Part shown: positions 1-39,940 of the stretch, one piece after another | Layout: each line of letters begins with the position of its first letter | How positions within the stretch are numbered: the first letter of the stretch is position 1 | DNA from: Candidatus Woesearchaeota archaeon | Lineage (GTDB): Archaea > Nanobdellota > Nanobdellia > Pacearchaeales > GW2011-AR1 | Direction of reading: 5' to 3' | DNA length: 39,940 bases | NCBI GenBank assembly: GCA_964545215.1 | Contig: CAZJEV010000001.1 | Span: 1-39,940, forward strand | The notes under the pieces: model-generated | What the model saw: only the letters and a program-made list of their open reading frames with translations | What the model was told of the DNA's origin: nothing | Databases searched by the model: none | Program-made: the position numbers and the translations under genes

Positions 1-826
1 CCACCGACTTTAAGAATTCTCTAAATAAATTTTATGAATTAATGGATTTTTCTACCAACATGGTTATTGTTTCGCCTAAACAAAGGAAAAGACAATTTGA
101 TTCCATTTTAAATTTGAGTATCTATAAAGAACTAAAAAATAGAGTATTCTTTTATGACTATGAATCTCTCGAAGAATACTATTCAAATCCTTTTTCTTCC
201 AAAAAACTTGATATATTTGTATAGAGCATTATTAGTCTAGAGTTTTGAAACATGGCGGTAGTTTGTGGGTTTCTGGTAGTTTTCATAATATCTACCAGAC
301 GGGATTTATTATACAAGAATTTTTCCCAGATATAAAAATAAACAATAGCATCATTTGGTTTAAGCCGAATGCCCAACCAAATATAACTTGCAGATTCTTT
401 ACAGAAAGCACAGAACATTTAATTTGGGCTTCTAAGAATGGCAACGGCAAGAAATGGAAGTTTAACTATGATTGGAGTAAGCAAATAGAAGATCCTATTA
501 ATCCTAAAGGAAAGCAAACGAGAAATGTTTGGAGTATTCCGTTAACTCCAAAAAAAGAAAAATGGGCTGGATCACATCCCACACAAAAACCATTTGAATT
601 ATTAAAAAGAATAATCTTATCTTGCACAGACGAAGGAGATGTTGTTCTTGATCCTTTTGTCGGTTCTGGCACAACTTCTGCAGTAGCCAAATATTATGGG
701 AGAAATTCAATAGGAATAGAGCTTGATAAGAAATATATAGATATAATAAAGAAAAGATTACAAAAAGAACAAAAAACCCTTTCTGGAGAAGAACCAGAAA
801 TAATATTTGAAGAATTTAAAGATTAA
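1..826 (+). pseudogene. Disrupted beta-class (N6-adenine/N4-cytosine) DNA methyltransferase; 5' end lies outside the window
   Basis: Frame 3 is open from the window edge to TAG 222-224 (..NMVIVSPKQ..ESLEEYYSN..). Frame 2 reopens after TAG 233-235 with SRVLKHGGSLWV and runs to 826 with HPTQKP and DPFVGSGTT (AdoMet motif I). This is the beta-class order motif IV, TRD, motif I. The halves are separated by a frameshift plus stops, and the expected (D/S)PP(Y/F) after the strand MVIV reads SPKQ (72-83). Confidence 0.6.
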
Positions 827-880
827 ATTTTTTTATCTTCTTAGATCCCTTAGACGCAACAATACAAAGACAAAGCAAGG

Positions 881-888
881 TTTAAAAA
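881..888 (+). promoter_or_regulatory. TATA-box-like element upstream of uS12
   Basis: TTTAAAAA preceded by purine-rich AAGG, 69 nt upstream of the ATG at 950 in an otherwise non-coding spacer. Confidence 0.3.
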
Positions 889-949
889 CCAAAAAAATCA
901 AGGATAATTATTGCTATTATTACAATTAAACTAGCATCTAAAATACAAA

Positions 950-1372
950 ATGGGATTAATGAATGCAAGAAAATTAATGAAAAGGCAGAAAAAATTTAGA
1001 TGGAGCCAGAGGCAGTATAAGAAAAGAATTTTGAAATTGAGGGAAAAAGCTGATCCTCTAAAAGGAGCTTCTCAAGCAAGAGGTATAGTAATATCAAAAT
1101 TCCAAAAAGAAGCAAGACAGCCAAATTCTGCTATGAGAAAATGCTGCAAAGTCCAGCTTATTAAAAATGGGATACAAGTCGGAGCGTTTATCCCGAGAAA
1201 TTTAGCGCAAAAATTCATTGACGAGCATGATGAAGTTATAATTGAAAGAATAGGAGGAAGAATGGGGCGCTCTAAAGGGGACATTCCAGGAATCAGATTT
1301 CAAGTTATAAAAGTAAATGAACAGCCCCTGCATTTGCTTGTTAAAGGCAAGATAGAGAAAGGAAGAAGATAA
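950..1372 (+). CDS. rps12: 30S ribosomal protein uS12 (archaeal S12P / eukaryotic S23 type)
   Basis: 140 aa with ..[42 protein letters not shown].. and the basic N-terminal extension typical of archaeal/eukaryotic uS12. Confidence 0.95.
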
Positions 1373-1373
1373 A

Positions 1374-1610
1374 ATGGCAATACGCGATACAACAGACCCT
1401 GAATTTTTAAAGAATTTCATTATAAAAATATATAATGAAAGAGGGGTTTCTTTTGCAACTAACAATATTCCGGAATATGTGAAAAACATGGAGGGCGACT
1501 TTATTGAGAGAGATGCTGATAGAACAAATCCATTAAAAATAGTTTGTATATTAACAATGAAAGGAAGAGAATATGCCTTAGAAAATGCAAGGACAATGGA
1601 GATTGGGTAA
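1374..1610 (+). CDS. Hypothetical 78-aa protein inserted between uS12 and uS7
   Basis: The ATG lies 1 nt after the uS12 stop (TAA 1370-1372), in the same orientation. No recognisable motif. Confidence 0.45.
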   Translation: MAIRDTTDPEFLKNFIIKIYNERGVSFATNNIPEYVKNMEGDFIERDADRTNPLKIVCILTMKGREYALENARTMEIG

Positions 1611-1642
1611 AGATTTTAATATGATAAGGGGAAATAATTAAA

Positions 1643-2272
1643 ATGACAGAGCAAAAAATAGAAAAGATGCAGGAAGATTTGAAATTTAAGCTATTTGACT
1701 TATATGAAACCACAAGCGTTCAGGTAAAAGACCCTGCGTTAAAACCTTACATAAATCTTAATCCTAGGCTTCTCGCCAAATCTTATGGAAGGCAGACTGA
1801 AAAGCAATCTGTACTGAAAGTCCCTATAATTGAAAGACTTGCAAACAGACTGGCAGTCCCCGGGCATATCGGAAAAAAGCATAAAATAATTACTTCATGG
1901 AGCTCAGGGAAATACAATAAAAATATGAAAACAATCCTTAAAGCAATGGAGAAAATAGGGCAAAAAACAAATGCCAATCCAATTCAAATACTTGTTAATG
2001 CAATTGAAAATGGAAGCCCAAGAGATGAAATTACCGTAATTGAGCATGCCGGAGCAAGATACCCGCAGGCTGTTGACTGCTCGCCATTCAGAAGAATAAA
2101 TTTGGCAATTAGATGGCTTATTCAGGGAGCTTATAACAAATCATTTGGAAAAAGAAGCAAAATAGCAGATGCACTGGCAAATGAAATAATAAATGCTGCA
2201 AAAGGAAGCATGGAAAGCTATACAATGACAAAAAAGAACGAGGCCGAAAAGCAGGCGGATGCCGCGAGATAA
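1643..2272 (+). CDS. rps7: 30S ribosomal protein uS7
   Basis: 209 aa with ..PIIERLANRL..GKK.., ..NPIQILVNAIENGSPRDEIT.., ..RRINLAIRWLIQGA.. typical of archaeal S7P. A GGGG Shine-Dalgarno-like stretch lies about 12 nt upstream. Confidence 0.95.
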   Translation: MTEQKIEKMQEDLKFKLFDLYETTSVQVKDPALKPYINLNPRLLAKSYGRQTEKQSVLKVPIIERLANRLAVPGHIGKKHKIITSWSSGKYNKNMKTILKAMEKIGQKTNANPIQILVNAIENGSPRDEITVIEHAGARYPQAVDCSPFRRINLAIRWLIQGAYNKSFGKRSKIADALANEIINAAKGSMESYTMTKKNEAEKQADAAR

Positions 2273-2311
2273 TTGTCATTATTTCTAATGTGTTTTGTAT
2301 GCTCAAAATGC

Positions 2312-2335
2312 AACCGCACCTTGAAAGGCGCGGTT
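2312..2335 (+). terminator. GC-rich hairpin followed by T-run after uS7
   Basis: AACCGCACC-TTGAAA-GGCGCGGTT (8 of 9 pairs) followed by TTTCGT. It lies 40 nt after the uS7 stop and is unusually GC-rich for this sequence. The function is inferred. Confidence 0.3.
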
Positions 2336-2470
2336 TTCGTCAAGCATCTTGACATTAAAGATAGTTTTAAAAAGCTATTTTATTATCAGTTTTTATTCTC
2401 TTACTTATTAACGAAGGAGAATTTATATTTTGTGAAAGGCAGGATTTATTATTAACGGAAGAAAAACAAA

Positions 2471-4660
2471 ATGGCAGAAAAAGAAACAAGCTTAGAGAAA
2501 ATAGAAAGACTGACAGGAAAGCAGAAAAATATAAGAAATATAGCGACAAGCGCGCATATACATCATGGAAAAACTGCTTTAACTGATAATCTTTTAGCAG
2601 CTGCCGGATTAATGGCGGCAAAAATAGCCGGAAGCTTAGAAGAAGGAATGGCAACATGGCAGCATGCTGATGAGCAGGAAAGATTAATGACAGTTGACGC
2701 TGCAAATGTAAGCATGGCGCATGAATATCAAGGGCAGGAATATCTTATTAATTTAATTGACACTCCGGGACATGTAGATTTTGGAGGAAATGTGACGAGA
2801 GCAATGCGAGCTATTGACGGGACAATTGTTTTAGTCTGCGCTGTTGAAGGAATAATGCCTCAAACAGAAACAGTATTGAAACAGGCATTAAGGGAAAGAG
2901 TCAAGCCTGTTTTGTTTATCAATAAAGTTGACAGATTAATAAAAGAATTGAAATTAAATTCTGAGCAAATTCAGCAGAGATTTACAAAACTTATTCATGA
3001 TTTTAATAATTTAATCATGCAGATTGCAGAGCCGGAATACAAGGAAAAATGGCAGGTTAATGTTCAGGATGGAAGCGTGGCATTTGGCTCTGCCAGAGAA
3101 AACTGGGCTTTATCAATTCCCTTTATGAAAAAAAAAGGAGTTTCATTTAAAGATATTTATAAAATCTATGAATTAGAGGGAGAAGCCAGAAAAAAATGGG
3201 TTTGGGAAAATGCGCCCCTATATGAAGTTCTTCTGGACATTGTTATAAAGCATCTTCCAAATCCTGTTGAAGCGCAAAAATATAGAATACCGAAAATATG
3301 GAAAGGAGAGCTGCAGAGCAAATTCGGGCAGGATTTGCTGGCGTGCAATAAAGACGGGGAAATAGCTTTTATAATTACAAAAATAGTAATTGAACCAAGG
3401 TCGGCAAAAGAAGTTTCTGCTGGAAGATTATACTCTGGAACAATTGAAAATGGCATGGAAGTTTATTCAAACATGAACAAGAAAAAATACAGGGTCCAGC
3501 AAGTTCTTGTTTATAATGGCATTAAGCCGGAGCAGATGGAAAAAGTTTCAGCTGGAAATGTTCTGGCAATTTCAGGATTAAATGTTGATGTTGGTGACAC
3601 AATCACTGTCAACCCTCAAACTCAGTTTGAGGAAATTAAGCATATTTTCCAGCCAGTTATTACGAAATCAATTGAAGCTACAAAATCAGCTGATTTGCCA
3701 AAGCTGATTGAAATATTGAGAAAAGTCGGCAAAGAAGACCCCAGCATAAAAATTGAGATTAACGAGGAGACAGGAGAAAATTTAATTTCCGGGATGGGAG
3801 AATTGCACTTAGAAATTATAGAAGGAAGGATAAAGACAGAGAAAGGGCTGGAAGTTAAAACAGGGAATCCAATTGTTGTTTATAGAGAATCAATTGCAAA
3901 GGCAAGCCCTGAAGTAGAAGTTAGAACTCCTAATGGGCATAACATATTTTTTGTAAGCATGGAGCCTTTGGAAGATAAAGTACATGATGCAATTGAATCA
4001 GGAATTCTACCAGAAATGCGCCTGAAAAAGAAAGCTGAAGATGTCTGGAAAAAATTAGCTGAATTGGGAATAAGTAATGATGAAGCAAGGCAATATCAGG
4101 AGATTTACAAAGGAAATGTTTTTCAGGATGCGACAAGAGGAATTGTTTTATTGCCAGAAGTTATAGAATCAATAATTGACGGATGGAGATTAGTTATTGA
4201 TGGGGGGCCGTTGGCAAAAGAGCCTTTGATGAAAACTAAATTTATATTGCATGATGCAAAATTGCATGTAGACCATATGCACAGAGGGCCTGCGCAGATT
4301 TATCCTGCTGTAAGGCTTGGAATGCATGAGTCAATAAAAAAAGGAGGAGCTGTAATTTTAGAGCCAATTCAGACTCATTTAATTGAAGTGCCAGTTGAAT
4401 TTATGGGAGCAGTAACTGGATTAATAGGAAGCAAAAGAGGAATCCTTATAGATATGCATCAGGAAGGAAATGATGTTTTTATAAAGGCAAAAATTCCGGT
4501 TGCAGAAATGATTGGATGGAGCAATGACCTGCGCAGTTCCACGGAAGGAAGGGGTGTTTCCTCACTGATGGACCAGCACTTCCAAAAACTGCCTGCTGAA
4601 CTGCAATTTGATGTTATCCGCAAAATCAGGCAGAGGAAAGGCCTGGCGGAAAATCAATAA
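2471..4660 (+). CDS. fusA: Translation elongation factor aEF-2
   Basis: 729 aa with the G domain AHIHHGKT, DTPGHVDF, NKVDR, and a domain IV loop HVDHMHRGPAQ containing the diphthamide-type His. Confidence 0.97.
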   Translation: MAEKETSLEKIERLTGKQKNIRNIATSAHIHHGKTALTDNLLAAAGLMAAKIAGSLEEGMATWQHADEQERLMTVDAANVSMAHEYQGQEYLINLIDTPGHVDFGGNVTRAMRAIDGTIVLVCAVEGIMPQTETVLKQALRERVKPVLFINKVDRLIKELKLNSEQIQQRFTKLIHDFNNLIMQIAEPEYKEKWQVNVQDGSVAFGSARENWALSIPFMKKKGVSFKDIYKIYELEGEARKKWVWENAPLYEVLLDIVIKHLPNPVEAQKYRIPKIWKGELQSKFGQDLLACNKDGEIAFIITKIVIEPRSAKEVSAGRLYSGTIENGMEVYSNMNKKKYRVQQVLVYNGIKPEQMEKVSAGNVLAISGLNVDVGDTITVNPQTQFEEIKHIFQPVITKSIEATKSADLPKLIEILRKVGKEDPSIKIEINEETGENLISGMGELHLEIIEGRIKTEKGLEVKTGNPIVVYRESIAKASPEVEVRTPNGHNIFFVSMEPLEDKVHDAIESGILPEMRLKKKAEDVWKKLAELGISNDEARQYQEIYKGNVFQDATRGIVLLPEVIESIIDGWRLVIDGGPLAKEPLMKTKFILHDAKLHVDHMHRGPAQIYPAVRLGMHESIKKGGAVILEPIQTHLIEVPVEFMGAVTGLIGSKRGILIDMHQEGNDVFIKAKIPVAEMIGWSNDLRSSTEGRGVSSLMDQHFQKLPAELQFDVIRKIRQRKGLAENQ

Positions 4661-4720
4661 ACTGATTTTCATTATGGCTTACCAAGGATAAGTTTTTAAT
4701 TCTGAAAAACAAGGAAGATT

Positions 4721-5320
4721 ATGCAAAAAGAGACTAAGATTTTGCCTGTCTTTCAGTGGGCATCAACAATTTTACTTATTATTCTGCTTGCTATTTTAAT
4801 CAGCCCTTCAATTGACATCAATATAAACTACTTGATTGCAATCTACAGGCAGGAATCTTTGATGAAAATAATGACGGCGATTTCTTTTTTAGGGTCAAAT
4901 ATATTAATTTTTTTATTTTCATGCATAATTGCATTTTTATTCATCTTCAAAAAAAGGTATAAAGATGCTAATTTTTATCTTCTGGCAGTTATAGGAGCAG
5001 CAGCTCTTGAGTATCTTATCAAAGAAATCGTGAGAAGGCAGAGGCCTGAAAATCTTATTGAAAAAGGTTTTAGTTTTCCAAGCGGGCACGCATCTGTATC
5101 TATGGCTCTTTTTGGGGCGCTTGCACTTATAATTTATCCTAAGAGCAAAAAAGCAGCTTTTAGCATTCTTTTAATCCCGTTACTAATTGGATTCAGCAGA
5201 ATTTATCTTGGAGTTCATTGGTTTAGCGATATAATTGCAGGATATTTGTTTGCAATTATATGGATTTTGTTCTGCTACTTGATTGTTTATAAAATCCTCC
5301 GGAATGATGCCTTTTCCTAA
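4721..5320 (+). CDS. PAP2-family (type 2 phosphatidic acid / undecaprenyl-diphosphate) phosphatase, membrane protein
   Basis: All three PAP2 motifs are present: KEIVRRQRP, PSGH, SRIYLGVHWFSD. Several TM segments. Confidence 0.85.
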   Translation: MQKETKILPVFQWASTILLIILLAILISPSIDININYLIAIYRQESLMKIMTAISFLGSNILIFLFSCIIAFLFIFKKRYKDANFYLLAVIGAAALEYLIKEIVRRQRPENLIEKGFSFPSGHASVSMALFGALALIIYPKSKKAAFSILLIPLLIGFSRIYLGVHWFSDIIAGYLFAIIWILFCYLIVYKILRNDAFS

Positions 5321-5398
5321 ACAACTCTAAAAGAATTAAAATATTGCTTGAGAAATTAAAGAGGCGCAAAATAAAAAATATTAATCTTATAAATTATC

Positions 5399-5650
5399 AT
5401 GAATTTAAGAGAAAATGCGAGAATTCCTGCAAAAATTGAGGAATTAGCTGTTGACCAGGAATTATTTTATGTTAATAATACTCCTGTTCCCGAAGCTGAC
5501 GGGAGCAGAATTATTGGACCATTAACAGAAGAGCAATTAAAATGGAAAAGACAGCAATATGAAAAAATTGTTAAACAAATTGAAAGGGAAGCAAATGATG
5601 TCAGAGAAAAATATCCGTTTATTGTTTATAGTTTAAAGAGGGTTGAATAA
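5399..5650 (+). CDS. Hypothetical 83-aa protein
   Basis: ORF only, with an A/T-rich TATA-like stretch about 29 nt upstream. No motif recognised. Confidence 0.4.
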   Translation: MNLRENARIPAKIEELAVDQELFYVNNTPVPEADGSRIIGPLTEEQLKWKRQQYEKIVKQIEREANDVREKYPFIVYSLKRVE

Positions 5651-5654
5651 TTAT

Positions 5655-6044
5655 TCAAAATTCTTCAAGTTTCAAATCTTTAATTCTTTCAAAATGCTTT
5701 TTATTATTTGTTAAAAAAGGCTCGCCATTTTCTATTGCAATAGATGCTATCATTATATCAGGCAGTTCTATAATCTCTCCATTTGTCTTTAAATCATTAA
5801 ATATTTCTGCAGATTTTTCTGAGGCTGAATAATTAAAATTATATATCTTCAAATTAGCAAGAAATCCCTTAATTGCTTCTATACTGACTTTCGATTGATA
5901 AGGAATTCCTTTAAACAACTCAAAAGAATTTACGGAAGTTGTAGATAACTTCTCTCCGTTTACTCTGATTTTGTCTATTTTTGAAACTACTTCTTTTTTA
6001 TTTCTTAAAAAATCTATAAGCACATCCGAGTCTAAGCATGCCAC
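5655..6044 (-). CDS. vapC: PIN-domain toxin VapC
   Basis: N-terminal CLDSDVLIDFL and C-terminal FLTNNKKHFERI acidic/PIN signature. The GTG start overlaps the upstream antitoxin stop by 1 nt. Confidence 0.8.
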   Translation of the reverse strand: MACLDSDVLIDFLRNKKEVVSKIDKIRVNGEKLSTTSVNSFELFKGIPYQSKVSIEAIKGFLANLKIYNFNYSASEKSAEIFNDLKTNGEIIELPDIMIASIAIENGEPFLTNNKKHFERIKDLKLEEF

Positions 6045-6259
6045 TATTTGAATCTCCTTGATTTAATCTTTCTGTCTTCATATATCTGCTTTTTTATTCT
6101 TTCTCCTTCTTCTTCAGTCAGAATTCCCGCATACTTCATAATATTATCACCTTTCACTTTTTTTGAAAGCTCTATTACAATCTCCGAAAATGACTTATTC
6201 GCCTTCAGTTTTTCAAGCTCTTCGTAAGCCTCATCTGAAATTGAAATTACCTTTGTCAT
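6044..6259 (-). CDS. vapB: VapB-type antitoxin (small, ISISDEAYEELEKLK..SFSEIVIEL pattern)
   Basis: 71 aa, immediately upstream of and overlapping the PIN gene. The sequence pattern is typical of archaeal CopG-like antitoxins. Confidence 0.65.
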   Translation of the reverse strand: MTKVISISDEAYEELEKLKANKSFSEIVIELSKKVKGDNIMKYAGILTEEEGERIKKQIYEDRKIKSRRFK

Positions 6260-6268
6260 ATATACATG

Positions 6269-6280
6269 TATGCATGCATA
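6269..6280. promoter_or_regulatory. Perfect 12-bp palindrome between TATA-like box and vapB start (candidate operator)
   Basis: TATGCATGCATA lies between the minus-sense CTTAAATA box (6281-6288) and the vapB ATG at 6259. Confidence 0.4.
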
Positions 6281-6408
6281 TATTTAAGGAATATTGTGAT
6301 GAAAAATATATGATAGAGAACATAATAAACTGCTCATGTTGAGAATGAGCAAGAAACAGAAACCCTTAAATACAAAAATGCCCCCTGAAGAAGATAAAAA
6401 AGGTGAAA

Positions 6409-6648
6409 ATGACAACAAGAACAATAGCTCTAAGTTTGGATTCTGATTTTATTAATAAATTAAGAAAAAAATCTGTGAAGCAGGGGTATAGGGATATTCA
6501 TCAGTATATAGAAGAGGTTTTGAGAAGGCAGATTTATTGGAATAGAAAGAGGGTAAAAAAGAAAGATGCTGAAAGCGAGTATTTGGATAAATTCTCAAAG
6601 CCTACAAAAGAAACTTATAAAATAATGAGGAGCATTCAACCAAGATGA
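6409..6648 (+). CDS. Small RHH/CopG-like protein
   Basis: TRTIALSLDSDFINKLRKK..GYRDIHQYIEEVLRRQI has a strand-helix-helix pattern. The ATG at 6409 is preceded by AGGTGA. The track start 6403 is a GTG inside that SD-like motif. Confidence 0.45.
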   Translation: MTTRTIALSLDSDFINKLRKKSVKQGYRDIHQYIEEVLRRQIYWNRKRVKKKDAESEYLDKFSKPTKETYKIMRSIQPR

Positions 6649-6923
6649 GCTATGAAGAGGTTTTAATTTCCGCGGGATTTGGGTTAATTGGGGGAGTAAT
6701 AAGAGGAGTGATAGGATTGTTTAAAGCATTGTCTTTTAAAAGAAAAATCTCATGGAATTACTGGCTTTTAACAGCTGTTGTATCAGGGCTGATAGGTATA
6801 TTGACCGGAACTGTTTTCAGCTTTGACCCCCGGCTTTCAATATTGGCAGGATATGCTGGCACGGATATTTTAGAGGGAATTTACAAATCTTTTAAAGTTG
6901 AAAAGGTTTATGTTAAGAGATAA
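6645..6923 (+). CDS. Small membrane protein (about 3 TM)
   Basis: ATGA overlap with the preceding ORF. Gly-rich hydrophobic segments. Confidence 0.5.
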   Translation: MSYEEVLISAGFGLIGGVIRGVIGLFKALSFKRKISWNYWLLTAVVSGLIGILTGTVFSFDPRLSILAGYAGTDILEGIYKSFKVEKVYVKR

Positions 6924-6978
6924 AAAATGAGTTTTTTATTTTCGGAAGAATTAAAAATCCTTTTTATGAGTAATTTTG

Positions 6979-7356
6979 ATGCGAAAAGACATTGTTGCTT
7001 TGATATTGGAAAGGAATAGCAAAATACTTCTTGAAAGAAGGAAAAAGGATAAAGAAATTGGTAATTGTGTAACATTTCCGGCGGGCCATGTCAGGAATTG
7101 GGAGAATAATCTTGCCGCATTGAAAAGAGTGATGAGGGAAGAATTAGAAATAAATATTAGTTACCTTTCTCTTGTTTATGAGGCTGATTTTGATTGCGAA
7201 GAAAAGCAGAGGATTTTTTGGTATTCTTGCAAGGAATGCGAAGGAGAAATTAGAAATAATGCTGAAGAATTGTTATGGGCAACTCATAAAGAAGCTTATT
7301 CTTTATTGAGCCATGAAATAAGCAAAACTGCTTTAAGGAAATATTTGTCAAAATAA
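6979..7356 (+). CDS. Nudix-like hydrolase (slightly degenerate Nudix box)
   Basis: GHVRNWENNLAALKRVMREELEI fits Gx5Ex7R(E)UxEExGU except that RE is RV. ATG 6979 is favoured over TTG 6976 because a TATA-like box lies 29 nt upstream. Confidence 0.55.
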   Translation: MRKDIVALILERNSKILLERRKKDKEIGNCVTFPAGHVRNWENNLAALKRVMREELEINISYLSLVYEADFDCEEKQRIFWYSCKECEGEIRNNAEELLWATHKEAYSLLSHEISKTALRKYLSK

Positions 7357-7391
7357 AATAATTTTTTAATATTAACTATTTTGTAATAATG

Positions 7392-7399
7392 TTTATAAA
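7392..7399 (+). promoter_or_regulatory. TATA-like octamer, 29 nt upstream of ATG 7421
   Basis: TTTATAAA, part of the constant-spacing pattern described in the findings. Confidence 0.45.
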
Positions 7400-7420
7400 T
7401 TAAAAAGGTAAAGATAAAGA

Positions 7421-8053
7421 ATGCTGTCTATTACAGGAAAAGGAGTTTATGATTTTAATCCGGGAAGAGTTTTATTGACAAGCCATGAGCTTGGTTTAAA
7501 TTCAAATTTTGGCTGGCTTGAAACTGCAGTAATTTCAGATGTTTTACAGCAAGAGGCAATAGCAACTTTGGATAATGGAGAAAATGTCTTGCTCAAAAGA
7601 TATAAAGGAAGAAAAGATGAGGGAATTAATGAGAGAATTCTTGTAAAAATCGGCAAAATTTATTTATTTAATGAGCAGCCGATAAAAAAAGCTTATTTCA
7701 TTTCTGCTGAAATTCCTGAGTATTTTACATTTATCAAGCAGGGAAGATATATGCTATACTCATTATGGGATAAAAATATGGAAAAATCTTCAAAAATACC
7801 CTCTTTTTCTGAGATAAAAGAATATTTTGATGTTGAAGATGAGCAGGCAATTGGTTATTTGCACGACGCGAAGGGAAAAAAGATAATAACCCCTCATGAA
7901 ACCCTTAATTTTAACAATGGGAGAAAATCTTTGATATGTAGTTATGCTTCTTCATTAATTCTTTGCGAGAGAAAGGAAGATGTTAAAGGTTTAATTGAGC
8001 ATTGCAATGAGATTAAAATGCGTGCAATTAAAATGCAGTCTCTTTTCAGCTGA
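7421..8053 (+). CDS. Hypothetical 210-aa protein
   Basis: ORF with a promoter-like box at the canonical spacing. No motif recognised. Confidence 0.5.
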   Translation: MLSITGKGVYDFNPGRVLLTSHELGLNSNFGWLETAVISDVLQQEAIATLDNGENVLLKRYKGRKDEGINERILVKIGKIYLFNEQPIKKAYFISAEIPEYFTFIKQGRYMLYSLWDKNMEKSSKIPSFSEIKEYFDVEDEQAIGYLHDAKGKKIITPHETLNFNNGRKSLICSYASSLILCERKEDVKGLIEHCNEIKMRAIKMQSLFS

Positions 8054-8063
8054 TATTTATATG

Positions 8064-8127
8064 TCAAAAATCACATGTGATAAAACTCTTTACTTTAGTG
8101 GTGAGATAATGAACATGTGATTTTTGA
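8064..8127. repeat. 15-bp perfect inverted repeat (hairpin, 34-nt loop)
   Basis: TCAAAAATCACATGT (8064-8078) pairs with ACATGTGATTTTTGA (8113-8127). Confidence 0.7.
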
Positions 8128-8133
8128 GCATGC

Positions 8134-8184
8134 TCAAGAACCATACTAAATAACACGCCATACACTTTAGTGTATGGTTCTTGA
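8134..8184. repeat. 13-bp perfect inverted repeat with a competing inner 8-bp hairpin, followed by T-runs
   Basis: TCAAGAACCATAC (8134-8146) pairs with GTATGGTTCTTGA (8172-8184). The alternative pairing is CCATACAC (8158-8165) with GTGTATGG (8170-8177). CATTTTTTATAAAATTTTTT follows. Confidence 0.7.
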
Positions 8185-8433
8185 CATTTTTATAAAATTT
8201 TTTCAACGGCAAAAAGATCAGGAAAATCGTGTACACACTCAATAGATATGGCCACTTATTATTAGGCTATTAAAAAAGAAGCTTTTTGCCATCATTAGGA
8301 CACATTTTATCTATTTATCATTGATAATCTAATTTATGGCATACCTATTAATTATTAGATTTAATTATTAATTATACTTAAACTATTGGGAACAAATGTC
8401 ATGAGCCTGCAAAAAGCCCAGAAAATCGCAAGG

Positions 8434-8441
8434 TTTAAATA
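8434..8441 (+). promoter_or_regulatory. TATA-box-like element upstream of aEF-1alpha
   Basis: TTTAAATA preceded by AAGG, 55 nt upstream of ATG 8489. Confidence 0.35.
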
Positions 8442-8488
8442 CCATCAAAATTAAAAAGTTATACTTAAATATTTTATAAGTTGTCATA

Positions 8489-9769
8489 ATGGCTAAGCAA
8501 AAACCCGTTATTAATATTGTGTTTGTCGGGCATGTAGACCACGGAAAATCTACAACTATAGGAAGACTTATGTTTGATTCTGGAAAAGTATCTCCTGAAG
8601 AGCTTGACAAATTGAAGGCTGAAGCGCAAAAACATGGAAAGGCAGGATTTGAATTCGCTTTTGTCATGGATAAATTCAAGGAAGAAAGAGAAAGAGGAGT
8701 TACAATTGACTTAGCTTATCAGAAAATTATTACAAATAAATATGAAGTTACAATAATTGATGCGCCCGGGCATAAAGACTTTGTAAAGAATATGATTACT
8801 GGAGCATCACAAGCAGACGCTGCTTTCTTAACGGTTTCTGCAAAAGACGGAGTTCAGCCGCAGACAAAAGAGCATGTCTGGCTTTTAAGAACAATGGGTG
8901 TAAGCCAAGTAGCAGTAATTTTGAATAAAATGGATGCAGTTGATTATAAAGAAGATGTTTTCAACAAAGTAAAAGTAGATGTTTCTGCAGTTTTGAAAAT
9001 GGCGGGATACAAACCAGAAGCAATGACATTTCTTGCTGTATCAGGATTTAAAGGAGATAATGTTGTAAAGAAATCAACAAATATGCCTTGGTATAAGGGG
9101 CCTACTGTCTTAGAGCAGTTGGACTTATTCAAAGAGCCTGAAAAGCCAATTAATCTACCATTAAGAATGCCTTTGCAGGATGTTTATGAAATTACTGGAA
9201 TTGGAACTGTCCCTGTTGGTAAAATAGAGACTGGAATTATGAAGGTAGGACAAAAAGTTTTAATTCTTCCTGGAAGGTCTGGAAAAGGAATTCAGGGAGA
9301 AATAAGAAGTGTTGAAATGCATCATGAGCAATTGCAGCAGGCAGAAGCAGGAGATAATATTGGCGTTAACATAAGAGGAGTTGGAAAAAAAGACATTGCT
9401 AGAGGAGATGTTATATGCGATGCTGCAAAGCCGGCGACAATTGCAGAAGAATTCACTGCTCAAGTTGCGGTAATTTCACACCCAACAGTTATTGCTAAAG
9501 GATATACTCCTGTTTTCCATGTTCATACAGCGCAAGTTCCTTGTCAATTTATTGAATTAATTGAAAAAACATCTCCGGATGGACAGACTGCCAAAAATCC
9601 AGATTTTTTGAAGAATGGAGATGTTGCAAAAGTAAAAATCAAACCAATAGGAAATCTTGTTTTAGAAACACAGGCAACAAATCCTCACATGGCCCGTTTC
9701 GCCATAAGAGACGCCGGAGCAACTGTTGCTGCAGGAGTCTGCATTGAATTAAAGGCCAAGAAGATTTAA
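8489..9769 (+). CDS. tuf: Translation elongation factor aEF-1alpha
   Basis: 426 aa with [21 protein letters not shown] and a full-length EF-Tu/EF-1A pattern. Confidence 0.97.
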
Positions 9770-9813
9770 TCAAATTAAATCTTCTTATATTAATCATATT
9801 ATTTTTGATTCTG

Positions 9814-9909
9814 TTATAGATAATTCCCTTGATTGGGATAAGGTTTTTGGAATTATCTATCACGATAATTCTGGACAAATACTTATTCCAATTATCAGAA
9901 TTATCGATA
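9814..9909 (+). repeat. 95/96-nt double-hairpin repeat, copy A
   Basis: Near-identical to 32931-33025. It has two perfect 11-bp stems: TAGATAATTCC (9817-9827) with GGAATTATCTA (9849-9859), and CGATAATTCTG (9863-9873) with CAGAATTATCG (9896-9906). The termini are inverted repeats of each other (11/12). Confidence 0.9.
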
Positions 9910-10101
9910 ACTTAAAAGATGATTAATTAGACATTTATTGTTTTTCTCGCGCTCTTCTGCCTGAGTTGGGTGAAGTAGTTTCTCAAACTGCGTTAACTGT
10001 CGTTATATTACCAGTCGGCTTAACAAAACCTTATTTTTTATTCTATTACAAATCATCATGCAAAACTTTATTTATTCTTTATTTGATTATATAATATACA
10101 G

Positions 10102-10443
10102 TTGAAAGAATTAGGAAAAGAATTTGCAAAGCCCTTGATTCCAGGATATGCTGGAATAAGTGCGTATAAATTTAACAAGGAATTTTTAATAAATAAAACC
10201 TATAATGGAAAATATTTTAATTGTTTAATTGAATTTTCATCTCTCGGAAATGGAGTTGGACTTGAAGTTCTAACTCTTGGCTTATTTGCAAGCTCGTTAT
10301 TGAGTCCCTCTAATGATTTATCGCTTAAGATAGAAATTGGAGCAATTTCATTATTGTCCAGAGAGATTATTTATCATGGATGTAATATTTTAAGAGAAAG
10401 GATTGAAAAGAAGAAAGAAACATCAGCGGAATCAAATATGTGA
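10102..10443 (+). CDS. Hypothetical 113-aa protein (TTG start only)
   Basis: ORF only, with no ATG start and no motif. Confidence 0.25.
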   Translation: MKELGKEFAKPLIPGYAGISAYKFNKEFLINKTYNGKYFNCLIEFSSLGNGVGLEVLTLGLFASSLLSPSNDLSLKIEIGAISLLSREIIYHGCNILRERIEKKKETSAESNM

Positions 10444-10487
10444 AATTTTAAACAAACATTTTTAAAGTCGCTGATTTATAAAAAGTA

Positions 10488-10685
10488 ATGACTAAGCTTG
10501 ACAAAAGAACCAAATCAGAACAAAAACTTAATAATTTTCTGTCAATGTGCTTCATTAATCCTGATAGAGACATGATGGCTATGGTTGAAAATATCACAAC
10601 TTCAGTTAAAATTAATTATCAGATAAGAAAAATATTTTATAGTACGAATGAGCGAGGTAGGAATCATTATCCTGATGATGAATAA
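10488..10685 (+). CDS. Hypothetical 65-aa protein
   Basis: ORF with TTTTTAAA 29 nt upstream of the ATG. Confidence 0.35.
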   Translation: MTKLDKRTKSEQKLNNFLSMCFINPDRDMMAMVENITTSVKINYQIRKIFYSTNERGRNHYPDDE

Positions 10686-10716
10686 TGCTTATAAACTTTA
10701 AAGATTAAAATAAAAT

Positions 10717-11277
10717 ATGAATTTAAAAGAGGATGCTTTGAATAGAAGAGAAATAGAGGCAAAGATTGCCAATGTCGGAGATTATGTTAAGATGGATTAT
10801 CTGCAGGCTTGCTTAAAAAGGCAGATAGATTTTGACACAAAAAAATTTGTTCTTACTAAATTATCGGACATCTATGAAGAAAGAAGGATGTATCTTGAAG
10901 CTGGGAAGTTGATAAGGATTGCAGCCGATATTAATACAACTTATGAGGGAAAAATGAATGATTTTCTGAAATCTGCGATATTATTAATAAAAGCTGGCAA
11001 TTTTGATGAGGCAGATGTCAGTGTTGCAAAAGCAGTTGCAGTTGCAAATGAAAGGCAGAAAGTAGTAATCAAAATAAGAATTAAGGATGCCTATATCTCG
11101 CAGGCGCAGGAGTTCCTGAAAAAAGATAAAAGAAAGCGGGCTATGGAGACTTATGAAAAATTATTGACTTTGGATTTAATGCCTGATGAGAAAAAAGATG
11201 CCAGGCAGGCTTTAATTGACCTTTATCAAAAACTTGGCAAAGTCAAGGAATATTATACTTTGCAGGAAAGTTTGTAA
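10717..11277 (+). CDS. Hypothetical helical-repeat (TPR-like) protein
   Basis: 186 aa, apparently all-helical with Ala/Leu/Lys repeats. CTTATAAA lies 29 nt upstream. Confidence 0.5.
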   Translation: MNLKEDALNRREIEAKIANVGDYVKMDYLQACLKRQIDFDTKKFVLTKLSDIYEERRMYLEAGKLIRIAADINTTYEGKMNDFLKSAILLIKAGNFDEADVSVAKAVAVANERQKVVIKIRIKDAYISQAQEFLKKDKRKRAMETYEKLLTLDLMPDEKKDARQALIDLYQKLGKVKEYYTLQESL

Positions 11278-11617
11278 TTTTTTATGCCATTAATTATTAA
11301 ATGTCAAGATTTCCTGAATTTATTTCTGCCTTGCTTTGCATGTATTAAACAATAAAAAATAAAGTTATTCTTGGGCTTCTAATCCGTCAAATATTGACTC
11401 GTCAAATTCTTCAGATGCATCCAACTCTGGAGCTGCTTCCTCACTCTTTTTCACCTCTTTTACCTTCATTTTAAGCTTTTTTTAACTTTTTCTTTGCAAA
11501 CCTTGAGGCTTTATAAATTTTATCACCTGGGTTTTAGAAAAAAATAAGCGATAAAAAGATTTAAATAAAACAATGTTTTTAATTTTAATATCACCAATTT
11601 TTTAGATTAATTAAAGG

Positions 11618-12499
11618 ATGAAGAAAAATAAAAAAATAATGAAGAATCTTACTTATGGAATAATTATCTCCGGATTGATAGCCGGAGCTTCTTATCTTAA
11701 CAGAAATGAGCAGATAAAAGAGAATGACGAAGTGAAAACAGTCCAGGCAAGAAATCAAAAAGAAAAAGAAAAATCCTGGGTTAGCCTGGAAGAAGCAAGG
11801 AAAAATCCTGAAAAAAGGCAGGCATATTTGAATTGGCTTTTGAGAACAAACCAAATTCCTTATTGCTCTGGAGTTATTTATGACCATGACGGCTCAAAGA
11901 TAGTTGAATATGTAAAGGCAGAAGTTCAATTAATAGAAAAAAATCCTAAACTTGAAGAAATAATGCACCCATACGAAAATGCATTTAAAGGCGGCAACTA
12001 TGACGCTAAAACGCCTGAAATTTTAGAGCTAAGCGGATTAAATAAGAAATCAAAAATATTTATTGGGAGAAAAATGTTTGAAGAATTTGGGTATTTAACA
12101 GAGGAGGATATTAAGCATATTATAGTTGCGCACGAAGGCAGACATACTGAACAGCATGCGAAAGGGCTTGAATATATATCTAAAGATAGACTTCTGGAGG
12201 CTGTTCATAACAATTTAATTGATAATAAAGTATTATATTCTATCTTTGAATATGATGCTATTGGATATGGATTAAGAAGAATATTGTCCATGGAGTTTCC
12301 AGTAAGCGGATTTTATTCAAATATGGTTAAGAGCGACTTTATTAATAATGGTTTCTTCCTGACAAAAAGCAGCATAAATGGCAGTGAGTTCCAAAGAGAA
12401 CTTATTGTTGAAATTCATCAAAGAATTGGCAAAGAAGAGCTAAGAGATGTTTCAGTAGATCCTGGATTTTTTGAGCAAAAAAAACAAAGATTTAAATAG
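11618..12499 (+). CDS. Membrane-anchored HExxH protein (putative zinc metallopeptidase)
   Basis: N-terminal TM segment (LTYGIIISGLIAGASYL) and HEGRH at 12131-12145. The alternative start ATG 11639 also has a TATA-like box 29 nt upstream. Confidence 0.55.
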   Translation: MKKNKKIMKNLTYGIIISGLIAGASYLNRNEQIKENDEVKTVQARNQKEKEKSWVSLEEARKNPEKRQAYLNWLLRTNQIPYCSGVIYDHDGSKIVEYVKAEVQLIEKNPKLEEIMHPYENAFKGGNYDAKTPEILELSGLNKKSKIFIGRKMFEEFGYLTEEDIKHIIVAHEGRHTEQHAKGLEYISKDRLLEAVHNNLIDNKVLYSIFEYDAIGYGLRRILSMEFPVSGFYSNMVKSDFINNGFFLTKSSINGSEFQRELIVEIHQRIGKEELRDVSVDPGFFEQKKQRFK

Positions 12500-12663
12500 C
12501 TGATTTAATAAACACATTATAGAAGGAAGTAAATGGATTAAATTTACCTTTCATATTCACGTCTATTGGGACATTTCGCAGGAAAAATTAAAACTAACTT
12601 CTTTCTAAATAAGATTGTAAAGCTTGTTAAGTAAATGAGCAAATAGCTCATAATGGAGAAAAA

Positions 12664-13806
12664 ATGGCAAAAATAAGCCCTGTGTCAATTAAATATATGA
12701 TTTATGCGTCATTCAGGTCTGAAGGACCTTTGGAAAAGCCAGATGTAATCGGAGCCATCTTCGGGCAGACAGAAGGCCTGCTTGGAGCTGAATTAGAAAT
12801 GAGAGAATTGCAAAAAGAGGGTAAAATTGGCAGGATTGAAGTTGAGCTGCAGACAGTAGACGGAAAAAGCATTGGCGAGATAAAAGTGCCAACCGCCTTA
12901 GATAAATCGGAAACTACTATTATTGCGGCGGCTCTTGAAACTATAGATAGAATAGGCCCAACTGAAGCATCTATTCAAGTTACTAAAATAGATGATGTAC
13001 GAGGAAGTAAAAGAGATTTTATAATTGGAAGAGCTAAAAAATTACTTGAGGGCCTTGATTCAGGAGGAGATTTCGGAGAGATAAGCAAAACATTAAAAGA
13101 AGAAGCAAGAGCTGCAAAAATACAAGAGTATGGGGAAGAAAAGCTTCCTGCAGGAGACTTATCAGAAAATGAGATAATAGTTGTTGAAGGCAGGGCAGAT
13201 GTTGTCAATCTTTTAAAAAATAGGGTAAATAATGTTATAGGAATGAACGGGACAAAGCTTCCTGCGGAAATTGCCCGCTTGGGAGAAAAGAAAGAGCTTA
13301 CTTTATTTATTGATGGCGACAGAGGAGGAAAATTAATTGCTAAAAATGTCATAAACAATGCTAAAATTGCTTATGTTGCAATAGCCCCGGATGGAAAAGA
13401 AGTTGAGGAATTAACAGGAAAGGAAATCCTTATTGCTTTAAGGAAAAAAATTACTCCGCAAGAATTTTACAGGAATTTGGGAAGAAATGGAAATATCCGG
13501 GAAGAAACTGAAGAAGAGGATTTTGCAGGGGATATTAAAGAAGCCTTAAGAAATGCATATGAAAAAATCCGAGATTCTAAACAGGCCCTGCTTCTTGACA
13601 GCAAAATGGATGTAATAAGAAGAGTTCCCAATAGGGAAGTTTCAAGGGCAATTCCCTCATCAAGAAAAAAGGTCTTTGCAGTTGTTGTTGATGGCTCGGC
13701 TGTTGGAGCTATAATAAAATCATGCGATGAATCAGGCGTCAGACATCTTGCAGCTACTAATTTTTCAAACGTTGAAAATGCAAAAGTAAATTTAGTTAGT
13801 TTATAA
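12664..13806 (+). CDS. dnaG: Archaeal DnaG-type primase (Toprim)
   Basis: The N-terminus has the archaeal DnaG pattern (IKYMIYASF..KPDVIGAIFGQTEGLLG). Toprim motifs IVVEGRADV and FIDGDRGG are present. A GGAG lies upstream. Confidence 0.93.
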   Translation: MAKISPVSIKYMIYASFRSEGPLEKPDVIGAIFGQTEGLLGAELEMRELQKEGKIGRIEVELQTVDGKSIGEIKVPTALDKSETTIIAAALETIDRIGPTEASIQVTKIDDVRGSKRDFIIGRAKKLLEGLDSGGDFGEISKTLKEEARAAKIQEYGEEKLPAGDLSENEIIVVEGRADVVNLLKNRVNNVIGMNGTKLPAEIARLGEKKELTLFIDGDRGGKLIAKNVINNAKIAYVAIAPDGKEVEELTGKEILIALRKKITPQEFYRNLGRNGNIREETEEEDFAGDIKEALRNAYEKIRDSKQALLLDSKMDVIRRVPNREVSRAIPSSRKKVFAVVVDGSAVGAIIKSCDESGVRHLAATNFSNVENAKVNLVSL

Positions 13807-13843
13807 TGGAAGTAGAAAGGATATATTTTGTAAATACTTATAA

Positions 13844-14857
13844 TTAGTCCATATCATTTTTAGAAAGAAAACGCTGAACGTTAGGAAATTTACCAATTAT
13901 ATCCATCTTACCCTTAATATCTGATTGATATCTGGATTTTGGATTTTCATTAATAAATTTACATGCTCCTTTATAGAACTCTAAATCTGCATTATCAGAA
14001 CGGTCAAGCCCTTGTATAGAGGGGCATACACATTGAAGATATTTTCTCTCTAATTGCAGATAATCCATAAAATTTCTCGCAACTATTCCGTATTTTTCAG
14101 CTAGTTTTAACTTTTTAACAATTGGAGAATCATCTCTAAGATTTGGCTCCAACTCAACCAGACTATTTGGGCTTGTTTCAGCTTCAGCGCACAACTCTGC
14201 AATATCTTCTCTAAAATTAGTTTTAGCATAATCGCTAACAAACCCAGAAAGGCCGCCTTCTTCTTTTGTAAAAGATGTTTTTAATGCTTCAAAATCTGAT
14301 ATTTTGTGCAAAAATCCACCAAAATAAGAGAGATACATGCTCTTACCAGTATTATCAGTTCCAAGACTAAGCCATTCAGATTTTAATCCTGGATATTTTC
14401 TTAATATCTTTTCAGTGAGAGAATGTTTTATCTCATGATTCACTATTTTTGATTCAATACCCCCAGATTTTAGAGTGATAGAATCAGCTATAGGATTGTA
14501 ATAAGCTCCACCCTTCATAACTGAAAGTAGCTGCTGCAGAAAAGTTCTCTTAAGAAATCTCTTAGGCTGGATATTAACACTCCTTATATGAAAAGGGCGA
14601 GTATCCTGATTTTTCCTTAAAGCTTCCGAAATAACCGGCAAGTTATTTGGATTTTCTTCAACATCTTCTTTTAATCCATAAATAGGAAAACCAAATTGGT
14701 CCTTAAACTCCTGCCTATATAATGAGCTTTCTTTAAAATAGCCTTGACTAACAAGTGCATCCACTTGAGTCAAAAGATAAGTTCCAAGCAAACCAGCACC
14801 AGCTATATTGGTTATTCTTTTGAGCAATTTCTTAGTTTTTTCTTTTATTTTAAGCAT
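13844..14857 (-). CDS. Membrane-anchored HExxH protein, MtfA/zincin-like
   Basis: N-terminal TM segment, HEIKH, and downstream SDYAKTNFREDIAE resembling the Y-x-x-T-N-x-x-E-x-x-A-E third-ligand region of MtfA-like zincins. Confidence 0.55.
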   Translation of the reverse strand: MLKIKEKTKKLLKRITNIAGAGLLGTYLLTQVDALVSQGYFKESSLYRQEFKDQFGFPIYGLKEDVEENPNNLPVISEALRKNQDTRPFHIRSVNIQPKRFLKRTFLQQLLSVMKGGAYYNPIADSITLKSGGIESKIVNHEIKHSLTEKILRKYPGLKSEWLSLGTDNTGKSMYLSYFGGFLHKISDFEALKTSFTKEEGGLSGFVSDYAKTNFREDIAELCAEAETSPNSLVELEPNLRDDSPIVKKLKLAEKYGIVARNFMDYLQLERKYLQCVCPSIQGLDRSDNADLEFYKGACKFINENPKSRYQSDIKGKMDIIGKFPNVQRFLSKNDMD

Positions 14858-14878
14858 GATTTATAATAGACCTTTGTA

Positions 14879-14886
14879 TATTTAAA
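14879..14886 (-). promoter_or_regulatory. TATA-like octamer, 29 nt upstream of ATG 14857 (minus)
   Basis: The minus-sense sequence reads GATTTAAATATAC. Confidence 0.45.
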
Positions 14887-15099
14887 TCTTTCGGTTGTTT
14901 ACTACTATAAAGATACAACACATAACAGGCTCCTGCCCGTAAGTATAAAGCATAGACGATAAGATATTTTTCTCCTATTTTTATCGTCGAGCTAAAAATA
15001 TTAATTATCCGTAGTTTTATATATTTTCGAGAATCTAATAAAACAGGCATAAAAATTACCGACGAGAAAATTATTGCCTTATTCCATAGGACGTATCTT

Positions 15100-16104
15100 T
15101 CAATATAGTCCACGACGAGCTTTATACTTACGCCTGCCCAATAATTCATCCAAATACAGCAAGCATTCTTCTCCGTTATCTCTTTTTCTTATTTCAGCTT
15201 TTACTGCTTCCAATCCCCTTTCTATTAATTGCTTAGTTTCTTCTTGCGAGGTGTTAAATAATCTTGATATATAATAAACTGATTGCGGTTTTTTAGACCT
15301 AACTTTTATTCCCTTATCTTCTATTCCTATTCTTCTTAATAAAATCTCTTTTATTTTCCAGGAATCATACAATTCCTTTGAGCTAATTTCTATTGCACCT
15401 TTTAGTTCTCCTCTTAGTTGGCTTTCCTTTATGTATTTTTCACTTTCCGGTATATGCCTTTCTTCATGTAAATATTTTAAACACTCAGCTTTATCCATTT
15501 TTATTAAATTCCCTCTTAACATTTCCAAAGCTCTAGATTCTATTTCTCTTGCTGCTTGCCTAGTTAAGCCTATTGTCTTGCCAATTTCTGCATAAGTTTT
15601 AGGTTCTCCTTCAAAGTATCTTGATTTCAAGACTCTTTGATAACGTTCTGGGAGGGTTGCCAAAGCTTCATAAAGAATCTTTAATTTTTCATCTAAAAGC
15701 TCTTTTTTTACAATGTCTTCACTCGGGCTGCTATCTGTTAATAATCTCTGCTCAAGATTTGAAGAAAGAGCAATTAGCTTTTCTTCTGGAATTACTGCTT
15801 CATGGACAAACTTTCCTCTGGGTTTAAACTGCTTTAGACTTTCTGGAAATGCGTCTTCCTCATAAATAAATGAACCTTTATCCCGATAAAAGTCACATAT
15901 TTTTTTCTGCATTTTGGGAGGAGGGTATCTTTTCATGCTTTCGTATTCTAATAGAGTTTGGTATCCTAAGCCAATCTGCATTGCAGCTTCTGTTGCTGAA
16001 AGGCCCAATTTCTCCCTTACTCTGACTAAAAGAGCATTTTTTAATCTTGATTCTAATCTAATAGCAATTCCTTCCTGAGTTTTACAGTATTGAGTTTCCT
16101 GCAT
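15100..16104 (-). CDS. Multi-HTH regulator: N-terminal XRE-like HTH plus sigma-70 region-4-like domain
   Basis: LGLSATEAAMQIGLGYQTLLEYE is XRE-like. LPERYQRVLKSRYFEGEPKTYAEIGKTIGLTRQAAREIESRALEMLR (nt 15514-15669) has the sigma-70 region 4 pattern. No region 2 is seen. Confidence 0.7.
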   Translation of the reverse strand: MQETQYCKTQEGIAIRLESRLKNALLVRVREKLGLSATEAAMQIGLGYQTLLEYESMKRYPPPKMQKKICDFYRDKGSFIYEEDAFPESLKQFKPRGKFVHEAVIPEEKLIALSSNLEQRLLTDSSPSEDIVKKELLDEKLKILYEALATLPERYQRVLKSRYFEGEPKTYAEIGKTIGLTRQAAREIESRALEMLRGNLIKMDKAECLKYLHEERHIPESEKYIKESQLRGELKGAIEISSKELYDSWKIKEILLRRIGIEDKGIKVRSKKPQSVYYISRLFNTSQEETKQLIERGLEAVKAEIRKRDNGEECLLYLDELLGRRKYKARRGLY

Positions 16105-16160
16105 AAAAAATTTGGTAGGAATACATTATTAAAGCTTTCTAAATATGAATATCAGAAAAT

Positions 16161-16168
16161 CTTAAATA
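16161..16168 (+). promoter_or_regulatory. TATA-like octamer, 29 nt upstream of ATG 16190
   Basis: CTTAAATA in the divergent spacer shared with 15100-16104. Confidence 0.45.
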
Positions 16169-16189
16169 CAAGAACATCTATAGATTTAA

Positions 16190-16717
16190 ATGGATAACGC
16201 AGAAGCCTTATTAAAAAATTCTGAGTTGTATAGAGAGTTTTGTGCTGAAAGAGAGGAAATTCTTAAACATAAATGGCTTGAATCAGAAAAAGCAGGCTAT
16301 GATATTGGCTTTGAGAAAGCTCTTACTGATTGGATAGTTAAGTATAGGGCAAAATGGAGAAAGAATAGGATGCAATTAAAGGCCTTAGAAGATATTAGAA
16401 AGGATGGCCTTCAGATTTTAATTTTTGATAATCTTATTGAATTTAACAGAAATAATCCTTTATCTCATGAAAATTATAGGCAAAGAATAGGCCTTGAAGC
16501 AATTTCAGGAGTATACGTTGTTGAGCAAAATAAATTAAAAAGGATGGAAGGAGAATCTTCTTCAGAAGTAATTGCGGGTGTATTTGCTGATGAATATAAA
16601 GATGGACAGCAAAATTACAGACTGCACTTAGATAAAGGCATGGAATTAAAAGTAAGGCTTAGTGAAAATTGCCTTGAGATAATTGAGCCTGACAATGCGC
16701 ATCAGTTTGCTGCATAA
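16190..16717 (+). CDS. Hypothetical 175-aa protein
   Basis: The N-terminal segment ILKHKWLESEKAGYDIGFEKALTDWIVKY looks like a conserved module, but I cannot name the family. Confidence 0.55.
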   Translation: MDNAEALLKNSELYREFCAEREEILKHKWLESEKAGYDIGFEKALTDWIVKYRAKWRKNRMQLKALEDIRKDGLQILIFDNLIEFNRNNPLSHENYRQRIGLEAISGVYVVEQNKLKRMEGESSSEVIAGVFADEYKDGQQNYRLHLDKGMELKVRLSENCLEIIEPDNAHQFAA

Positions 16718-16740
16718 ATTTTTAGTTGTGAAACGCGCTT

Positions 16741-16764
16741 AATGTCAAGAACCATACATTAAAC
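16741..16764 (+). repeat. Third copy of the TCAAGAACCATAC motif seen upstream of tuf
   Basis: AATGTCAAGAACCATACATTAAAC matches the reverse complement of 8165-8188 at 22 of 24 positions, with an 18-nt exact core. Confidence 0.6.
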
Positions 16765-16930
16765 AGGCTGTCTCACAATCCAAATGATTCCTAGAACAAT
16801 TAATTCAAAAAATAAATTCTTATTATTTTTAGATATTTTACCTCGCATAATCCAAATCTTCTTCAGATTATGAGCTATAGAATGGTATCATATGTCTATG
16901 TCCTACACTATAATTTACAGAGCAATGATC

Positions 16931-16938
16931 TTTATATA
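16931..16938 (+). promoter_or_regulatory. TATA-like octamer, 29 nt upstream of ATG 16960
   Basis: TTTATATA. It supports 16960 (signal-peptide Met) rather than 16870 as the start. Confidence 0.45.
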
Positions 16939-16959
16939 GACTTTTTTCATGTCCTACAA

Positions 16960-18342
16960 ATGAGAAAAACCTGGATTTATACAATAATATCTATTTTTTT
17001 ATTAACGACTTTTATTAATCTAACTAATGCAACAGAAGTTGAGTGTCTTGAGCTAATAAAGGGACACAACAGCTTGGCTGAGAAAAGGATAAATATTGTC
17101 CTTGTAGGATTCAATTATTCTTCCCTTGATTCTTTTTTATCGATTGCAAATAAGGTTATTGAAGGAAATCATGGACTCTTTTCTTTTGAACCTTTTAAGT
17201 CCGATAAGTGCAGGTTTAATATCTGGTATGTGAATCAGATTGGCGCTGCAAAGGATATGCAAATGAACAGAAATGGAGTAATTTTAGGCAAGCAAAGTTA
17301 TGAGCTTGCAGATGTCTGCACTAAAAAGTTGGGTTATTTCAGAGAGGAAACTACCCCCGCCAACCTATATTTCAGCGACAGGATGTTTACTTTCTTCATA
17401 ATAAACAAGCCTAGAGGAGGTTCTGCATACAGTACTCTTCAGGCTGGCAATCGTGAGTTCTTAAGAAATGAGCCGTTTAATCAGTATTATTTTGGATTAA
17501 AGGGCGCTCTTGTCCATATTACTGAAGAAGGAAAGCCTTTTATTTCTCCAAGAACAGGAACGAGAATAGATTTTGGAACTGATGGATGGGAATCTCATTT
17601 TTATGAACAAGTTTTGAGCTTTAGTCATGAATTTGGACACGCATTTACTACACCATATGGATATGAAGAATATAACCCTCACAATTACAAGTATTTGATA
17701 GATGAATATACATCAATAAGTCAGTCAAAAATTTTTGAAGGAGATAAAGAGCATTCAAATTGCTTTATTGGGACTATCAACGAATGCATGTCTGAAAAAA
17801 ACAAGGTTTTTGGAGATTTAATTGGTAATGGATGTGGGAAGGATGGAGTAATTGATTGTTGCACTAATAATCCTTTTAAAATAAGCTCTGGCGCCAGAGC
17901 ATGCACATCATGTCCAGAATGCCATGAAGATCCAGATTACGATCTTGAAATATCCTGCTACGAAGGATGCCGTTATAAGACAGGTTCCTTTAGGGGGACA
18001 TTCAACTCCTTAATGAGAAAACATGCTTCTGAACCAAAATCATTTGGATTAGTGAATGAAAGAATTCTTCTTGAGCAGATGAATTTCCTTCTTCCTCTTG
18101 AGGATAAAAGAGAATGCATTTCCAAACTAAGAGTTCCTAAGTTTGAACCTATAACATTACCTAAGTTTGAGCCTGCAACTAATGTAATTCAAAATCCAGA
18201 TCCTGAAAGAAACAATCCAGATCCTGAAAGAAACATTAAAGATAATAATTTACAACACCCTGAAAAAGATTCCGAGACTTCAAGAGAGAGAAATAGAGAT
18301 ATTTTTAAACATTTGCAGGCTAAAAGTAATTATGGCAATTAA
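16960..18342 (+). CDS. Secreted HExxH zinc metallopeptidase, M64 (IgA-peptidase)-like, Cys-rich, with C-terminal tandem repeats
   Basis: Signal peptide MRKTWIYTIISIFLLTTFINLTNA. HEFGHAF (17626-17640) is followed by ..EEY.. and ..IDEY, as in the M64 pattern HEFGHSF..DEY. Many Cys residues lie in 17750-17970. Confidence 0.6.
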   Translation: MRKTWIYTIISIFLLTTFINLTNATEVECLELIKGHNSLAEKRINIVLVGFNYSSLDSFLSIANKVIEGNHGLFSFEPFKSDKCRFNIWYVNQIGAAKDMQMNRNGVILGKQSYELADVCTKKLGYFREETTPANLYFSDRMFTFFIINKPRGGSAYSTLQAGNREFLRNEPFNQYYFGLKGALVHITEEGKPFISPRTGTRIDFGTDGWESHFYEQVLSFSHEFGHAFTTPYGYEEYNPHNYKYLIDEYTSISQSKIFEGDKEHSNCFIGTINECMSEKNKVFGDLIGNGCGKDGVIDCCTNNPFKISSGARACTSCPECHEDPDYDLEISCYEGCRYKTGSFRGTFNSLMRKHASEPKSFGLVNERILLEQMNFLLPLEDKRECISKLRVPKFEPITLPKFEPATNVIQNPDPERNNPDPERNIKDNNLQHPEKDSETSRERNRDIFKHLQAKSNYGN

Positions 18343-19123
18343 ATTTGGCCCTGCTGGGCTTGGGCCTGTAAAGACAGCTGAAGAAACTTTGGAAAAATAT
18401 CATAAGCTCGGCTTAAAAGCATGTGAGATAGCATTTACTTACAGCATTTACATTAAAAATCCGGAGGATGCCAAAAGGATCGGCAAGAAAGCCATGGAGC
18501 TTGGAATTGATTTAACGATTCATGCTCCGTATTGGCTTAATTTAAATTCTCTTGAAAAAGAAAAAAGAGATGCAAGCAAAAAAAGAATTATTGATTGTTG
18601 TGCAGTTGGAGAACTCCTAGGAGTAAAATTAGTTGTTTTTCATCCTGGATATTATACAGATGGAGGAAAAACAGCTGAAAATAAGAAGCAAAGCTATCAG
18701 ATAATTAAACAGGAAATAGAAGAAATAATGAATGAGATAAAAAAGAGAAAATGGAAAATAAAAATTGCTGCTGAAACAATGGGAAGAGTTAATGTTTTCG
18801 GGAGTGTTAAAGAAATCTCAAGACTGCATAAAGAAACTGGATGTGCATTTTGCATTGATTTTGCGCATATCTTGGCAAGAGAAAAAAAAGTTGATTATAA
18901 AAAGATCAAGGAGTTGTTTCCGGAAAAAGAATGGCATGTTCATTTTTCAGGAATTGTTTATGGAGATAAAGGAGAAAAATATCATATTTCTACACCCAAA
19001 GAAGCGTGGAAAGAATTGCTTAAAAATCTACCAAAAGATAAGGAAATAAGAATAATTAACGAAAGCCCGACTCTTGTGCAAGATAGCGTTGAAGGGCTGG
19101 AAATGTGGAAGAAGATGAAATGA
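18332..19123 (+). CDS. AP endonuclease family 2 / endonuclease IV-like TIM-barrel protein
   Basis: IHAPYWLNL, VVFHPGYY, ETMG, CIDFAHIL and HVHFSG match the Nfo metal-ligand blocks. It overlaps the upstream gene by 11 nt. Confidence 0.75.
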   Translation: MAIKFGPAGLGPVKTAEETLEKYHKLGLKACEIAFTYSIYIKNPEDAKRIGKKAMELGIDLTIHAPYWLNLNSLEKEKRDASKKRIIDCCAVGELLGVKLVVFHPGYYTDGGKTAENKKQSYQIIKQEIEEIMNEIKKRKWKIKIAAETMGRVNVFGSVKEISRLHKETGCAFCIDFAHILAREKKVDYKKIKELFPEKEWHVHFSGIVYGDKGEKYHISTPKEAWKELLKNLPKDKEIRIINESPTLVQDSVEGLEMWKKMK

Positions 19124-19126
19124 TTA

Positions 19127-19303
19127 TTAATTATATGCTATTGCAGCAGGAATGTCTTCCCTTTTTACACCATATTCCTGCTCAATTTCTTCATAAGTCA
19201 TGCCGCCTATTAAGCTGCCAAGTATAACTTCTATAGGCACTCTTGTACCTTTAATAACAGGCTTTCCATGCATTATCTTTGAATCAATTACTATTCTTTC
19301 CAT
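19127..19303 (-). CDS. DUF433-type small HTH protein (antitoxin-like)
   Basis: MERIVIDSKIMHGKPVIKGTRVPIEVILGSL..GMTYEEIEQEY has the canonical DUF433 pattern. The track ORF start (19399) is probably too far upstream. Confidence 0.65.
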   Translation of the reverse strand: MERIVIDSKIMHGKPVIKGTRVPIEVILGSLIGGMTYEEIEQEYGVKREDIPAAIAYN

Positions 19304-19328
19304 GTCTGGAAAAAATGCAATTATAAAT

Positions 19329-19661
19329 TCATCTTCGTAATTTATCAATGAATTTATTAACGTTATTATAAGGCTTATTAATTTTGATATTTTTCTCATT
19401 CTTTTTTATTTCTAAATAATTATCTTTCTTCGCTTCACTTTTATTATTTATCTTCAAATTCCTTTGTCTTTCTTTATCTATTAAAATGAGTTTTCTTTGT
19501 GCGCTTTCAGGGGCAATTCTGCACAAATTGAGAACGGAAAGAATTTTCTCCATGATTTCCTCATAGCTTTCCCTTTTATAAGAACGAAGATTTTCTATTC
19601 TTGATTTAGTTGCCTTTGAAATTTTGATTGTTGTTATATCCTTGTTAAATCCGGAGTCCAT
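19329..19661 (-). CDS. RHH/antitoxin-like protein with low-complexity Lys/Asn tail
   Basis: TTIKISKATKSRIENLRSYKRESYEEIMEKIL follows the archaeal antitoxin-like pattern. Confidence 0.5.
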   Translation of the reverse strand: MDSGFNKDITTIKISKATKSRIENLRSYKRESYEEIMEKILSVLNLCRIAPESAQRKLILIDKERQRNLKINNKSEAKKDNYLEIKKNEKNIKINKPYNNVNKFIDKLRR

Positions 19662-19662
19662 T

Positions 19663-19684
19663 AAGGTATACTTAAGTATACCTT
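19663..19684. promoter_or_regulatory. Perfect 22-bp palindrome abutting the start codon (candidate operator)
   Basis: AAGGTATACTTAAGTATACCTT starts 2 nt upstream of the ATG at 19661. Its distal end overlaps the minus-sense ATTAAAAA box (19683-19690). Confidence 0.5.
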
Positions 19685-19736
19685 TTTAATTCTTTCGTAA
19701 CTATAAAATAACTATATTTATGTTATCACCATAAAG

Positions 19737-19744
19737 TTTAAATA
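19737..19744 (+). promoter_or_regulatory. TATA-box-like element upstream of the surface-protein gene
   Basis: TTTAAATA, 49 nt upstream of ATG 19786. Confidence 0.35.
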
Positions 19745-19785
19745 TGGTTAATTATTAAGAATTTTAATTAAATTTATTTAAAACC

Positions 19786-21039
19786 ATGGAATCAAAAAAT
19801 ATTTTGGTTTTACTTGTTGCAGTACTTGCGCTGGTTTTTTTATTGACTGGTGTAAGCGCTACGCATGAGAACATACAAGGACTTGTGCATAATTTTGCAA
19901 AGATTACAAGTGTTGAAGTTAATGGCGTTGAAAGTGCCGGAGCATTGAGCGGCGCCGCTATTAATGTTGGGGCTTTTGCAGGAGAAACTCTTCCTGTAAG
20001 AGTTACATTCCAAGCACTTGATAATGCGAGCGATGTTAGGCTAAAAGTGTGGATTTCTGGCGAAGAAAGCAATGCGGCTTCTTCTAATAGGTTTGATGTA
20101 ATAACAGGAAGTACATATAGTAGACTTGTTGCTGTACCTATACCTTTTGACATTGAGCCTGAAGAAGAAATGAGATTATATATCTCATTGGAAAGCAGAG
20201 ATGGAGGATTGCCTACTGCCGACATTGTAAGAATAAAAGCTCAGAGAGAATCTTATATTGTAGAGATTCTTGATGCAAACATGCCTACTGAAATAAGAGC
20301 TGGAGAAAATCTTGTTGTTGATGTTGTTTTGAAGAACAGAGGCAGACAAGAAGCTGAAGACACTTTTGTAAGAGCTAAAATACCTACATTAGGTGTTGAA
20401 GGAAGAGCTTACTTTGGAGATTTATCGCCTGTAGATCAAGACGACCCAGATAAGGAAGACTCTGCTCAAAGAAGGATTGTTTTAAACATCCCAAGAAGCG
20501 CTAAAGCCGGAGTTTATGTTGTTGAGCTTGAAGCTTATAACAGCGATTCTGCCACTACATTGAGCAAAAAAGTCTCAATAGCTGGCGCATCAGAAGCAGA
20601 CAGCGCTGTCATTTCCAGATCTGCTTCAAAGACATTTGGAGTAGGAGAAAAGGAAACATACAGCCTTACCTTGGTAAATTCTGGAGACAGAGTTAGAATC
20701 TATGAACTGGTTGGGGAGAGTTCTAGCGAGAATCTGGAAGTCAGCGTAGATGATTCAGTCGTAGTAGTTCCAGCAGGAGAAAGCAAGACTGTTGATGTAA
20801 ATGCCAGAGCCTTAAAAGCGGGCAAATATACATTTGCAGTAAATGTAATCTCTAATGGCGACCTTGTCAAGCAAGAAAGCTTTACAGCAAATGTTGATGG
20901 CGGCAAAAGGACAGCAGGAAATACAACTGTATTATTGACAGTTATTCTTGCAATAATTTTTGTTGTGCTTCTCGTAGTGCTTATTGTGTTGCTAACAAGA
21001 AAACCTGAAAAAGAAGAATTCGGAGAAAGCTACTACTAA
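19786..21039 (+). CDS. Cell-surface (S-layer/CARDB-like) protein with signal peptide and C-terminal TM anchor
   Basis: N-terminal signal ILVLLVAVLALVFLLTGVSA, Ig-like repeats (..VVDVVLKNRGRQEAEDTFVRAKIP..), a C-terminal TM (TVLLTVILAIIFVVLLVVLIVLL) and a short charged tail. T-runs follow the stop. Confidence 0.7.
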   Translation: MESKNILVLLVAVLALVFLLTGVSATHENIQGLVHNFAKITSVEVNGVESAGALSGAAINVGAFAGETLPVRVTFQALDNASDVRLKVWISGEESNAASSNRFDVITGSTYSRLVAVPIPFDIEPEEEMRLYISLESRDGGLPTADIVRIKAQRESYIVEILDANMPTEIRAGENLVVDVVLKNRGRQEAEDTFVRAKIPTLGVEGRAYFGDLSPVDQDDPDKEDSAQRRIVLNIPRSAKAGVYVVELEAYNSDSATTLSKKVSIAGASEADSAVISRSASKTFGVGEKETYSLTLVNSGDRVRIYELVGESSSENLEVSVDDSVVVVPAGESKTVDVNARALKAGKYTFAVNVISNGDLVKQESFTANVDGGKRTAGNTTVLLTVILAIIFVVLLVVLIVLLTRKPEKEEFGESYY

Positions 21040-21124
21040 AGTTAATTAATTTTTTTATTTTTTTATTTAACTTTGTAGCTTCCCGATTCATAATTGTTAA
21101 ATGCTAAGGATAATATAGAAGAAT

Positions 21125-21361
21125 ATGGATGAAAAAGAAAGACAAAATGCTTATGATAGAATGATAGCTCAATATGATAATTATGCTTCTATAATTGAAG
21201 CCCACTCTCAAACAAGAGGATTAACTTTAAGTGAACAACAGAGAGGATTATTAAAGATAGTTTTTGATGAGGAATTTAAAGAACCACATGTTAAATTTAT
21301 GCATCAATCTTATGGCAAAAGAAAAGCCACTAGAACATATATAACTTATGAGAGTTTATAG
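21125..21361 (+). CDS. Hypothetical 78-aa protein
   Basis: ORF only. Confidence 0.35.
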   Translation: MDEKERQNAYDRMIAQYDNYASIIEAHSQTRGLTLSEQQRGLLKIVFDEEFKEPHVKFMHQSYGKRKATRTYITYESL

Positions 21362-21497
21362 AAATAGAGAATTTTTTAAGTTTAGAAATGCAGGGAAAAA
21401 CAGCTATCATGTATTAGAAGATTATTTAGTGAAAAAGGGTTTAATAGATAATCCTAAAGAAGGCAAGTTTTAAATATACCTTTTTGCTATAAAAGGG

Positions 21498-21734
21498 ATG
21501 GCAAAAAGAGGCTCAAGAAAATTATTTATTCCGGTAAAGGTTCCGAATTTTTGGTCTAGATTTTTTAGGGTTATAGGTGATATATCCCTAGTTGTAAGCC
21601 TCTTGTTTATCTTTATAGGACTAGGTCAGGTTGGATTTGACCTTTTCAGCTCTGCAGAATTCTGGACTGTAATAAACAGCTTCTGGCTTTTCTCGTTCCT
21701 GCTTTTTTATTTTTCTGAGAGGTTGAAAAAATAA
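21498..21734 (+). CDS. Small membrane protein (2 TM)
   Basis: ORF with TTTAAATA 29 nt upstream and two hydrophobic segments. Confidence 0.45.
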   Translation: MAKRGSRKLFIPVKVPNFWSRFFRVIGDISLVVSLLFIFIGLGQVGFDLFSSAEFWTVINSFWLFSFLLFYFSERLKK

Positions 21735-21827
21735 ACAGATATATAAATTAATATAATAGTTTTCTAAGTTTTTATATAGCTAAAGTTACCGTAGATTACG
21801 AATTAAGGCTATGAAAATATAATAAAT

Positions 21828-21835
21828 ATTAAATA
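21828..21835 (+). promoter_or_regulatory. TATA-like octamer, 29 nt upstream of smc ATG 21857
   Basis: ATTAAATA. Confidence 0.45.
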
Positions 21836-21856
21836 GCCACTATTCTTTTTGAGATA

Positions 21857-24772
21857 ATGGTTTACATTAAAAAGATGGTGATGTCTGGATTCAAAAGCTT
21901 TGCCAGAAGGACAGAAATTCTTTTTGACAGGGAAGTTAATGTTATTTTGGGGCCTAATGGAAGTGGAAAGACTAACCTATCGGATGCCATTTGCTTTGTC
22001 CTTGGCAGATTAAGCATAAAATCAATCAGGGCTGCAAAAGCTAAAAACCTGCTTTTCATGGGAAGCAAATACATAAAACCGGTAAAAGAAGCTGTTGTTG
22101 AGTTAGTTTTTGACAATACTGACAGAACCTTTGCAGTAGACAAAGATGAAGTTCATCTAATACGCATAGCAAGAAATAATGGGCAGGGAGTTTATAAAAT
22201 TAATGGCGAGTTAAAAACAAGAACAGAAGTTATTGAAATGCTTGCGCAAGCAGGAATTGATCCATATGGCTTTAATATAATACAGCAGGGGCAAATTCAA
22301 TCAATTGTGATAATGCATTCAGAAGACAGAAGAAAAATAATAGAAGAAGTTGCTGGGATAAGCATTTATGAATCAAGAAAAGAAAAAAGCCTTCATGAAT
22401 TAGAAAAGACAGATGAAAGGCTGAAAGAAATATCCGCAATCTTAAGAGAGAGGAGTAGTTATTTGAGAAATCTGGAAAAAGAAAGAAGCCAGGCCCTGCG
22501 ATTTAAAGAGCTTGAATTAACAGGAAAGAGGTGCAGGGCATCTATTTTGAATAAGAAAATTGAGGAAAAAAAGAAAGAGCTTGCTTCTATAATTAAATCT
22601 ATTCAGGAAAAAAGCGATGAAAAAGACAAGCTGAAAAATGAAGCTGAAAAATTGCAGAATGAAATAGAAAAATTAAATGCTGGAATTTTGGAAATTAATA
22701 AGAAAATTCAGCAGGCTTCTGGATTTGAGCAGGAAAATCTGCGCAATCAGATTGCAAATTTAAAAGCTGAATTGGAAGGATTAAAAGTAAGAAGAGAGAA
22801 TTATGAAAACAGGAGAAGTGAAGTTGAATTAAGAATTAGAGAGATGGAAAGGAGCATTCCTGAACTGGAAAATGAGATAAAGGAATTGAAAAAAGAAAGT
22901 CCTTTAATGGCGAAAAAAGCGCAGGAATTGCGCAAGAAAAAGCAGGAATTTGAGGAAATAGGGGAGCAGAGAAATAATCTCATGTCAGTTAAAAGCGGGC
23001 TGCTTTCCTTAAAAGCTTTGATTCAGGACAGGGAAAAACAGCTTTCTAAAACAAAAGCTAATTCAGATAGGATATTAAAAGATATTGAAAGCTACTCTGC
23101 AAATCTGGAATGTAAAAATGAAGAAGAAGGTAATAATAAAATAAAGAAATTAAAGAGTGAGGTAATTGAGAAAGAAAAATTATTAGGAGAGCTAAGAAAC
23201 AAGGAATTAAAAAATGAAAAAAATATTGGAATTTCTGAAGCTGAGATTGAAAAAGCCAAGTCAATTGAATCAAGGGTAAGGGAGATTGATATATGCCCTT
23301 TATGCCAAAGCAAAATTACACAAGAACATATTAAGCATGTTTTGGATGATGCAGATAAAAAGATTGAGAAAGCGCAGGAAATTTTTAATAAAGCAAGAGA
23401 AGAAATATTAAAGATAAAAGAGCAGGAAAAGAAAATACATGATGAAATTGTTTCAATAAAAAATATTATTTCTATAACTGAAAATGAGATGATAAAGCAC
23501 ACGGCAATTGAAGAAAAAAAGAAGCAATTAAAAACAGAGGTTGAAAATGAGCATGAGCTTGAAAATGAAATAAAGAAAATAAAAGAAAAGCGGAGAGCTT
23601 TTGAAATTAAAGTTCAGGGATTGCCAGGAATAGAGGAAAAATATGACGCAAAAATGCTTGAAATTGAGGAAATTTCATCAAGAACAGAGGAAGATGCTGA
23701 CACAACTATTCTTTACAAGGAAAGAGAGCTGGAAAACATAAGAAATGTAATAAAAAGAGGAAATAAGGATTTGCAGGACATAAATAATGAGATTAAGAAT
23801 CTTTTAATTAATATTGAGAGCAGAGCAAGAGCGTTGGCAGAGAGGGAAAAGCAGGAGCAGGAGTTAAATAGCAGGTTTAAAAAAATGTTTGAAACCAGGG
23901 ATTCTTTTCAGAGAGAAATCCAGGAAAAAAGCCTTGAATTGTCTGAAGTGCAGGGAGAGATAAGACAGTATGATGAGCAGGTTAATTATCTGAAAATTGG
24001 AAAAGCAAAGCTTGATGCGGAAAAAGAAGTTCTTGATATGGAAATGCAGGAATTTTCTGGATTGGAATTAATATCTGGAAGCTTAGACGCTTTGGAAGAA
24101 AGGCTAAGAAAAACGCAGGAAGCATTAATTCAAATAGGAAGCATTAATATGAGGGCTTTGGAAGTTTATGAGCAGGTTAAAAAAGAGTATGATATTGTGC
24201 AGGAAAAGGTAAATATTCTTGAAAGGGAAAAAGCAGAGATCCTGAAAATTATTGAGGAAATTGACAAGAAAAAAACAAGGACTTTTATGAAAACATTTAA
24301 GGCAATTAATGAGCTTTTTTCTCAGAACTTTTTAAAGCTTTCTGCAAAAGGCACTGCATTTTTAGAATTAGAAAATGAAGAGGATATTTTTGCGGGAGGA
24401 GTTAATATAGTTGTTAAATTGGCCAAGGGGAAATATTTTGATGTCACATCCTTATCAGGTGGAGAGCAGACTTTAGTTGCTTTGTCATTGCTTTTTGCAA
24501 TTCAGGAGCATAAACCGTATCACTTTTATATTTTTGATGAAATTGATGCTGCGCTTGACAAGAGAAATTCAGAGAGATTGGCTGCTTTGTTACATAAATA
24601 TATGAAATACGGGCAGTATATTATAATTACGCACAATGACGCTATAATAATGGAGTCTAATATTCTTTATGGAGTAAGCATGCATGATGGCGTTTCTAAG
24701 ATTTTGAGCCTGAAGGTCGGAGATGAAGAAAAGAAAGAAGAAGGTATCACTACTGAAAACAAGGCTGCATAA
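21857..24772 (+). CDS. smc: SMC-family ATPase with central CxxC (Rad50-like zinc hook) instead of a hinge
   Basis: SMC head motifs are present: GFKSFA, GPNGSGKTN, QQGQI, EEVAGISIYESRK, LSGGEQTLVALSLLFAIQ, FYIFDEIDAALD. The middle is continuous coiled-coil-like sequence with CPLC at aa 480-483 of 971 (23294-23305). Confidence 0.9.
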   Translation: MVYIKKMVMSGFKSFARRTEILFDREVNVILGPNGSGKTNLSDAICFVLGRLSIKSIRAAKAKNLLFMGSKYIKPVKEAVVELVFDNTDRTFAVDKDEVHLIRIARNNGQGVYKINGELKTRTEVIEMLAQAGIDPYGFNIIQQGQIQSIVIMHSEDRRKIIEEVAGISIYESRKEKSLHELEKTDERLKEISAILRERSSYLRNLEKERSQALRFKELELTGKRCRASILNKKIEEKKKELASIIKSIQEKSDEKDKLKNEAEKLQNEIEKLNAGILEINKKIQQASGFEQENLRNQIANLKAELEGLKVRRENYENRRSEVELRIREMERSIPELENEIKELKKESPLMAKKAQELRKKKQEFEEIGEQRNNLMSVKSGLLSLKALIQDREKQLSKTKANSDRILKDIESYSANLECKNEEEGNNKIKKLKSEVIEKEKLLGELRNKELKNEKNIGISEAEIEKAKSIESRVREIDICPLCQSKITQEHIKHVLDDADKKIEKAQEIFNKAREEILKIKEQEKKIHDEIVSIKNIISITENEMIKHTAIEEKKKQLKTEVENEHELENEIKKIKEKRRAFEIKVQGLPGIEEKYDAKMLEIEEISSRTEEDADTTILYKERELENIRNVIKRGNKDLQDINNEIKNLLINIESRARALAEREKQEQELNSRFKKMFETRDSFQREIQEKSLELSEVQGEIRQYDEQVNYLKIGKAKLDAEKEVLDMEMQEFSGLELISGSLDALEERLRKTQEALIQIGSINMRALEVYEQVKKEYDIVQEKVNILEREKAEILKIIEEIDKKKTRTFMKTFKAINELFSQNFLKLSAKGTAFLELENEEDIFAGGVNIVVKLAKGKYFDVTSLSGGEQTLVALSLLFAIQEHKPYHFYIFDEIDAALDKRNSERLAALLHKYMKYGQYIIITHNDAIIMESNILYGVSMHDGVSKILSLKVGDEEKKEEGITTENKAA
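24702..24727 (+). repeat. 26-bp direct repeat, copy 1 (inside smc 3' end)
   Basis: TTTTGAGCCTGAAGGTCGGAGATGAA, identical to 25796-25821. Confidence 0.95.
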
Positions 24773-24783
24773 ATTTATTTATC

Positions 24784-25203
24784 CTATTCAGAAGCAATTT
24801 TCTTTAATTTCTCATAAATTTCATCTAGAAACTTTTTTACCTTTTCAGCATATTCCAAGCTTACTTCTTTTCCATAGTACTTTGTTCCATGCCTAATCTC
24901 CCTTAATTTATCAACAAAAATAACTTCGTCTTTAGAAAATTCAAGATTTGATAAATAAGAAACGACTGCCTCATGATTATAACTTTTATATCCTTCTTTG
25001 CTAAGCTTGGCTTCTAAAAGCTCTCTTATAATATCGTAAGATTCTTCAATTATTTGAATTGCTGTTTCCTCATTCATTGGCAGGTATTTTTCCATAATTG
25101 CTTTTCTTTTTCCCGCCCCTTCAATCAAGCTTTTCGCTCTCGCCTCATCTTTTTTCTTTTTCTTTACTAAGCCTTGCTCCAGAAATTCTTCAAAAGTCCT
25201 CAT
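24784..25203 (-). CDS. HEPN-domain protein (toxin of HEPN/MNT pair)
   Basis: 139 aa, helical, with C-terminal ..KLREIRHGTKYYG..SLEYAEKVKKFLDEI.. in the HEPN pattern. ATGA overlap with the upstream MNT gene. Confidence 0.7.
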   Translation of the reverse strand: MRTFEEFLEQGLVKKKKKDEARAKSLIEGAGKRKAIMEKYLPMNEETAIQIIEESYDIIRELLEAKLSKEGYKSYNHEAVVSYLSNLEFSKDEVIFVDKLREIRHGTKYYGKEVSLEYAEKVKKFLDEIYEKLKKIASE

Positions 25204-25739
25204 AATTTTATAGTTCCTTCCAGCACTATGCCATTAACAATATTTTCCTTTAAATTCTTATGCACTGATTTTATATCCTTAAAAAAATGCAGCTGAACCT
25301 CTCTCTTTAATTTATCGCTGTATCTTGCCAATTCATCAAGATGTTTTTCTGAATATCCTATAATTGCTATGTCTATATCGGATTCTTCTGTGTCCTCCCC
25401 ATAAGAATAGCTTCCAAAAATAATTATAGTTGAACCAGGAAATTTATCAGATAAATAATATACGAGTCCGCTTTGATAAAGTGACTTAAGATTATTAATT
25501 CTTTTTAATATGAATGTTTCTTTATTATCCCTATTAAGCCTTATGGATAGAGTAAAATCCTTGCTTATTTTTACTAAATTCTGGCTTTCAAGGCTTCTGG
25601 CAGATTTTATAACTCCGGAAACAGGCCTTTTTATCTTTACCGCTAAGGCTCTGCCTCTAAAAGAAGCTGTTGGATATTTGAATAAAAAATCCAGTATTTC
25701 TTTTTCTGTCTTTGTAAATTTTTTTGTATGTTTGTTCAT
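25200..25739 (-). CDS. Minimal nucleotidyltransferase (MNT) with N-terminal wHTH
   Basis: GSTIIIFGSYSYGEDTEESDIDIAII has the GS-x-G..DxD NTase motif. Start 25739 (MNKH..) is favoured over 25751 because the TATA-like box at 25761-25770 lies 31 nt upstream of it. Confidence 0.8.
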   Translation of the reverse strand: MNKHTKKFTKTEKEILDFLFKYPTASFRGRALAVKIKRPVSGVIKSARSLESQNLVKISKDFTLSIRLNRDNKETFILKRINNLKSLYQSGLVYYLSDKFPGSTIIIFGSYSYGEDTEESDIDIAIIGYSEKHLDELARYSDKLKREVQLHFFKDIKSVHKNLKENIVNGIVLEGTIKL

Positions 25740-25742
25740 ATT

Positions 25743-25760
25743 AATGAACATCTGTTCATT
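25743..25760. promoter_or_regulatory. 18-bp palindrome between TATA-like box and MNT start (candidate operator)
   Basis: AATGAACA-TC-TGTTCATT. Confidence 0.4.
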
Positions 25761-25795
25761 TATTTATAAATGTTTCTATGAAGGATTTTTTGAGT

Positions 25796-25872
25796 TTTTG
25801 AGCCTGAAGGTCGGAGATGAAATGCCAAAACAAGAGGAAGAAGTTCAGGCCGAAGCGAAGCAAGCTAGTTAA
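25796..25872 (+). other. 26-bp direct repeat copy 2 plus orphan in-frame SMC-like C-terminal tail
   Basis: It reads (F)LSLKVGDE-MPKQEEEVQAEAKQAS-stop. The first 8 residues are identical to the SMC sequence at copy 1. No gene body lies upstream; the rest of track ORF 25510-25872 is antisense to the MNT gene. Confidence 0.75.
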
Positions 25873-26100
25873 AACCTATTTTTTTAAACTTAGGATGCTC
25901 TAATTAAACATCCATTTTTGCCTTTTCCATGTTAATCTTATGTACATCAGGATGTACTTATTTACAAATCTTGTGGTCATTGCAATGTACATATCTTTTA
26001 ACTTTTAGATTCTCTGAAAGAATTGGAAAAGACTTAAGACAATCGGCAAGATAAAACTGCGAATTATATATAATTTTTAAGTAGTTACATTTAGAAAAAC

Positions 26101-26108
26101 TTATAAAG
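26101..26108 (+). promoter_or_regulatory. TATA-like element about 31 nt upstream of ATG 26132
   Basis: (C)TTATAAAG, the same geometry as at other gene starts in the window. Confidence 0.4.
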
Positions 26109-26131
26109 TGTATATCTTACTACTTTTTACT

Positions 26132-26269
26132 ATGAAGAAGAAACTTAGTATAAGCATTGAAGAGAAAACTATAGATAGTTCAGATTGCTTTATAGTAAAA
26201 GGTCTGTTTAGAAATAAAAGTCATCTTATTGAATTTGCACTAAATAAATTTTTAAAGAGAATAAAATGA
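26132..26269 (+). CDS. 45-aa RHH/CopG-like protein (below the ORF-track size cutoff)
   Basis: MKKKLSISIEEKTIDSSDCFIVKGLFRNKSHLIEFALNKFLKRIK has a beta-strand plus two helices with the ..S.LIE.AL..FL.. pattern. Its TGA overlaps the next ATG (ATGA). Confidence 0.55.
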   Translation: MKKKLSISIEEKTIDSSDCFIVKGLFRNKSHLIEFALNKFLKRIK

Positions 26270-28512
26270 GAGAAGCTAAAGAAAAATTTGATGGTTTAAT
26301 AGAAAGAATAAAATCCGGAAACCCAGTAAAATTCGGAGAAGCAGAAAGAGTATTTGCTGAAGCCTTTTTGTCACATTTCTTGAAGAATCTTGAAAGAAAC
26401 AGGCAGAGAGTGATAGATGCTATAAAGAAACAAGCAAGAGAAAGAGATGACGCATATTATGATGAAGGCGAAGAGCGGGAAGAATATGATGTTTCCAATG
26501 AAGATATTGCAAGGCATGAAATAGAAGGGATAAGAACTGTTGCTAGTGCTTTAGGTGTAAGGCCAAAAATATCACAACTAAATAAATATACAAGTTCTGC
26601 AATAAAATTAGGAGATTGGAATCTTTTAAAAGATATTCTCGGATTGTCTGAAGAAGGTAAGTTAGAAAGAGGCGCTTTAGAGGAAGTCGCTGTAAGCCAG
26701 CTTACTTACGGAACAAGAAGATCTTACAAAGAACTAAAAGAACAATTCCCAGACCTAGAATTAAGCCAGCAAAAATTATCCGATGAAGAATCTAAATTAA
26801 TTTATAAAGAGATTGTTGAGCAGCTCTATATGCTTGATAGAGATTTAAGAAATTCACAAGGGTTAGATAATATATCAAATATTGTTTCCAGAAGAGGCTT
26901 GAAGGCCATAATAGAATCAGGCTTAACAATTCCTGTTTTAGCATCTATTGAAGCTTTAAGCCCTTCTGTAGAGACTTCTACTCGTTTGTCTGATTTTGCT
27001 AAAAACGCAGACTATCAAGAAGGAAGAGAGTTGCAAAGAAGGTTCTATCATGGCCTTTCTTCATTGCAAGATTTAGAAAATGGTAAGGAAATCCTTGAGC
27101 ATGCGGCCTCTATTTCAAATAATGCAAGAAATTTAGCAAAAGTGTTGTCAGCAATATCCTTAGTAAGTAGAAGTTCAGATTTTCAATATCATTTTTCCTT
27201 AACTTCAGTAGAAAAAACTCTAAGAAACCTTAAGCTGCAGCTTGTAGATGGAGGCCTAAGAAAAATAGGCCTCACAGATCAAAATCTGGAAAAGTATTTA
27301 GAAAGAGTGGATAAAGATGAGAGATTTAGGAAAGTAGGAGACATTCTGACAACTCTTTCCAGCTATTCTCATTACCAAAATCCTAAACAGATAGGGTTGA
27401 TTAGAGAAATAATAGAGGCAGAATTGGAAGATAGATTTCCAGAATGGAGATATACTCATAATCTTGCATCAGAGCAATTAGCTGTTCTTGAAGATAGAAT
27501 TTCTGCATGGAAGGAAAATAGAAGAGTCACAAGATTGGTTGGAGAGCTAGATGCTTTAAAATCTCATGTAGATGCGGTTAGAGATTTATTTCCAAAGTTA
27601 CAGGAAAGTTATGGGCAGCATTACAAAATCACTCTAGATAGAGAAGAAGTAAAAGACTTGGAGAATAAAATCCGGAAAAATGAAGAGGCTTTAAGGCAAG
27701 GATTGCCTAAAAGTGAAGCCCGAGACTTAGGATACGAAACAGGATTGCTAAGGGAAAGAATTGCTTATACTAAATTACTAAAGGGGATTAAGGAGTTATC
27801 TACTGAAAGTTATGCCCAAATTTTAGCGATTGCACAAAATATATCTAAAAGAAGATCAAGAAATCCTCTTTTTGAAACTGCGCTATGGATAAAAGATACT
27901 TTAGACCAGCCAGTATATAGGGAAGCAAGAAGGATAATTGTAGCAGAGACGGATGACTTAGAAGATATGCTAAGAATGGGCGAGATACCTGTACCACACT
28001 GCCAGAATTGGAAGAATGATAATAATTTGAATAGGTCTTTATTGAGCTTTCCGGCTGATGCAAATAAGAAATTATACCACTTCGTAAATGGCGATGGCAA
28101 ACCATTTGGAATGAGTTTAATTAGATTAGTAGGCAATGGAAATATGCCTACATTATTAGTAGAAAACATTTACTCTAATGAATGGAGCGAGGACTATGGC
28201 ACTGCTTTTATCGGAAGTTTAGCAGATAAGGCCCTAGCAATTTATGAAGAAGCTGGAAAACCAGTAGCTATTGCAAGCCCCATACACTCTGGACATGAAG
28301 CTCATGGAAGAAAGAATATTCAAGTTTTAAACGCATTGAAGAGATTTGCTCAAAAATATAAAATTGAATTATATGAAGAAGATATTAGCATTAAAGCCGC
28401 TAGAAGTAAAAATACACACGAATATTGGGATTGCGGCTTCGGATTAGTAGAAAGCGGAAATGGAATTGAGCTTCCAGTAAAATATGTTCTATTTGGAGGT
28501 TCTAATGGATAA
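26266..28512 (+). CDS. 748-aa protein of unknown function (helical N-terminal region, Cys/His-bearing C-terminal domain)
   Basis: Long uninterrupted ORF with normal composition and no antisense alternative of comparable length. Motifs VPHCQNW (Cys579, 28000-28002), HSGHEAHG and YWDCGFG. No family recognised. Confidence 0.75.
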   Translation: MREAKEKFDGLIERIKSGNPVKFGEAERVFAEAFLSHFLKNLERNRQRVIDAIKKQARERDDAYYDEGEEREEYDVSNEDIARHEIEGIRTVASALGVRPKISQLNKYTSSAIKLGDWNLLKDILGLSEEGKLERGALEEVAVSQLTYGTRRSYKELKEQFPDLELSQQKLSDEESKLIYKEIVEQLYMLDRDLRNSQGLDNISNIVSRRGLKAIIESGLTIPVLASIEALSPSVETSTRLSDFAKNADYQEGRELQRRFYHGLSSLQDLENGKEILEHAASISNNARNLAKVLSAISLVSRSSDFQYHFSLTSVEKTLRNLKLQLVDGGLRKIGLTDQNLEKYLERVDKDERFRKVGDILTTLSSYSHYQNPKQIGLIREIIEAELEDRFPEWRYTHNLASEQLAVLEDRISAWKENRRVTRLVGELDALKSHVDAVRDLFPKLQESYGQHYKITLDREEVKDLENKIRKNEEALRQGLPKSEARDLGYETGLLRERIAYTKLLKGIKELSTESYAQILAIAQNISKRRSRNPLFETALWIKDTLDQPVYREARRIIVAETDDLEDMLRMGEIPVPHCQNWKNDNNLNRSLLSFPADANKKLYHFVNGDGKPFGMSLIRLVGNGNMPTLLVENIYSNEWSEDYGTAFIGSLADKALAIYEEAGKPVAIASPIHSGHEAHGRKNIQVLNALKRFAQKYKIELYEEDISIKAARSKNTHEYWDCGFGLVESGNGIELPVKYVLFGGSNG

Positions 28513-29428
28513 AGCATTTGTCTATCATGGCAAAGTTGAAAGCCTTGCAGAACAAGTTGAAGAATATAGAGATAGATTAAATAAAAGATACTTAGAAATA
28601 TTTGGCGAAAAGAATTATCAAAAGCTAGCTAGAGCTTCTCAGACTATTTTAACTCCTGAGAGCTTTATTAATACAAAGGATGAATTGGAGAAAATATCAG
28701 GGACCAAATTCACAGGCAAATCGCAGTGCAGTAAACTTATACTCATGGTAAGTCCAGATTTTGCTCTTAATCCAGATAGAACTTTTAAGCAAAAAAAGGT
28801 AAGAATTGCCCCTGGATTTTATGTTTCAGACGAGAGTTTCAAATATTCTGGAGCATCCGCATACTCTGAAAAGATTATTGCAACCTATGTTCATGAATTT
28901 AATCATTTTGCCTGGTTAGCCTTGCAAAAAACTCCTTTTTATGTCACAGAATCAACTTTATCCCGTGAAATTGGTTCTACAAGAACAGACGAAGACATTC
29001 GCAATCTTATTGAAAGATTAGAAATAGAAACAGCAAGGCCTTTAGAGCAAAAAAGAGAGATTTTAACAACAAGTCTTACCGCCTACATGATGCATGAGGG
29101 ATTTGAGCAAGCAAATAGGATTTTAGATAATTCTGTTTTAAGCAGTATAGGAATTAATGCTTCTATTCCTTATAGAAGACAAAAAAAGAAGTTTGCTCTA
29201 GGATATTCTTCTGCATTAAGGATGGCATTTGTTTTTCCTTTAGAAGGAGATTATTATTGGAATTTGTCTGATAAGCAAGCAATTAATAATTTCTTAGATT
29301 GGGAGGATTATCTCAATGTAATAATAAATGCACCGTTTATTCAACAAATTGTTAATTCAGTAAAATCTTTAGAAATTCAATTATTGCCCTTGACTGTATT
29401 AAGAAAAGAAATAGAAACTCAACAATGA
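28505..29428 (+). CDS. Cytoplasmic HExxH protein (putative metallopeptidase) of unknown family
   Basis: HEFNH at 28892-28906, with no signal peptide or TM. ATG 28505 overlaps the upstream stop (28510-28512) by 8 nt. ATG 28484 is the alternative start. Confidence 0.7.
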   Translation: MDKAFVYHGKVESLAEQVEEYRDRLNKRYLEIFGEKNYQKLARASQTILTPESFINTKDELEKISGTKFTGKSQCSKLILMVSPDFALNPDRTFKQKKVRIAPGFYVSDESFKYSGASAYSEKIIATYVHEFNHFAWLALQKTPFYVTESTLSREIGSTRTDEDIRNLIERLEIETARPLEQKREILTTSLTAYMMHEGFEQANRILDNSVLSSIGINASIPYRRQKKKFALGYSSALRMAFVFPLEGDYYWNLSDKQAINNFLDWEDYLNVIINAPFIQQIVNSVKSLEIQLLPLTVLRKEIETQQ

Positions 29429-29838
29429 ACCAAGAAAAATATTTAGAGCAATTAATGCAAAAAAGTGATTATTGTAAGTGTCAAGATTTAGCAGAGCTTT
29501 TTGAAAAAAGAAAAGCTGCCAGAAAATTGGAAATCAAATGTAAGTTCTTTAAAAGAAATGCAGACCTTAAAAATCCTCAGCAGGGAAATCAGGCTTTTCT
29601 TAGAGACTATCAAATAGAAGTAGGTAATTTAAAAAGCGCTGTGCAAGATTACTATAAATCGCTTTATCAACATGCAGCTGAGAAGAAAGTCTATTTTGCT
29701 TTGCATGATGCCATAAAAGAAAGAGTGGTTAAGTTTTTACCCTTAGAGAAGACACAGAGACTCTTAAGAAACTCTAATCCTATTATTTCTATCCATTGCC
29801 ATACCTGCAAACAGCAGATTGATGTTGCCCATCGCTAA
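29425..29838 (+). CDS. 137-aa protein with N-terminal CxC and C-terminal CxxC
   Basis: ATGA overlap with the upstream gene. CKC near the N-terminus and HCHTC near the C-terminus form a possible Zn site. Confidence 0.6.
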   Translation: MNQEKYLEQLMQKSDYCKCQDLAELFEKRKAARKLEIKCKFFKRNADLKNPQQGNQAFLRDYQIEVGNLKSAVQDYYKSLYQHAAEKKVYFALHDAIKERVVKFLPLEKTQRLLRNSNPIISIHCHTCKQQIDVAHR

Positions 29839-30212
29839 ACTCTTCTAGAATATTCATCATCTAAAATAAGGTCTTTAAGAATAATTCTGCCGTCTTTTTC
29901 TCTATTATAAATAATTCTGTCTCCTTTTGAGACTCGAATTGACCAACCACCAGTGCGTAATTTCTCTTCTCTGCCAAGACCTTTACTAATCTTATTAATT
30001 GCTCTTTTAATTGCATCTTCGTCGTATCCTCTGATTGCACGTTCAAAATGCTGTGTTCTTATGATATTTGGATTTTCAAGCTCGTGATGTGTAAGCTGTC
30101 TTTGCTTGTTGTATTCTCTACGCTCTTCTGCTTCAAGATGCCTGCGATATGATTTATTCTCTATAATACCACCGCAGCTTGCTGCGGGGATAAAGCTATA
30201 AGTTTGTAGAAC
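29835..30212 (-). pseudogene. RelE/ParE-family toxin-like reading frame without any ATG/GTG/TTG start
   Basis: The minus-strand frame is open for 125 codons. Its C-terminal about 78 aa read NIIRTQHFERAIRGYDEDAIKRAINKISKGLGREEKLRTGGWSIRVSKGDRIIYNREKDGRIILKDLILDDEYSRRV, matching the RelE/ParE pattern (..G.WSIRV..DRIIY..). It is absent from the ORF track because it has no canonical start, and no antitoxin gene lies upstream. Confidence 0.55.
30169..30189. repeat. GC-rich palindrome 1 (CCaCCGCAGC-TT-GCTGCGGGG)
   Basis: A perfect 7+2+7 core at 30172-30187, extended by CC/GG with one bulged A. It shares the AGCTTGCT centre with palindrome 2. Confidence 0.8.
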
Positions 30213-30265
30213 CTAGCGTTTAGATCGTCACATAAAGTTTTCAAGATAAAATCTAGTTTTCTTTT

Positions 30266-30577
30266 CTAGATGCCCCATAGCTTGCTATGGGGAGTTTCAC
30301 TATATGCAATTTTATCTTTTTCTGATAGGTTTTCCCATTTGTGCTTTCCAATCATATGGCTTAATTTTGACTCACGGGATTCATAAGCTTCTGATGAGCG
30401 ATAAGATAAAAGTCCTATGCCAACAGCAATAAAAACAATGCCTAATATTGAGCTGACTCCCTTTCCAATTTTCTCCGCAATAACAAATCCTGTAATAGAA
30501 GTATATGCATTGAGAAGAAAAAATATGCCTAAAATGACAGATAGAATTCCTAATACTTTCGTAGTTTTTATATGCAT
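30266..30577 (-). CDS. Small membrane protein (2 TM)
   Basis: Two hydrophobic segments (VLGILSVILGIFFLL, ILGIVFIAVGIGLL). The C-terminal 8 codons are encoded by palindrome 2. Confidence 0.5.
   Translation of the reverse strand: MHIKTTKVLGILSVILGIFFLLNAYTSITGFVIAEKIGKGVSSILGIVFIAVGIGLLSYRSSEAYESRESKLSHMIGKHKWENLSEKDKIAYSETPHSKLWGI
30273..30292. repeat. GC-rich palindrome 2 (CCCCATAGC-TT-GCTATGGGG)
   Basis: A perfect 9+2+9 palindrome that forms the last codons of the 30266-30577 ORF. Confidence 0.8.
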
Positions 30578-30662
30578 CCTGTTTATTTGTTTTTAATATT
30601 AATAAATATATTCTTTTATAAAAGAGACATAGCTTTATTTATCCTTTTTCATTAATAAATAA

Positions 30663-31253
30663 ATGGGAGCTTTAGCTGAATATGCCAGAAAAAGGAATTT
30701 TGAAAAAACCAAAGAGCCATCTGGAAAAAAGAGAATTAAATTAATAGACCTTAGTAAAGACAAGGCAAAGCCTACGAAAAATCCTAAATTTGTTGTGCAA
30801 ATGCATGATGCTTCTCACTTGCATCATGATTTCCGCCTTGAAATTTCTGGAGTTCTAGTGTCATGGGCGGTCCCTAAAGAGCTTCCGAATCCGGGAGAAA
30901 AAAGACTGGCAGTCATGACAGAAGATCATCCTTTAGATTATGGAAGCTTTGAAGGCATAATTCCTGAAGGCAACTACGGAGCTGGAACTGTAATGATATG
31001 GGATTATGGAAATTATGAGAATTATAATTATGGCAAAGGAAAATTAATAAATATGAAAGAATCTTTAAAAAATGGAAAGATTCATGTTATTCTTAATGGA
31101 AAAAAGCTTAAGGGAGATTACATTCTAGTAAAGTTTAAAGGACAGGAAAAAAATTGGCTAATAATGAGACCAAGGGCTGCAAAAAAAGAAAAAAGAGATG
31201 ATAAGTCTGCCTTAACAGGAAGGACATTGAAGCAGATTGAAAAAGAAGGATGA
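30663..31253 (+). CDS. LigD-type 3'-phosphoesterase (PE) domain protein, stand-alone
   Basis: FVVQMHDASHLHHDFRLEISGVLVSWAVPKELP..EDHPLDY..GAGTVMIWDYG..LKGDYILVK has the canonical LigD-PE pattern. Confidence 0.9.
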   Translation: MGALAEYARKRNFEKTKEPSGKKRIKLIDLSKDKAKPTKNPKFVVQMHDASHLHHDFRLEISGVLVSWAVPKELPNPGEKRLAVMTEDHPLDYGSFEGIIPEGNYGAGTVMIWDYGNYENYNYGKGKLINMKESLKNGKIHVILNGKKLKGDYILVKFKGQEKNWLIMRPRAAKKEKRDDKSALTGRTLKQIEKEG

Positions 31254-31310
31254 TTGTACTTTAGTTCTAAAAAGAGAAAGATTTATATATGAACTTATAT
31301 AAATATTAAT

Positions 31311-31583
31311 ATGAGTATATATAAAGAAAAAGAAATAATACATTATCCTAGTTTAAGAACAATGTTAATGGTAGAAAAAACTTTGAGAGAGGCTGATACT
31401 ATGATAGACAGAGAAGAGCTAAAAAGAAGATTACCCACTAAGATTATGCATCAAACGCTAAATTTAATATTGAGATATTTTGAAGAAAGGGGGATGATAA
31501 TCGACAGCCATAAAGGCATTTTATGGATCTATAATCCTAGTCCTAAATTGAAAAAAGCAATTGAAAATGCTAGGGAGATATAA
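31311..31583 (+). CDS. 90-aa putative antitoxin / wHTH-like protein
   Basis: It lies directly upstream of, and overlaps by 1 nt, a RelE-like gene. TTTATATA lies 29 nt upstream. Confidence 0.5.
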   Translation: MSIYKEKEIIHYPSLRTMLMVEKTLREADTMIDREELKRRLPTKIMHQTLNLILRYFEERGMIIDSHKGILWIYNPSPKLKKAIENAREI

Positions 31584-31957
31584 TGTTTCAAGGAAAAGAG
31601 GTGGTTGTAAAACTTTCTGAAGAGGCTGACCAAGTTTATCAAGAGTTGAATAAAATCGTTGGCGAAGAAAAGCTAAAAGGAATTGATAGTTCTTTTCATC
31701 AGACTTTATTAAGAAGCATTAATAGAGTTAGGGACTTGTTAAAACAAAATCCTTTTGCTGGCGATCAGGTAAAGAAGAAGCAAATTCCTCTAAAGTATAT
31801 TCAAAAATTTGATGTAGATAATGCTTGGAGAATTGAATTAGCTGACAGATGGAAATTAGTTTATACTATTACTGGAAATCAAATTGAAATAATCACATTT
31901 ATTATGGATATTTTTGATCATAAGGATTATGATAAGGTCTTTGGATATAAACATTAA
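31583..31957 (+). CDS. RelE/YoeB-like toxin
   Basis: ..LKQNPFAGDQV..NAWRIELADRWKLVYTITGNQIEIITFIMDIFDHKDYDKVFG fits the RelE-superfamily C-terminal pattern (W/YR..L...YRLVY.., H..Y). Confidence 0.65.
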   Translation: MFQGKEVVVKLSEEADQVYQELNKIVGEEKLKGIDSSFHQTLLRSINRVRDLLKQNPFAGDQVKKKQIPLKYIQKFDVDNAWRIELADRWKLVYTITGNQIEIITFIMDIFDHKDYDKVFGYKH

Positions 31958-31993
31958 GAAGTTTATTTAAATATAAAATAATTGGTAAGCAAA

Positions 31994-32887
31994 ATGAGCA
32001 AAGAAGAGATTATTAAAGTGGATGGAAAGGAAATAAAGCTGAGTAATATAGATAAAGTGCTTTTTCCTAAATCTGGGATTACCAAAGGCCAGGTAATTAA
32101 ATATTATTATAAAATATCTAAAAAAATGCTGCCTTATTTGAAAGACAGGCCTATTGCAATGCAGAGATTTCCAGACGGGATAAATAAAGAAGGCTTTTAT
32201 CAGAAAGATATTTCTGAATATTTTCCGGATTGGGTTGGGCATTTTGACATTCCGAAAAAAGAACATGGAAAGACAAAATATGTAATAATTGAAAAGACTG
32301 CTGACCTTGTTTATTTAGCAACGCAGGCAGTAATAACTGTTCATACTTTTCTTTCAAGAAAAGATAAATTGAATTATCATGATAAAATTGTGTTTGACTT
32401 AGACCCTAGCAAAGAAAATGATTTTGAAAATGTGAAAAAAGCTGCTTTAAAATTAAAAAAATTTCTTGAAAAACTAGGAATAAAGCCATTAGTAATGGCA
32501 ACTGGCTCCAGGGGGCTTCATATTATCATAATAATAAAAAGAAATGCCAATTATAAAGAAGTCAAGGAATTCATAGAAAAAATTGCGGAAAAATTTGCAA
32601 AGGAAAACAGAGACCTGATAAGCACTGAATTTATCAAGAAAAAAAGAGAAGGAAAGATTTTCCTGGATTACAGGAGAAATTATGAATCACAACATGCCGT
32701 TGCTCCTTATTCTATTAGAGCCGGAGAAGGAGCGCCAGTTGCAGTGCCTCTTTCCTGGAAAGAAGTTAATAAGAGCTTAAAACCAGATAAATATAATATA
32801 AAAAATATTTTTAAGAGGAAAAATAATCCGTGGAAAAACATGGGAAAAAACAAGGTAAATATTAAAAATATAATGGCTTCATTTTGA
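31994..32887 (+). CDS. LigD-type polymerase/primase (AEP PolDom), stand-alone
   Basis: KLSNIDKVLFPKSGITKGQVIKYYYKISKKMLPYLKDRPIAMQRFPDGI, FDLDPS and TGSRGLHIII. ATG 31994 has a TATA-like box 28 nt upstream; the track start 31982 is a TTG. Confidence 0.9.
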   Translation: MSKEEIIKVDGKEIKLSNIDKVLFPKSGITKGQVIKYYYKISKKMLPYLKDRPIAMQRFPDGINKEGFYQKDISEYFPDWVGHFDIPKKEHGKTKYVIIEKTADLVYLATQAVITVHTFLSRKDKLNYHDKIVFDLDPSKENDFENVKKAALKLKKFLEKLGIKPLVMATGSRGLHIIIIIKRNANYKEVKEFIEKIAEKFAKENRDLISTEFIKKKREGKIFLDYRRNYESQHAVAPYSIRAGEGAPVAVPLSWKEVNKSLKPDKYNIKNIFKRKNNPWKNMGKNKVNIKNIMASF

Positions 32888-32930
32888 CCTTTGTTCAAGT
32901 TCTCTAAGATTTGCATTTCGCTTTGTTGTA

Positions 32931-33025
32931 TTATAGATAATTCCCTTGATTAGTATAGGTTTTTGGAATTATCTATCACGATAATTCTGGACAAATACTT
33001 ATTCCAATTATCAGAATTATCGATA
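32931..33025 (+). repeat. 95-nt double-hairpin repeat, copy B
   Basis: Identical to copy A except for 2 substitutions and a 1-nt indel, all in the loop of hairpin 1. It lies between the convergent stops at 32887 (+) and 33048 (-). Confidence 0.9.
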
Positions 33026-33047
33026 TTTATAATAAATGTATATTCTA

Positions 33048-34331
33048 TTACACTTCAAGAAGCCACTTGCTAACAGGTTTTACCTTTATGGACTTGCCAT
33101 TTATTTTCTCTTCTTTTTCCTCATGCATAGTAAGCAATAAAAGATTATTGCACTTAAACTCATCACTAGCTTTAATTAGTACTTTTAATTCTCTGTCCCT
33201 AGTCATAAAGTTTTCAGCATCATAACAGACTTGAATGAGCTGGATAACTTTCTTTCCCTTCTTTACAACAAAATCAACTTCTTCCTTAAGAGAATTTTGA
33301 TAATAAGCTATGTCCTTATTTCTGCGCACAAGTTCCAGGAAAACAAGATTCTCAAGCAATCTTCCTTTATCATCAATACCATTCATAGTTAAAAGTCCAT
33401 TATCAATAAAATATACCTTAGGCAAAGATTGCTCACTTTTTTTGTAAGATAAACTATACTTCCTAAGAAGAAAAACAAAGAAGGCATCATTTAATAGGTC
33501 AACATATTTATATAGTAAGTTCTTGCTTATCTTGATTCCCTGAGATTTAATAAAATTATAGAATTTATGTATTGAGAATTCTTTGGCTGTTAATAGCGCG
33601 CTTATAAGCGTCTTTAATGCTTTGGTATTTCTTATCTTTCCTCGTTCAATTACATCTTTGTATATAGCAGTATCATAAATATCTTTAATTATTTTATCCT
33701 TCTCTACGCTGTATATTGCTGTTTCTGGATATCCTCCAGAGACAAGATATTCTTCAAATAATTTGCTAAGAATTGATTTTTCGCTTGAAGAATAAAATTT
33801 CTTTATCTTGAAATCCTTTGCTGATAAGTATTCTCTAAAAGAAAATGGATAAATATGATAAGAAATATTTCTTCCACGCATGCTAGTAGCTATCTCCTTG
33901 CTTAATAATTTTGAACTTGAGCCTGATAAAAATACAGCTATTTCCTCATCTAAACAACTTCTGACAAAATGCTCCCATCCTGCAACATTCTGTATTTCGT
34001 CTAGAAAGAGCCATACTTTCTCTCCTTTATTTTCAGGGTGCAATTCATAATATGTTTCAAGCATCTTTACTAAGTCATTAGAAGTAATGTCTCCTAGATC
34101 TGCTCTTTCAAAATTAATATAAAGAACCTTGTCAATCCCATATTTTTCTCTTATTTGATTTATCAAAAAGAACATTTCATATGTCTTTCCAGCCCGTCTT
34201 GGCCCAATAATGGAGACCGCCCGCTTCATGTCTTCTGCTAGCTTTATTACTTGCTCTCTTGGAATTATTAAAGGCATTTTCTTTTCTTGAAAATCCTTGA
34301 TTATTTCTGCCCATTTTTCCTTAGTTATCAT
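33048..34331 (-). CDS. AAA+ ATPase of the COG1373 type (AAA domain plus DUF4143)
   Basis: Walker A IIGPRRAGKT and Walker B LFLDEIQNV. The C-terminal region follows the DUF4143-type pattern common in archaea. Confidence 0.8.
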   Translation of the reverse strand: MITKEKWAEIIKDFQEKKMPLIIPREQVIKLAEDMKRAVSIIGPRRAGKTYEMFFLINQIREKYGIDKVLYINFERADLGDITSNDLVKMLETYYELHPENKGEKVWLFLDEIQNVAGWEHFVRSCLDEEIAVFLSGSSSKLLSKEIATSMRGRNISYHIYPFSFREYLSAKDFKIKKFYSSSEKSILSKLFEEYLVSGGYPETAIYSVEKDKIIKDIYDTAIYKDVIERGKIRNTKALKTLISALLTAKEFSIHKFYNFIKSQGIKISKNLLYKYVDLLNDAFFVFLLRKYSLSYKKSEQSLPKVYFIDNGLLTMNGIDDKGRLLENLVFLELVRRNKDIAYYQNSLKEEVDFVVKKGKKVIQLIQVCYDAENFMTRDRELKVLIKASDEFKCNNLLLLTMHEEKEEKINGKSIKVKPVSKWLLEV

Positions 34332-34662
34332 AGTATTATATAAGAGGAAACTATTTATAAATGTTTCTCTTTATAGGAAGAAACTATTTTACATGCTTTT
34401 CTCCAAGCAATTGTTAGACTTTTGCCTTGATTAGAGAAGACTATACTATAATATCGTATAGTTTTAATATTTTCTTTACGATGCTATCATAAAGTATAGA
34501 AAAGTATTATTAAATCTATAGAGGTTCTTAAAGAAGAACTTTATTCTCATTTTACTGTTATAAGCGATTATAGAGTGAGATCAAGAAGTTTATAATCAGA
34601 AATCACCAAGTTTCTTCTGCTCTTTGCTTGCTAAATTTATAAATAGAAAGATTTAAATAATA

Positions 34663-34684
34663 CATGTAATATTTGTATTACATG
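34663..34684. promoter_or_regulatory. 9-bp inverted repeat spanning TSS/start of vapB-like gene (candidate operator)
   Basis: CATGTAATA (34663-34671) pairs with TATTACATG (34676-34684). The right arm contains ATG 34682, and the TATA-like TTTAAATA lies at 34652-34659. Confidence 0.4.
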
Positions 34685-34936
34685 ACAGACACAACTATTT
34701 CGGTAAGAATAGACAAAAGCCTAAGAGAGAAAATGAAAGCATTGGATTATATTAATTGGAGTGCTATTTTAAGAAAAGCAATAATTAGGCAGATAGAAGA
34801 AAATAGGCAGAAAAACAGGGAAAAAATGAGAAAAGCTTCAGAATCAATGGACAAAATAAGGGCGTCGGGAGTCTTTAATGAAGGCAAAACAGGAACAGAA
34901 ATTATAAGGGAATGGAGAGACAAGCGAAGATTTTAG
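34682..34936 (+). CDS. vapB: VapB-type RHH antitoxin
   Basis: TTISVRIDKSLREKMKAL..INWSAILRKAI has an RHH pattern and overlaps the downstream PIN gene. Confidence 0.65.
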   Translation: MTDTTISVRIDKSLREKMKALDYINWSAILRKAIIRQIEENRQKNREKMRKASESMDKIRASGVFNEGKTGTEIIREWRDKRRF

Positions 34937-35322
34937 ATGCTTCTGTAATAGTAAAATGGTTTGCTGAAGAGATTTCAACTGATAAAGCCCTAAAATTAAA
35001 AGAGGAATATCTATCTGAAAAGATTGATATTATTATTCCTGAATTTGCTTTTCTAGAGGTTTTAAATTCATTAAGATATAAGAAAAATAATGAACGAGGC
35101 CTATTAAAGATAAGCAAAGACTTATTCAATATAGATTTCAAAGTAGAAAAGATTAATGAAATAATACTTAATAAAGCTGTCAGCATTTCAATGCAGTATA
35201 ACATAACAATTTATGATTCGGTTTACATAGCGCTTTCTCAGATTTATGGCTGTCCTTTAATAACTGCAGATAAGGAATTATATAATATTCCAAATATAAT
35301 TCCTTTGGAAAAATATGATTAA
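34912..35322 (+). CDS. vapC: PIN-domain toxin VapC
   Basis: ILDASVIVKWF.., ..TIYDSVYIAL.., ..LITADKELY with the PIN acidic residues. Confidence 0.8.
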   Translation: MERQAKILDASVIVKWFAEEISTDKALKLKEEYLSEKIDIIIPEFAFLEVLNSLRYKKNNERGLLKISKDLFNIDFKVEKINEIILNKAVSISMQYNITIYDSVYIALSQIYGCPLITADKELYNIPNIIPLEKYD

Positions 35323-35456
35323 TTATAGAAAGCTTTAAATTCTGGCATTAAGAGGTATTTTAGAGGTAGTGGGCCTCAGACTGAATTCTGAGAAAATAAC
35401 AATGGAAGAACAAAATATACCTGTATTTACACTGATCAAATTAGCAGATAAAATAA

Positions 35457-36125
35457 CTAAAAATCCCCTAATTTCTTCTGCTGTTTTTCAGCCAGGTGAG
35501 CCTGCCAAGTAGCCCAGGTTTTCCTGAAAAGTCCGGAGTCTTGCAATTCTGTTCCATATTTCTTTAAAAATTCTTGGGTAACAGGATCATGGACATAACC
35601 AGAGCCGAAATCTCCAAATTTCTGATGGATTTCAGCAATTGAATCTTCTCTAGCACATTTGGCTAAAATAGATGCTGCTGAGACGGCTGGATAATTAATA
35701 TCCGCCTTATGCTCACATCTGATTTCAAGATTTTTATTTTTTATGTGGGCTAAAAGCACTGCTTTCCATGCAGCAGTATTAGGGCTTGGACAGTCAACAA
35801 TAACTTTAATTGGCTCATTTTGGCCTTTAATTAAATAATTTATTATTTCTGCGGTTTTTATGGCTTCTAAAGTATTAAGATTTACTCCTTTGTTTAAGGA
35901 AAGGTCTATTTGCTCTGGAGTTGAGGAAACAATATGATACGCAATACAAATATCTTTAATTAATCCTGAAAGCTTTACTCTCTTTGGATGCAAAACTTGC
36001 TTTGAATCTTTTACTCCCTCATGTTTCAAATAATCTTGGTCTTTTTCTTTTATCAAGACTCCAGCTAAAAACATTGGGCCTATTAAGGGGCCCCTTCCAG
36101 AATCGTCAATTCCTAAAATCAGCAT
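35457..36125 (-). CDS. rnhB: Ribonuclease HII
   Basis: LILGIDDSGRGPLIGPMFLAGV, DSK and AASILAK motifs. Confidence 0.93.
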   Translation of the reverse strand: MLILGIDDSGRGPLIGPMFLAGVLIKEKDQDYLKHEGVKDSKQVLHPKRVKLSGLIKDICIAYHIVSSTPEQIDLSLNKGVNLNTLEAIKTAEIINYLIKGQNEPIKVIVDCPSPNTAAWKAVLLAHIKNKNLEIRCEHKADINYPAVSAASILAKCAREDSIAEIHQKFGDFGSGYVHDPVTQEFLKKYGTELQDSGLFRKTWATWQAHLAEKQQKKLGDF

Positions 36126-36199
36126 AAATATATGTAAAATTACTGGTATAAAAATATTATTAATTTTTTAGGCTGTTAGAAAATTTCAATAACAAAAGA

Positions 36200-36207
36200 T
36201 TTATATA
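36200..36207 (+). promoter_or_regulatory. TATA-like octamer, 29 nt upstream of ATG 36229
   Basis: TTTATATA. Confidence 0.45.
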
Positions 36208-36228
36208 TCTATTTATTAAATAAAAGGA

Positions 36229-36978
36229 ATGAGTGATGAAGAAACAATAACGATAAGAAAAGAAAGCTTGTGGAAATATTCTACTTTTATTCTGATTGCA
36301 ATATTAATTGTTGGAGCTTTTATTTTTTTCGGCAAGAGCAATTCAATTTTAGGCAAGAGCAACTCAAATTCAGGAGGAGCTGCAGGACAAGTTATTCAAG
36401 GTCCGACAGAAAGAACAGAAGTAAGTGAAGATGACGATGCAGTTCTCGGAAACAAAGACGCGCCAGTTACAATAATTGAATTTTCAGATTACCAATGCCC
36501 GTTCTGCAGAAAATTCTGGACAGAAACCTTGCCGGAATTAAAAGAAAATTATATTGATACTGGAAAAGTTAAATTAGTTTATAGAGACTTCCCAATAGAC
36601 AGTCTTCATCCAAGTGCAGCCCCGGCAGCAATTGCAGCTGAATGTGTAAGAGAAAAAGAGGGAGACGAAGCTTACTTCAAATATCACGATAAAATCTTTG
36701 AAGAGCAGAATATACTTGATTCGGGAAGTAAAGAAGGCCCTGTAACAAAAACAGTTACATTTACAAATAATGATTTAAAAGCATGGGCAAAAGAAATTGG
36801 ATATGACATTTCATCATGCTTAGATTCTAACAAATTCAAGAATGAAGTCCAAGAAGATTTTCAGGACGGAGCAAATTCAGGAGTTCAAGGAACGCCGGGA
36901 TTCTTTATAAATGGCAGACTCCTTTCGGGAGCACAGCCCTACTCTGTTTTTGAGCAGGCCATAGAAGCTGAACTTTAG
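36229..36978 (+). CDS. Membrane-anchored DsbA-like thiol:disulfide oxidoreductase
   Basis: N-terminal TM segment and the thioredoxin-fold active site FSDYQCPFCRKF (CxxC). GTPGFFING is present near the C-terminus. Confidence 0.85.
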   Translation: MSDEETITIRKESLWKYSTFILIAILIVGAFIFFGKSNSILGKSNSNSGGAAGQVIQGPTERTEVSEDDDAVLGNKDAPVTIIEFSDYQCPFCRKFWTETLPELKENYIDTGKVKLVYRDFPIDSLHPSAAPAAIAAECVREKEGDEAYFKYHDKIFEEQNILDSGSKEGPVTKTVTFTNNDLKAWAKEIGYDISSCLDSNKFKNEVQEDFQDGANSGVQGTPGFFINGRLLSGAQPYSVFEQAIEAEL

Positions 36979-36990
36979 TAAGTTCAGCTT
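36965..36990 (+). terminator. Perfect 11-bp hairpin spanning the dsbA-like stop codon, followed by T-rich tract
   Basis: AAGCTGAACTT-TAGT-AAGTTCAGCTT followed by AATTTTATTT. Confidence 0.45.
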
Positions 36991-37053
36991 AATTTTATTT
37001 GGTGATTGATGAATTTTACCAAGATTTAAAAGCTTATACAAATTAAAAGTGTA

Positions 37054-37686
37054 ATGGCGGAGAAAGTTAGATGCGAGATTTGCAACAGGAATTTTAAAAA
37101 TGCCGAAGGATTGGCGCAGCATAATGCAGCTATTCACGCCAAAAGCGCTCCGGAGAGTGAAATTTTAAAACCTAAAATAAGCAAAAGAAAAGTAAAAAAT
37201 CTTGCAATCTTCTTTATAGCACTTATAATTATAGCCGCATTATTTGTCTGGCTTATTAGAGGATATATGAACGAAAGCAGGGAGTGCAAGACAATGCCTG
37301 CTGAGAAGATAAATATAGGCGGTCATCAAAACCTAAAGCTTCATATTCATTCTAAATTGGAAATTTTAATTAATGGGAAAAAAGAGGCAATTCCAGCTAA
37401 TATAGGGGTATTGCCCGGAACATTAAGACCTATTCATACTCATGACACATCTGGAGAAATTCATATTGAGGGGCCTTGTCAGAGAGACTTCACATTAGGA
37501 GATTTTTTTAAAATCTGGAACAAGCAATTCAATAGAGAGTGTATTTTTGAGCATTGTGCAAATAACGGCTCTCTGGAATTTAAAGTGAACGGGCTTTCTA
37601 ACAGCGATTTCCAGGATTATAAAATGAAAAACGAAGATATTATTTCAATAATATACAATTCTAGTTTAATTCAAAATGGAAAATAA
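37054..37686 (+). CDS. Membrane protein with cytoplasmic N-terminal C2H2 zinc finger and Cys-containing extracytoplasmic domain
   Basis: CEICNRNFKNAEGLAQHNAAIH fits C-x2-C-x12-H-x4-H. One TM segment is followed by a domain with 4 Cys and HTHDTSGEIHIEGP. TTTAAAAG lies 29 nt upstream. Confidence 0.6.
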   Translation: MAEKVRCEICNRNFKNAEGLAQHNAAIHAKSAPESEILKPKISKRKVKNLAIFFIALIIIAALFVWLIRGYMNESRECKTMPAEKINIGGHQNLKLHIHSKLEILINGKKEAIPANIGVLPGTLRPIHTHDTSGEIHIEGPCQRDFTLGDFFKIWNKQFNRECIFEHCANNGSLEFKVNGLSNSDFQDYKMKNEDIISIIYNSSLIQNGK

Positions 37687-38164
37687 AAATGTCGGATGGC
37701 TAATTTTAGGAATTTCCGCGGTTGTAATAATAATGGTCTTCTTATTTAATCAAGCTATGTTGAATATTGTAAATAACTGCCCAACAGTCCAGTTAGGATA
37801 TGAATGCCCTGCGCATGGAACAGTAAAGCAGCAGACTTATTTGTCATTAGCAATTGTTGGGATTTTAATAATTATAGGCCTTATGCTGATATTTTCAAAG
37901 CCAAAAGAAAAAATAGTATTTAAAAAAATAAAAGAAAATGATAAAAATGAAAAAAAGAATATTGATATCTCTCAATTAACATCGGAAGAAAAAGCAGTTT
38001 TAAAGCTCATACAGGAAAATAAGGCCATTTTCCAGGCAGATTTGATTGAAAAGCTTGGATTTCCAAAAGCCAAAGTTACAAGGATTCTTGACAGATTAGA
38101 AGGTCAAGGAATTGTTGAAAGAAAAAGAAGAGGGATGACTAATGTAGTAGTTTTGAAGGACTAA
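37676..38164 (+). CDS. Membrane-tethered MarR/wHTH-type regulator
   Basis: Two TM segments flank a Cys pair (NNCPTVQLGYECPAHG). The C-terminus is a wHTH: LTSEEKAVLKLIQENKAIFQADLIEKLGFPKAKVTRILDRLEGQGIVERK. Confidence 0.65.
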   Translation: MENKNVGWLILGISAVVIIMVFLFNQAMLNIVNNCPTVQLGYECPAHGTVKQQTYLSLAIVGILIIIGLMLIFSKPKEKIVFKKIKENDKNEKKNIDISQLTSEEKAVLKLIQENKAIFQADLIEKLGFPKAKVTRILDRLEGQGIVERKRRGMTNVVVLKD

Positions 38165-38176
38165 TTATTTATCCCA

Positions 38177-38818
38177 CTATTGCTTTTGCCATTTTTCTTT
38201 TGTAATTAAGTATATAACATATAAAACAAAAATAATTAATAAAGCTGTTAATATTATATTTAAATAAGGCTCAATTGCGCTTCCAAGAAATGAAAGCAAA
38301 AATACAATAGGAATCATTCCTAAAAAGGTTGCAATGGCAAACCATGACGCTCTTAATTTTGTCAAGCCGGCAAGATAGCTGACAACATCAAAAGAAACCT
38401 GGGGCATCAATCTTGTCAGAAAAACAAGGTAAGCTATATTGATGTCATTCCTGCCTTCAATTTTTTTATACCAATGATGCCCTTCATAATATCTTGAAAG
38501 AGAATTGCGAAGCAAAAATCTTGCTATAAGAAAAGCAATTATGGCGCCAAGAGTTGCAAAAATTAATGTATACAGCATCCCAAGCCATGGGCCAAACAAG
38601 CTTCCTGCCAAAATGACAAGAGGAGAAGCAGGAATCGGAGCAATTAGAATCGCAATAATCATCAAAAGGCCGTAAATTAAAGGCCCGTAAAAGCCGGAGC
38701 TTTCAATAAAAGTTCTGGCATTATCATAATATGATAATATTTTCTGAAAATTTAATAAAATAATCAGGAAAAAAATAACAAGCAGGATTATTTTTATTAT
38801 ATTTTTGTTCAATTTCAT
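38177..38818 (-). CDS. DedA/TVP38 (SNARE-associated, VTT domain) membrane protein
   Basis: PIPASPLVILAGSLFGPWLGMLYTLIFATLGAIIAFLIARFL and multiple TM segments. Confidence 0.8.
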   Translation of the reverse strand: MKLNKNIIKIILLVIFFLIILLNFQKILSYYDNARTFIESSGFYGPLIYGLLMIIAILIAPIPASPLVILAGSLFGPWLGMLYTLIFATLGAIIAFLIARFLLRNSLSRYYEGHHWYKKIEGRNDINIAYLVFLTRLMPQVSFDVVSYLAGLTKLRASWFAIATFLGMIPIVFLLSFLGSAIEPYLNIILTALLIIFVLYVIYLITKEKWQKQ

Positions 38819-38998
38819 CTTATTTAAAAGAAAAGAAGATTAATAAATCTAACATCCTGAATAGTGCGTAATTTGATTTTGTTAAGCCGGCGGGTGATGA
38901 AATAATAGTTTACTGATAATAAATATGGCTTATCTTCAACCTCTTCATTTATAAGTTCAGCCTATTACTTTTAAGTTAACAGAATCCCTGATTTATCT

Positions 38999-39544
38999 TT
39001 ATTCTTTTAATTCTGTTAATGACAAAATAAATAACGTTAGAAAAACTGTAAATGACATTATTGGTATTGTTATATAGCCGTAATTCAAAAAGAAAGTTTG
39101 TAAGCATGAAACAGAATATCCTACAATAGAGCAGGCAAAACTATGTGTTTTTGTAATTTGAAGATAATAATGAAATCCAGAAATTAATATGCCTATTGCA
39201 GATAGAGTAAGAATATATTTGGCAATTGAATTATCTTTTTTGAATAAAGCGATGGAAAAAATGATAACTTGCGGGTATAATAAAATCCTTTGATACCAGC
39301 ATAATCTGCATGGCTCATATCCTAAAACTTCAGAATAATATAAACTGCCTAAAGTTCCTATCAAAGTAAAAATTAACCCAAAAAGAAGATAATTATCGGA
39401 TAAAAAATAATTTATTTTTCTTCCTAAATTTGACTTTGCTTTTAAGATAAATTTCTCGTATAAAAGAAGAATTAAATATAAAATTATAATTATATCCAGA
39501 ATTAGAGTTAAGAAGCTCAAGATTGGCGTGATTGTATATACCAT
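38999..39544 (-). CDS. DsbB/BdbC-family disulfide bond formation protein
   Basis: Four TM segments. The first loop has EPCRLCWYQRILLYP (the CxxC in the BdbC-like pattern) and the second loop has a Cys pair, FACSIVGYSVSC. Confidence 0.75.
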   Translation of the reverse strand: MVYTITPILSFLTLILDIIIILYLILLLYEKFILKAKSNLGRKINYFLSDNYLLFGLIFTLIGTLGSLYYSEVLGYEPCRLCWYQRILLYPQVIIFSIALFKKDNSIAKYILTLSAIGILISGFHYYLQITKTHSFACSIVGYSVSCLQTFFLNYGYITIPIMSFTVFLTLFILSLTELKE

Positions 39545-39603
39545 TTTACTTTATGGAAAATAAGATATAAAAGGCATTTTGTGAAACCAGTTTCATAGTA
39601 GGA

Positions 39604-39611
39604 TTTAAATA
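39604..39611 (+). promoter_or_regulatory. TATA-like octamer, 29 nt upstream of ATG 39633
   Basis: TTTAAATA. Confidence 0.45.
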
Positions 39612-39632
39612 GTAAAAACAAGAAAGAGATTT

Positions 39633-39940
39633 ATGTCATTTCATGAATTTATTAAAGAATTAAACGGGAAAAGAGTGGAGGGAGAGCTAATTAAAACAAT
39701 ATTTTATTCCTTATTGACAAGCTTTCTATTCCTGGGCATTTTGTATTTTTTTAAATTAAAAAACATAGATGGTTTTACGAATAAGTATGGGTTTCATCTT
39801 CTCTTTGCCTCATTAAGCTATTCTTTAATAACTCCTGCTTTAAGGCAAATAAGGGCTTATAAAGAATTTCCTTGCATGTCTGGAATGATGATTGGCATGA
39901 CAACAGGAATGATAGCGGGATTCCTGCCTAGTTTATATTT
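39633..39940 (+). CDS. Membrane protein, 3' end outside the window (not in ORF track)
   Basis: The frame is open from ATG 39633 to the window edge (102 codons, no stop) with hydrophobic segments (IFYSLLTSFLFLGILYFF, MMIGMTTGMIAGFL). A promoter-like box lies at the canonical spacing. Confidence 0.45.
   Translation, partial: MSFHEFIKELNGKRVEGELIKTIFYSLLTSFLFLGILYFFKLKNIDGFTNKYGFHLLFASLSYSLITPALRQIRAYKEFPCMSGMMIGMTTGMIAGFLPSLY

Follow-up and report, generated by a model that had tools for sequence, protein, structure and literature searches.

An MNT–HEPN gene cassette between direct repeats at the 3' end of an archaeal smc gene: a probable case of att-like recombination

Mobile elements are well known to integrate into the 3' ends of genes, where they leave att direct repeats, replace the gene end and accrete in tandem. 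In organelles, mobile open reading frames (ORFs) insert at the 3' ends of host genes, bring a replacement C terminus and encode the homing endonuclease that drives the event. Integrase-less remnants that keep attL and attR have been described as cis-mobilizable elements, or CIMEs (PMC5704250). MNT–HEPN gene pairs have a patchy, mobile distribution (PMC2701414), and an AMPylation mechanism has been described for HEPN/MNT (PMC7641770).

The locus described here lies in a 39,940-nt stretch of DNA (the window) from a genome of the Pacearchaeota/Nanoarchaeota (DPANN), that of a tiny archaeon living in groundwater. A first-pass annotation had proposed that an MNT–HEPN pair entered the 3' end of smc as a discrete cassette bracketed by a 26-bp direct repeat. 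The features are as follows.

21857-24772, plus strand: smc, intact, 971 aa (ORF; PF02463 SMC_N, E=1e-49)
24684-24727, plus strand: repeat copy 1 (attL-like), inside smc; 18-nt block 24684-24701 and perfect core 24702-24727; encodes HDGVSKILSLKVGDE
24728-24772, plus strand: tail 1, 14 codons (EKKEEGITTENKAA) and stop; within the repeat-to-repeat unit; the present working smc tail
24784-25203, minus strand: HEPN-fold protein by prediction (AlphaFold2 and Foldseek), 139 aa, presumed toxin
24785-25776, minus strand: conserved cassette unit, 992 bp (blastn against loci L082-L087)
25200-25739, minus strand: wHTH-MNT, presumed antitoxin and autorepressor (PF01909, E=6e-12; PF18765, E=4e-10)
25744-25776, minus strand: cassette promoter; palindrome ATGAACAtcTGTTCAT at 25744-25759, TATA/BRE at about 25760-25776
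25778-25821, plus strand: repeat copy 2 (attR-like); decayed smc-like 18-nt block 25778-25795 and perfect core 25796-25821
25822-25885, plus strand: tail 2, 16 codons (MPKQEEEVQAEAKQAS), stop 25870-25872, T7 run 25879-25885; outside the repeat-to-repeat unit

The repeat-to-repeat distance is 1094 bp, and the annotation was correct that this interval holds the two minus-strand genes, their promoter with its operator palindrome, and nothing else. The gene for the 139-aa protein is convergent with smc, with the stop codons 11 nt apart, and overlaps the MNT gene by 4 nt. The MNT reading frame is open to 25751 (183 aa, 25200-25751); homologues begin at ATG 25739, and together with the cassette promoters they indicate that this is probably the real start. 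On the side of copy 2, the conserved cassette ends with this promoter. Its TGAACA-NN-TGTTCA palindrome and the TTTATAAA box have the same position in L082 and L084, and the palindrome is degenerate in L086 (TGAGCA-CT-TGTTAA).

Like type VII HepT/MntA systems, the cassette consists of two small overlapping genes with MNT before HEPN, has a nucleotidyltransferase with the GS...DxD core and a partner with the HEPN four-helix fold, and is patchy and mobile in its distribution. The MNT protein has a Pol-beta-type nucleotidyltransferase domain (PF01909, PF18765) in which G113, S114, D125 and D127 of the core are invariant among 33 homologues; its score against the NCBIfam MntA model NF047752 is 36.5 bits, under the cut-off of 60. 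Unlike in HepT/MntA, the MNT has an N-terminal winged-helix extension of ~85 aa, a region where its homologues match HTH_11, MarR and HTH_24, and the cassette has a conserved operator palindrome. The 139-aa protein was modeled with an AlphaFold2 pLDDT of 96.9, and the best Foldseek match of the model is the HEPN protein AF_0298 (2hsb, TM 0.71/0.77), with further matches in the PDB to the sacsin HEPN domain (3o10), 1ufb and the HepT toxins 7ae6 and 5yep. The HEPN label in the annotation thus holds at the level of predicted fold and not at that of sequence profiles, the protein having no match in Pfam or NCBIfam. Also unlike HepT, the family lacks the canonical Rx4-6H RNase motif, with no His 4-6 residues past either Arg. 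Its motif reads R101-[EK]-[IV]-R104-[H22/N9/I1]-G-T-K-Y109-Y110, where the invariant Y109 stands at the place expected for the His. The pairing itself is kept, with the 4-nt overlap found in the window and in L082-L087 and a partner ORF of the expected size at 67 of the 84 loci examined. The architecture is type VII toxin–antitoxin-like, and toxin–antitoxin activity is presumed.

Homologues of the cassette are 72-75% identical at the DNA level and sit in unrelated genomic contexts. Because homology between cassettes is confined to the interval from 24785, at the HEPN stop codon, to 25775/25776, just upstream of the TATA box, the cassette is a discrete unit, as the annotation had supposed. No recombinase was found in the insert by ORF and domain scanning. 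This agrees with the annotation, and the result extends further: none of the 41 scanned window ORFs of at least 100 aa, which include every likely gene, has a Pfam domain of a recombinase, integrase or transposase. Units of ~1 kb with a single operon and without their own recombinase, accumulating serially, are also found among integron cassettes, including the toxin–antitoxin cassettes of chromosomal integrons. Unlike those, the cassettes described here have no conserved attC-like sequence past the stop codon (by comparison of cassette-end homology) and no integron integrase or attI, their repeats are host coding sequence, and they carry their own promoter. The resemblance to organelle mobile ORFs is that the insert supplies a 3' end that keeps the host gene intact, and the original one is left downstream as a pseudo-fragment; the difference is that no DNA nuclease like the homing endonuclease is evident here.

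The 26-mer TTTTGAGCCTGAAGGTCGGAGATGAA has two plus-strand copies in the window, at exactly the positions given in the annotation (the perfect cores above). There is no third copy in the 39.9-kb window with up to 3 mismatches allowed, no match in 100 dinucleotide shuffles, and none in the metagenome contig collection, so the 26-mer is not the common dispersed repeat that the annotation had raised as a counter-reading. No other local direct repeat in the window reaches significance. Among relatives the 26-mer has at least 6 mismatches in 44 of 44 compared (mean 11), and the identity of the two copies therefore reflects a shared origin. It is extremely improbable that the assembly is a chimera fused where two sequences share the 26-mer, or that the duplication arose by chance or was already in place and has nothing to do with the cassette. 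Such an origin might be suspected from the low coverage of the source metagenome, about 5x (3-6x), and from one family member, L141, whose flanking repeat belongs to a 123-nt tandem array that was already there. Against this, Logan contigs of public run X1 (23934-24814 and 25569-25936), which we take to be built at k=31, cross both copies and their distinct flanks with no mismatch, and the point where the cassette meets copy 2 lies outside the repeat. Since independent error-free contigs cross both junctions, the repeat is not an assembly artefact. Chance matches expected number 0, and the association of repeats with cassettes across the family, described below, is strong. The annotation had also proposed searching for an empty-site or excised-circle junction; none was seen at the window locus in contigs at 3-6x depth.

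The annotated 26 bp are the perfect block of a longer repeat. With a 5' extension the repeat is really 44 nt at 86% identity, and it is a mosaic in which all 6 mismatches fall in the first 18 nt. The 18-nt block matches at 12 of 18 positions in fixed register (P about 7e-4). In copy 2, which starts 1 nt past the edge of cassette homology, this block reads YEGFFEF in the smc frame, is no closer to the smc of any relative than to that of the host, and has short stretches duplicated within it (TTTTTGAG twice, TGAAGG).

The tail sequences, frames and stops read as the annotation described them. The conserved head domain of SMC ends ...GVSKILSLKV, and the tail beyond it is short and variable: smc itself ends ...LSLKVGDE-EKKEEGITTENKAA with its stop at 24770-24772, and past copy 2 the equivalent frame reads ...LSLKVGDE-MPKQEEEVQAEAKQAS. 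The two tails have no significant similarity to each other, and tail 1 compared with the tails of relatives gives nothing significant beyond composition. The proposal that one tail is ancestral and the other supplied by the insert is supported. On the best reading, tail 2 and its T-run are the ancestral, displaced smc end, because, whichever phase is taken for the repeat-to-repeat unit, tail 2 is not part of it and is followed by the T7 run, and tail 1 was delivered with the insert, because it lies inside the unit. From general knowledge of archaeal termination, we take the T7 run to be a likely terminator.

Comparison with relatives places the event at smc. The relatives of this SMC are at most 67% identical, annotated as SMC of Pacearchaeota/Nanoarchaeota, and at 67% for the closest there is no strain-level relative showing the preinsertion site. 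Neither the cassette nor a duplicated smc end was found in any of 80 related smc loci, as insertion at the smc 3' end leads one to expect, and no related smc locus has both repeats without the cassette, the arrangement that the annotation had named as contrary evidence. Synteny upstream of smc is conserved (Ig-like protein, AP endonuclease), and nothing downstream is. In a C-terminal alignment of 120 relatives, the SMC proteins stop right past ...LSLK[VIL] with tails from 0 to >100 aa; such free variation makes the insertion site a permissive boundary.

The best explanation, and a reasonably probable one, is att-like recombination at the smc 3' end with an insert of ~1.09 kb. The insertion point is the junction of the conserved head-domain coding sequence and the freely variable C-terminal tail. 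The most likely route would be a reciprocal crossover of the Campbell type, placed in the 26 identical nucleotides, between smc and a short smc-derived fragment traveling beside the cassette, with a presumably circular intermediate. Copy 1 would then be host smc through the 26-nt core followed by the insert-borne tail 1 (attL), and copy 2 the insert-borne decayed 18-nt smc-like block and 26-nt core followed by the original tail 2 and T-run (attR). As the cassette encodes no recombinase, the reaction would depend either on the homologous recombination machinery of the host or on a recombinase acting in trans. SMC function would be spared, only a dispensable tail having been swapped, and the cassette would be maintained by a promoter under its own control and, presumably, by addiction. 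Several points count against the att-like reading. A 26-nt core offers little length for homologous recombination, no recombinase was identified, and a different repeat in each cassette lineage would imply a separate event for each new attachment fragment. The missing empty-site or circle junction at the window locus, the distance of the closest relative, the 18-nt block with its lack of affinity to any relative's smc, and the family cassettes that have no flanking repeat weigh in the same direction.

Other members of the cassette family have such repeats too. Significant locus-specific flanking direct repeats, 26-140 nt long and 77-96% identical, were found for 12 of 53 family cassettes; about three quarters have none. 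For comparison, the 99th percentile score of a cross-locus null was 33, the maximum in inverted orientation was 32, and 4 of 396 random 1-kb pseudo-cassettes had repeats (Fisher P = 3e-9 against the family). The association of flanking repeats with the cassette family is new here and, by these sequence comparisons, strong. The repeats overlap the 3' end of a called gene convergent with HEPN at L084 and L082 and of an unconfirmed convergent ORF at L162 and L109, with L157 ambiguous. They hug the cassette, lying 26-178 nt upstream in 9 of 11 loci and 0-121 nt downstream in 10 of 11; in 7 of 11 the downstream repeat begins 0-18 nt past the stop codon.

Several of these attributes recall 3'-end integrative elements and CIMEs, namely direct repeats at the borders with one copy within the 3' end of the target gene, an insert that supplies the gene end and displaces the old one, and serial accretion at one gene with apparent gain or loss exactly at a repeat (L090, below; concept in PMC5704250). 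An integrase-bearing element might have entered the 3' end of smc and later lost everything except the toxin–antitoxin pair. The known integration pattern and its integrase-less remnants (PMC5704250) and the accretion-like serial copies in L090 fit such a decayed element, which is nonetheless distinctly improbable here. The insert is 1.1 kb with one operon, and an integrase domain is absent from it and from the scanned window ORFs. At the other loci, too, the repeats hug a two-gene cassette, with no integrase or other recognisable element gene within the brackets; a small extra ORF is present in L122 and L090 only. One integrase family with one target should show a single att specificity, but close cassettes share neither an att sequence nor a target: the repeats of the window, L082, L084, L109, L154, L157 and L162 are mutually unrelated host sequences. 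The cassette family is also nearly missing from viral contigs.

Repeats made of target sequence and differing per site are a likeness to transposon target-site duplications. Unlike those, they vary over 26-140 nt instead of having a fixed 2-15 nt and are mosaic with a diverged block; there is also no transposase, and related cassettes share no conserved terminal sequences. A staggered break could still have given a true target-site duplication, with end joining and fill-in duplicating 26-44 nt of smc, tail 1 arising by accidental read-through into the insert, and the mosaic arising by later decay and gene conversion. The variable host-derived repeats suit this account, as does the fact that the cassettes have nothing conserved at their ends other than the promoter and the stop codon. 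The window encodes homologues of the LigD 3'-phosphoesterase and LigD primase-polymerase (30663-32887), a 14-codon read-through is, by our estimate, about the random AT-rich expectation, and the short duplications in the 18-nt block are typical of untidy repair and could instead mark a messy repair junction. A staggered break is still unlikely. We know of no prokaryotic mechanism that makes duplications so long and variable, which counts against it, as do the clustered mismatches. Across the family, mismatches separate into a perfect and a diverged block (combined P about 1e-7), a pattern expected of an att-like identity block but not of a simple target duplication that decays evenly along its length. 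The perfect block is at the same alignment end in 6 of 11 loci and, as in 3'-end integrative elements, is the 3'-most gene end wherever a convergent host gene is identified (the window, L084 and the L090 insert). At L084 both copies keep the stop codon at the same place, which also counts against a staggered break.

Locus L090 provides an empty-site allele. There, an MNT–HEPN cassette and an ATPase gene are separated by the 3' end of a single host gene in triplicate, and a contig of public run X29 (depth 8.3) joins position 4240 to 6073, lacking exactly the 1832-nt repeat-to-repeat unit with its diverged block. The removed unit is the neighboring ATPase insert, of the same architecture, and not the MNT–HEPN cassette itself. 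It has a ~75% identical copy of a host-gene segment beside the perfect block; both alleles encode 445 aa, with the stop codon in the same position and only the last residue different. A foreign insert placed at a staggered break would carry neither that copy nor the shared stop position. The alleles fit an insert bringing its own copy of the gene end, the arrangement proposed for smc under att-like recombination. A later pop-out deletion would also account for the empty-site allele, which was seen in one assembled contig. The recurrence of flanking repeats in this family hints at a way in which selfish gene pairs that encode no recombinase can move.

The smc gene (21857-24772, 971 aa, PF02463) ends in ...LSLKVGDE-EKKEEGITTENKAA, and the first-pass annotation had placed an inserted MNT/HEPN gene pair in its 3' end, between two copies of a 26-bp direct repeat. 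The 26-mer, TTTTGAGCCTGAAGGTCGGAGATGAA, is exact at 24702-24727 and 25796-25821, has no other copy in the window when up to three mismatches are allowed, and had no match in 100 dinucleotide-preserving shuffles. This pair is the sole significant local direct repeat of the entire 39.9-kb window. The repeat is, however, longer than first described, extending to 44 nt (24684-24727 versus 25778-25821, ungapped, 86% identity), with all six mismatches within the first 18 nt. In fixed register this 18-nt block matches at 12 of 18 positions (P ~7e-4), and in the smc frame the decayed block of copy 2 reads YEGFFEF against HDGVSKI. The block is farther than the functional copy from every relative, which argues against a foreign-lineage smc as its source, and extended homology upstream of the repeats was not significant in a shuffling test. 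The 26-mer differs from the smc of relatives by at least six mismatches in 44 of 44 compared (mean 11), so that the perfect match of its two copies in the window is due to a shared source and not to constraint. Nor is it a dispersed repeat. A search of the metagenome contig collection gave no match, hence neither a strain-level relative nor another cassette bearing this repeat, and the suggestion of finding it beside other HEPN/MNT cassettes came up empty there.

Two in-frame smc tails are present, as had been proposed: downstream of copy 2 the frame continues ...LSLKVGDE-MPKQEEEVQAEAKQAS to a stop at 25870-25872. Whichever repeat phase is chosen, the inserted unit contains tail 1 and excludes tail 2. 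A T7 run (25879-25885) comes after tail 2, and the convergent HEPN gene immediately after tail 1; the ancestral end of smc is therefore tail 2, and the other tail came with the insert. The tails resemble each other in composition only (shuffling test, not significant), and neither matches the tails of 117 SMC relatives better than shuffled queries do, so it is topology and the T-run, and not homology, that assign the ancestry. The smc and HEPN stop codons now lie 11 nt apart on opposite strands (24770-24786). The T7 run that probably terminated smc is 1.1 kb distant, beyond tail 2, and smc transcripts may read antisense into the cassette. For the window alone the effect is modest: smc is intact, with a new short tail and its old terminator displaced.

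The SMC relatives, annotated as Pacearchaeota, Nanoarchaeota or Woesearchaeota (the nearest 67% identical), are all conserved to ...GVSK[IV]LSLK[VIL] and then carry tails of 0 to >100 residues; since the tails are free in length, the insertion is exactly at the boundary past which sequence no longer matters. Among 80 related smc loci none has a duplicate smc end, with or without a cassette, or a recurrent att site. One locus (L032) has a distant MNT-HEPN pair (34% and 28% identity) directly 3' of smc in the other orientation, and no repeat accompanies it. Six Pacearchaeota-like SMC proteins of 1484-1575 aa (P0055, P0083, P0096, P0108, P0109 and P0118) carry intein and LAGLIDADG domains (PF14890, PF14528), so smc is also an intein host in this group.

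The insertion is no assembly artefact. Window sequence was found in groundwater metagenome runs of a single study, and in run X1 two independently built contigs, at a depth of just 3-6x, cover both junctions with no mismatch: one over 23934-24814 (smc, copy 1, tail 1 and cassette start) and one over 25569-25936 (cassette, copy 2, tail 2 and downstream DNA). Neither an empty-site joint (24727 to 25822) nor a circle junction appeared in X1-X6, at a depth of 3-6x that is too low to establish absence. Contigs of ~0.9-1.1 kb from X5 and X6 (depth 5-8) are identical to the cassette only at 25145-25164 and 25759-25777 and probably derive from a relative of the cassette in a different member of this community.

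The insert holds two genes that overlap by 4 nt, bearing out the gene pair first described between the repeats:

25200-25739 (ORF open to 25751), minus strand: MNT gene (PF01909, E=6e-12; PF18765)
24784-25203, minus strand: 139-aa HEPN-fold gene, from predicted structure

The upstream gene is assigned as an MNT from its sequence, with a Pol-beta-type minimal nucleotidyltransferase domain behind an N-terminal extension of ~85 aa; in homologues the extension matches HTH_11, MarR or HTH_24, and the GS...DxD motif is invariant across 33 homologues. The partner gave no match in Pfam, NCBIfam or PDB-sequence searches and is identified as HEPN by its predicted fold. Its model (pLDDT 96.9) finds HEPN structures as best hits, including AF_0298 (2hsb, TM 0.71/0.77), sacsin HEPN, TT1696 and the HepT toxins of MntA-HepT pairs. 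This protein lacks the canonical Rx4-6H and has the conserved motif R101-x-x-R104-[H/N]-G-T-K-Y109-Y110. A palindrome, ATGAACAtcTGTTCAT, lies between the TATA/BRE element (~25760-25776) and the MNT start codon, in the same place in two related cassettes (L082, L084) and degenerate in a third (L086). The winged-helix part would be expected to autoregulate the cassette, and by analogy with known type VII systems (PMC7641770) the pair may act as a toxin-antitoxin.

Homologues reach ~70% identity for the MNT and 84% for the HEPN partner, and the pair occurs in unrelated contexts in L082, L084 and L086. DNA identity to these cassettes (72-75%) spans 25775/6 to 24785-24793, with one edge at the HEPN stop codon and the other a few bases before the TATA box. 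The cassette is a discrete unit, as the first reading had it, and a travelling one. Copy 2 starts one base past the homology edge, and 24728-24783 (tail 1 plus 11 nt), between the other edge and copy 1, has no counterpart in other cassettes. Viral contigs gave only weak, partial matches to the family.

The bracketing extends beyond the window. For 53 cassettes of the family, including L082, L084, L086 and the window, 500 nt upstream was compared with 500 nt downstream, and 12 gave a direct repeat score of at least 36. The 99th percentile of a cross-locus null was 33, the inverted-orientation control on the same flanks reached at most 32, and random 1-kb pseudo-cassettes at the same loci scored at least 36 in 4 of 396 cases (Fisher P = 3e-9). 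One locus is represented by two near-identical copies (L122 and L124); counting it once (11 of 52) gives a P of 2e-8. The repeats are 26-140 nt long, 77-96% identical and different at every locus. They start 0-18 nt past the stop codon on the downstream side in 7 of 11 loci and end 26-80 nt ahead of the start codon on the upstream side in 8 of 11; besides the promoter, no conserved terminal sequence was seen in the family.

In three loci (the window, L084 and L082) a host gene convergent with HEPN has the downstream copy as its 3' end, and beside the cassette promoter the upstream copy stands as a pseudo-fragment; L082 also has two different tails after its repeat, QLRNRNS...HKK versus RK. At L162 and L109 the repeat overlaps an unconfirmed convergent ORF (that of L109 resembles non-coding sequence), and L157 is ambiguous. 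At L141 the repeat covers a promoter and a gene start and is part of a pre-existing 123-nt tandem array. The L141 cassette (723-2015) lies within this array, whose unit comprises a TATA box and a 28-codon hydrophobic mini-ORF, and its copy number differs by run, as a joint in X10 that goes back 123 nt shows. A second cassette of L168 (2297-3534), of a different MNT/HepT type (PF01909 and PF01934), is flanked by a 71-nt direct repeat of ~90% identity over a promoter and a gene start, so bracketing is not restricted to one cassette family.

The repeats are mosaic. Once mismatch number is taken into account, the longest stretch of perfect identity exceeds the expectation for uniform scatter, with a combined P of ~1e-7 over 11 loci.

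Alignment length and longest perfect run of flanking repeats.
Window repeat: alignment 44 nt, longest perfect run 26 nt, P 0.012
L084 repeat: alignment 122 nt, longest perfect run 39 nt, P 0.019
L154 repeat: alignment 141 nt, longest perfect run 42 nt, P 0.017
L157 repeat: alignment 42 nt, longest perfect run 32 nt, P 0.027
L141 repeat: alignment 100 nt, longest perfect run 69 nt, P 0.036
L090 ATPase insert repeat: alignment 206 nt, longest perfect run 68 nt, P <5e-5

The perfect block sits at the same alignment end in 6 of 11 loci. Where a convergent host gene was identified (the window, L084 and the L090 insert), the block is the gene's 3'-most end, where homology stops. In tRNA-targeting integrative elements the att identity block likewise ends at the gene end, with a diverged block 5' of it, and these three repeats resemble the attachment sites of such gene-3'-end integrators. 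A simple target duplication that decayed evenly would not give a perfect block at the gene end. In the L084 repeat, 9 synonymous and ~8 non-synonymous differences do not separate the models.

The L090 locus adds serial insertion and a second allele. Between 2600 and 6230, the 3' end of a 445-aa membrane-protein gene is present in triplicate (at ~2690, 4241 and 6073). The copies set apart an MNT-HEPN cassette, which has a 90-aa ORF with it, and a 415-aa ATPase gene that resembles the AAA_14/DUF4143 gene of the window. On either side of the ATPase gene the copies share 99% identity along 78 nt and then ~75%, with a 12-nt indel. The middle copy is itself a mosaic, with the 12-nt deletion of the oldest copy and the end of the functional one. 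In run X29 a 731-nt contig (depth 8.3; the insert's contigs have ~3-4) joins 4240 to 6073 and drops exactly the 1832-nt repeat-to-repeat unit, with 68 nt assignable to either side; the diverged copy of the host-gene segment is therefore part of the unit that varies between alleles. The two alleles encode proteins of equal length ending in KKRKT and KKRKN. An insert that brought along a gene end of its own accounts for them, unlike a random one. The filled allele is dominant in other runs, with contigs broken at the repeat, and the empty allele, known from one assembled contig, could be a later pop-out. Among the loci examined no other repeat-bracketed cassette gave an empty site: a candidate at L141 proved to be the 123-nt tandem array, and the L109 reads gave an ambiguous variant contig.

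The evidence best supports a mechanism in which smc and an smc-derived fragment beside the cassette crossed over reciprocally inside the 26 identical nucleotides. The carried fragment would have comprised, in this order, the decayed 18-nt block, the core and tail 1. Copy 1 would then owe its 5' side to the host and its 3' side to the insert, and copy 2 its 5' side to the insert and its 3' side to the host. The fragment's 5' block, never needed, would have decayed. Recombination between the copies would free a circle of the cassette and one hybrid repeat, which could re-enter any genome having a matching smc end. In line with the earlier remark that the insert lacks an integrase or transposase, no recombinase domain was found in 41 scanned window ORFs of at least 100 aa, every likely gene included, and host homologous recombination or a trans-acting recombinase is therefore assumed. 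The main rival is capture at a staggered break with fill-in, yielding a true target duplication, followed by gene conversion. Three things speak for it: repeats that differ in sequence at each locus, small internal duplications inside the 18-nt block, and LigD phosphoesterase and primase-polymerase homologues encoded in the window. Bracketed cassettes could also be decayed, CIME-like remnants of a larger integrative element (PMC5704250); this is less likely because no integrase or other recognizable element gene was seen within the brackets, where only L122 and L090 hold a small extra ORF.

The window is chromosomal, with S12, S7, EF-2, EF-1alpha, a Toprim protein and RNase HII. An N6/N4 DNA methylase domain ORF (245-826, PF01555) adjoins the S12/S7/EF-2 cluster; its start is perhaps miscalled, since profile positions 43-221 match from its residue 1. 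Upstream synteny (an Ig-like membrane protein and an AP-endonuclease-fold protein) is retained in the 80 related smc loci. These genes are upstream of smc in the window and downstream on the opposite strand in many relatives (L017, L024, L025, L030, L031 and many others, versus L001-L016), which points to recurrent inversion around smc. On the other side, three consecutive genes (26266-29838; 748, 314 and 137 aa) gave no match in Pfam or NCBIfam and were never found at the 80 loci, and an exact look-up of the 748-aa and MNT proteins in public assemblies returned no record; the stretch downstream of smc looks lineage-specific and variable. Farther on lie two separate LigD-type genes, end-joining repair parts in a reduced DPANN genome: one for a 3'-phosphoesterase domain (30663-31253, E=2e-40), which has homologues close to smc in L031 and L043, and one for a primase-polymerase domain (31982-32887, E=1e-82). 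A few kilobases downstream are an AAA_14/DUF4143 ATPase gene (33048-34331, minus strand), which resembles the repeat-bracketed L090 insert, and a PIN-domain (VapC-like) gene (34912-35322, plus strand); no direct repeat was detectable around either.

Toxin-antitoxin pairs, and MNT-HEPN pairs especially, are among the most mobile genes of archaea and rarely carry mobility genes. MNT-HEPN pairs have been described as abundant and mobile on the basis of patchy distribution and not of insertion footprints, and insertions between close relatives were noted without footprint or mechanism (PMC2701414). In bacterial integrative elements, gene-3'-end integration, att repeats, end replacement, accretion and integrase-less remnants are all known (PMC5704250). 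A literature search for the combination of repeated bracketing and long, host-specific mosaic repeats, often at convergent gene ends, found no description of such a 1-kb, single-operon, recombinase-less DPANN cassette family.

Taken by itself the locus is neat but modest, and the interest lies in the family-wide pattern. Together with about one-fifth of the cassette family, the locus keeps an insertion footprint of host-derived, att-like mosaic repeats, often at a convergent host-gene end and with the gene tail swapped, and at one related locus filled and empty alleles occur in nature. It is possible, if on the whole doubtful, that DPANN wHTH-MNT/HEPN cassettes, perhaps along with further small cargo genes like the AAA_14-type ATPases, are recombinase-less mobile cassettes. 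Each would carry, as a portable attachment site, a short and decaying copy of a host-gene 3' end, pop out as a circle by recombination of the flanking repeats, re-enter naive genomes at the homologous gene, supply a replacement gene end and build serial arrays at gene ends. If true, the mobility of chromosomal toxin-antitoxin modules, long noticed but left without an explanation, would acquire a concrete mechanism. Should the pattern hold, the spread of these modules becomes testable, a class of small gene-end hot spots in reduced DPANN genomes would be explained, and variable C-terminal tails such as those of SMC may sometimes be by-products of cassette traffic.

What the first reader, a model, noticed from the sequence alone, without database searches (positions are those of the whole stretch)
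21857..24772. SMC-type heads joined by a coiled coil with a Rad50-like CPLC hook at the exact midpoint instead of a hinge
Seen: the head motifs are SMC-like (GFKSFA, QQGQI, EEVAGISIYESRK, LSGGEQTLVALSLLFAIQ, FYIFDEIDAALD). The roughly 650 residues between them are continuous Lys/Glu/Ile-rich heptad-like sequence with no Gly-rich globular hinge. CPLC sits at aa 480-483 of 971 (nt 23294-23305). Established: Rad50 dimerises through a CxxC (often CPxC) zinc hook at the coiled-coil apex. Canonical SMC proteins are clearly longer than this 971-aa product and use a globular hinge domain. Inference: this is a natural SMC-head/zinc-hook hybrid with shortened arms. No ScpA/ScpB or Mre11 gene is adjacent in this window.
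Basis: partly seen in the sequence, partly recalled or inferred. Interest (0 to 1): 0.6.

Follow-up and report, generated by a model that had tools for sequence, protein, structure and literature searches.

The report
Archaeal SMC with zinc hook apex
This tiny DPANN archaeon's only SMC chromosome-organising ATPase has no hinge domain; a Rad50-type CPxC zinc-hook motif sits at the tip of its coiled coil instead, a swap that the papers I could search report only as a laboratory construct.

Summary
ORF 21857-24772 (+) encodes a 971-aa protein with intact SMC head motifs, an unbroken coiled coil and CPLC at aa 480-483.

The heads are true SMC. NCBIfam SMC models score about 500 bits, against about 100 for Rad50 and 108 for ASRP. 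The best PDB match is Pyrococcus Smc. In a head tree the protein sits in a 100/100 clade beside hinge-bearing SMCs of the same class.

No SMC hinge was found in this genome or in any of 151 sampled genomes of its order, against 278 of 301 across the wider phylum. ScpA, ScpB and a separate Mre11-Rad50 pair are all present in the genome.

CPxC is conserved in every hook-type orthologue, at a fixed 468-469 residues from GFKSF. The roughly 90-aa hook module matches Rad50 hooks, best of all the short Rad50s of the same class.

The arms are only about 10% shorter than in hinge-type relatives. Most of the missing length is the hinge itself.

Three sister families carry SMCs of about 780-800 aa with neither hinge nor hook.

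Zinc binding and dimerisation are inferred, not shown. This scan has already reported the same design on other DNA (at least 25 notes). I found no paper describing it.

The parts
21857..24772 (+). smc gene, 971 aa (P0001), hinge-less and hook-bearing
   Evidence: ORF and translation. SMC_N E 1e-49. TIGR02168 502 bits and TIGR02169 494 bits. Pyrococcus Smc 5xei E 5e-96.
21857..22357 (+). N-terminal half of the ATPase head (aa 1-167), with Walker A GPNGSGKT at aa 32-39 (nt 21950-21973) and the Q-loop QQGQI at aa 143-147
   Evidence: Translation. Invariant columns in 31 orthologues. Secondary structure of the AF2 model.
22358..23284 (+). Ascending coiled-coil strand (aa 168-476)
   Evidence: AF2 helices 168-288, 291-332, 334-345, 352-414 and 422-476. 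The distance from GFKSF to CPxC is fixed at 468-469 aa in 33 orthologues.
23159..23440 (+). Hook module (aa 435-528), about 90 aa, similar to the Rad50 hook region
   Evidence: Profile A1 built on this region. It hits P. furiosus Rad50 hook structures 1l8d and 6zff first. Pfam Rad50_zn_hook matches 45 of 46 members. It matches the roughly 685-aa Rad50s of the same order and class at 25-51 bits.
23294..23305 (+). CPLC (aa 480-483), the putative zinc-binding cysteine pair at the coiled-coil apex, within loop aa 477-488 (nt 23285-23320)
   Evidence: Invariant in 47 of 47 homologues. CP[LVKTM]C in other families of the order. It lies in the AF2 loop between the two arm helices.
23321..24340 (+). 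Descending coiled-coil strand (aa 489-828)
   Evidence: AF2 helices 489-586, 589-607, 616-733, 743-760 and 771-828.
24341..24721 (+). C-terminal half of the ATPase head (aa 829-955), with signature LSGGE at aa 866-870 (nt 24452-24466), Walker B FYIFDE at aa 890-895 (nt 24524-24541), D-loop AALD and H-loop THND
   Evidence: Translation. Invariant columns. PDB matches to Smc C-terminal head halves 3kta_B and 1xew_Y.

Best explanation
This is the organism's genuine SMC protein, the ATPase of an Smc-ScpA(-ScpB) complex. It descends from hinge-bearing archaeal SMC. The roughly 130-150-residue globular hinge has been replaced by a Rad50-type zinc-hook module, which is a CPxC turn at the tip of the antiparallel coiled coil.

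Proposed mechanism (inferred): two Smc chains are held together at the arm tips by one Zn2+ ion, coordinated tetrahedrally by Cys480 and Cys483 of each chain, as in Rad50. The heads bind and hydrolyse ATP and are bridged by the kleisin ScpA. The complex then holds or extrudes chromosomal DNA as canonical Smc-ScpAB does, without any hinge-specific function.

The hook module most likely came from a Rad50 of the same archaeal class.

What is shown: the SMC identity of the heads, the absence of a hinge, conservation of CPxC and of arm length, the presence of partner genes, and the sequence likeness of the module to Rad50 hooks.

What is inferred: zinc binding, hook-mediated dimerisation, the cellular function, and the direction of the domain transfer.
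For: SMC identity:
- TIGR02168 scores 502 bits and TIGR02169 494 bits. The best Rad50 model scores 100 bits and ASRP 108 bits.
- The best PDB sequence hits are Pyrococcus and Bacillus Smc heads at 1e-96 to 1e-58. Rad50 reaches only 1e-10.
- Foldseek's top hits are condensin Smc4 and Pyrococcus Smc.
- In the head tree the order's SMCs form a 100/100 clade beside hinge-type SMCs of the same class. The genome's own Rad50 sits on a branch of length 10.

No hinge:
- PF06470 is absent from the protein, from the 92%-complete genome and from 151 of 151 sampled genomes of the order.
- It is present in 278 of 301 genomes of the phylum sample.
- AF2 shows a plain helix-loop-helix apex.

Hook:
- CPLC is invariant in 47 of 47 homologues. 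CPxC is present in families f1-f4, f8 and f9.
- Its spacing from GFKSF is 468-469 aa in 33 proteins.
- The hook profile finds the P. furiosus Rad50 zinc hook first in the PDB, in register: CPvC..lTdEH.
- 45 of 46 members match Pfam Rad50_zn_hook, best 5e-8.
- The Rad50s of the same order and class score 25-51 bits across profile positions 2-90. None of 100 flank shuffles or 200 flank swaps per protein beats the real score in 11 of 12 Rad50s; for the genome's own Rad50 one of 100 flank shuffles reached the real score.

Partners:
- ScpA scores 38.6 bits and ScpB 117 bits in the genome. ScpA is found in 146 of 151 genomes of the order.
- A separate mre11-rad50 pair, with its own CPTC hook, lies on contig 30. 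The hook SMC is therefore not a replacement for Rad50.

Feasibility:
- B. subtilis Smc with its hinge replaced by the P. furiosus Rad50 zinc hook is functional (PMC5344682).
Against: - No experiment or dimer model shows zinc binding or hook-mediated dimerisation.
- Per sequence, the match to Pfam Rad50_zn_hook is below the curated cut-off: 19.6 bits against 24.3.
- Three families of the same order have SMCs with neither hook nor hinge. A tight apex joint may therefore not be essential in this lineage.
- The protein scores below the NCBIfam SMC equivalog cut-offs.
- HMMs built from the flanks alone do not locate the Rad50 hook site. The similarity in the flanks is real but weak, and could reflect shared packing constraints rather than descent.
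- Whether archaeal ScpB works with Smc-ScpA at all is disputed (PMC7055376, title and abstract listed).
Confidence: 0.77

Rival explanations
1. The protein is a true hinge-less SMC, but the CPxC turn is not an intermolecular zinc hook. It could be an intramolecular structural or redox element, or a docking site for another factor. The two chains would then be held together by arm-arm, head and kleisin contacts only.
For: SMCs in sister families f5-f7 of the same order lack both hinge and any Cys pair, and AF2 predicts a plain helical hairpin apex for one of them. This shows the lineage tolerates an apex without a recognisable joint. Only two cysteines are available per chain. No zinc or dimer data exist.
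Against: CPxC is invariant in every hook-type orthologue, with rigidly fixed spacing. The motif and about 90 aa around it match Rad50 hooks in register. Two cysteines cannot complete a zinc site within one chain, and the nearby His at +8 is replaced by Tyr in family f4. This argues against a Cys2His2 site within one chain.
Confidence: 0.13
2. An SMC-derived protein that has changed its role, for example towards DNA repair or tethering. It might pair its hook with the similar hook of the cell's own Rad50 rather than with a second Smc chain.
For: The SMC hook module resembles the Rad50 hook module of the same class. Both proteins are encoded in the same genome.
Against: It is the only SMC in the genome. 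The head motifs are fully conserved. ScpA is retained in 146 of 151 genomes of the order. The genome's own Rad50 hook is the least similar of those tested, at 22.6 bits. Nothing links the two genes in position.
Confidence: 0.06
3. It is not an SMC at all. It would be a Rad50 paralogue or a member of the archaea-specific SMC-related proteins (ClsN/Sph), which are known to carry zinc hooks.
For: Rad50 and ASRP both have a zinc hook (PMC9389158). Weak hits to both families exist.
Against: ASRP scores 108 bits against a cut-off of 300, and Rad50 models score 100 bits or less against cut-offs of 700 or more. SMC models score about 500 bits. The head tree places the protein inside SMC with 100/100 support. 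A separate Rad50 with Mre11 exists in the genome.
Confidence: 0.02

Closest known systems
Prokaryotic/archaeal Smc of Smc-ScpAB (TIGR02168/TIGR02169; for example Pyrococcus Smc, PDB 5XEI, 5XNS, 4I99)
   Same: The head sequence and all ATPase motifs, the long antiparallel coiled coil, kleisin ScpA and ScpB genes in the genome, and phylogenetic placement beside hinge-type SMCs of the same class.
   Different: There is no hinge domain. A 12-residue CPLC loop stands in its place. The arms are about 30-50 residues per strand shorter. The protein falls below the NCBIfam equivalog cut-offs.
Engineered B. subtilis Smc(Zh): Smc with its hinge replaced by the P. furiosus Rad50 zinc hook (Buermann et al. 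2017, PMC5344682)
   Same: The same architecture: SMC heads and arms joined by a Rad50-type zinc hook. The construct supports Smc function, provided that arm length is right. Here arm length is likewise rigidly conserved.
   Different: The present protein is natural, archaeal and fixed across an order (83 genera sampled). Its hook module resembles the short Rad50 of its own class rather than that of Pyrococcus (18.7 bits against 25-51 bits).
Rad50 (Mre11-Rad50), zinc hook PF04423; PDB 1L8D and 6ZFF
   Same: A CPxC at the coiled-coil apex, followed by x4-T-x2-H, and similarity over about 90 aa of the hook module.
   Different: The heads are not Rad50-like (100 bits or less against cut-offs of 700 or more). 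There is no adjacent Mre11. The genome has its own 688-aa Rad50 next to Mre11.
Archaea-specific SMC-related proteins (ClsN/Sph; NF045487; PMC9389158)
   Same: An archaeal SMC-superfamily ATPase with a zinc-hook motif and no hinge.
   Different: ASRPs are about 600 aa and form a separate family. This protein scores 108 bits against a cut-off of 300 and groups with canonical SMC.
Hinge-less SMC of marine Actinobacteria (Sussfeld et al. 2025, PMC12153180)
   Same: A natural SMC lineage without a hinge.
   Different: Those proteins are reported to lack the CXXC motif and are bacterial. They resemble the hook-less SMCs I found in sister families (L056 and others) more than they resemble this protein.

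Membership tests
SMC proper (Smc of Smc-ScpAB) | Bipartite ABC ATPase head with Walker A, Q-loop, signature LSGGE, Walker B, D-loop and H-loop of SMC type | tested here: met
   All motifs are present and invariant in 31 orthologues. SMC_N E 1e-49. Smc head structures score E 1e-96 to 1e-58.
SMC proper (Smc of Smc-ScpAB) | Long intramolecular antiparallel coiled coil between the head halves | tested here: met
   The AF2 model is helical from aa 168 to 476 and from 489 to 828, folding back at aa 477-488.
SMC proper (Smc of Smc-ScpAB) | Central globular hinge dimerisation domain (PF06470) | tested here: not met
   No hinge hit in the protein, in the genome or in 151 genomes of the order. AF2 shows no globular centre.
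SMC proper (Smc of Smc-ScpAB) | Score above the NCBIfam equivalog cut-off | tested here: not met
   TIGR02168 scores 501.7 bits against a cut-off of 567.35. TIGR02169 scores 493.8 against 729.4. The shortfall is as expected if about 200 model positions are missing.
SMC proper (Smc of Smc-ScpAB) | Orthology: the heads group with canonical SMC in a tree | tested here: met
   The order's SMCs form a 100/100 clade among hinge-type SMCs of the class and other archaea.
SMC proper (Smc of Smc-ScpAB) | Kleisin ScpA and kite ScpB encoded in the genome | tested here: met
   ScpA at C40:2877-3509, 38.6 bits. ScpB at C15:11068-11499, 117 bits. ScpA is found in 146 of 151 genomes of the order. Physical interaction was not testable.
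Rad50 | Rad50-type ATPase head | tested here: not met
   The best Rad50 model, NF003034, scores 100 bits against a cut-off of 700. Rad50 is far removed in the tree.
Rad50 | CxxC zinc hook at the coiled-coil apex | tested here: met
   Met at sequence level only. CPLC lies at the apex. PF04423 is matched by 45 of 46 members, and by this protein at 18.6-19.6 bits, below the cut-off of 24.3. 1l8d is the top PDB hit. Zinc binding was not testable.
Rad50 | Partner nuclease Mre11, usually adjacent | tested here: not met
   No mre11 lies next to this gene. Mre11 lies next to the genome's real Rad50 on contig 30.
ASRP (ClsN/Sph) | Match to NF045487 above cut-off; about 600 aa | tested here: not met
   108.5 bits against a cut-off of 300, and the protein is 971 aa.

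The most novel reading that the evidence does not exclude
The SMC hook module is a copy of the lineage's own Rad50 hook, and both proteins coexist in the cell. The two hooks might therefore pair with each other through a shared zinc ion, physically coupling the chromosome-organising Smc complex to the Mre11-Rad50 repair complex. My evidence does not exclude this, but nothing specific supports it.
Probability: 0.03. Interest if true: 0.85.

Novelty: new variant of a known kind. Interest (0 to 1): 0.66.

Why it matters
The hinge is treated as a defining and functionally important part of every SMC protein, serving in dimerisation, DNA binding and as a possible DNA gate. Here a whole archaeal order (83 genera sampled) keeps Smc and ScpA but has no hinge.

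This is a natural counterpart of the engineered Smc(Zh) chimera. It supports the view that arm geometry, not the identity of the apex domain, is what SMC function requires, since the hook position is fixed to within one residue. It offers small, simple SMC complexes for structural and single-molecule work. It is also a clear case of a module moving between two branches of the SMC superfamily.

Tried and rejected
- Rad50 or ASRP membership was rejected on HMM scores and the head tree.
- A Cys2His2 zinc site within one chain (C480, C483, H491, H494) was considered. It is unlikely, because H494 varies within the family and the His at +8 is Tyr in family f4.
- HMMs built from the hook flanks alone failed to locate the hook site in Rad50, with scores around 0. 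I therefore claim likeness of the module as a whole, not independent homology of each flank.
- A word-index search with the apex of the hook-less variant found only its own fragment.
- A Foldseek search with the full-length model returned SMC proteins, as expected, but could not isolate the hook.
- A search of 1.84 billion representatives with the 92-aa hook window gave only 43 hits, mostly fragments and SMCs of about 950 aa. The module is rare, and the search gave no new lineages.
- Hinge-less genomes in other orders of the class were checked for a hook SMC. Four of five have no SMC at all, and one has a fragment at a contig end.
- Whether the hook was gained once or lost several times stayed unresolved. 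Hook monophyly gives AU p 0.0435, which is borderline.
Full report
**1. The observation**

The window is AT-rich (32-35% GC). It holds a single long ORF at 21857-24772 (+) that encodes 971 aa (P0001). CPLC is at aa 480-483 (nt 23294-23305), six residues from the arithmetic midpoint. Pfam gives SMC_N across aa 3-947 (E 1e-49) and no SMC_hinge.

**2. What the heads are**

- The NCBIfam SMC models score 502 bits (TIGR02168) and 494 bits (TIGR02169). Both are below their equivalog cut-offs of 567 and 729.
- The best Rad50 model scores 100 bits against a cut-off of 700. The archaea-specific SMC-related family (ASRP) scores 108 bits against 300.
- Against PDB sequences the best matches are Pyrococcus and Bacillus Smc heads (5xei 5e-96, 4i99 2e-79). 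Rad50 heads reach only 1e-10.
- I built a maximum-likelihood tree of head sequences (about 415 columns). It held 28 hook-type proteins, 6 hook-less relatives, 20 hinge-type SMCs from the same class and 5 hinge-type SMCs from other archaea. The SMCs of the window's order form one clade with 100/100 support, standing among hinge-type SMCs.
- In a first tree the genome's own Rad50 joined on a branch of length 10.

So the heads are SMC by descent, not Rad50 and not ASRP.

**3. The centre**

- AlphaFold2 with 31 orthologues (mean pLDDT 72.4) predicts two long helices, 422-476 and 489-586. They have the highest confidence in the model (pLDDT 84-93) and are joined by loop 477-488, which carries CPLC. 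The model has no globular domain.
- Foldseek finds condensin Smc4/Smc2, Smc5/6 and Pyrococcus Smc.
- The hinge profile PF06470 finds nothing in the whole 801-kb genome, which is 92% complete.
- PF06470 also finds nothing in any of 151 sampled genomes of the same order: 83 genera, 9 families, 69 of them at least 90% complete.
- In a sample of 301 high-quality genomes of the phylum, 278 have a hinge, carried on SMCs of about 1155-1170 aa.
- Of five other hinge-less genomes in that sample, four have no SMC at all and one has a fragment at a contig end.

Loss of the hinge together with retention of SMC is therefore a trait of this one order. NCBI records label its members Candidatus Pacearchaeota or Woesearchaeota.

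**4. The hook**

- CPLC is invariant in all 47 proteins retrieved with the central region, at 27-46% identity.
- The local consensus is kiD-x-CPLCQsKiT-x-eH. C, P, L, C and the His at +8 are invariant in that set.
- Other families of the order have CPVC, CPKC, CPTC or CPMC. In family f4 the His is Tyr.
- The distance from GFKSF to CPxC is 468-469 residues in 33 full-length proteins. The distance from CPxC to LSGGE is 382-392 residues. This rigidity fits the finding of Buermann et al. that Smc function depends on exact arm length (PMC5344682).
- A profile of the 94-aa hook region (A1) finds the P. furiosus Rad50 zinc hook first among all PDB sequences (1l8d E 0.013, 6zff E 0.024). The alignment is in register: CPvC...lTdEH.
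- Pfam Rad50_zn_hook is matched by 45 of 46 members, best 5e-8. This protein scores 18.6-19.6 bits, below the cut-off of 24.3. It is nevertheless the best hit to that model in the genome.
- The same A1 profile matches the short (about 685 aa) Rad50 proteins of the same order at 33-51 bits over profile positions 2-90, and those of other orders of the class at up to 46 bits.
- I kept the 19-residue core and either shuffled the flanks or replaced them with other coiled-coil windows from the same Rad50. This dropped the score to 9-26 bits. No flank swap reached the real score (0 of 200) in any of the 12 Rad50s. No flank shuffle reached it (0 of 100) in 11 of them, and one of 100 did for the genome's own Rad50.
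- HMMs of the flanks alone do not find the site, so the flank signal is weak taken by itself.

My reading is that the whole hook-bearing hairpin of about 90 aa is related to the Rad50 hook of this archaeal class, and was probably copied from it. The direction and the mechanism of that transfer are inference.

**5. Arm length**

In hinge-type SMCs of the same class, GFKSF to the start of the Pfam hinge is 505-510 aa in most. The end of the Pfam hinge to LSGGE is 435-439 aa. A joint alignment shows hinge-only blocks of 51 + 81 aa at the hook site, about 50 extra residues in the ascending arm and about 31 in the descending arm. Most of the roughly 190-200 missing residues are therefore hinge. Each arm strand is about 30-50 residues shorter, roughly 10%, or on the order of 5-7 nm.

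**6. Partners**

- The genome encodes ScpA (contig 40, 38.6 bits, above cut-off) and ScpB (contig 15, 117 bits).
- ScpA is found in 146 of 151 genomes of the order, including the hook-less families.
- Contig 30 carries mre11 (382 aa) directly upstream of a 688-aa rad50, which has its own CPTC hook at aa 346.

The hook SMC coexists with a normal Mre11-Rad50 pair and does not replace it. Whether archaeal ScpB acts with Smc-ScpA is disputed (PMC7055376, listed).

**7. How it most likely works**

- Shown: an SMC-type ATPase with intact catalytic motifs; full-length arms of fixed length; a conserved CPxC turn of Rad50 type at the apex; a kleisin gene retained.
- Inferred: two chains share one Zn2+ through four cysteines, giving a constitutive apex joint. 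ATP-driven head engagement and ScpA bridging then work as in Smc-ScpAB.
- The engineered B. subtilis Smc(Zh) chimera shows that such a design can function. I give this explanation 0.77.

**8. Complication and rivals**

Families f5, f6 and f7 of the same order have SMCs of about 780-800 aa (one assembly's copy, L024, is interrupted by masked sequence) with neither hinge nor a Cys pair. They still score about 500 bits on the SMC models. AF2 of one of them (L056, pLDDT 78.7) predicts a plain helical hairpin that turns at aa 387-391. In the head tree f5 is sister to all other SMCs of the order (100/95). The other two hook-less proteins fall near or inside the hook clade with weak support. Holding the hook types together is borderline rejected (AU p 0.0435). 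Either the hook was gained after hinge loss, or it was lost two or three times.

Either way the lineage tolerates an apex with no recognisable joint. This keeps alive the rival that CPxC is not an intermolecular zinc hook (0.13). A change of role, including pairing with the Rad50 hook, cannot be excluded (0.06). Rad50 or ASRP membership is contradicted (0.02).

**9. Comparison with what is known, and novelty**

I ran five full-text searches of the paper library. They turned up the following:
- the engineered hinge-to-hook and hook-to-hinge swaps (PMC5344682, PMC6969161);
- zinc hooks in ASRP/ClsN (PMC9389158);
- hinge-less SMCs without CXXC in marine Actinobacteria (PMC12153180).

None described a natural SMC with a zinc hook. 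The library does not cover subscription journals, so this absence is not proof.

Notes from this scan show that the same design has been reported at least 25 times on other genomes, with the same reading. Half-length versions have also been reported in CPR bacteria, which I did not test. My own additions are:
- the order-wide counts;
- the fixed hook position;
- the corrected estimate of arm length;
- the likeness of the hook module to the class's own short Rad50, with controls;
- the hook-less sister families.

Because the defining hinge is absent, I file the protein as a new variant of a known kind. It is an SMC orthologue with a different apex module, not an ordinary member of the family.

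Noticed in passing
L056:3028-5382 (G028), L057:2575-4917, L024-L028 (G029, G030, G028, G035, G040): Three families (f5, f6, f7) of the same order have SMCs with neither hinge nor any CxxC; the four complete copies are 781-804 aa. They still score about 500 bits on the SMC models. AF2 of L056 predicts a plain helical hairpin apex that turns at aa 387-391. Family f5 is the earliest branch of the order's SMC clade.
   Followed up: partly
P0013, P0018, P0024, P0027, P0030, P0035, P0037, P0042, P0045, P0047 (homologues of about 1470-1550 aa); also frames of about 1700 aa among hinge-type SMCs: Many SMC genes of this class carry an insert of about 520 aa with intein and LAGLIDADG domains (PF14890, PF14528). 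In P0013 it sits right after the Walker A lysine (GPNGSGK|), so the P-loop hosts an intein.
   Followed up: partly
L031:298-3297 (-) (G039, contig 20): One genome of family f4 has a second, very divergent SMC-like gene (1000 aa, 30% identical, CPVC at aa 502, about 496 bits on TIGR02169) besides its ordinary SMC. This may be an SMC duplication in a prokaryote.
   Followed up: partly
window 35469-36125 (-); L063:2281-2949, L067:2284-2958, L056:1394-2113 and ten other loci: RNase HII is the same-strand upstream neighbour of smc in 12 of the 14 related loci compared, both hook and hook-less types; in a 13th (L062) it lies downstream on the opposite strand. In this window it lies about 10.7 kb downstream on the opposite strand, so the linkage is broken here.
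   Followed up: partly
window 24784-25203 (-) and 25200-25751 (-): Directly downstream of smc, on the opposite strand, lies a 183-aa nucleotidyltransferase (NTP_transf_2, 6e-12). It overlaps by 4 nt a 139-aa ORF with no Pfam hit. The layout resembles a MNT/HEPN-type toxin-antitoxin pair.
   Followed up: no
window 19786-21039 (+): A 417-aa protein with Ig-like domains (HYDIN/VesB-like) and a C-terminal hydrophobic segment has homologues within 3 kb of smc in nine related loci, in varying orientation.
   Followed up: no
G000 contig 30 (L003:352-2418, L004:350-1498); L081-L090, L093, L094: The Rad50 proteins of this class are unusually short (about 670-700 aa, hook at about aa 350), roughly 200 aa shorter than the Rad50 of model archaea. 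In G000, mre11 and rad50 overlap by 4 nt and are followed by a proteasome beta subunit gene.
   Followed up: partly
G099, G226, G288, G293 (other orders of the same class): Four high-quality genomes without a hinge hit also have no detectable SMC at all (E <= 1e-10 with P0001). SMC appears to have been lost outright in several small-genome lineages of the class.
   Followed up: partly

Follow-up and report, generated by a model that had tools for sequence, protein, structure and literature searches.

The region between 26100 and 29838 of the window (the whole 39,940-nt stretch analysed, from a MAG contig) is best read, with a probability of about 0.7, as a mosaic operon that begins with a ribbon-helix-helix (RHH) gene and in which an in-frame deletion has fused two adjacent genes, A and B, into one 748-aa ORF. 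The operon would lie in a lineage-specific region prone to recombination, in a DPANN archaeon akin to Woesearchaeota/Pacearchaeota. Sequence inspection found four co-oriented, overlapping genes, and the ORFs, overlaps, TATA-like box and motifs described in an earlier sequence-only reading were all confirmed at their positions. The TGA of the RHH gene (26132..26269, + strand) overlaps the ATG of the 748-aa ORF (ATGA, 26266-26269), whose stop codon (28510-28512) overlaps the ATG at 28505 (ATGGATAA) of the gene for a 307-aa HExxH protein (28505..29428, + strand), and the TGA of the latter overlaps the ATG of a 137-aa gene (29425..29838, + strand) in a second ATGA (29425-29428). Two starts, 28505 and 28484, had been offered for the third gene; the former was retained and 28484 rejected, because every homologue opens with MD(E/K)KA..VYHG and the NCBI protein has 307 aa. 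The proposed translational coupling is a sign of an operon, as the overlaps and common orientation are real, yet not an exceptional one, since 11 of the 34 same-strand neighbour pairs in the contig overlap.

The promoter region (26079..26125, + strand) contains a TATA-like box (cttataaa, 26101-26108) about 24 nt 5' of the ATG at 26132, surrounded by an imperfect inverted repeat (26079-26093 and 26111-26125) that is a candidate RHH operator. The TATA promoter was kept in six other loci, and the box together with an upstream AGTAGTTACA motif aligned with L009, L010, L013, L020 and L036; the inverted repeat was not conserved in L009, L010 or L036. The assignment of the 45-aa product to the CopG/RHH regulators was borne out through its family (alignment A7), five of whose seven members matched Pfam RHH_1 (best E 3.6e-5), whereas the window copy itself had no Pfam match. 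It resembles CopG/Arc-type regulators in the size (45-48 aa), the strand-helix-helix pattern and the place as first gene behind its own promoter, and departs from them in that the window copy falls below detection and the operator is only a candidate. Homologous RHH genes come first in both the RHH-A-B and the RHH-314-137 loci. From the gene overlaps and the promoter conservation, one short-leader or leaderless polycistronic transcript would carry all four genes, and an RHH dimer binding around the TATA box may autoregulate the operon.

The 748-aa ORF had been taken for a native scaffold or sensor protein, a view that did not hold: it is evidently an in-frame fusion. Its residues 1-179 were 56% identical by BLASTP to P0013, the 824-aa A protein of L003, and its residues 166-744 were 63% identical to the B protein P0002. 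An A-family N-terminal domain (codons 1-170, 26266..26775, + strand; 56% identity to P0013 residues 1-178) thus meets a B-family core (codons ~166-748, 26761..28512, + strand; 63% identity over 579 aa) at a deletion junction at about codons 166-170 (26761-26775). A tblastn search with the A part matched the A genes of L001, L008, L013, L014, L020 and L036; its AF2 model was of low confidence, with pLDDT below 50 for residues 126-171. In at least 10 other DPANN loci (L001/2/15, L003/4, L005-8, L013, L014, L016-18, L020 and L036), A and B stand close together as two distinct genes, and both halves of the fusion share L003 as nearest relative. As A is not a paralogue of B (hhalign probability 0.1), the junction points to an illegitimate deletion, which would have removed about 650 aa of A and the first ~218 aa of B, including the strongly conserved MPGMG...PFRTDGE...QVSQYE N-terminus. 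Full-length B has about 790 aa, with a helical scaffold first and an alpha/beta domain at the C-terminus; the window core corresponds to its residues 219-799 (profile match over positions 211-794) and keeps 120 of the 124 B-invariant core positions, so that the retained core appears undegraded. A second, independent fusion was found in P0139 (304 aa), where residues 1-255 of A are joined to the last 60 aa of B. Since the chimera is without the A body and the B N-terminus, it most probably represents a copy that is crippled or in decay, not a purpose-built sensor; its intact ORF and undegraded core would also fit a protein that still functions.

None of the 38 fetched loci other than the window held all four genes, so the claim that they form a co-conserved block failed; the sub-combinations A-B with 137, 314 with 137, and RHH with either were recurrent elsewhere. 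In related genomes an RHH gene of this kind is followed by other cargoes, in the orders RHH-314-139 (L010/L011) and RHH-A(1102)-B(790)-139 (L036/L037), which indicates that the window is a recombinant of two cassette types. The junction between B and the 307-aa gene in the window (AATGGATAA) is the RHH-to-314 junction of L010. L009, which shares synteny with the window (58% identity for SMC), represents a second recombinant with the order RHH-311-137(B C-terminal remnant)-136; its B remnant was 76% identical to the B C-terminus of L036 and only 43% to the window B, and it retained the same 6-nt spacer as L036 5' of the 137-type gene. Both an insertion of A-B here and a loss of A-B in the relatives fit as the order of events.

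For the C-terminal domain of B (aa ~554-748, 27925..28512, + strand), a GNAT-like fold is predicted from a single AF2 model built on 13 sequences (pLDDT 73; topology b1-a1-a2-b2-b3-b4-a3-b5-a4-b6-b7); the top 50 Foldseek matches in PDB were all GNAT acetyltransferases, with weak E-values (0.016-0.17, prob 0.89-1.0), and no Pfam acetyltransferase profile matched the domain. The segments VPHCQNW, HSGHEAHG and YWDCGFG, suggested as sources of catalytic or ligand residues, are present as described. Cys579 (codon 28000-28002) is one of the invariants of the B superfamily, together with G572, P575, A656, S714 and Y720, whereas HSGHEAHG is not a conserved site, as its segment is missing from P0009-P0012; the Q/RxxGxG/A-like Gly645 was not conserved across the superfamily. 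The superfamily comprised 278 representative clusters in DPANN, and at least one of its members is a CPR (Patescibacteria) protein. The window-type clade, B1, was patchy, found in 15 of 185,579 species representatives even with the distant clade, B2, included. B2 genes adjoin EF-2, EF-1alpha, S10 and YGR210-type (Obg-like) GTPase genes, lying between EF-2 and EF-1alpha in L024 and L027 and between Obg-like GTPase genes in L023.

Several groups of known systems resemble parts of this arrangement. As in the GNAT/RHH type II toxin-antitoxin (TA) pairs TacAT, AtaRT and KacAT (PMC9177977, PMC6698736), an RHH gene lies upstream of a GNAT-like protein in the same operon, the locus sits among TA modules, and a translation-related target is plausible. 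The toxins of those pairs are small single-domain GNATs (PMC9177977, PMC6698736), whereas here the domain ends a helical protein of ~790 aa (748 aa when fused) that is normally separated from the RHH gene by the large A gene; the window RHH consists of the DNA-binding fold alone (45 aa), lacking a neutralising tail and a DUF1778 match, acetyltransferase and TA profiles gave no match, and an invariant Cys, atypical of the TacAT, AtaRT and KacAT toxins, dominates the conserved core. Translation-associated GNATs (RimI/J/L, TmcA/NAT10) likewise place a GNAT-like fold on a larger recognition scaffold, and the distant B2 clade is genomically linked to translation genes, but searches of B showed neither sequence similarity to them nor a helicase/P-loop module or tRNA-binding domain. 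A further group, gluzincin metallopeptidases (thermolysin-like clan), concerns the 307-aa protein (family A2, 8 members). Its HEFNH (28892-28906) was confirmed, and HExxH is invariant in the family, within YVHEFxHF, as are E201 (29105-29107) and D208. As in gluzincins, HExxH lies in a long helix after beta-strands, and Glu201 and Asp208 lie in the next long helix, forming a putative metal site. The Glu-to-Asp spacing is 4 in thermolysin but 7 here, and despite a confident AF2 model (pLDDT 88.7, pTM 0.90) the protein had no Pfam peptidase family and no fold neighbours in PDB (best E 0.6) or BFVD (best E 0.37). The protein may be a Zn hydrolase of gluzincin-like type, in which HExxH, E201 and D208 are the candidate residues of the site. 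Distant homologues occur without the RHH and 137-aa partners, and in more distant genomes without the other three cassette genes; one follows rpl1-rpl10-rpl12 (L034) and another RNAP-like genes (L012).

The fourth protein carries the CxC and CxxC pairs reported for it, and seven Cys and His residues are invariant in its family A5 (C17, C19, C39, H94, H124, C125 and C128), consistent with a small, putatively Zn-binding partner. The 137-type gene adjoins 314 in L009, L010 and L011, B in L036 and L037, and neither in L038. Its most constant neighbour is a convergent ~200-aa gene (29838..30577, - strand) that encodes two TM helices and a tail weakly resembling YoeB/RelE (Pfam YoeB_toxin E 0.045, under the family cut-off), with which it may belong functionally, rather than with the upstream genes. 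L009, L010 and L038 have undamaged versions of the convergent gene, of 199, 203 and 198 aa respectively, and the L036 copy runs off the contig at its 5' end. The window copy is split over two frames by a 143-nt insertion at about 30159-30301 in which hairpins were found. The decayed RelE/ParE gene noted at this place is indeed disrupted and weakly YoeB-like at its tail, but is the 3' half of this conserved two-TM gene.

The four genes had been proposed to constitute a single purpose-built defence or addiction system, in which a repressor, a scaffold or sensor and a Zn protein would accompany a metallopeptidase effector. Such a reading draws on the co-oriented, overlapping genes behind one conserved promoter, on parts that recur in sub-combinations with the repeated copy decay typical of conflict genes, and on a TA-rich setting. 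An MNT nucleotidyltransferase, a LigD phosphoesterase, a LigD Prim-Pol and a weak YoeB-like pair were recovered around the locus, although the presumed HEPN partner of MNT had no Pfam match, and a TA pair homologous to the one at 31311-31957 flanks B in L014 and L025. As had been anticipated, profile searches placed the 748-aa, HExxH and Cys-pair proteins outside any curated family; none of the four proteins had a match in Pfam, NCBIfam, PADLOC, PHROGs or PDB sequences. The reading is nevertheless improbable, given that the four genes occur together in no other locus, the supposed sensor is a deletion chimera, the PADLOC run suggested earlier gave zero matches for the cassette, the distant homologues of the 307-aa protein stand alone or beside ribosomal-stalk or RNAP-like genes, those of B lie in the EF-2/EF-1alpha cluster, and neither family was found in IMG/VR. 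A defence or addiction function of the cassette is possible but unproven. It is very improbable that the locus is polymorphic-toxin-like, with a toxin domain at the B C-terminus, a 137-aa immunity partner and incoming cassettes that displace older ones into orphan fragments. Like Rhs/CDI-type loci, it has conserved flanks enclosing alternative cassettes, recurrent deletion and fusion derivatives, a 137-type gene directly 3' of the B C-terminal domain in L036/L037, and in L009 a displaced 3' fragment that retains this junction; against this, secretion signals, TM segments and known delivery domains are lacking in B, its C-terminal domain is its most conserved part and not hypervariable, and the 137-aa gene is missing from most B loci and present without B in L010 and L038.

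A rather doubtful alternative holds that B and the HExxH protein are DPANN-specific translation or transcription housekeeping factors, and that the window holds eroding, redundant paralogous copies with no conflict role. The placement of B2 and of distant 307-aa homologues described above, the B core shared with at least one CPR bacterium, and the deletions and remnants in the window, L009 and P0139 all agree with it. The patchiness of B1, its constant linkage to a variable A gene (531-1133 aa), its frequent linkage to an RHH gene, and its unrelated downstream neighbours between loci do not; moreover, such adjacency is partly expected in the small, housekeeping-dense DPANN genomes, and B and the 307-aa gene each occur only once within the 40-kb window. 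It is extremely improbable that assembly or binning produced the fusion as an artefact: the contig is a MAG contig and the fused protein a singleton cluster, but A and B share no similarity able to collapse an assembly, the junction is in frame within one uninterrupted 748-aa ORF, and P0139 arose independently with different breakpoints.

Under the preferred reading, a mosaic RHH-headed operon with a fused A/B gene, the B core would be a transferase-type enzyme whose helical scaffold selects the substrate. A component of the translation apparatus is a plausible substrate, since B2 lies beside EF-2, EF-1alpha or Obg-like GTPase genes, a link that comes from the neighbourhoods of three of the five distant B2 loci.

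The gene layout read from the sequence alone was confirmed at nearly every point. A TATA-like element (cttataaa, 26101-26108) lies about 24 nt 5' of the ATG at 26132; the 45-aa RHH ORF (26132-26269) shares its TGA with the ATG of the 748-aa ORF (26266-28512), whose stop (28510-28512) overlaps the ATG at 28505 inside ATGGATAA; and an ATGA overlap (29425-29428) leads into the 137-aa Cys/His-rich ORF (29425-29838). For the third gene, encoding the HExxH protein, two starts had been offered, and the one at 28505 (307 aa, ending at 29428) is favoured over 28484, with all homologues opening MD(E/K)KA..VYHG and the deposited protein having 307 aa. Overlap is common in the contig (11/34 same-strand neighbour pairs), so that the coupling points to an operon, yet is not unusual. 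The flanking context was confirmed as well, with an MNT nucleotidyltransferase, a LigD phosphoesterase, a LigD Prim-Pol, a weak YoeB-like pair and an AAA_14/DUF4143 ATPase.

Searches of Pfam, PADLOC, NCBIfam and PHROGs returned no meaningful match for the four window proteins, nor for the homologues of A and B, the two adjacent large genes of related DPANN loci, that were scanned alongside them. Curated libraries and PDB sequences were thus silent for all four proteins, in agreement with the absence of a recognisable family, and PDB sequence and profile searches with five alignments (A1, A2, A5, A7 and A8) yielded designed helical repeats or noise only. The suggestion of a defence module did not lead to a known system, as the PADLOC-DB 2.0 HMMs matched none of the proteins meaningfully (best, MTase_II, E 0.027). 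Scans of IMG/VR found no member of the B family or of the 307-aa family and so lend no support to a viral origin. The interpretation built on the layout was borne out only in part. In our view the block is real as an operon-like array of DPANN proteins that are uncharacterised, yet it is a patchwork, whose centrepiece is a deletion fusion; we give this structural and evolutionary account a probability of about 0.7.

The homologues of the 748-aa protein split into two sets. In one, made up of eleven ~790-aa proteins (B), similarity is confined to residues ~166-748 (45-63% identity); in the other, a single 824-aa protein (A, P0013), it is confined to residues 1-179 (56% identity). On the contig of the latter (L003) A and B are separate neighbouring genes, and the same order was found in L001/2/15, L005-8, L013, L014, L016-18, L020 and L036, with A of 531-1133 aa and B of ~790 aa across these loci. 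L003 is the nearest relative of both halves, which indicates that the fusion is the derived state. The junction falls at about codons 166-170 (26761-26775), in a stretch that is unstructured in the AF2 model, and the deletion cost ~650 aa of A and the first ~218 aa of B, including its highly conserved N-terminus (MPGMG..QRLEQRLELRQ..PFRTDGE..QVSQYE). A second fusion of this kind with other breakpoints (P0139, 304 aa) joins A 1-255 to the last 60 aa of B, so such deletions recur.

The large protein had been proposed as a scaffold or sensor; the comparison instead makes it a fusion of A 1-~170 with the B core. Recombination of tandem paralogues at equivalent positions was considered as the origin of the fusion and discarded, since profile-profile alignment of A and B with hhalign gave a probability of 0.1; no A-B homology being found, the window gene is best explained by an illegitimate in-frame deletion. 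Repeats flanking the modules were also sought as a cause of recombination, and only short AT-rich chance matches were seen. The retained B core keeps 120/124 family-invariant residues, within the range of intact members, which argues that the deletion is recent or tolerated. Because the body of A and the conserved N-terminus of B are both missing, a crippled copy is the likelier reading of the chimera, ahead of a designed sensor.

Several side observations concern the A and B genes elsewhere. Every full-length B opens with a strongly conserved Gln/Leu-rich peptide, MPGMGMxLGxxQRLEQRLELRQ, followed by PFRTDGE..QVSQYE (for example L003 2540-3200), all of it missing from the window protein; sigma-54 region I is similar in style to this peptide. 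The A gene of L013 is split into ORFs of 483 and 718 aa, a further sign of erosion in the gene set. On L001, a 430-kb Woesearchaeota contig, the RHH-A-B module stands between arrays of unknown paralogues (1-6231 side and 12520-22382 side), six in tandem of 262-358 aa on one flank, and on the other five of 336-388 aa, with faint WD40 matches, plus 507-aa and 664-aa unknowns; none of these genes has a Pfam family.

The whole four-gene combination, read earlier as a single cassette, was present in none of the 38 loci fetched through homologues of B, of the HExxH protein and of the 137-aa protein. The arrangements seen among them were RHH-A-B, RHH-A-B-137, RHH-314-137 and RHH-311-Bc-136, where 314 and 311 denote HExxH homologues and 136 and 137 Cys/His-rich homologues by their length in aa. 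Relatives were few even in a set of 5.8 billion proteins, with only seven for the 307-aa protein and four for the 137-aa protein. L010 and L011 carry RHH-314-139 followed by a convergent ~200-aa gene; L036 and L037 carry a decayed RHH, A (1102 aa), B (790 aa) and 139, again followed by the convergent gene; L038 has the 139 and convergent genes only; L009, which is syntenic with the window (SMC 58% identity), has RHH-311-137-136 and then the convergent gene; and the window has RHH-A::B-307-137 and then a disrupted convergent gene. Genes 3' of B vary between loci, and those of L003 (372 and 103 aa), compared with the window genes as possible homologues of the HExxH (314-aa) and 137-aa proteins, were rejected.

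The middle ORF of L009 (137 aa) is a remnant of the B C-terminus, with 76% identity to B of L036 and only 43% to the window B, and it keeps the 6-nt spacer that L036 has 5' of its 137-type gene. Being closer to the L036 B and sharing its spacer, this remnant indicates that L009 and the window are independent recombinants of 'RHH-A-B-137' and 'RHH-314-137' alleles. The window junction between B and the 307-aa gene (AATGGATAA) is identical to the RHH-to-314 junction of L010, and its RHH-to-A junction is similar to those of L003 and L013. These arrangements amount to a mosaic operon behind a conserved promoter and RHH gene, with alternative cargo combinations in relatives.

At the head of the locus, the small ORF could be supported as an RHH protein at family level: five of seven family members matched PF01402 RHH_1 (best E 3.6e-5), with weaker matches to RHH_3, RHH_8 and ParD, and the window copy alone gave no Pfam match. 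Loci of both types, RHH-A-B and RHH-314, keep the TATA box together with an upstream AGTAGTTACA motif. The window TATA box is bracketed by an imperfect inverted repeat (26079-26093 / 26111-26125) that is not conserved in relatives; the RHH protein would autoregulate one short-leader or leaderless transcript, the repeat being a candidate operator. In L036 (196-312) the RHH heading the intact A-B-139 set looks degenerate, its second helix being lost (...FRNKGPLTEEGRNT*).

An exhaustive profile search placed B in a superfamily of 278 representative clusters at 50% identity, with no Pfam coverage; the conserved core spans profile positions ~270-795, and longer forms reach 1000-1780 aa, one of them a Patescibacteria (CPR) protein. 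In a scan of representative genomes B turned up in 15 species, and nearly all of these carry the label Woesearchaeota, Pacearchaeota or Nanoarchaeota. Its surroundings suggest that B genes tend toward TA-rich variable regions. A 90-aa/124-aa pair (weak YoeB-like toxin, 31311-31957) lies just 3' of the window block, and its homologues directly flank B in L014 and L025.

In the AF2 model of B (pLDDT 73, with good confidence from residue ~180 on) a long scaffold of helices is followed by an alpha/beta domain at the C-terminus, where residues 555-743 match the GNAT order b1-a1-a2-b2-b3-b4-a3-b5-a4-b6-b7. All of the top 50 Foldseek PDB matches were GNAT acetyltransferases (NatD, SpeG, Naa50 and others), at weak scores (E 0.016-0.17, TM-target 0.35-0.52). 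Acetyltransf_* profiles matched neither the window protein nor any of 48 diverse members of the superfamily at E up to 1, and PDB profile searches brought up no GNAT. At the position of the acyl-CoA pyrophosphate-binding motif Q/R-x-x-G-x-G/A (b4-a3) the sequence reads E-D-Y-G-x-A in the window-type clade, where G645 and A647 are near-invariant; G645 is not conserved across the 48-member alignment. Invariant throughout that alignment are G572, P575, C579, A656, S714 and Y720, and Cys579, singled out earlier as a candidate catalytic or ligand residue, is thus among them; near-invariant are D563, Q580, W582, N589, D598, N600, K601, E633, Y636, K655, N716, E719, D722 and G726. From residue conservation, this set looks like a Cys-centred active site rather than the standard GNAT motif set. 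HSGHEAHG, another of the proposed sites, was dropped as a catalytic motif, as it sits in a dispensable insertion deleted in several members.

The neighbourhood of B2, a distant clade with 25% identity to the window type, hints at a link of the superfamily to translation: EF-2 and EF-1alpha flank it in two loci (L024 1955-4318 and L027 8001-10391), where S10 is close by, and YGR210/Obg-like GTPase genes flank it in L023 (2396-4759). Together with the GNAT-like fold, these neighbourhoods make a substrate in the translation apparatus plausible; the B core would then be a transferase-type enzyme whose helical scaffold selects the substrate. Confidence in any specific biochemical function is low at best.

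The HExxH motif of the 307-aa protein stood up well, YVHEFxHF being invariant in 8/8 members and present also in L029 and L034. In the model (pLDDT 88.7, pTM 0.90) it lies in helix 125-140, and the long helix that comes next (180-215) carries E201 and D208, both invariant and candidates for further site residues such as the gluzincin-type third metal ligand. No known peptidase family was recovered by Pfam, NCBIfam or PDB sequence searches, and Foldseek gave no neighbour (best E 0.6 in PDB and 0.37 in BFVD). The motif logic is like that of gluzincins, but neither fold nor profile comparison placed the protein among them; it would be a gluzincin-like hydrolase, and a confident model with no fold neighbour makes it a candidate new metallohydrolase fold. 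More distant homologues (26-36% identity) occur without RHH and 137-aa partners; they follow rpl1-rpl10-rpl12 (L034) or small RNAP-like genes (L012), or stand in unrelated surroundings. In L012 the 312-aa HExxH homologue belongs to a tight operon (4229-8240) with a 178-aa gene and two unusually small genes, one Rpb2_6-like (325 aa) and one Rpb1_1-like (472 aa). A second gene, located after the operon, shares its first 17 residues with the Rpb2-like gene; this may be a gene set for a non-canonical RNAP. A 602-aa gene upstream is homologous to the 664-aa gene 3' of A-B in L001.

In the 137-aa protein C17, C19, C39, H94, H124, C125 and C128 are invariant; the protein would bind Zn and serve as a partner, perhaps to the convergent TM/YoeB-like gene. 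That conserved ~200-aa gene (minus strand, 29838-30577) is split in the window, between codons ...KIAY and NKSYRRH..., by a 143-nt insertion (30159-30301). Two related palindromic hairpins, CCCCATAGCAAGCTATGGGG and CCCCGCAGCAAGCTGCGGTGG, lie near the ends of the insertion; their stems differ by compensatory changes, and zero matches are expected by chance. The insertion looks MITE-like; its RNA fold z-score is -2.2, no copy was found in the 38 related loci, and Rfam gave no match to it or to the whole window. A 61-aa ORF at 29861-30046 (minus strand) was discarded as a gene, being an alternative frame of the disrupted one.

Among named systems the GNAT/RHH type II TA (TacAT/AtaRT/KacAT) comes closest, a two-gene operon in which a DUF1778-type RHH antitoxin precedes a small GNAT toxin with a single domain (PMC9177977, PMC6698736). 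The likeness lies in the TA-rich setting and in an RHH gene placed 5' of a GNAT-fold protein. In contrast, the B-type protein here is multi-domain and of 748-800 aa, an A gene normally intervenes, the window-type RHH has 45 aa and no DUF1778 match, and no PADLOC or Pfam TA model was matched; on these counts the locus falls outside that family. Polymorphic-toxin loci share the orphan-fragment dynamics, whereas here there is no delivery module and the C-terminal domain is conserved, not variable. A bolder proposal, which we regard as distinctly improbable, is that the RHH-headed locus would be the cassette-exchange site of an undescribed DPANN conflict or host-interaction system. Between a left flank (RHH gene and promoter) and a right flank (137-aa Zn protein and convergent TM/YoeB-like gene), two alternative modules would be swapped, A-B and an HExxH hydrolase of new fold. 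The B core would be a Cys-dependent GNAT-fold transferase of a new kind that acts on the translation machinery and occurs in at least one CPR bacterium as well, and the window and L009 would be natural recombinants caught mid-exchange.

What is genuinely new lies at the level of families, in the B superfamily and the HExxH fold, and not in a four-gene 'system'. If the mosaic reading is true, the 748-aa protein is not a native architecture for annotation or structure mining, and study should turn to the RHH-A-B pair, the 307-aa family and the 137-aa family as the real units. The locus shows in a concrete case how cassettes recombine and decay in DPANN genomes, and the B superfamily, found in DPANN and at least one CPR bacterium, represents tractable 'dark matter' of ultra-small episymbionts, with the hypothesis that it may act as a transferase on the translation apparatus.
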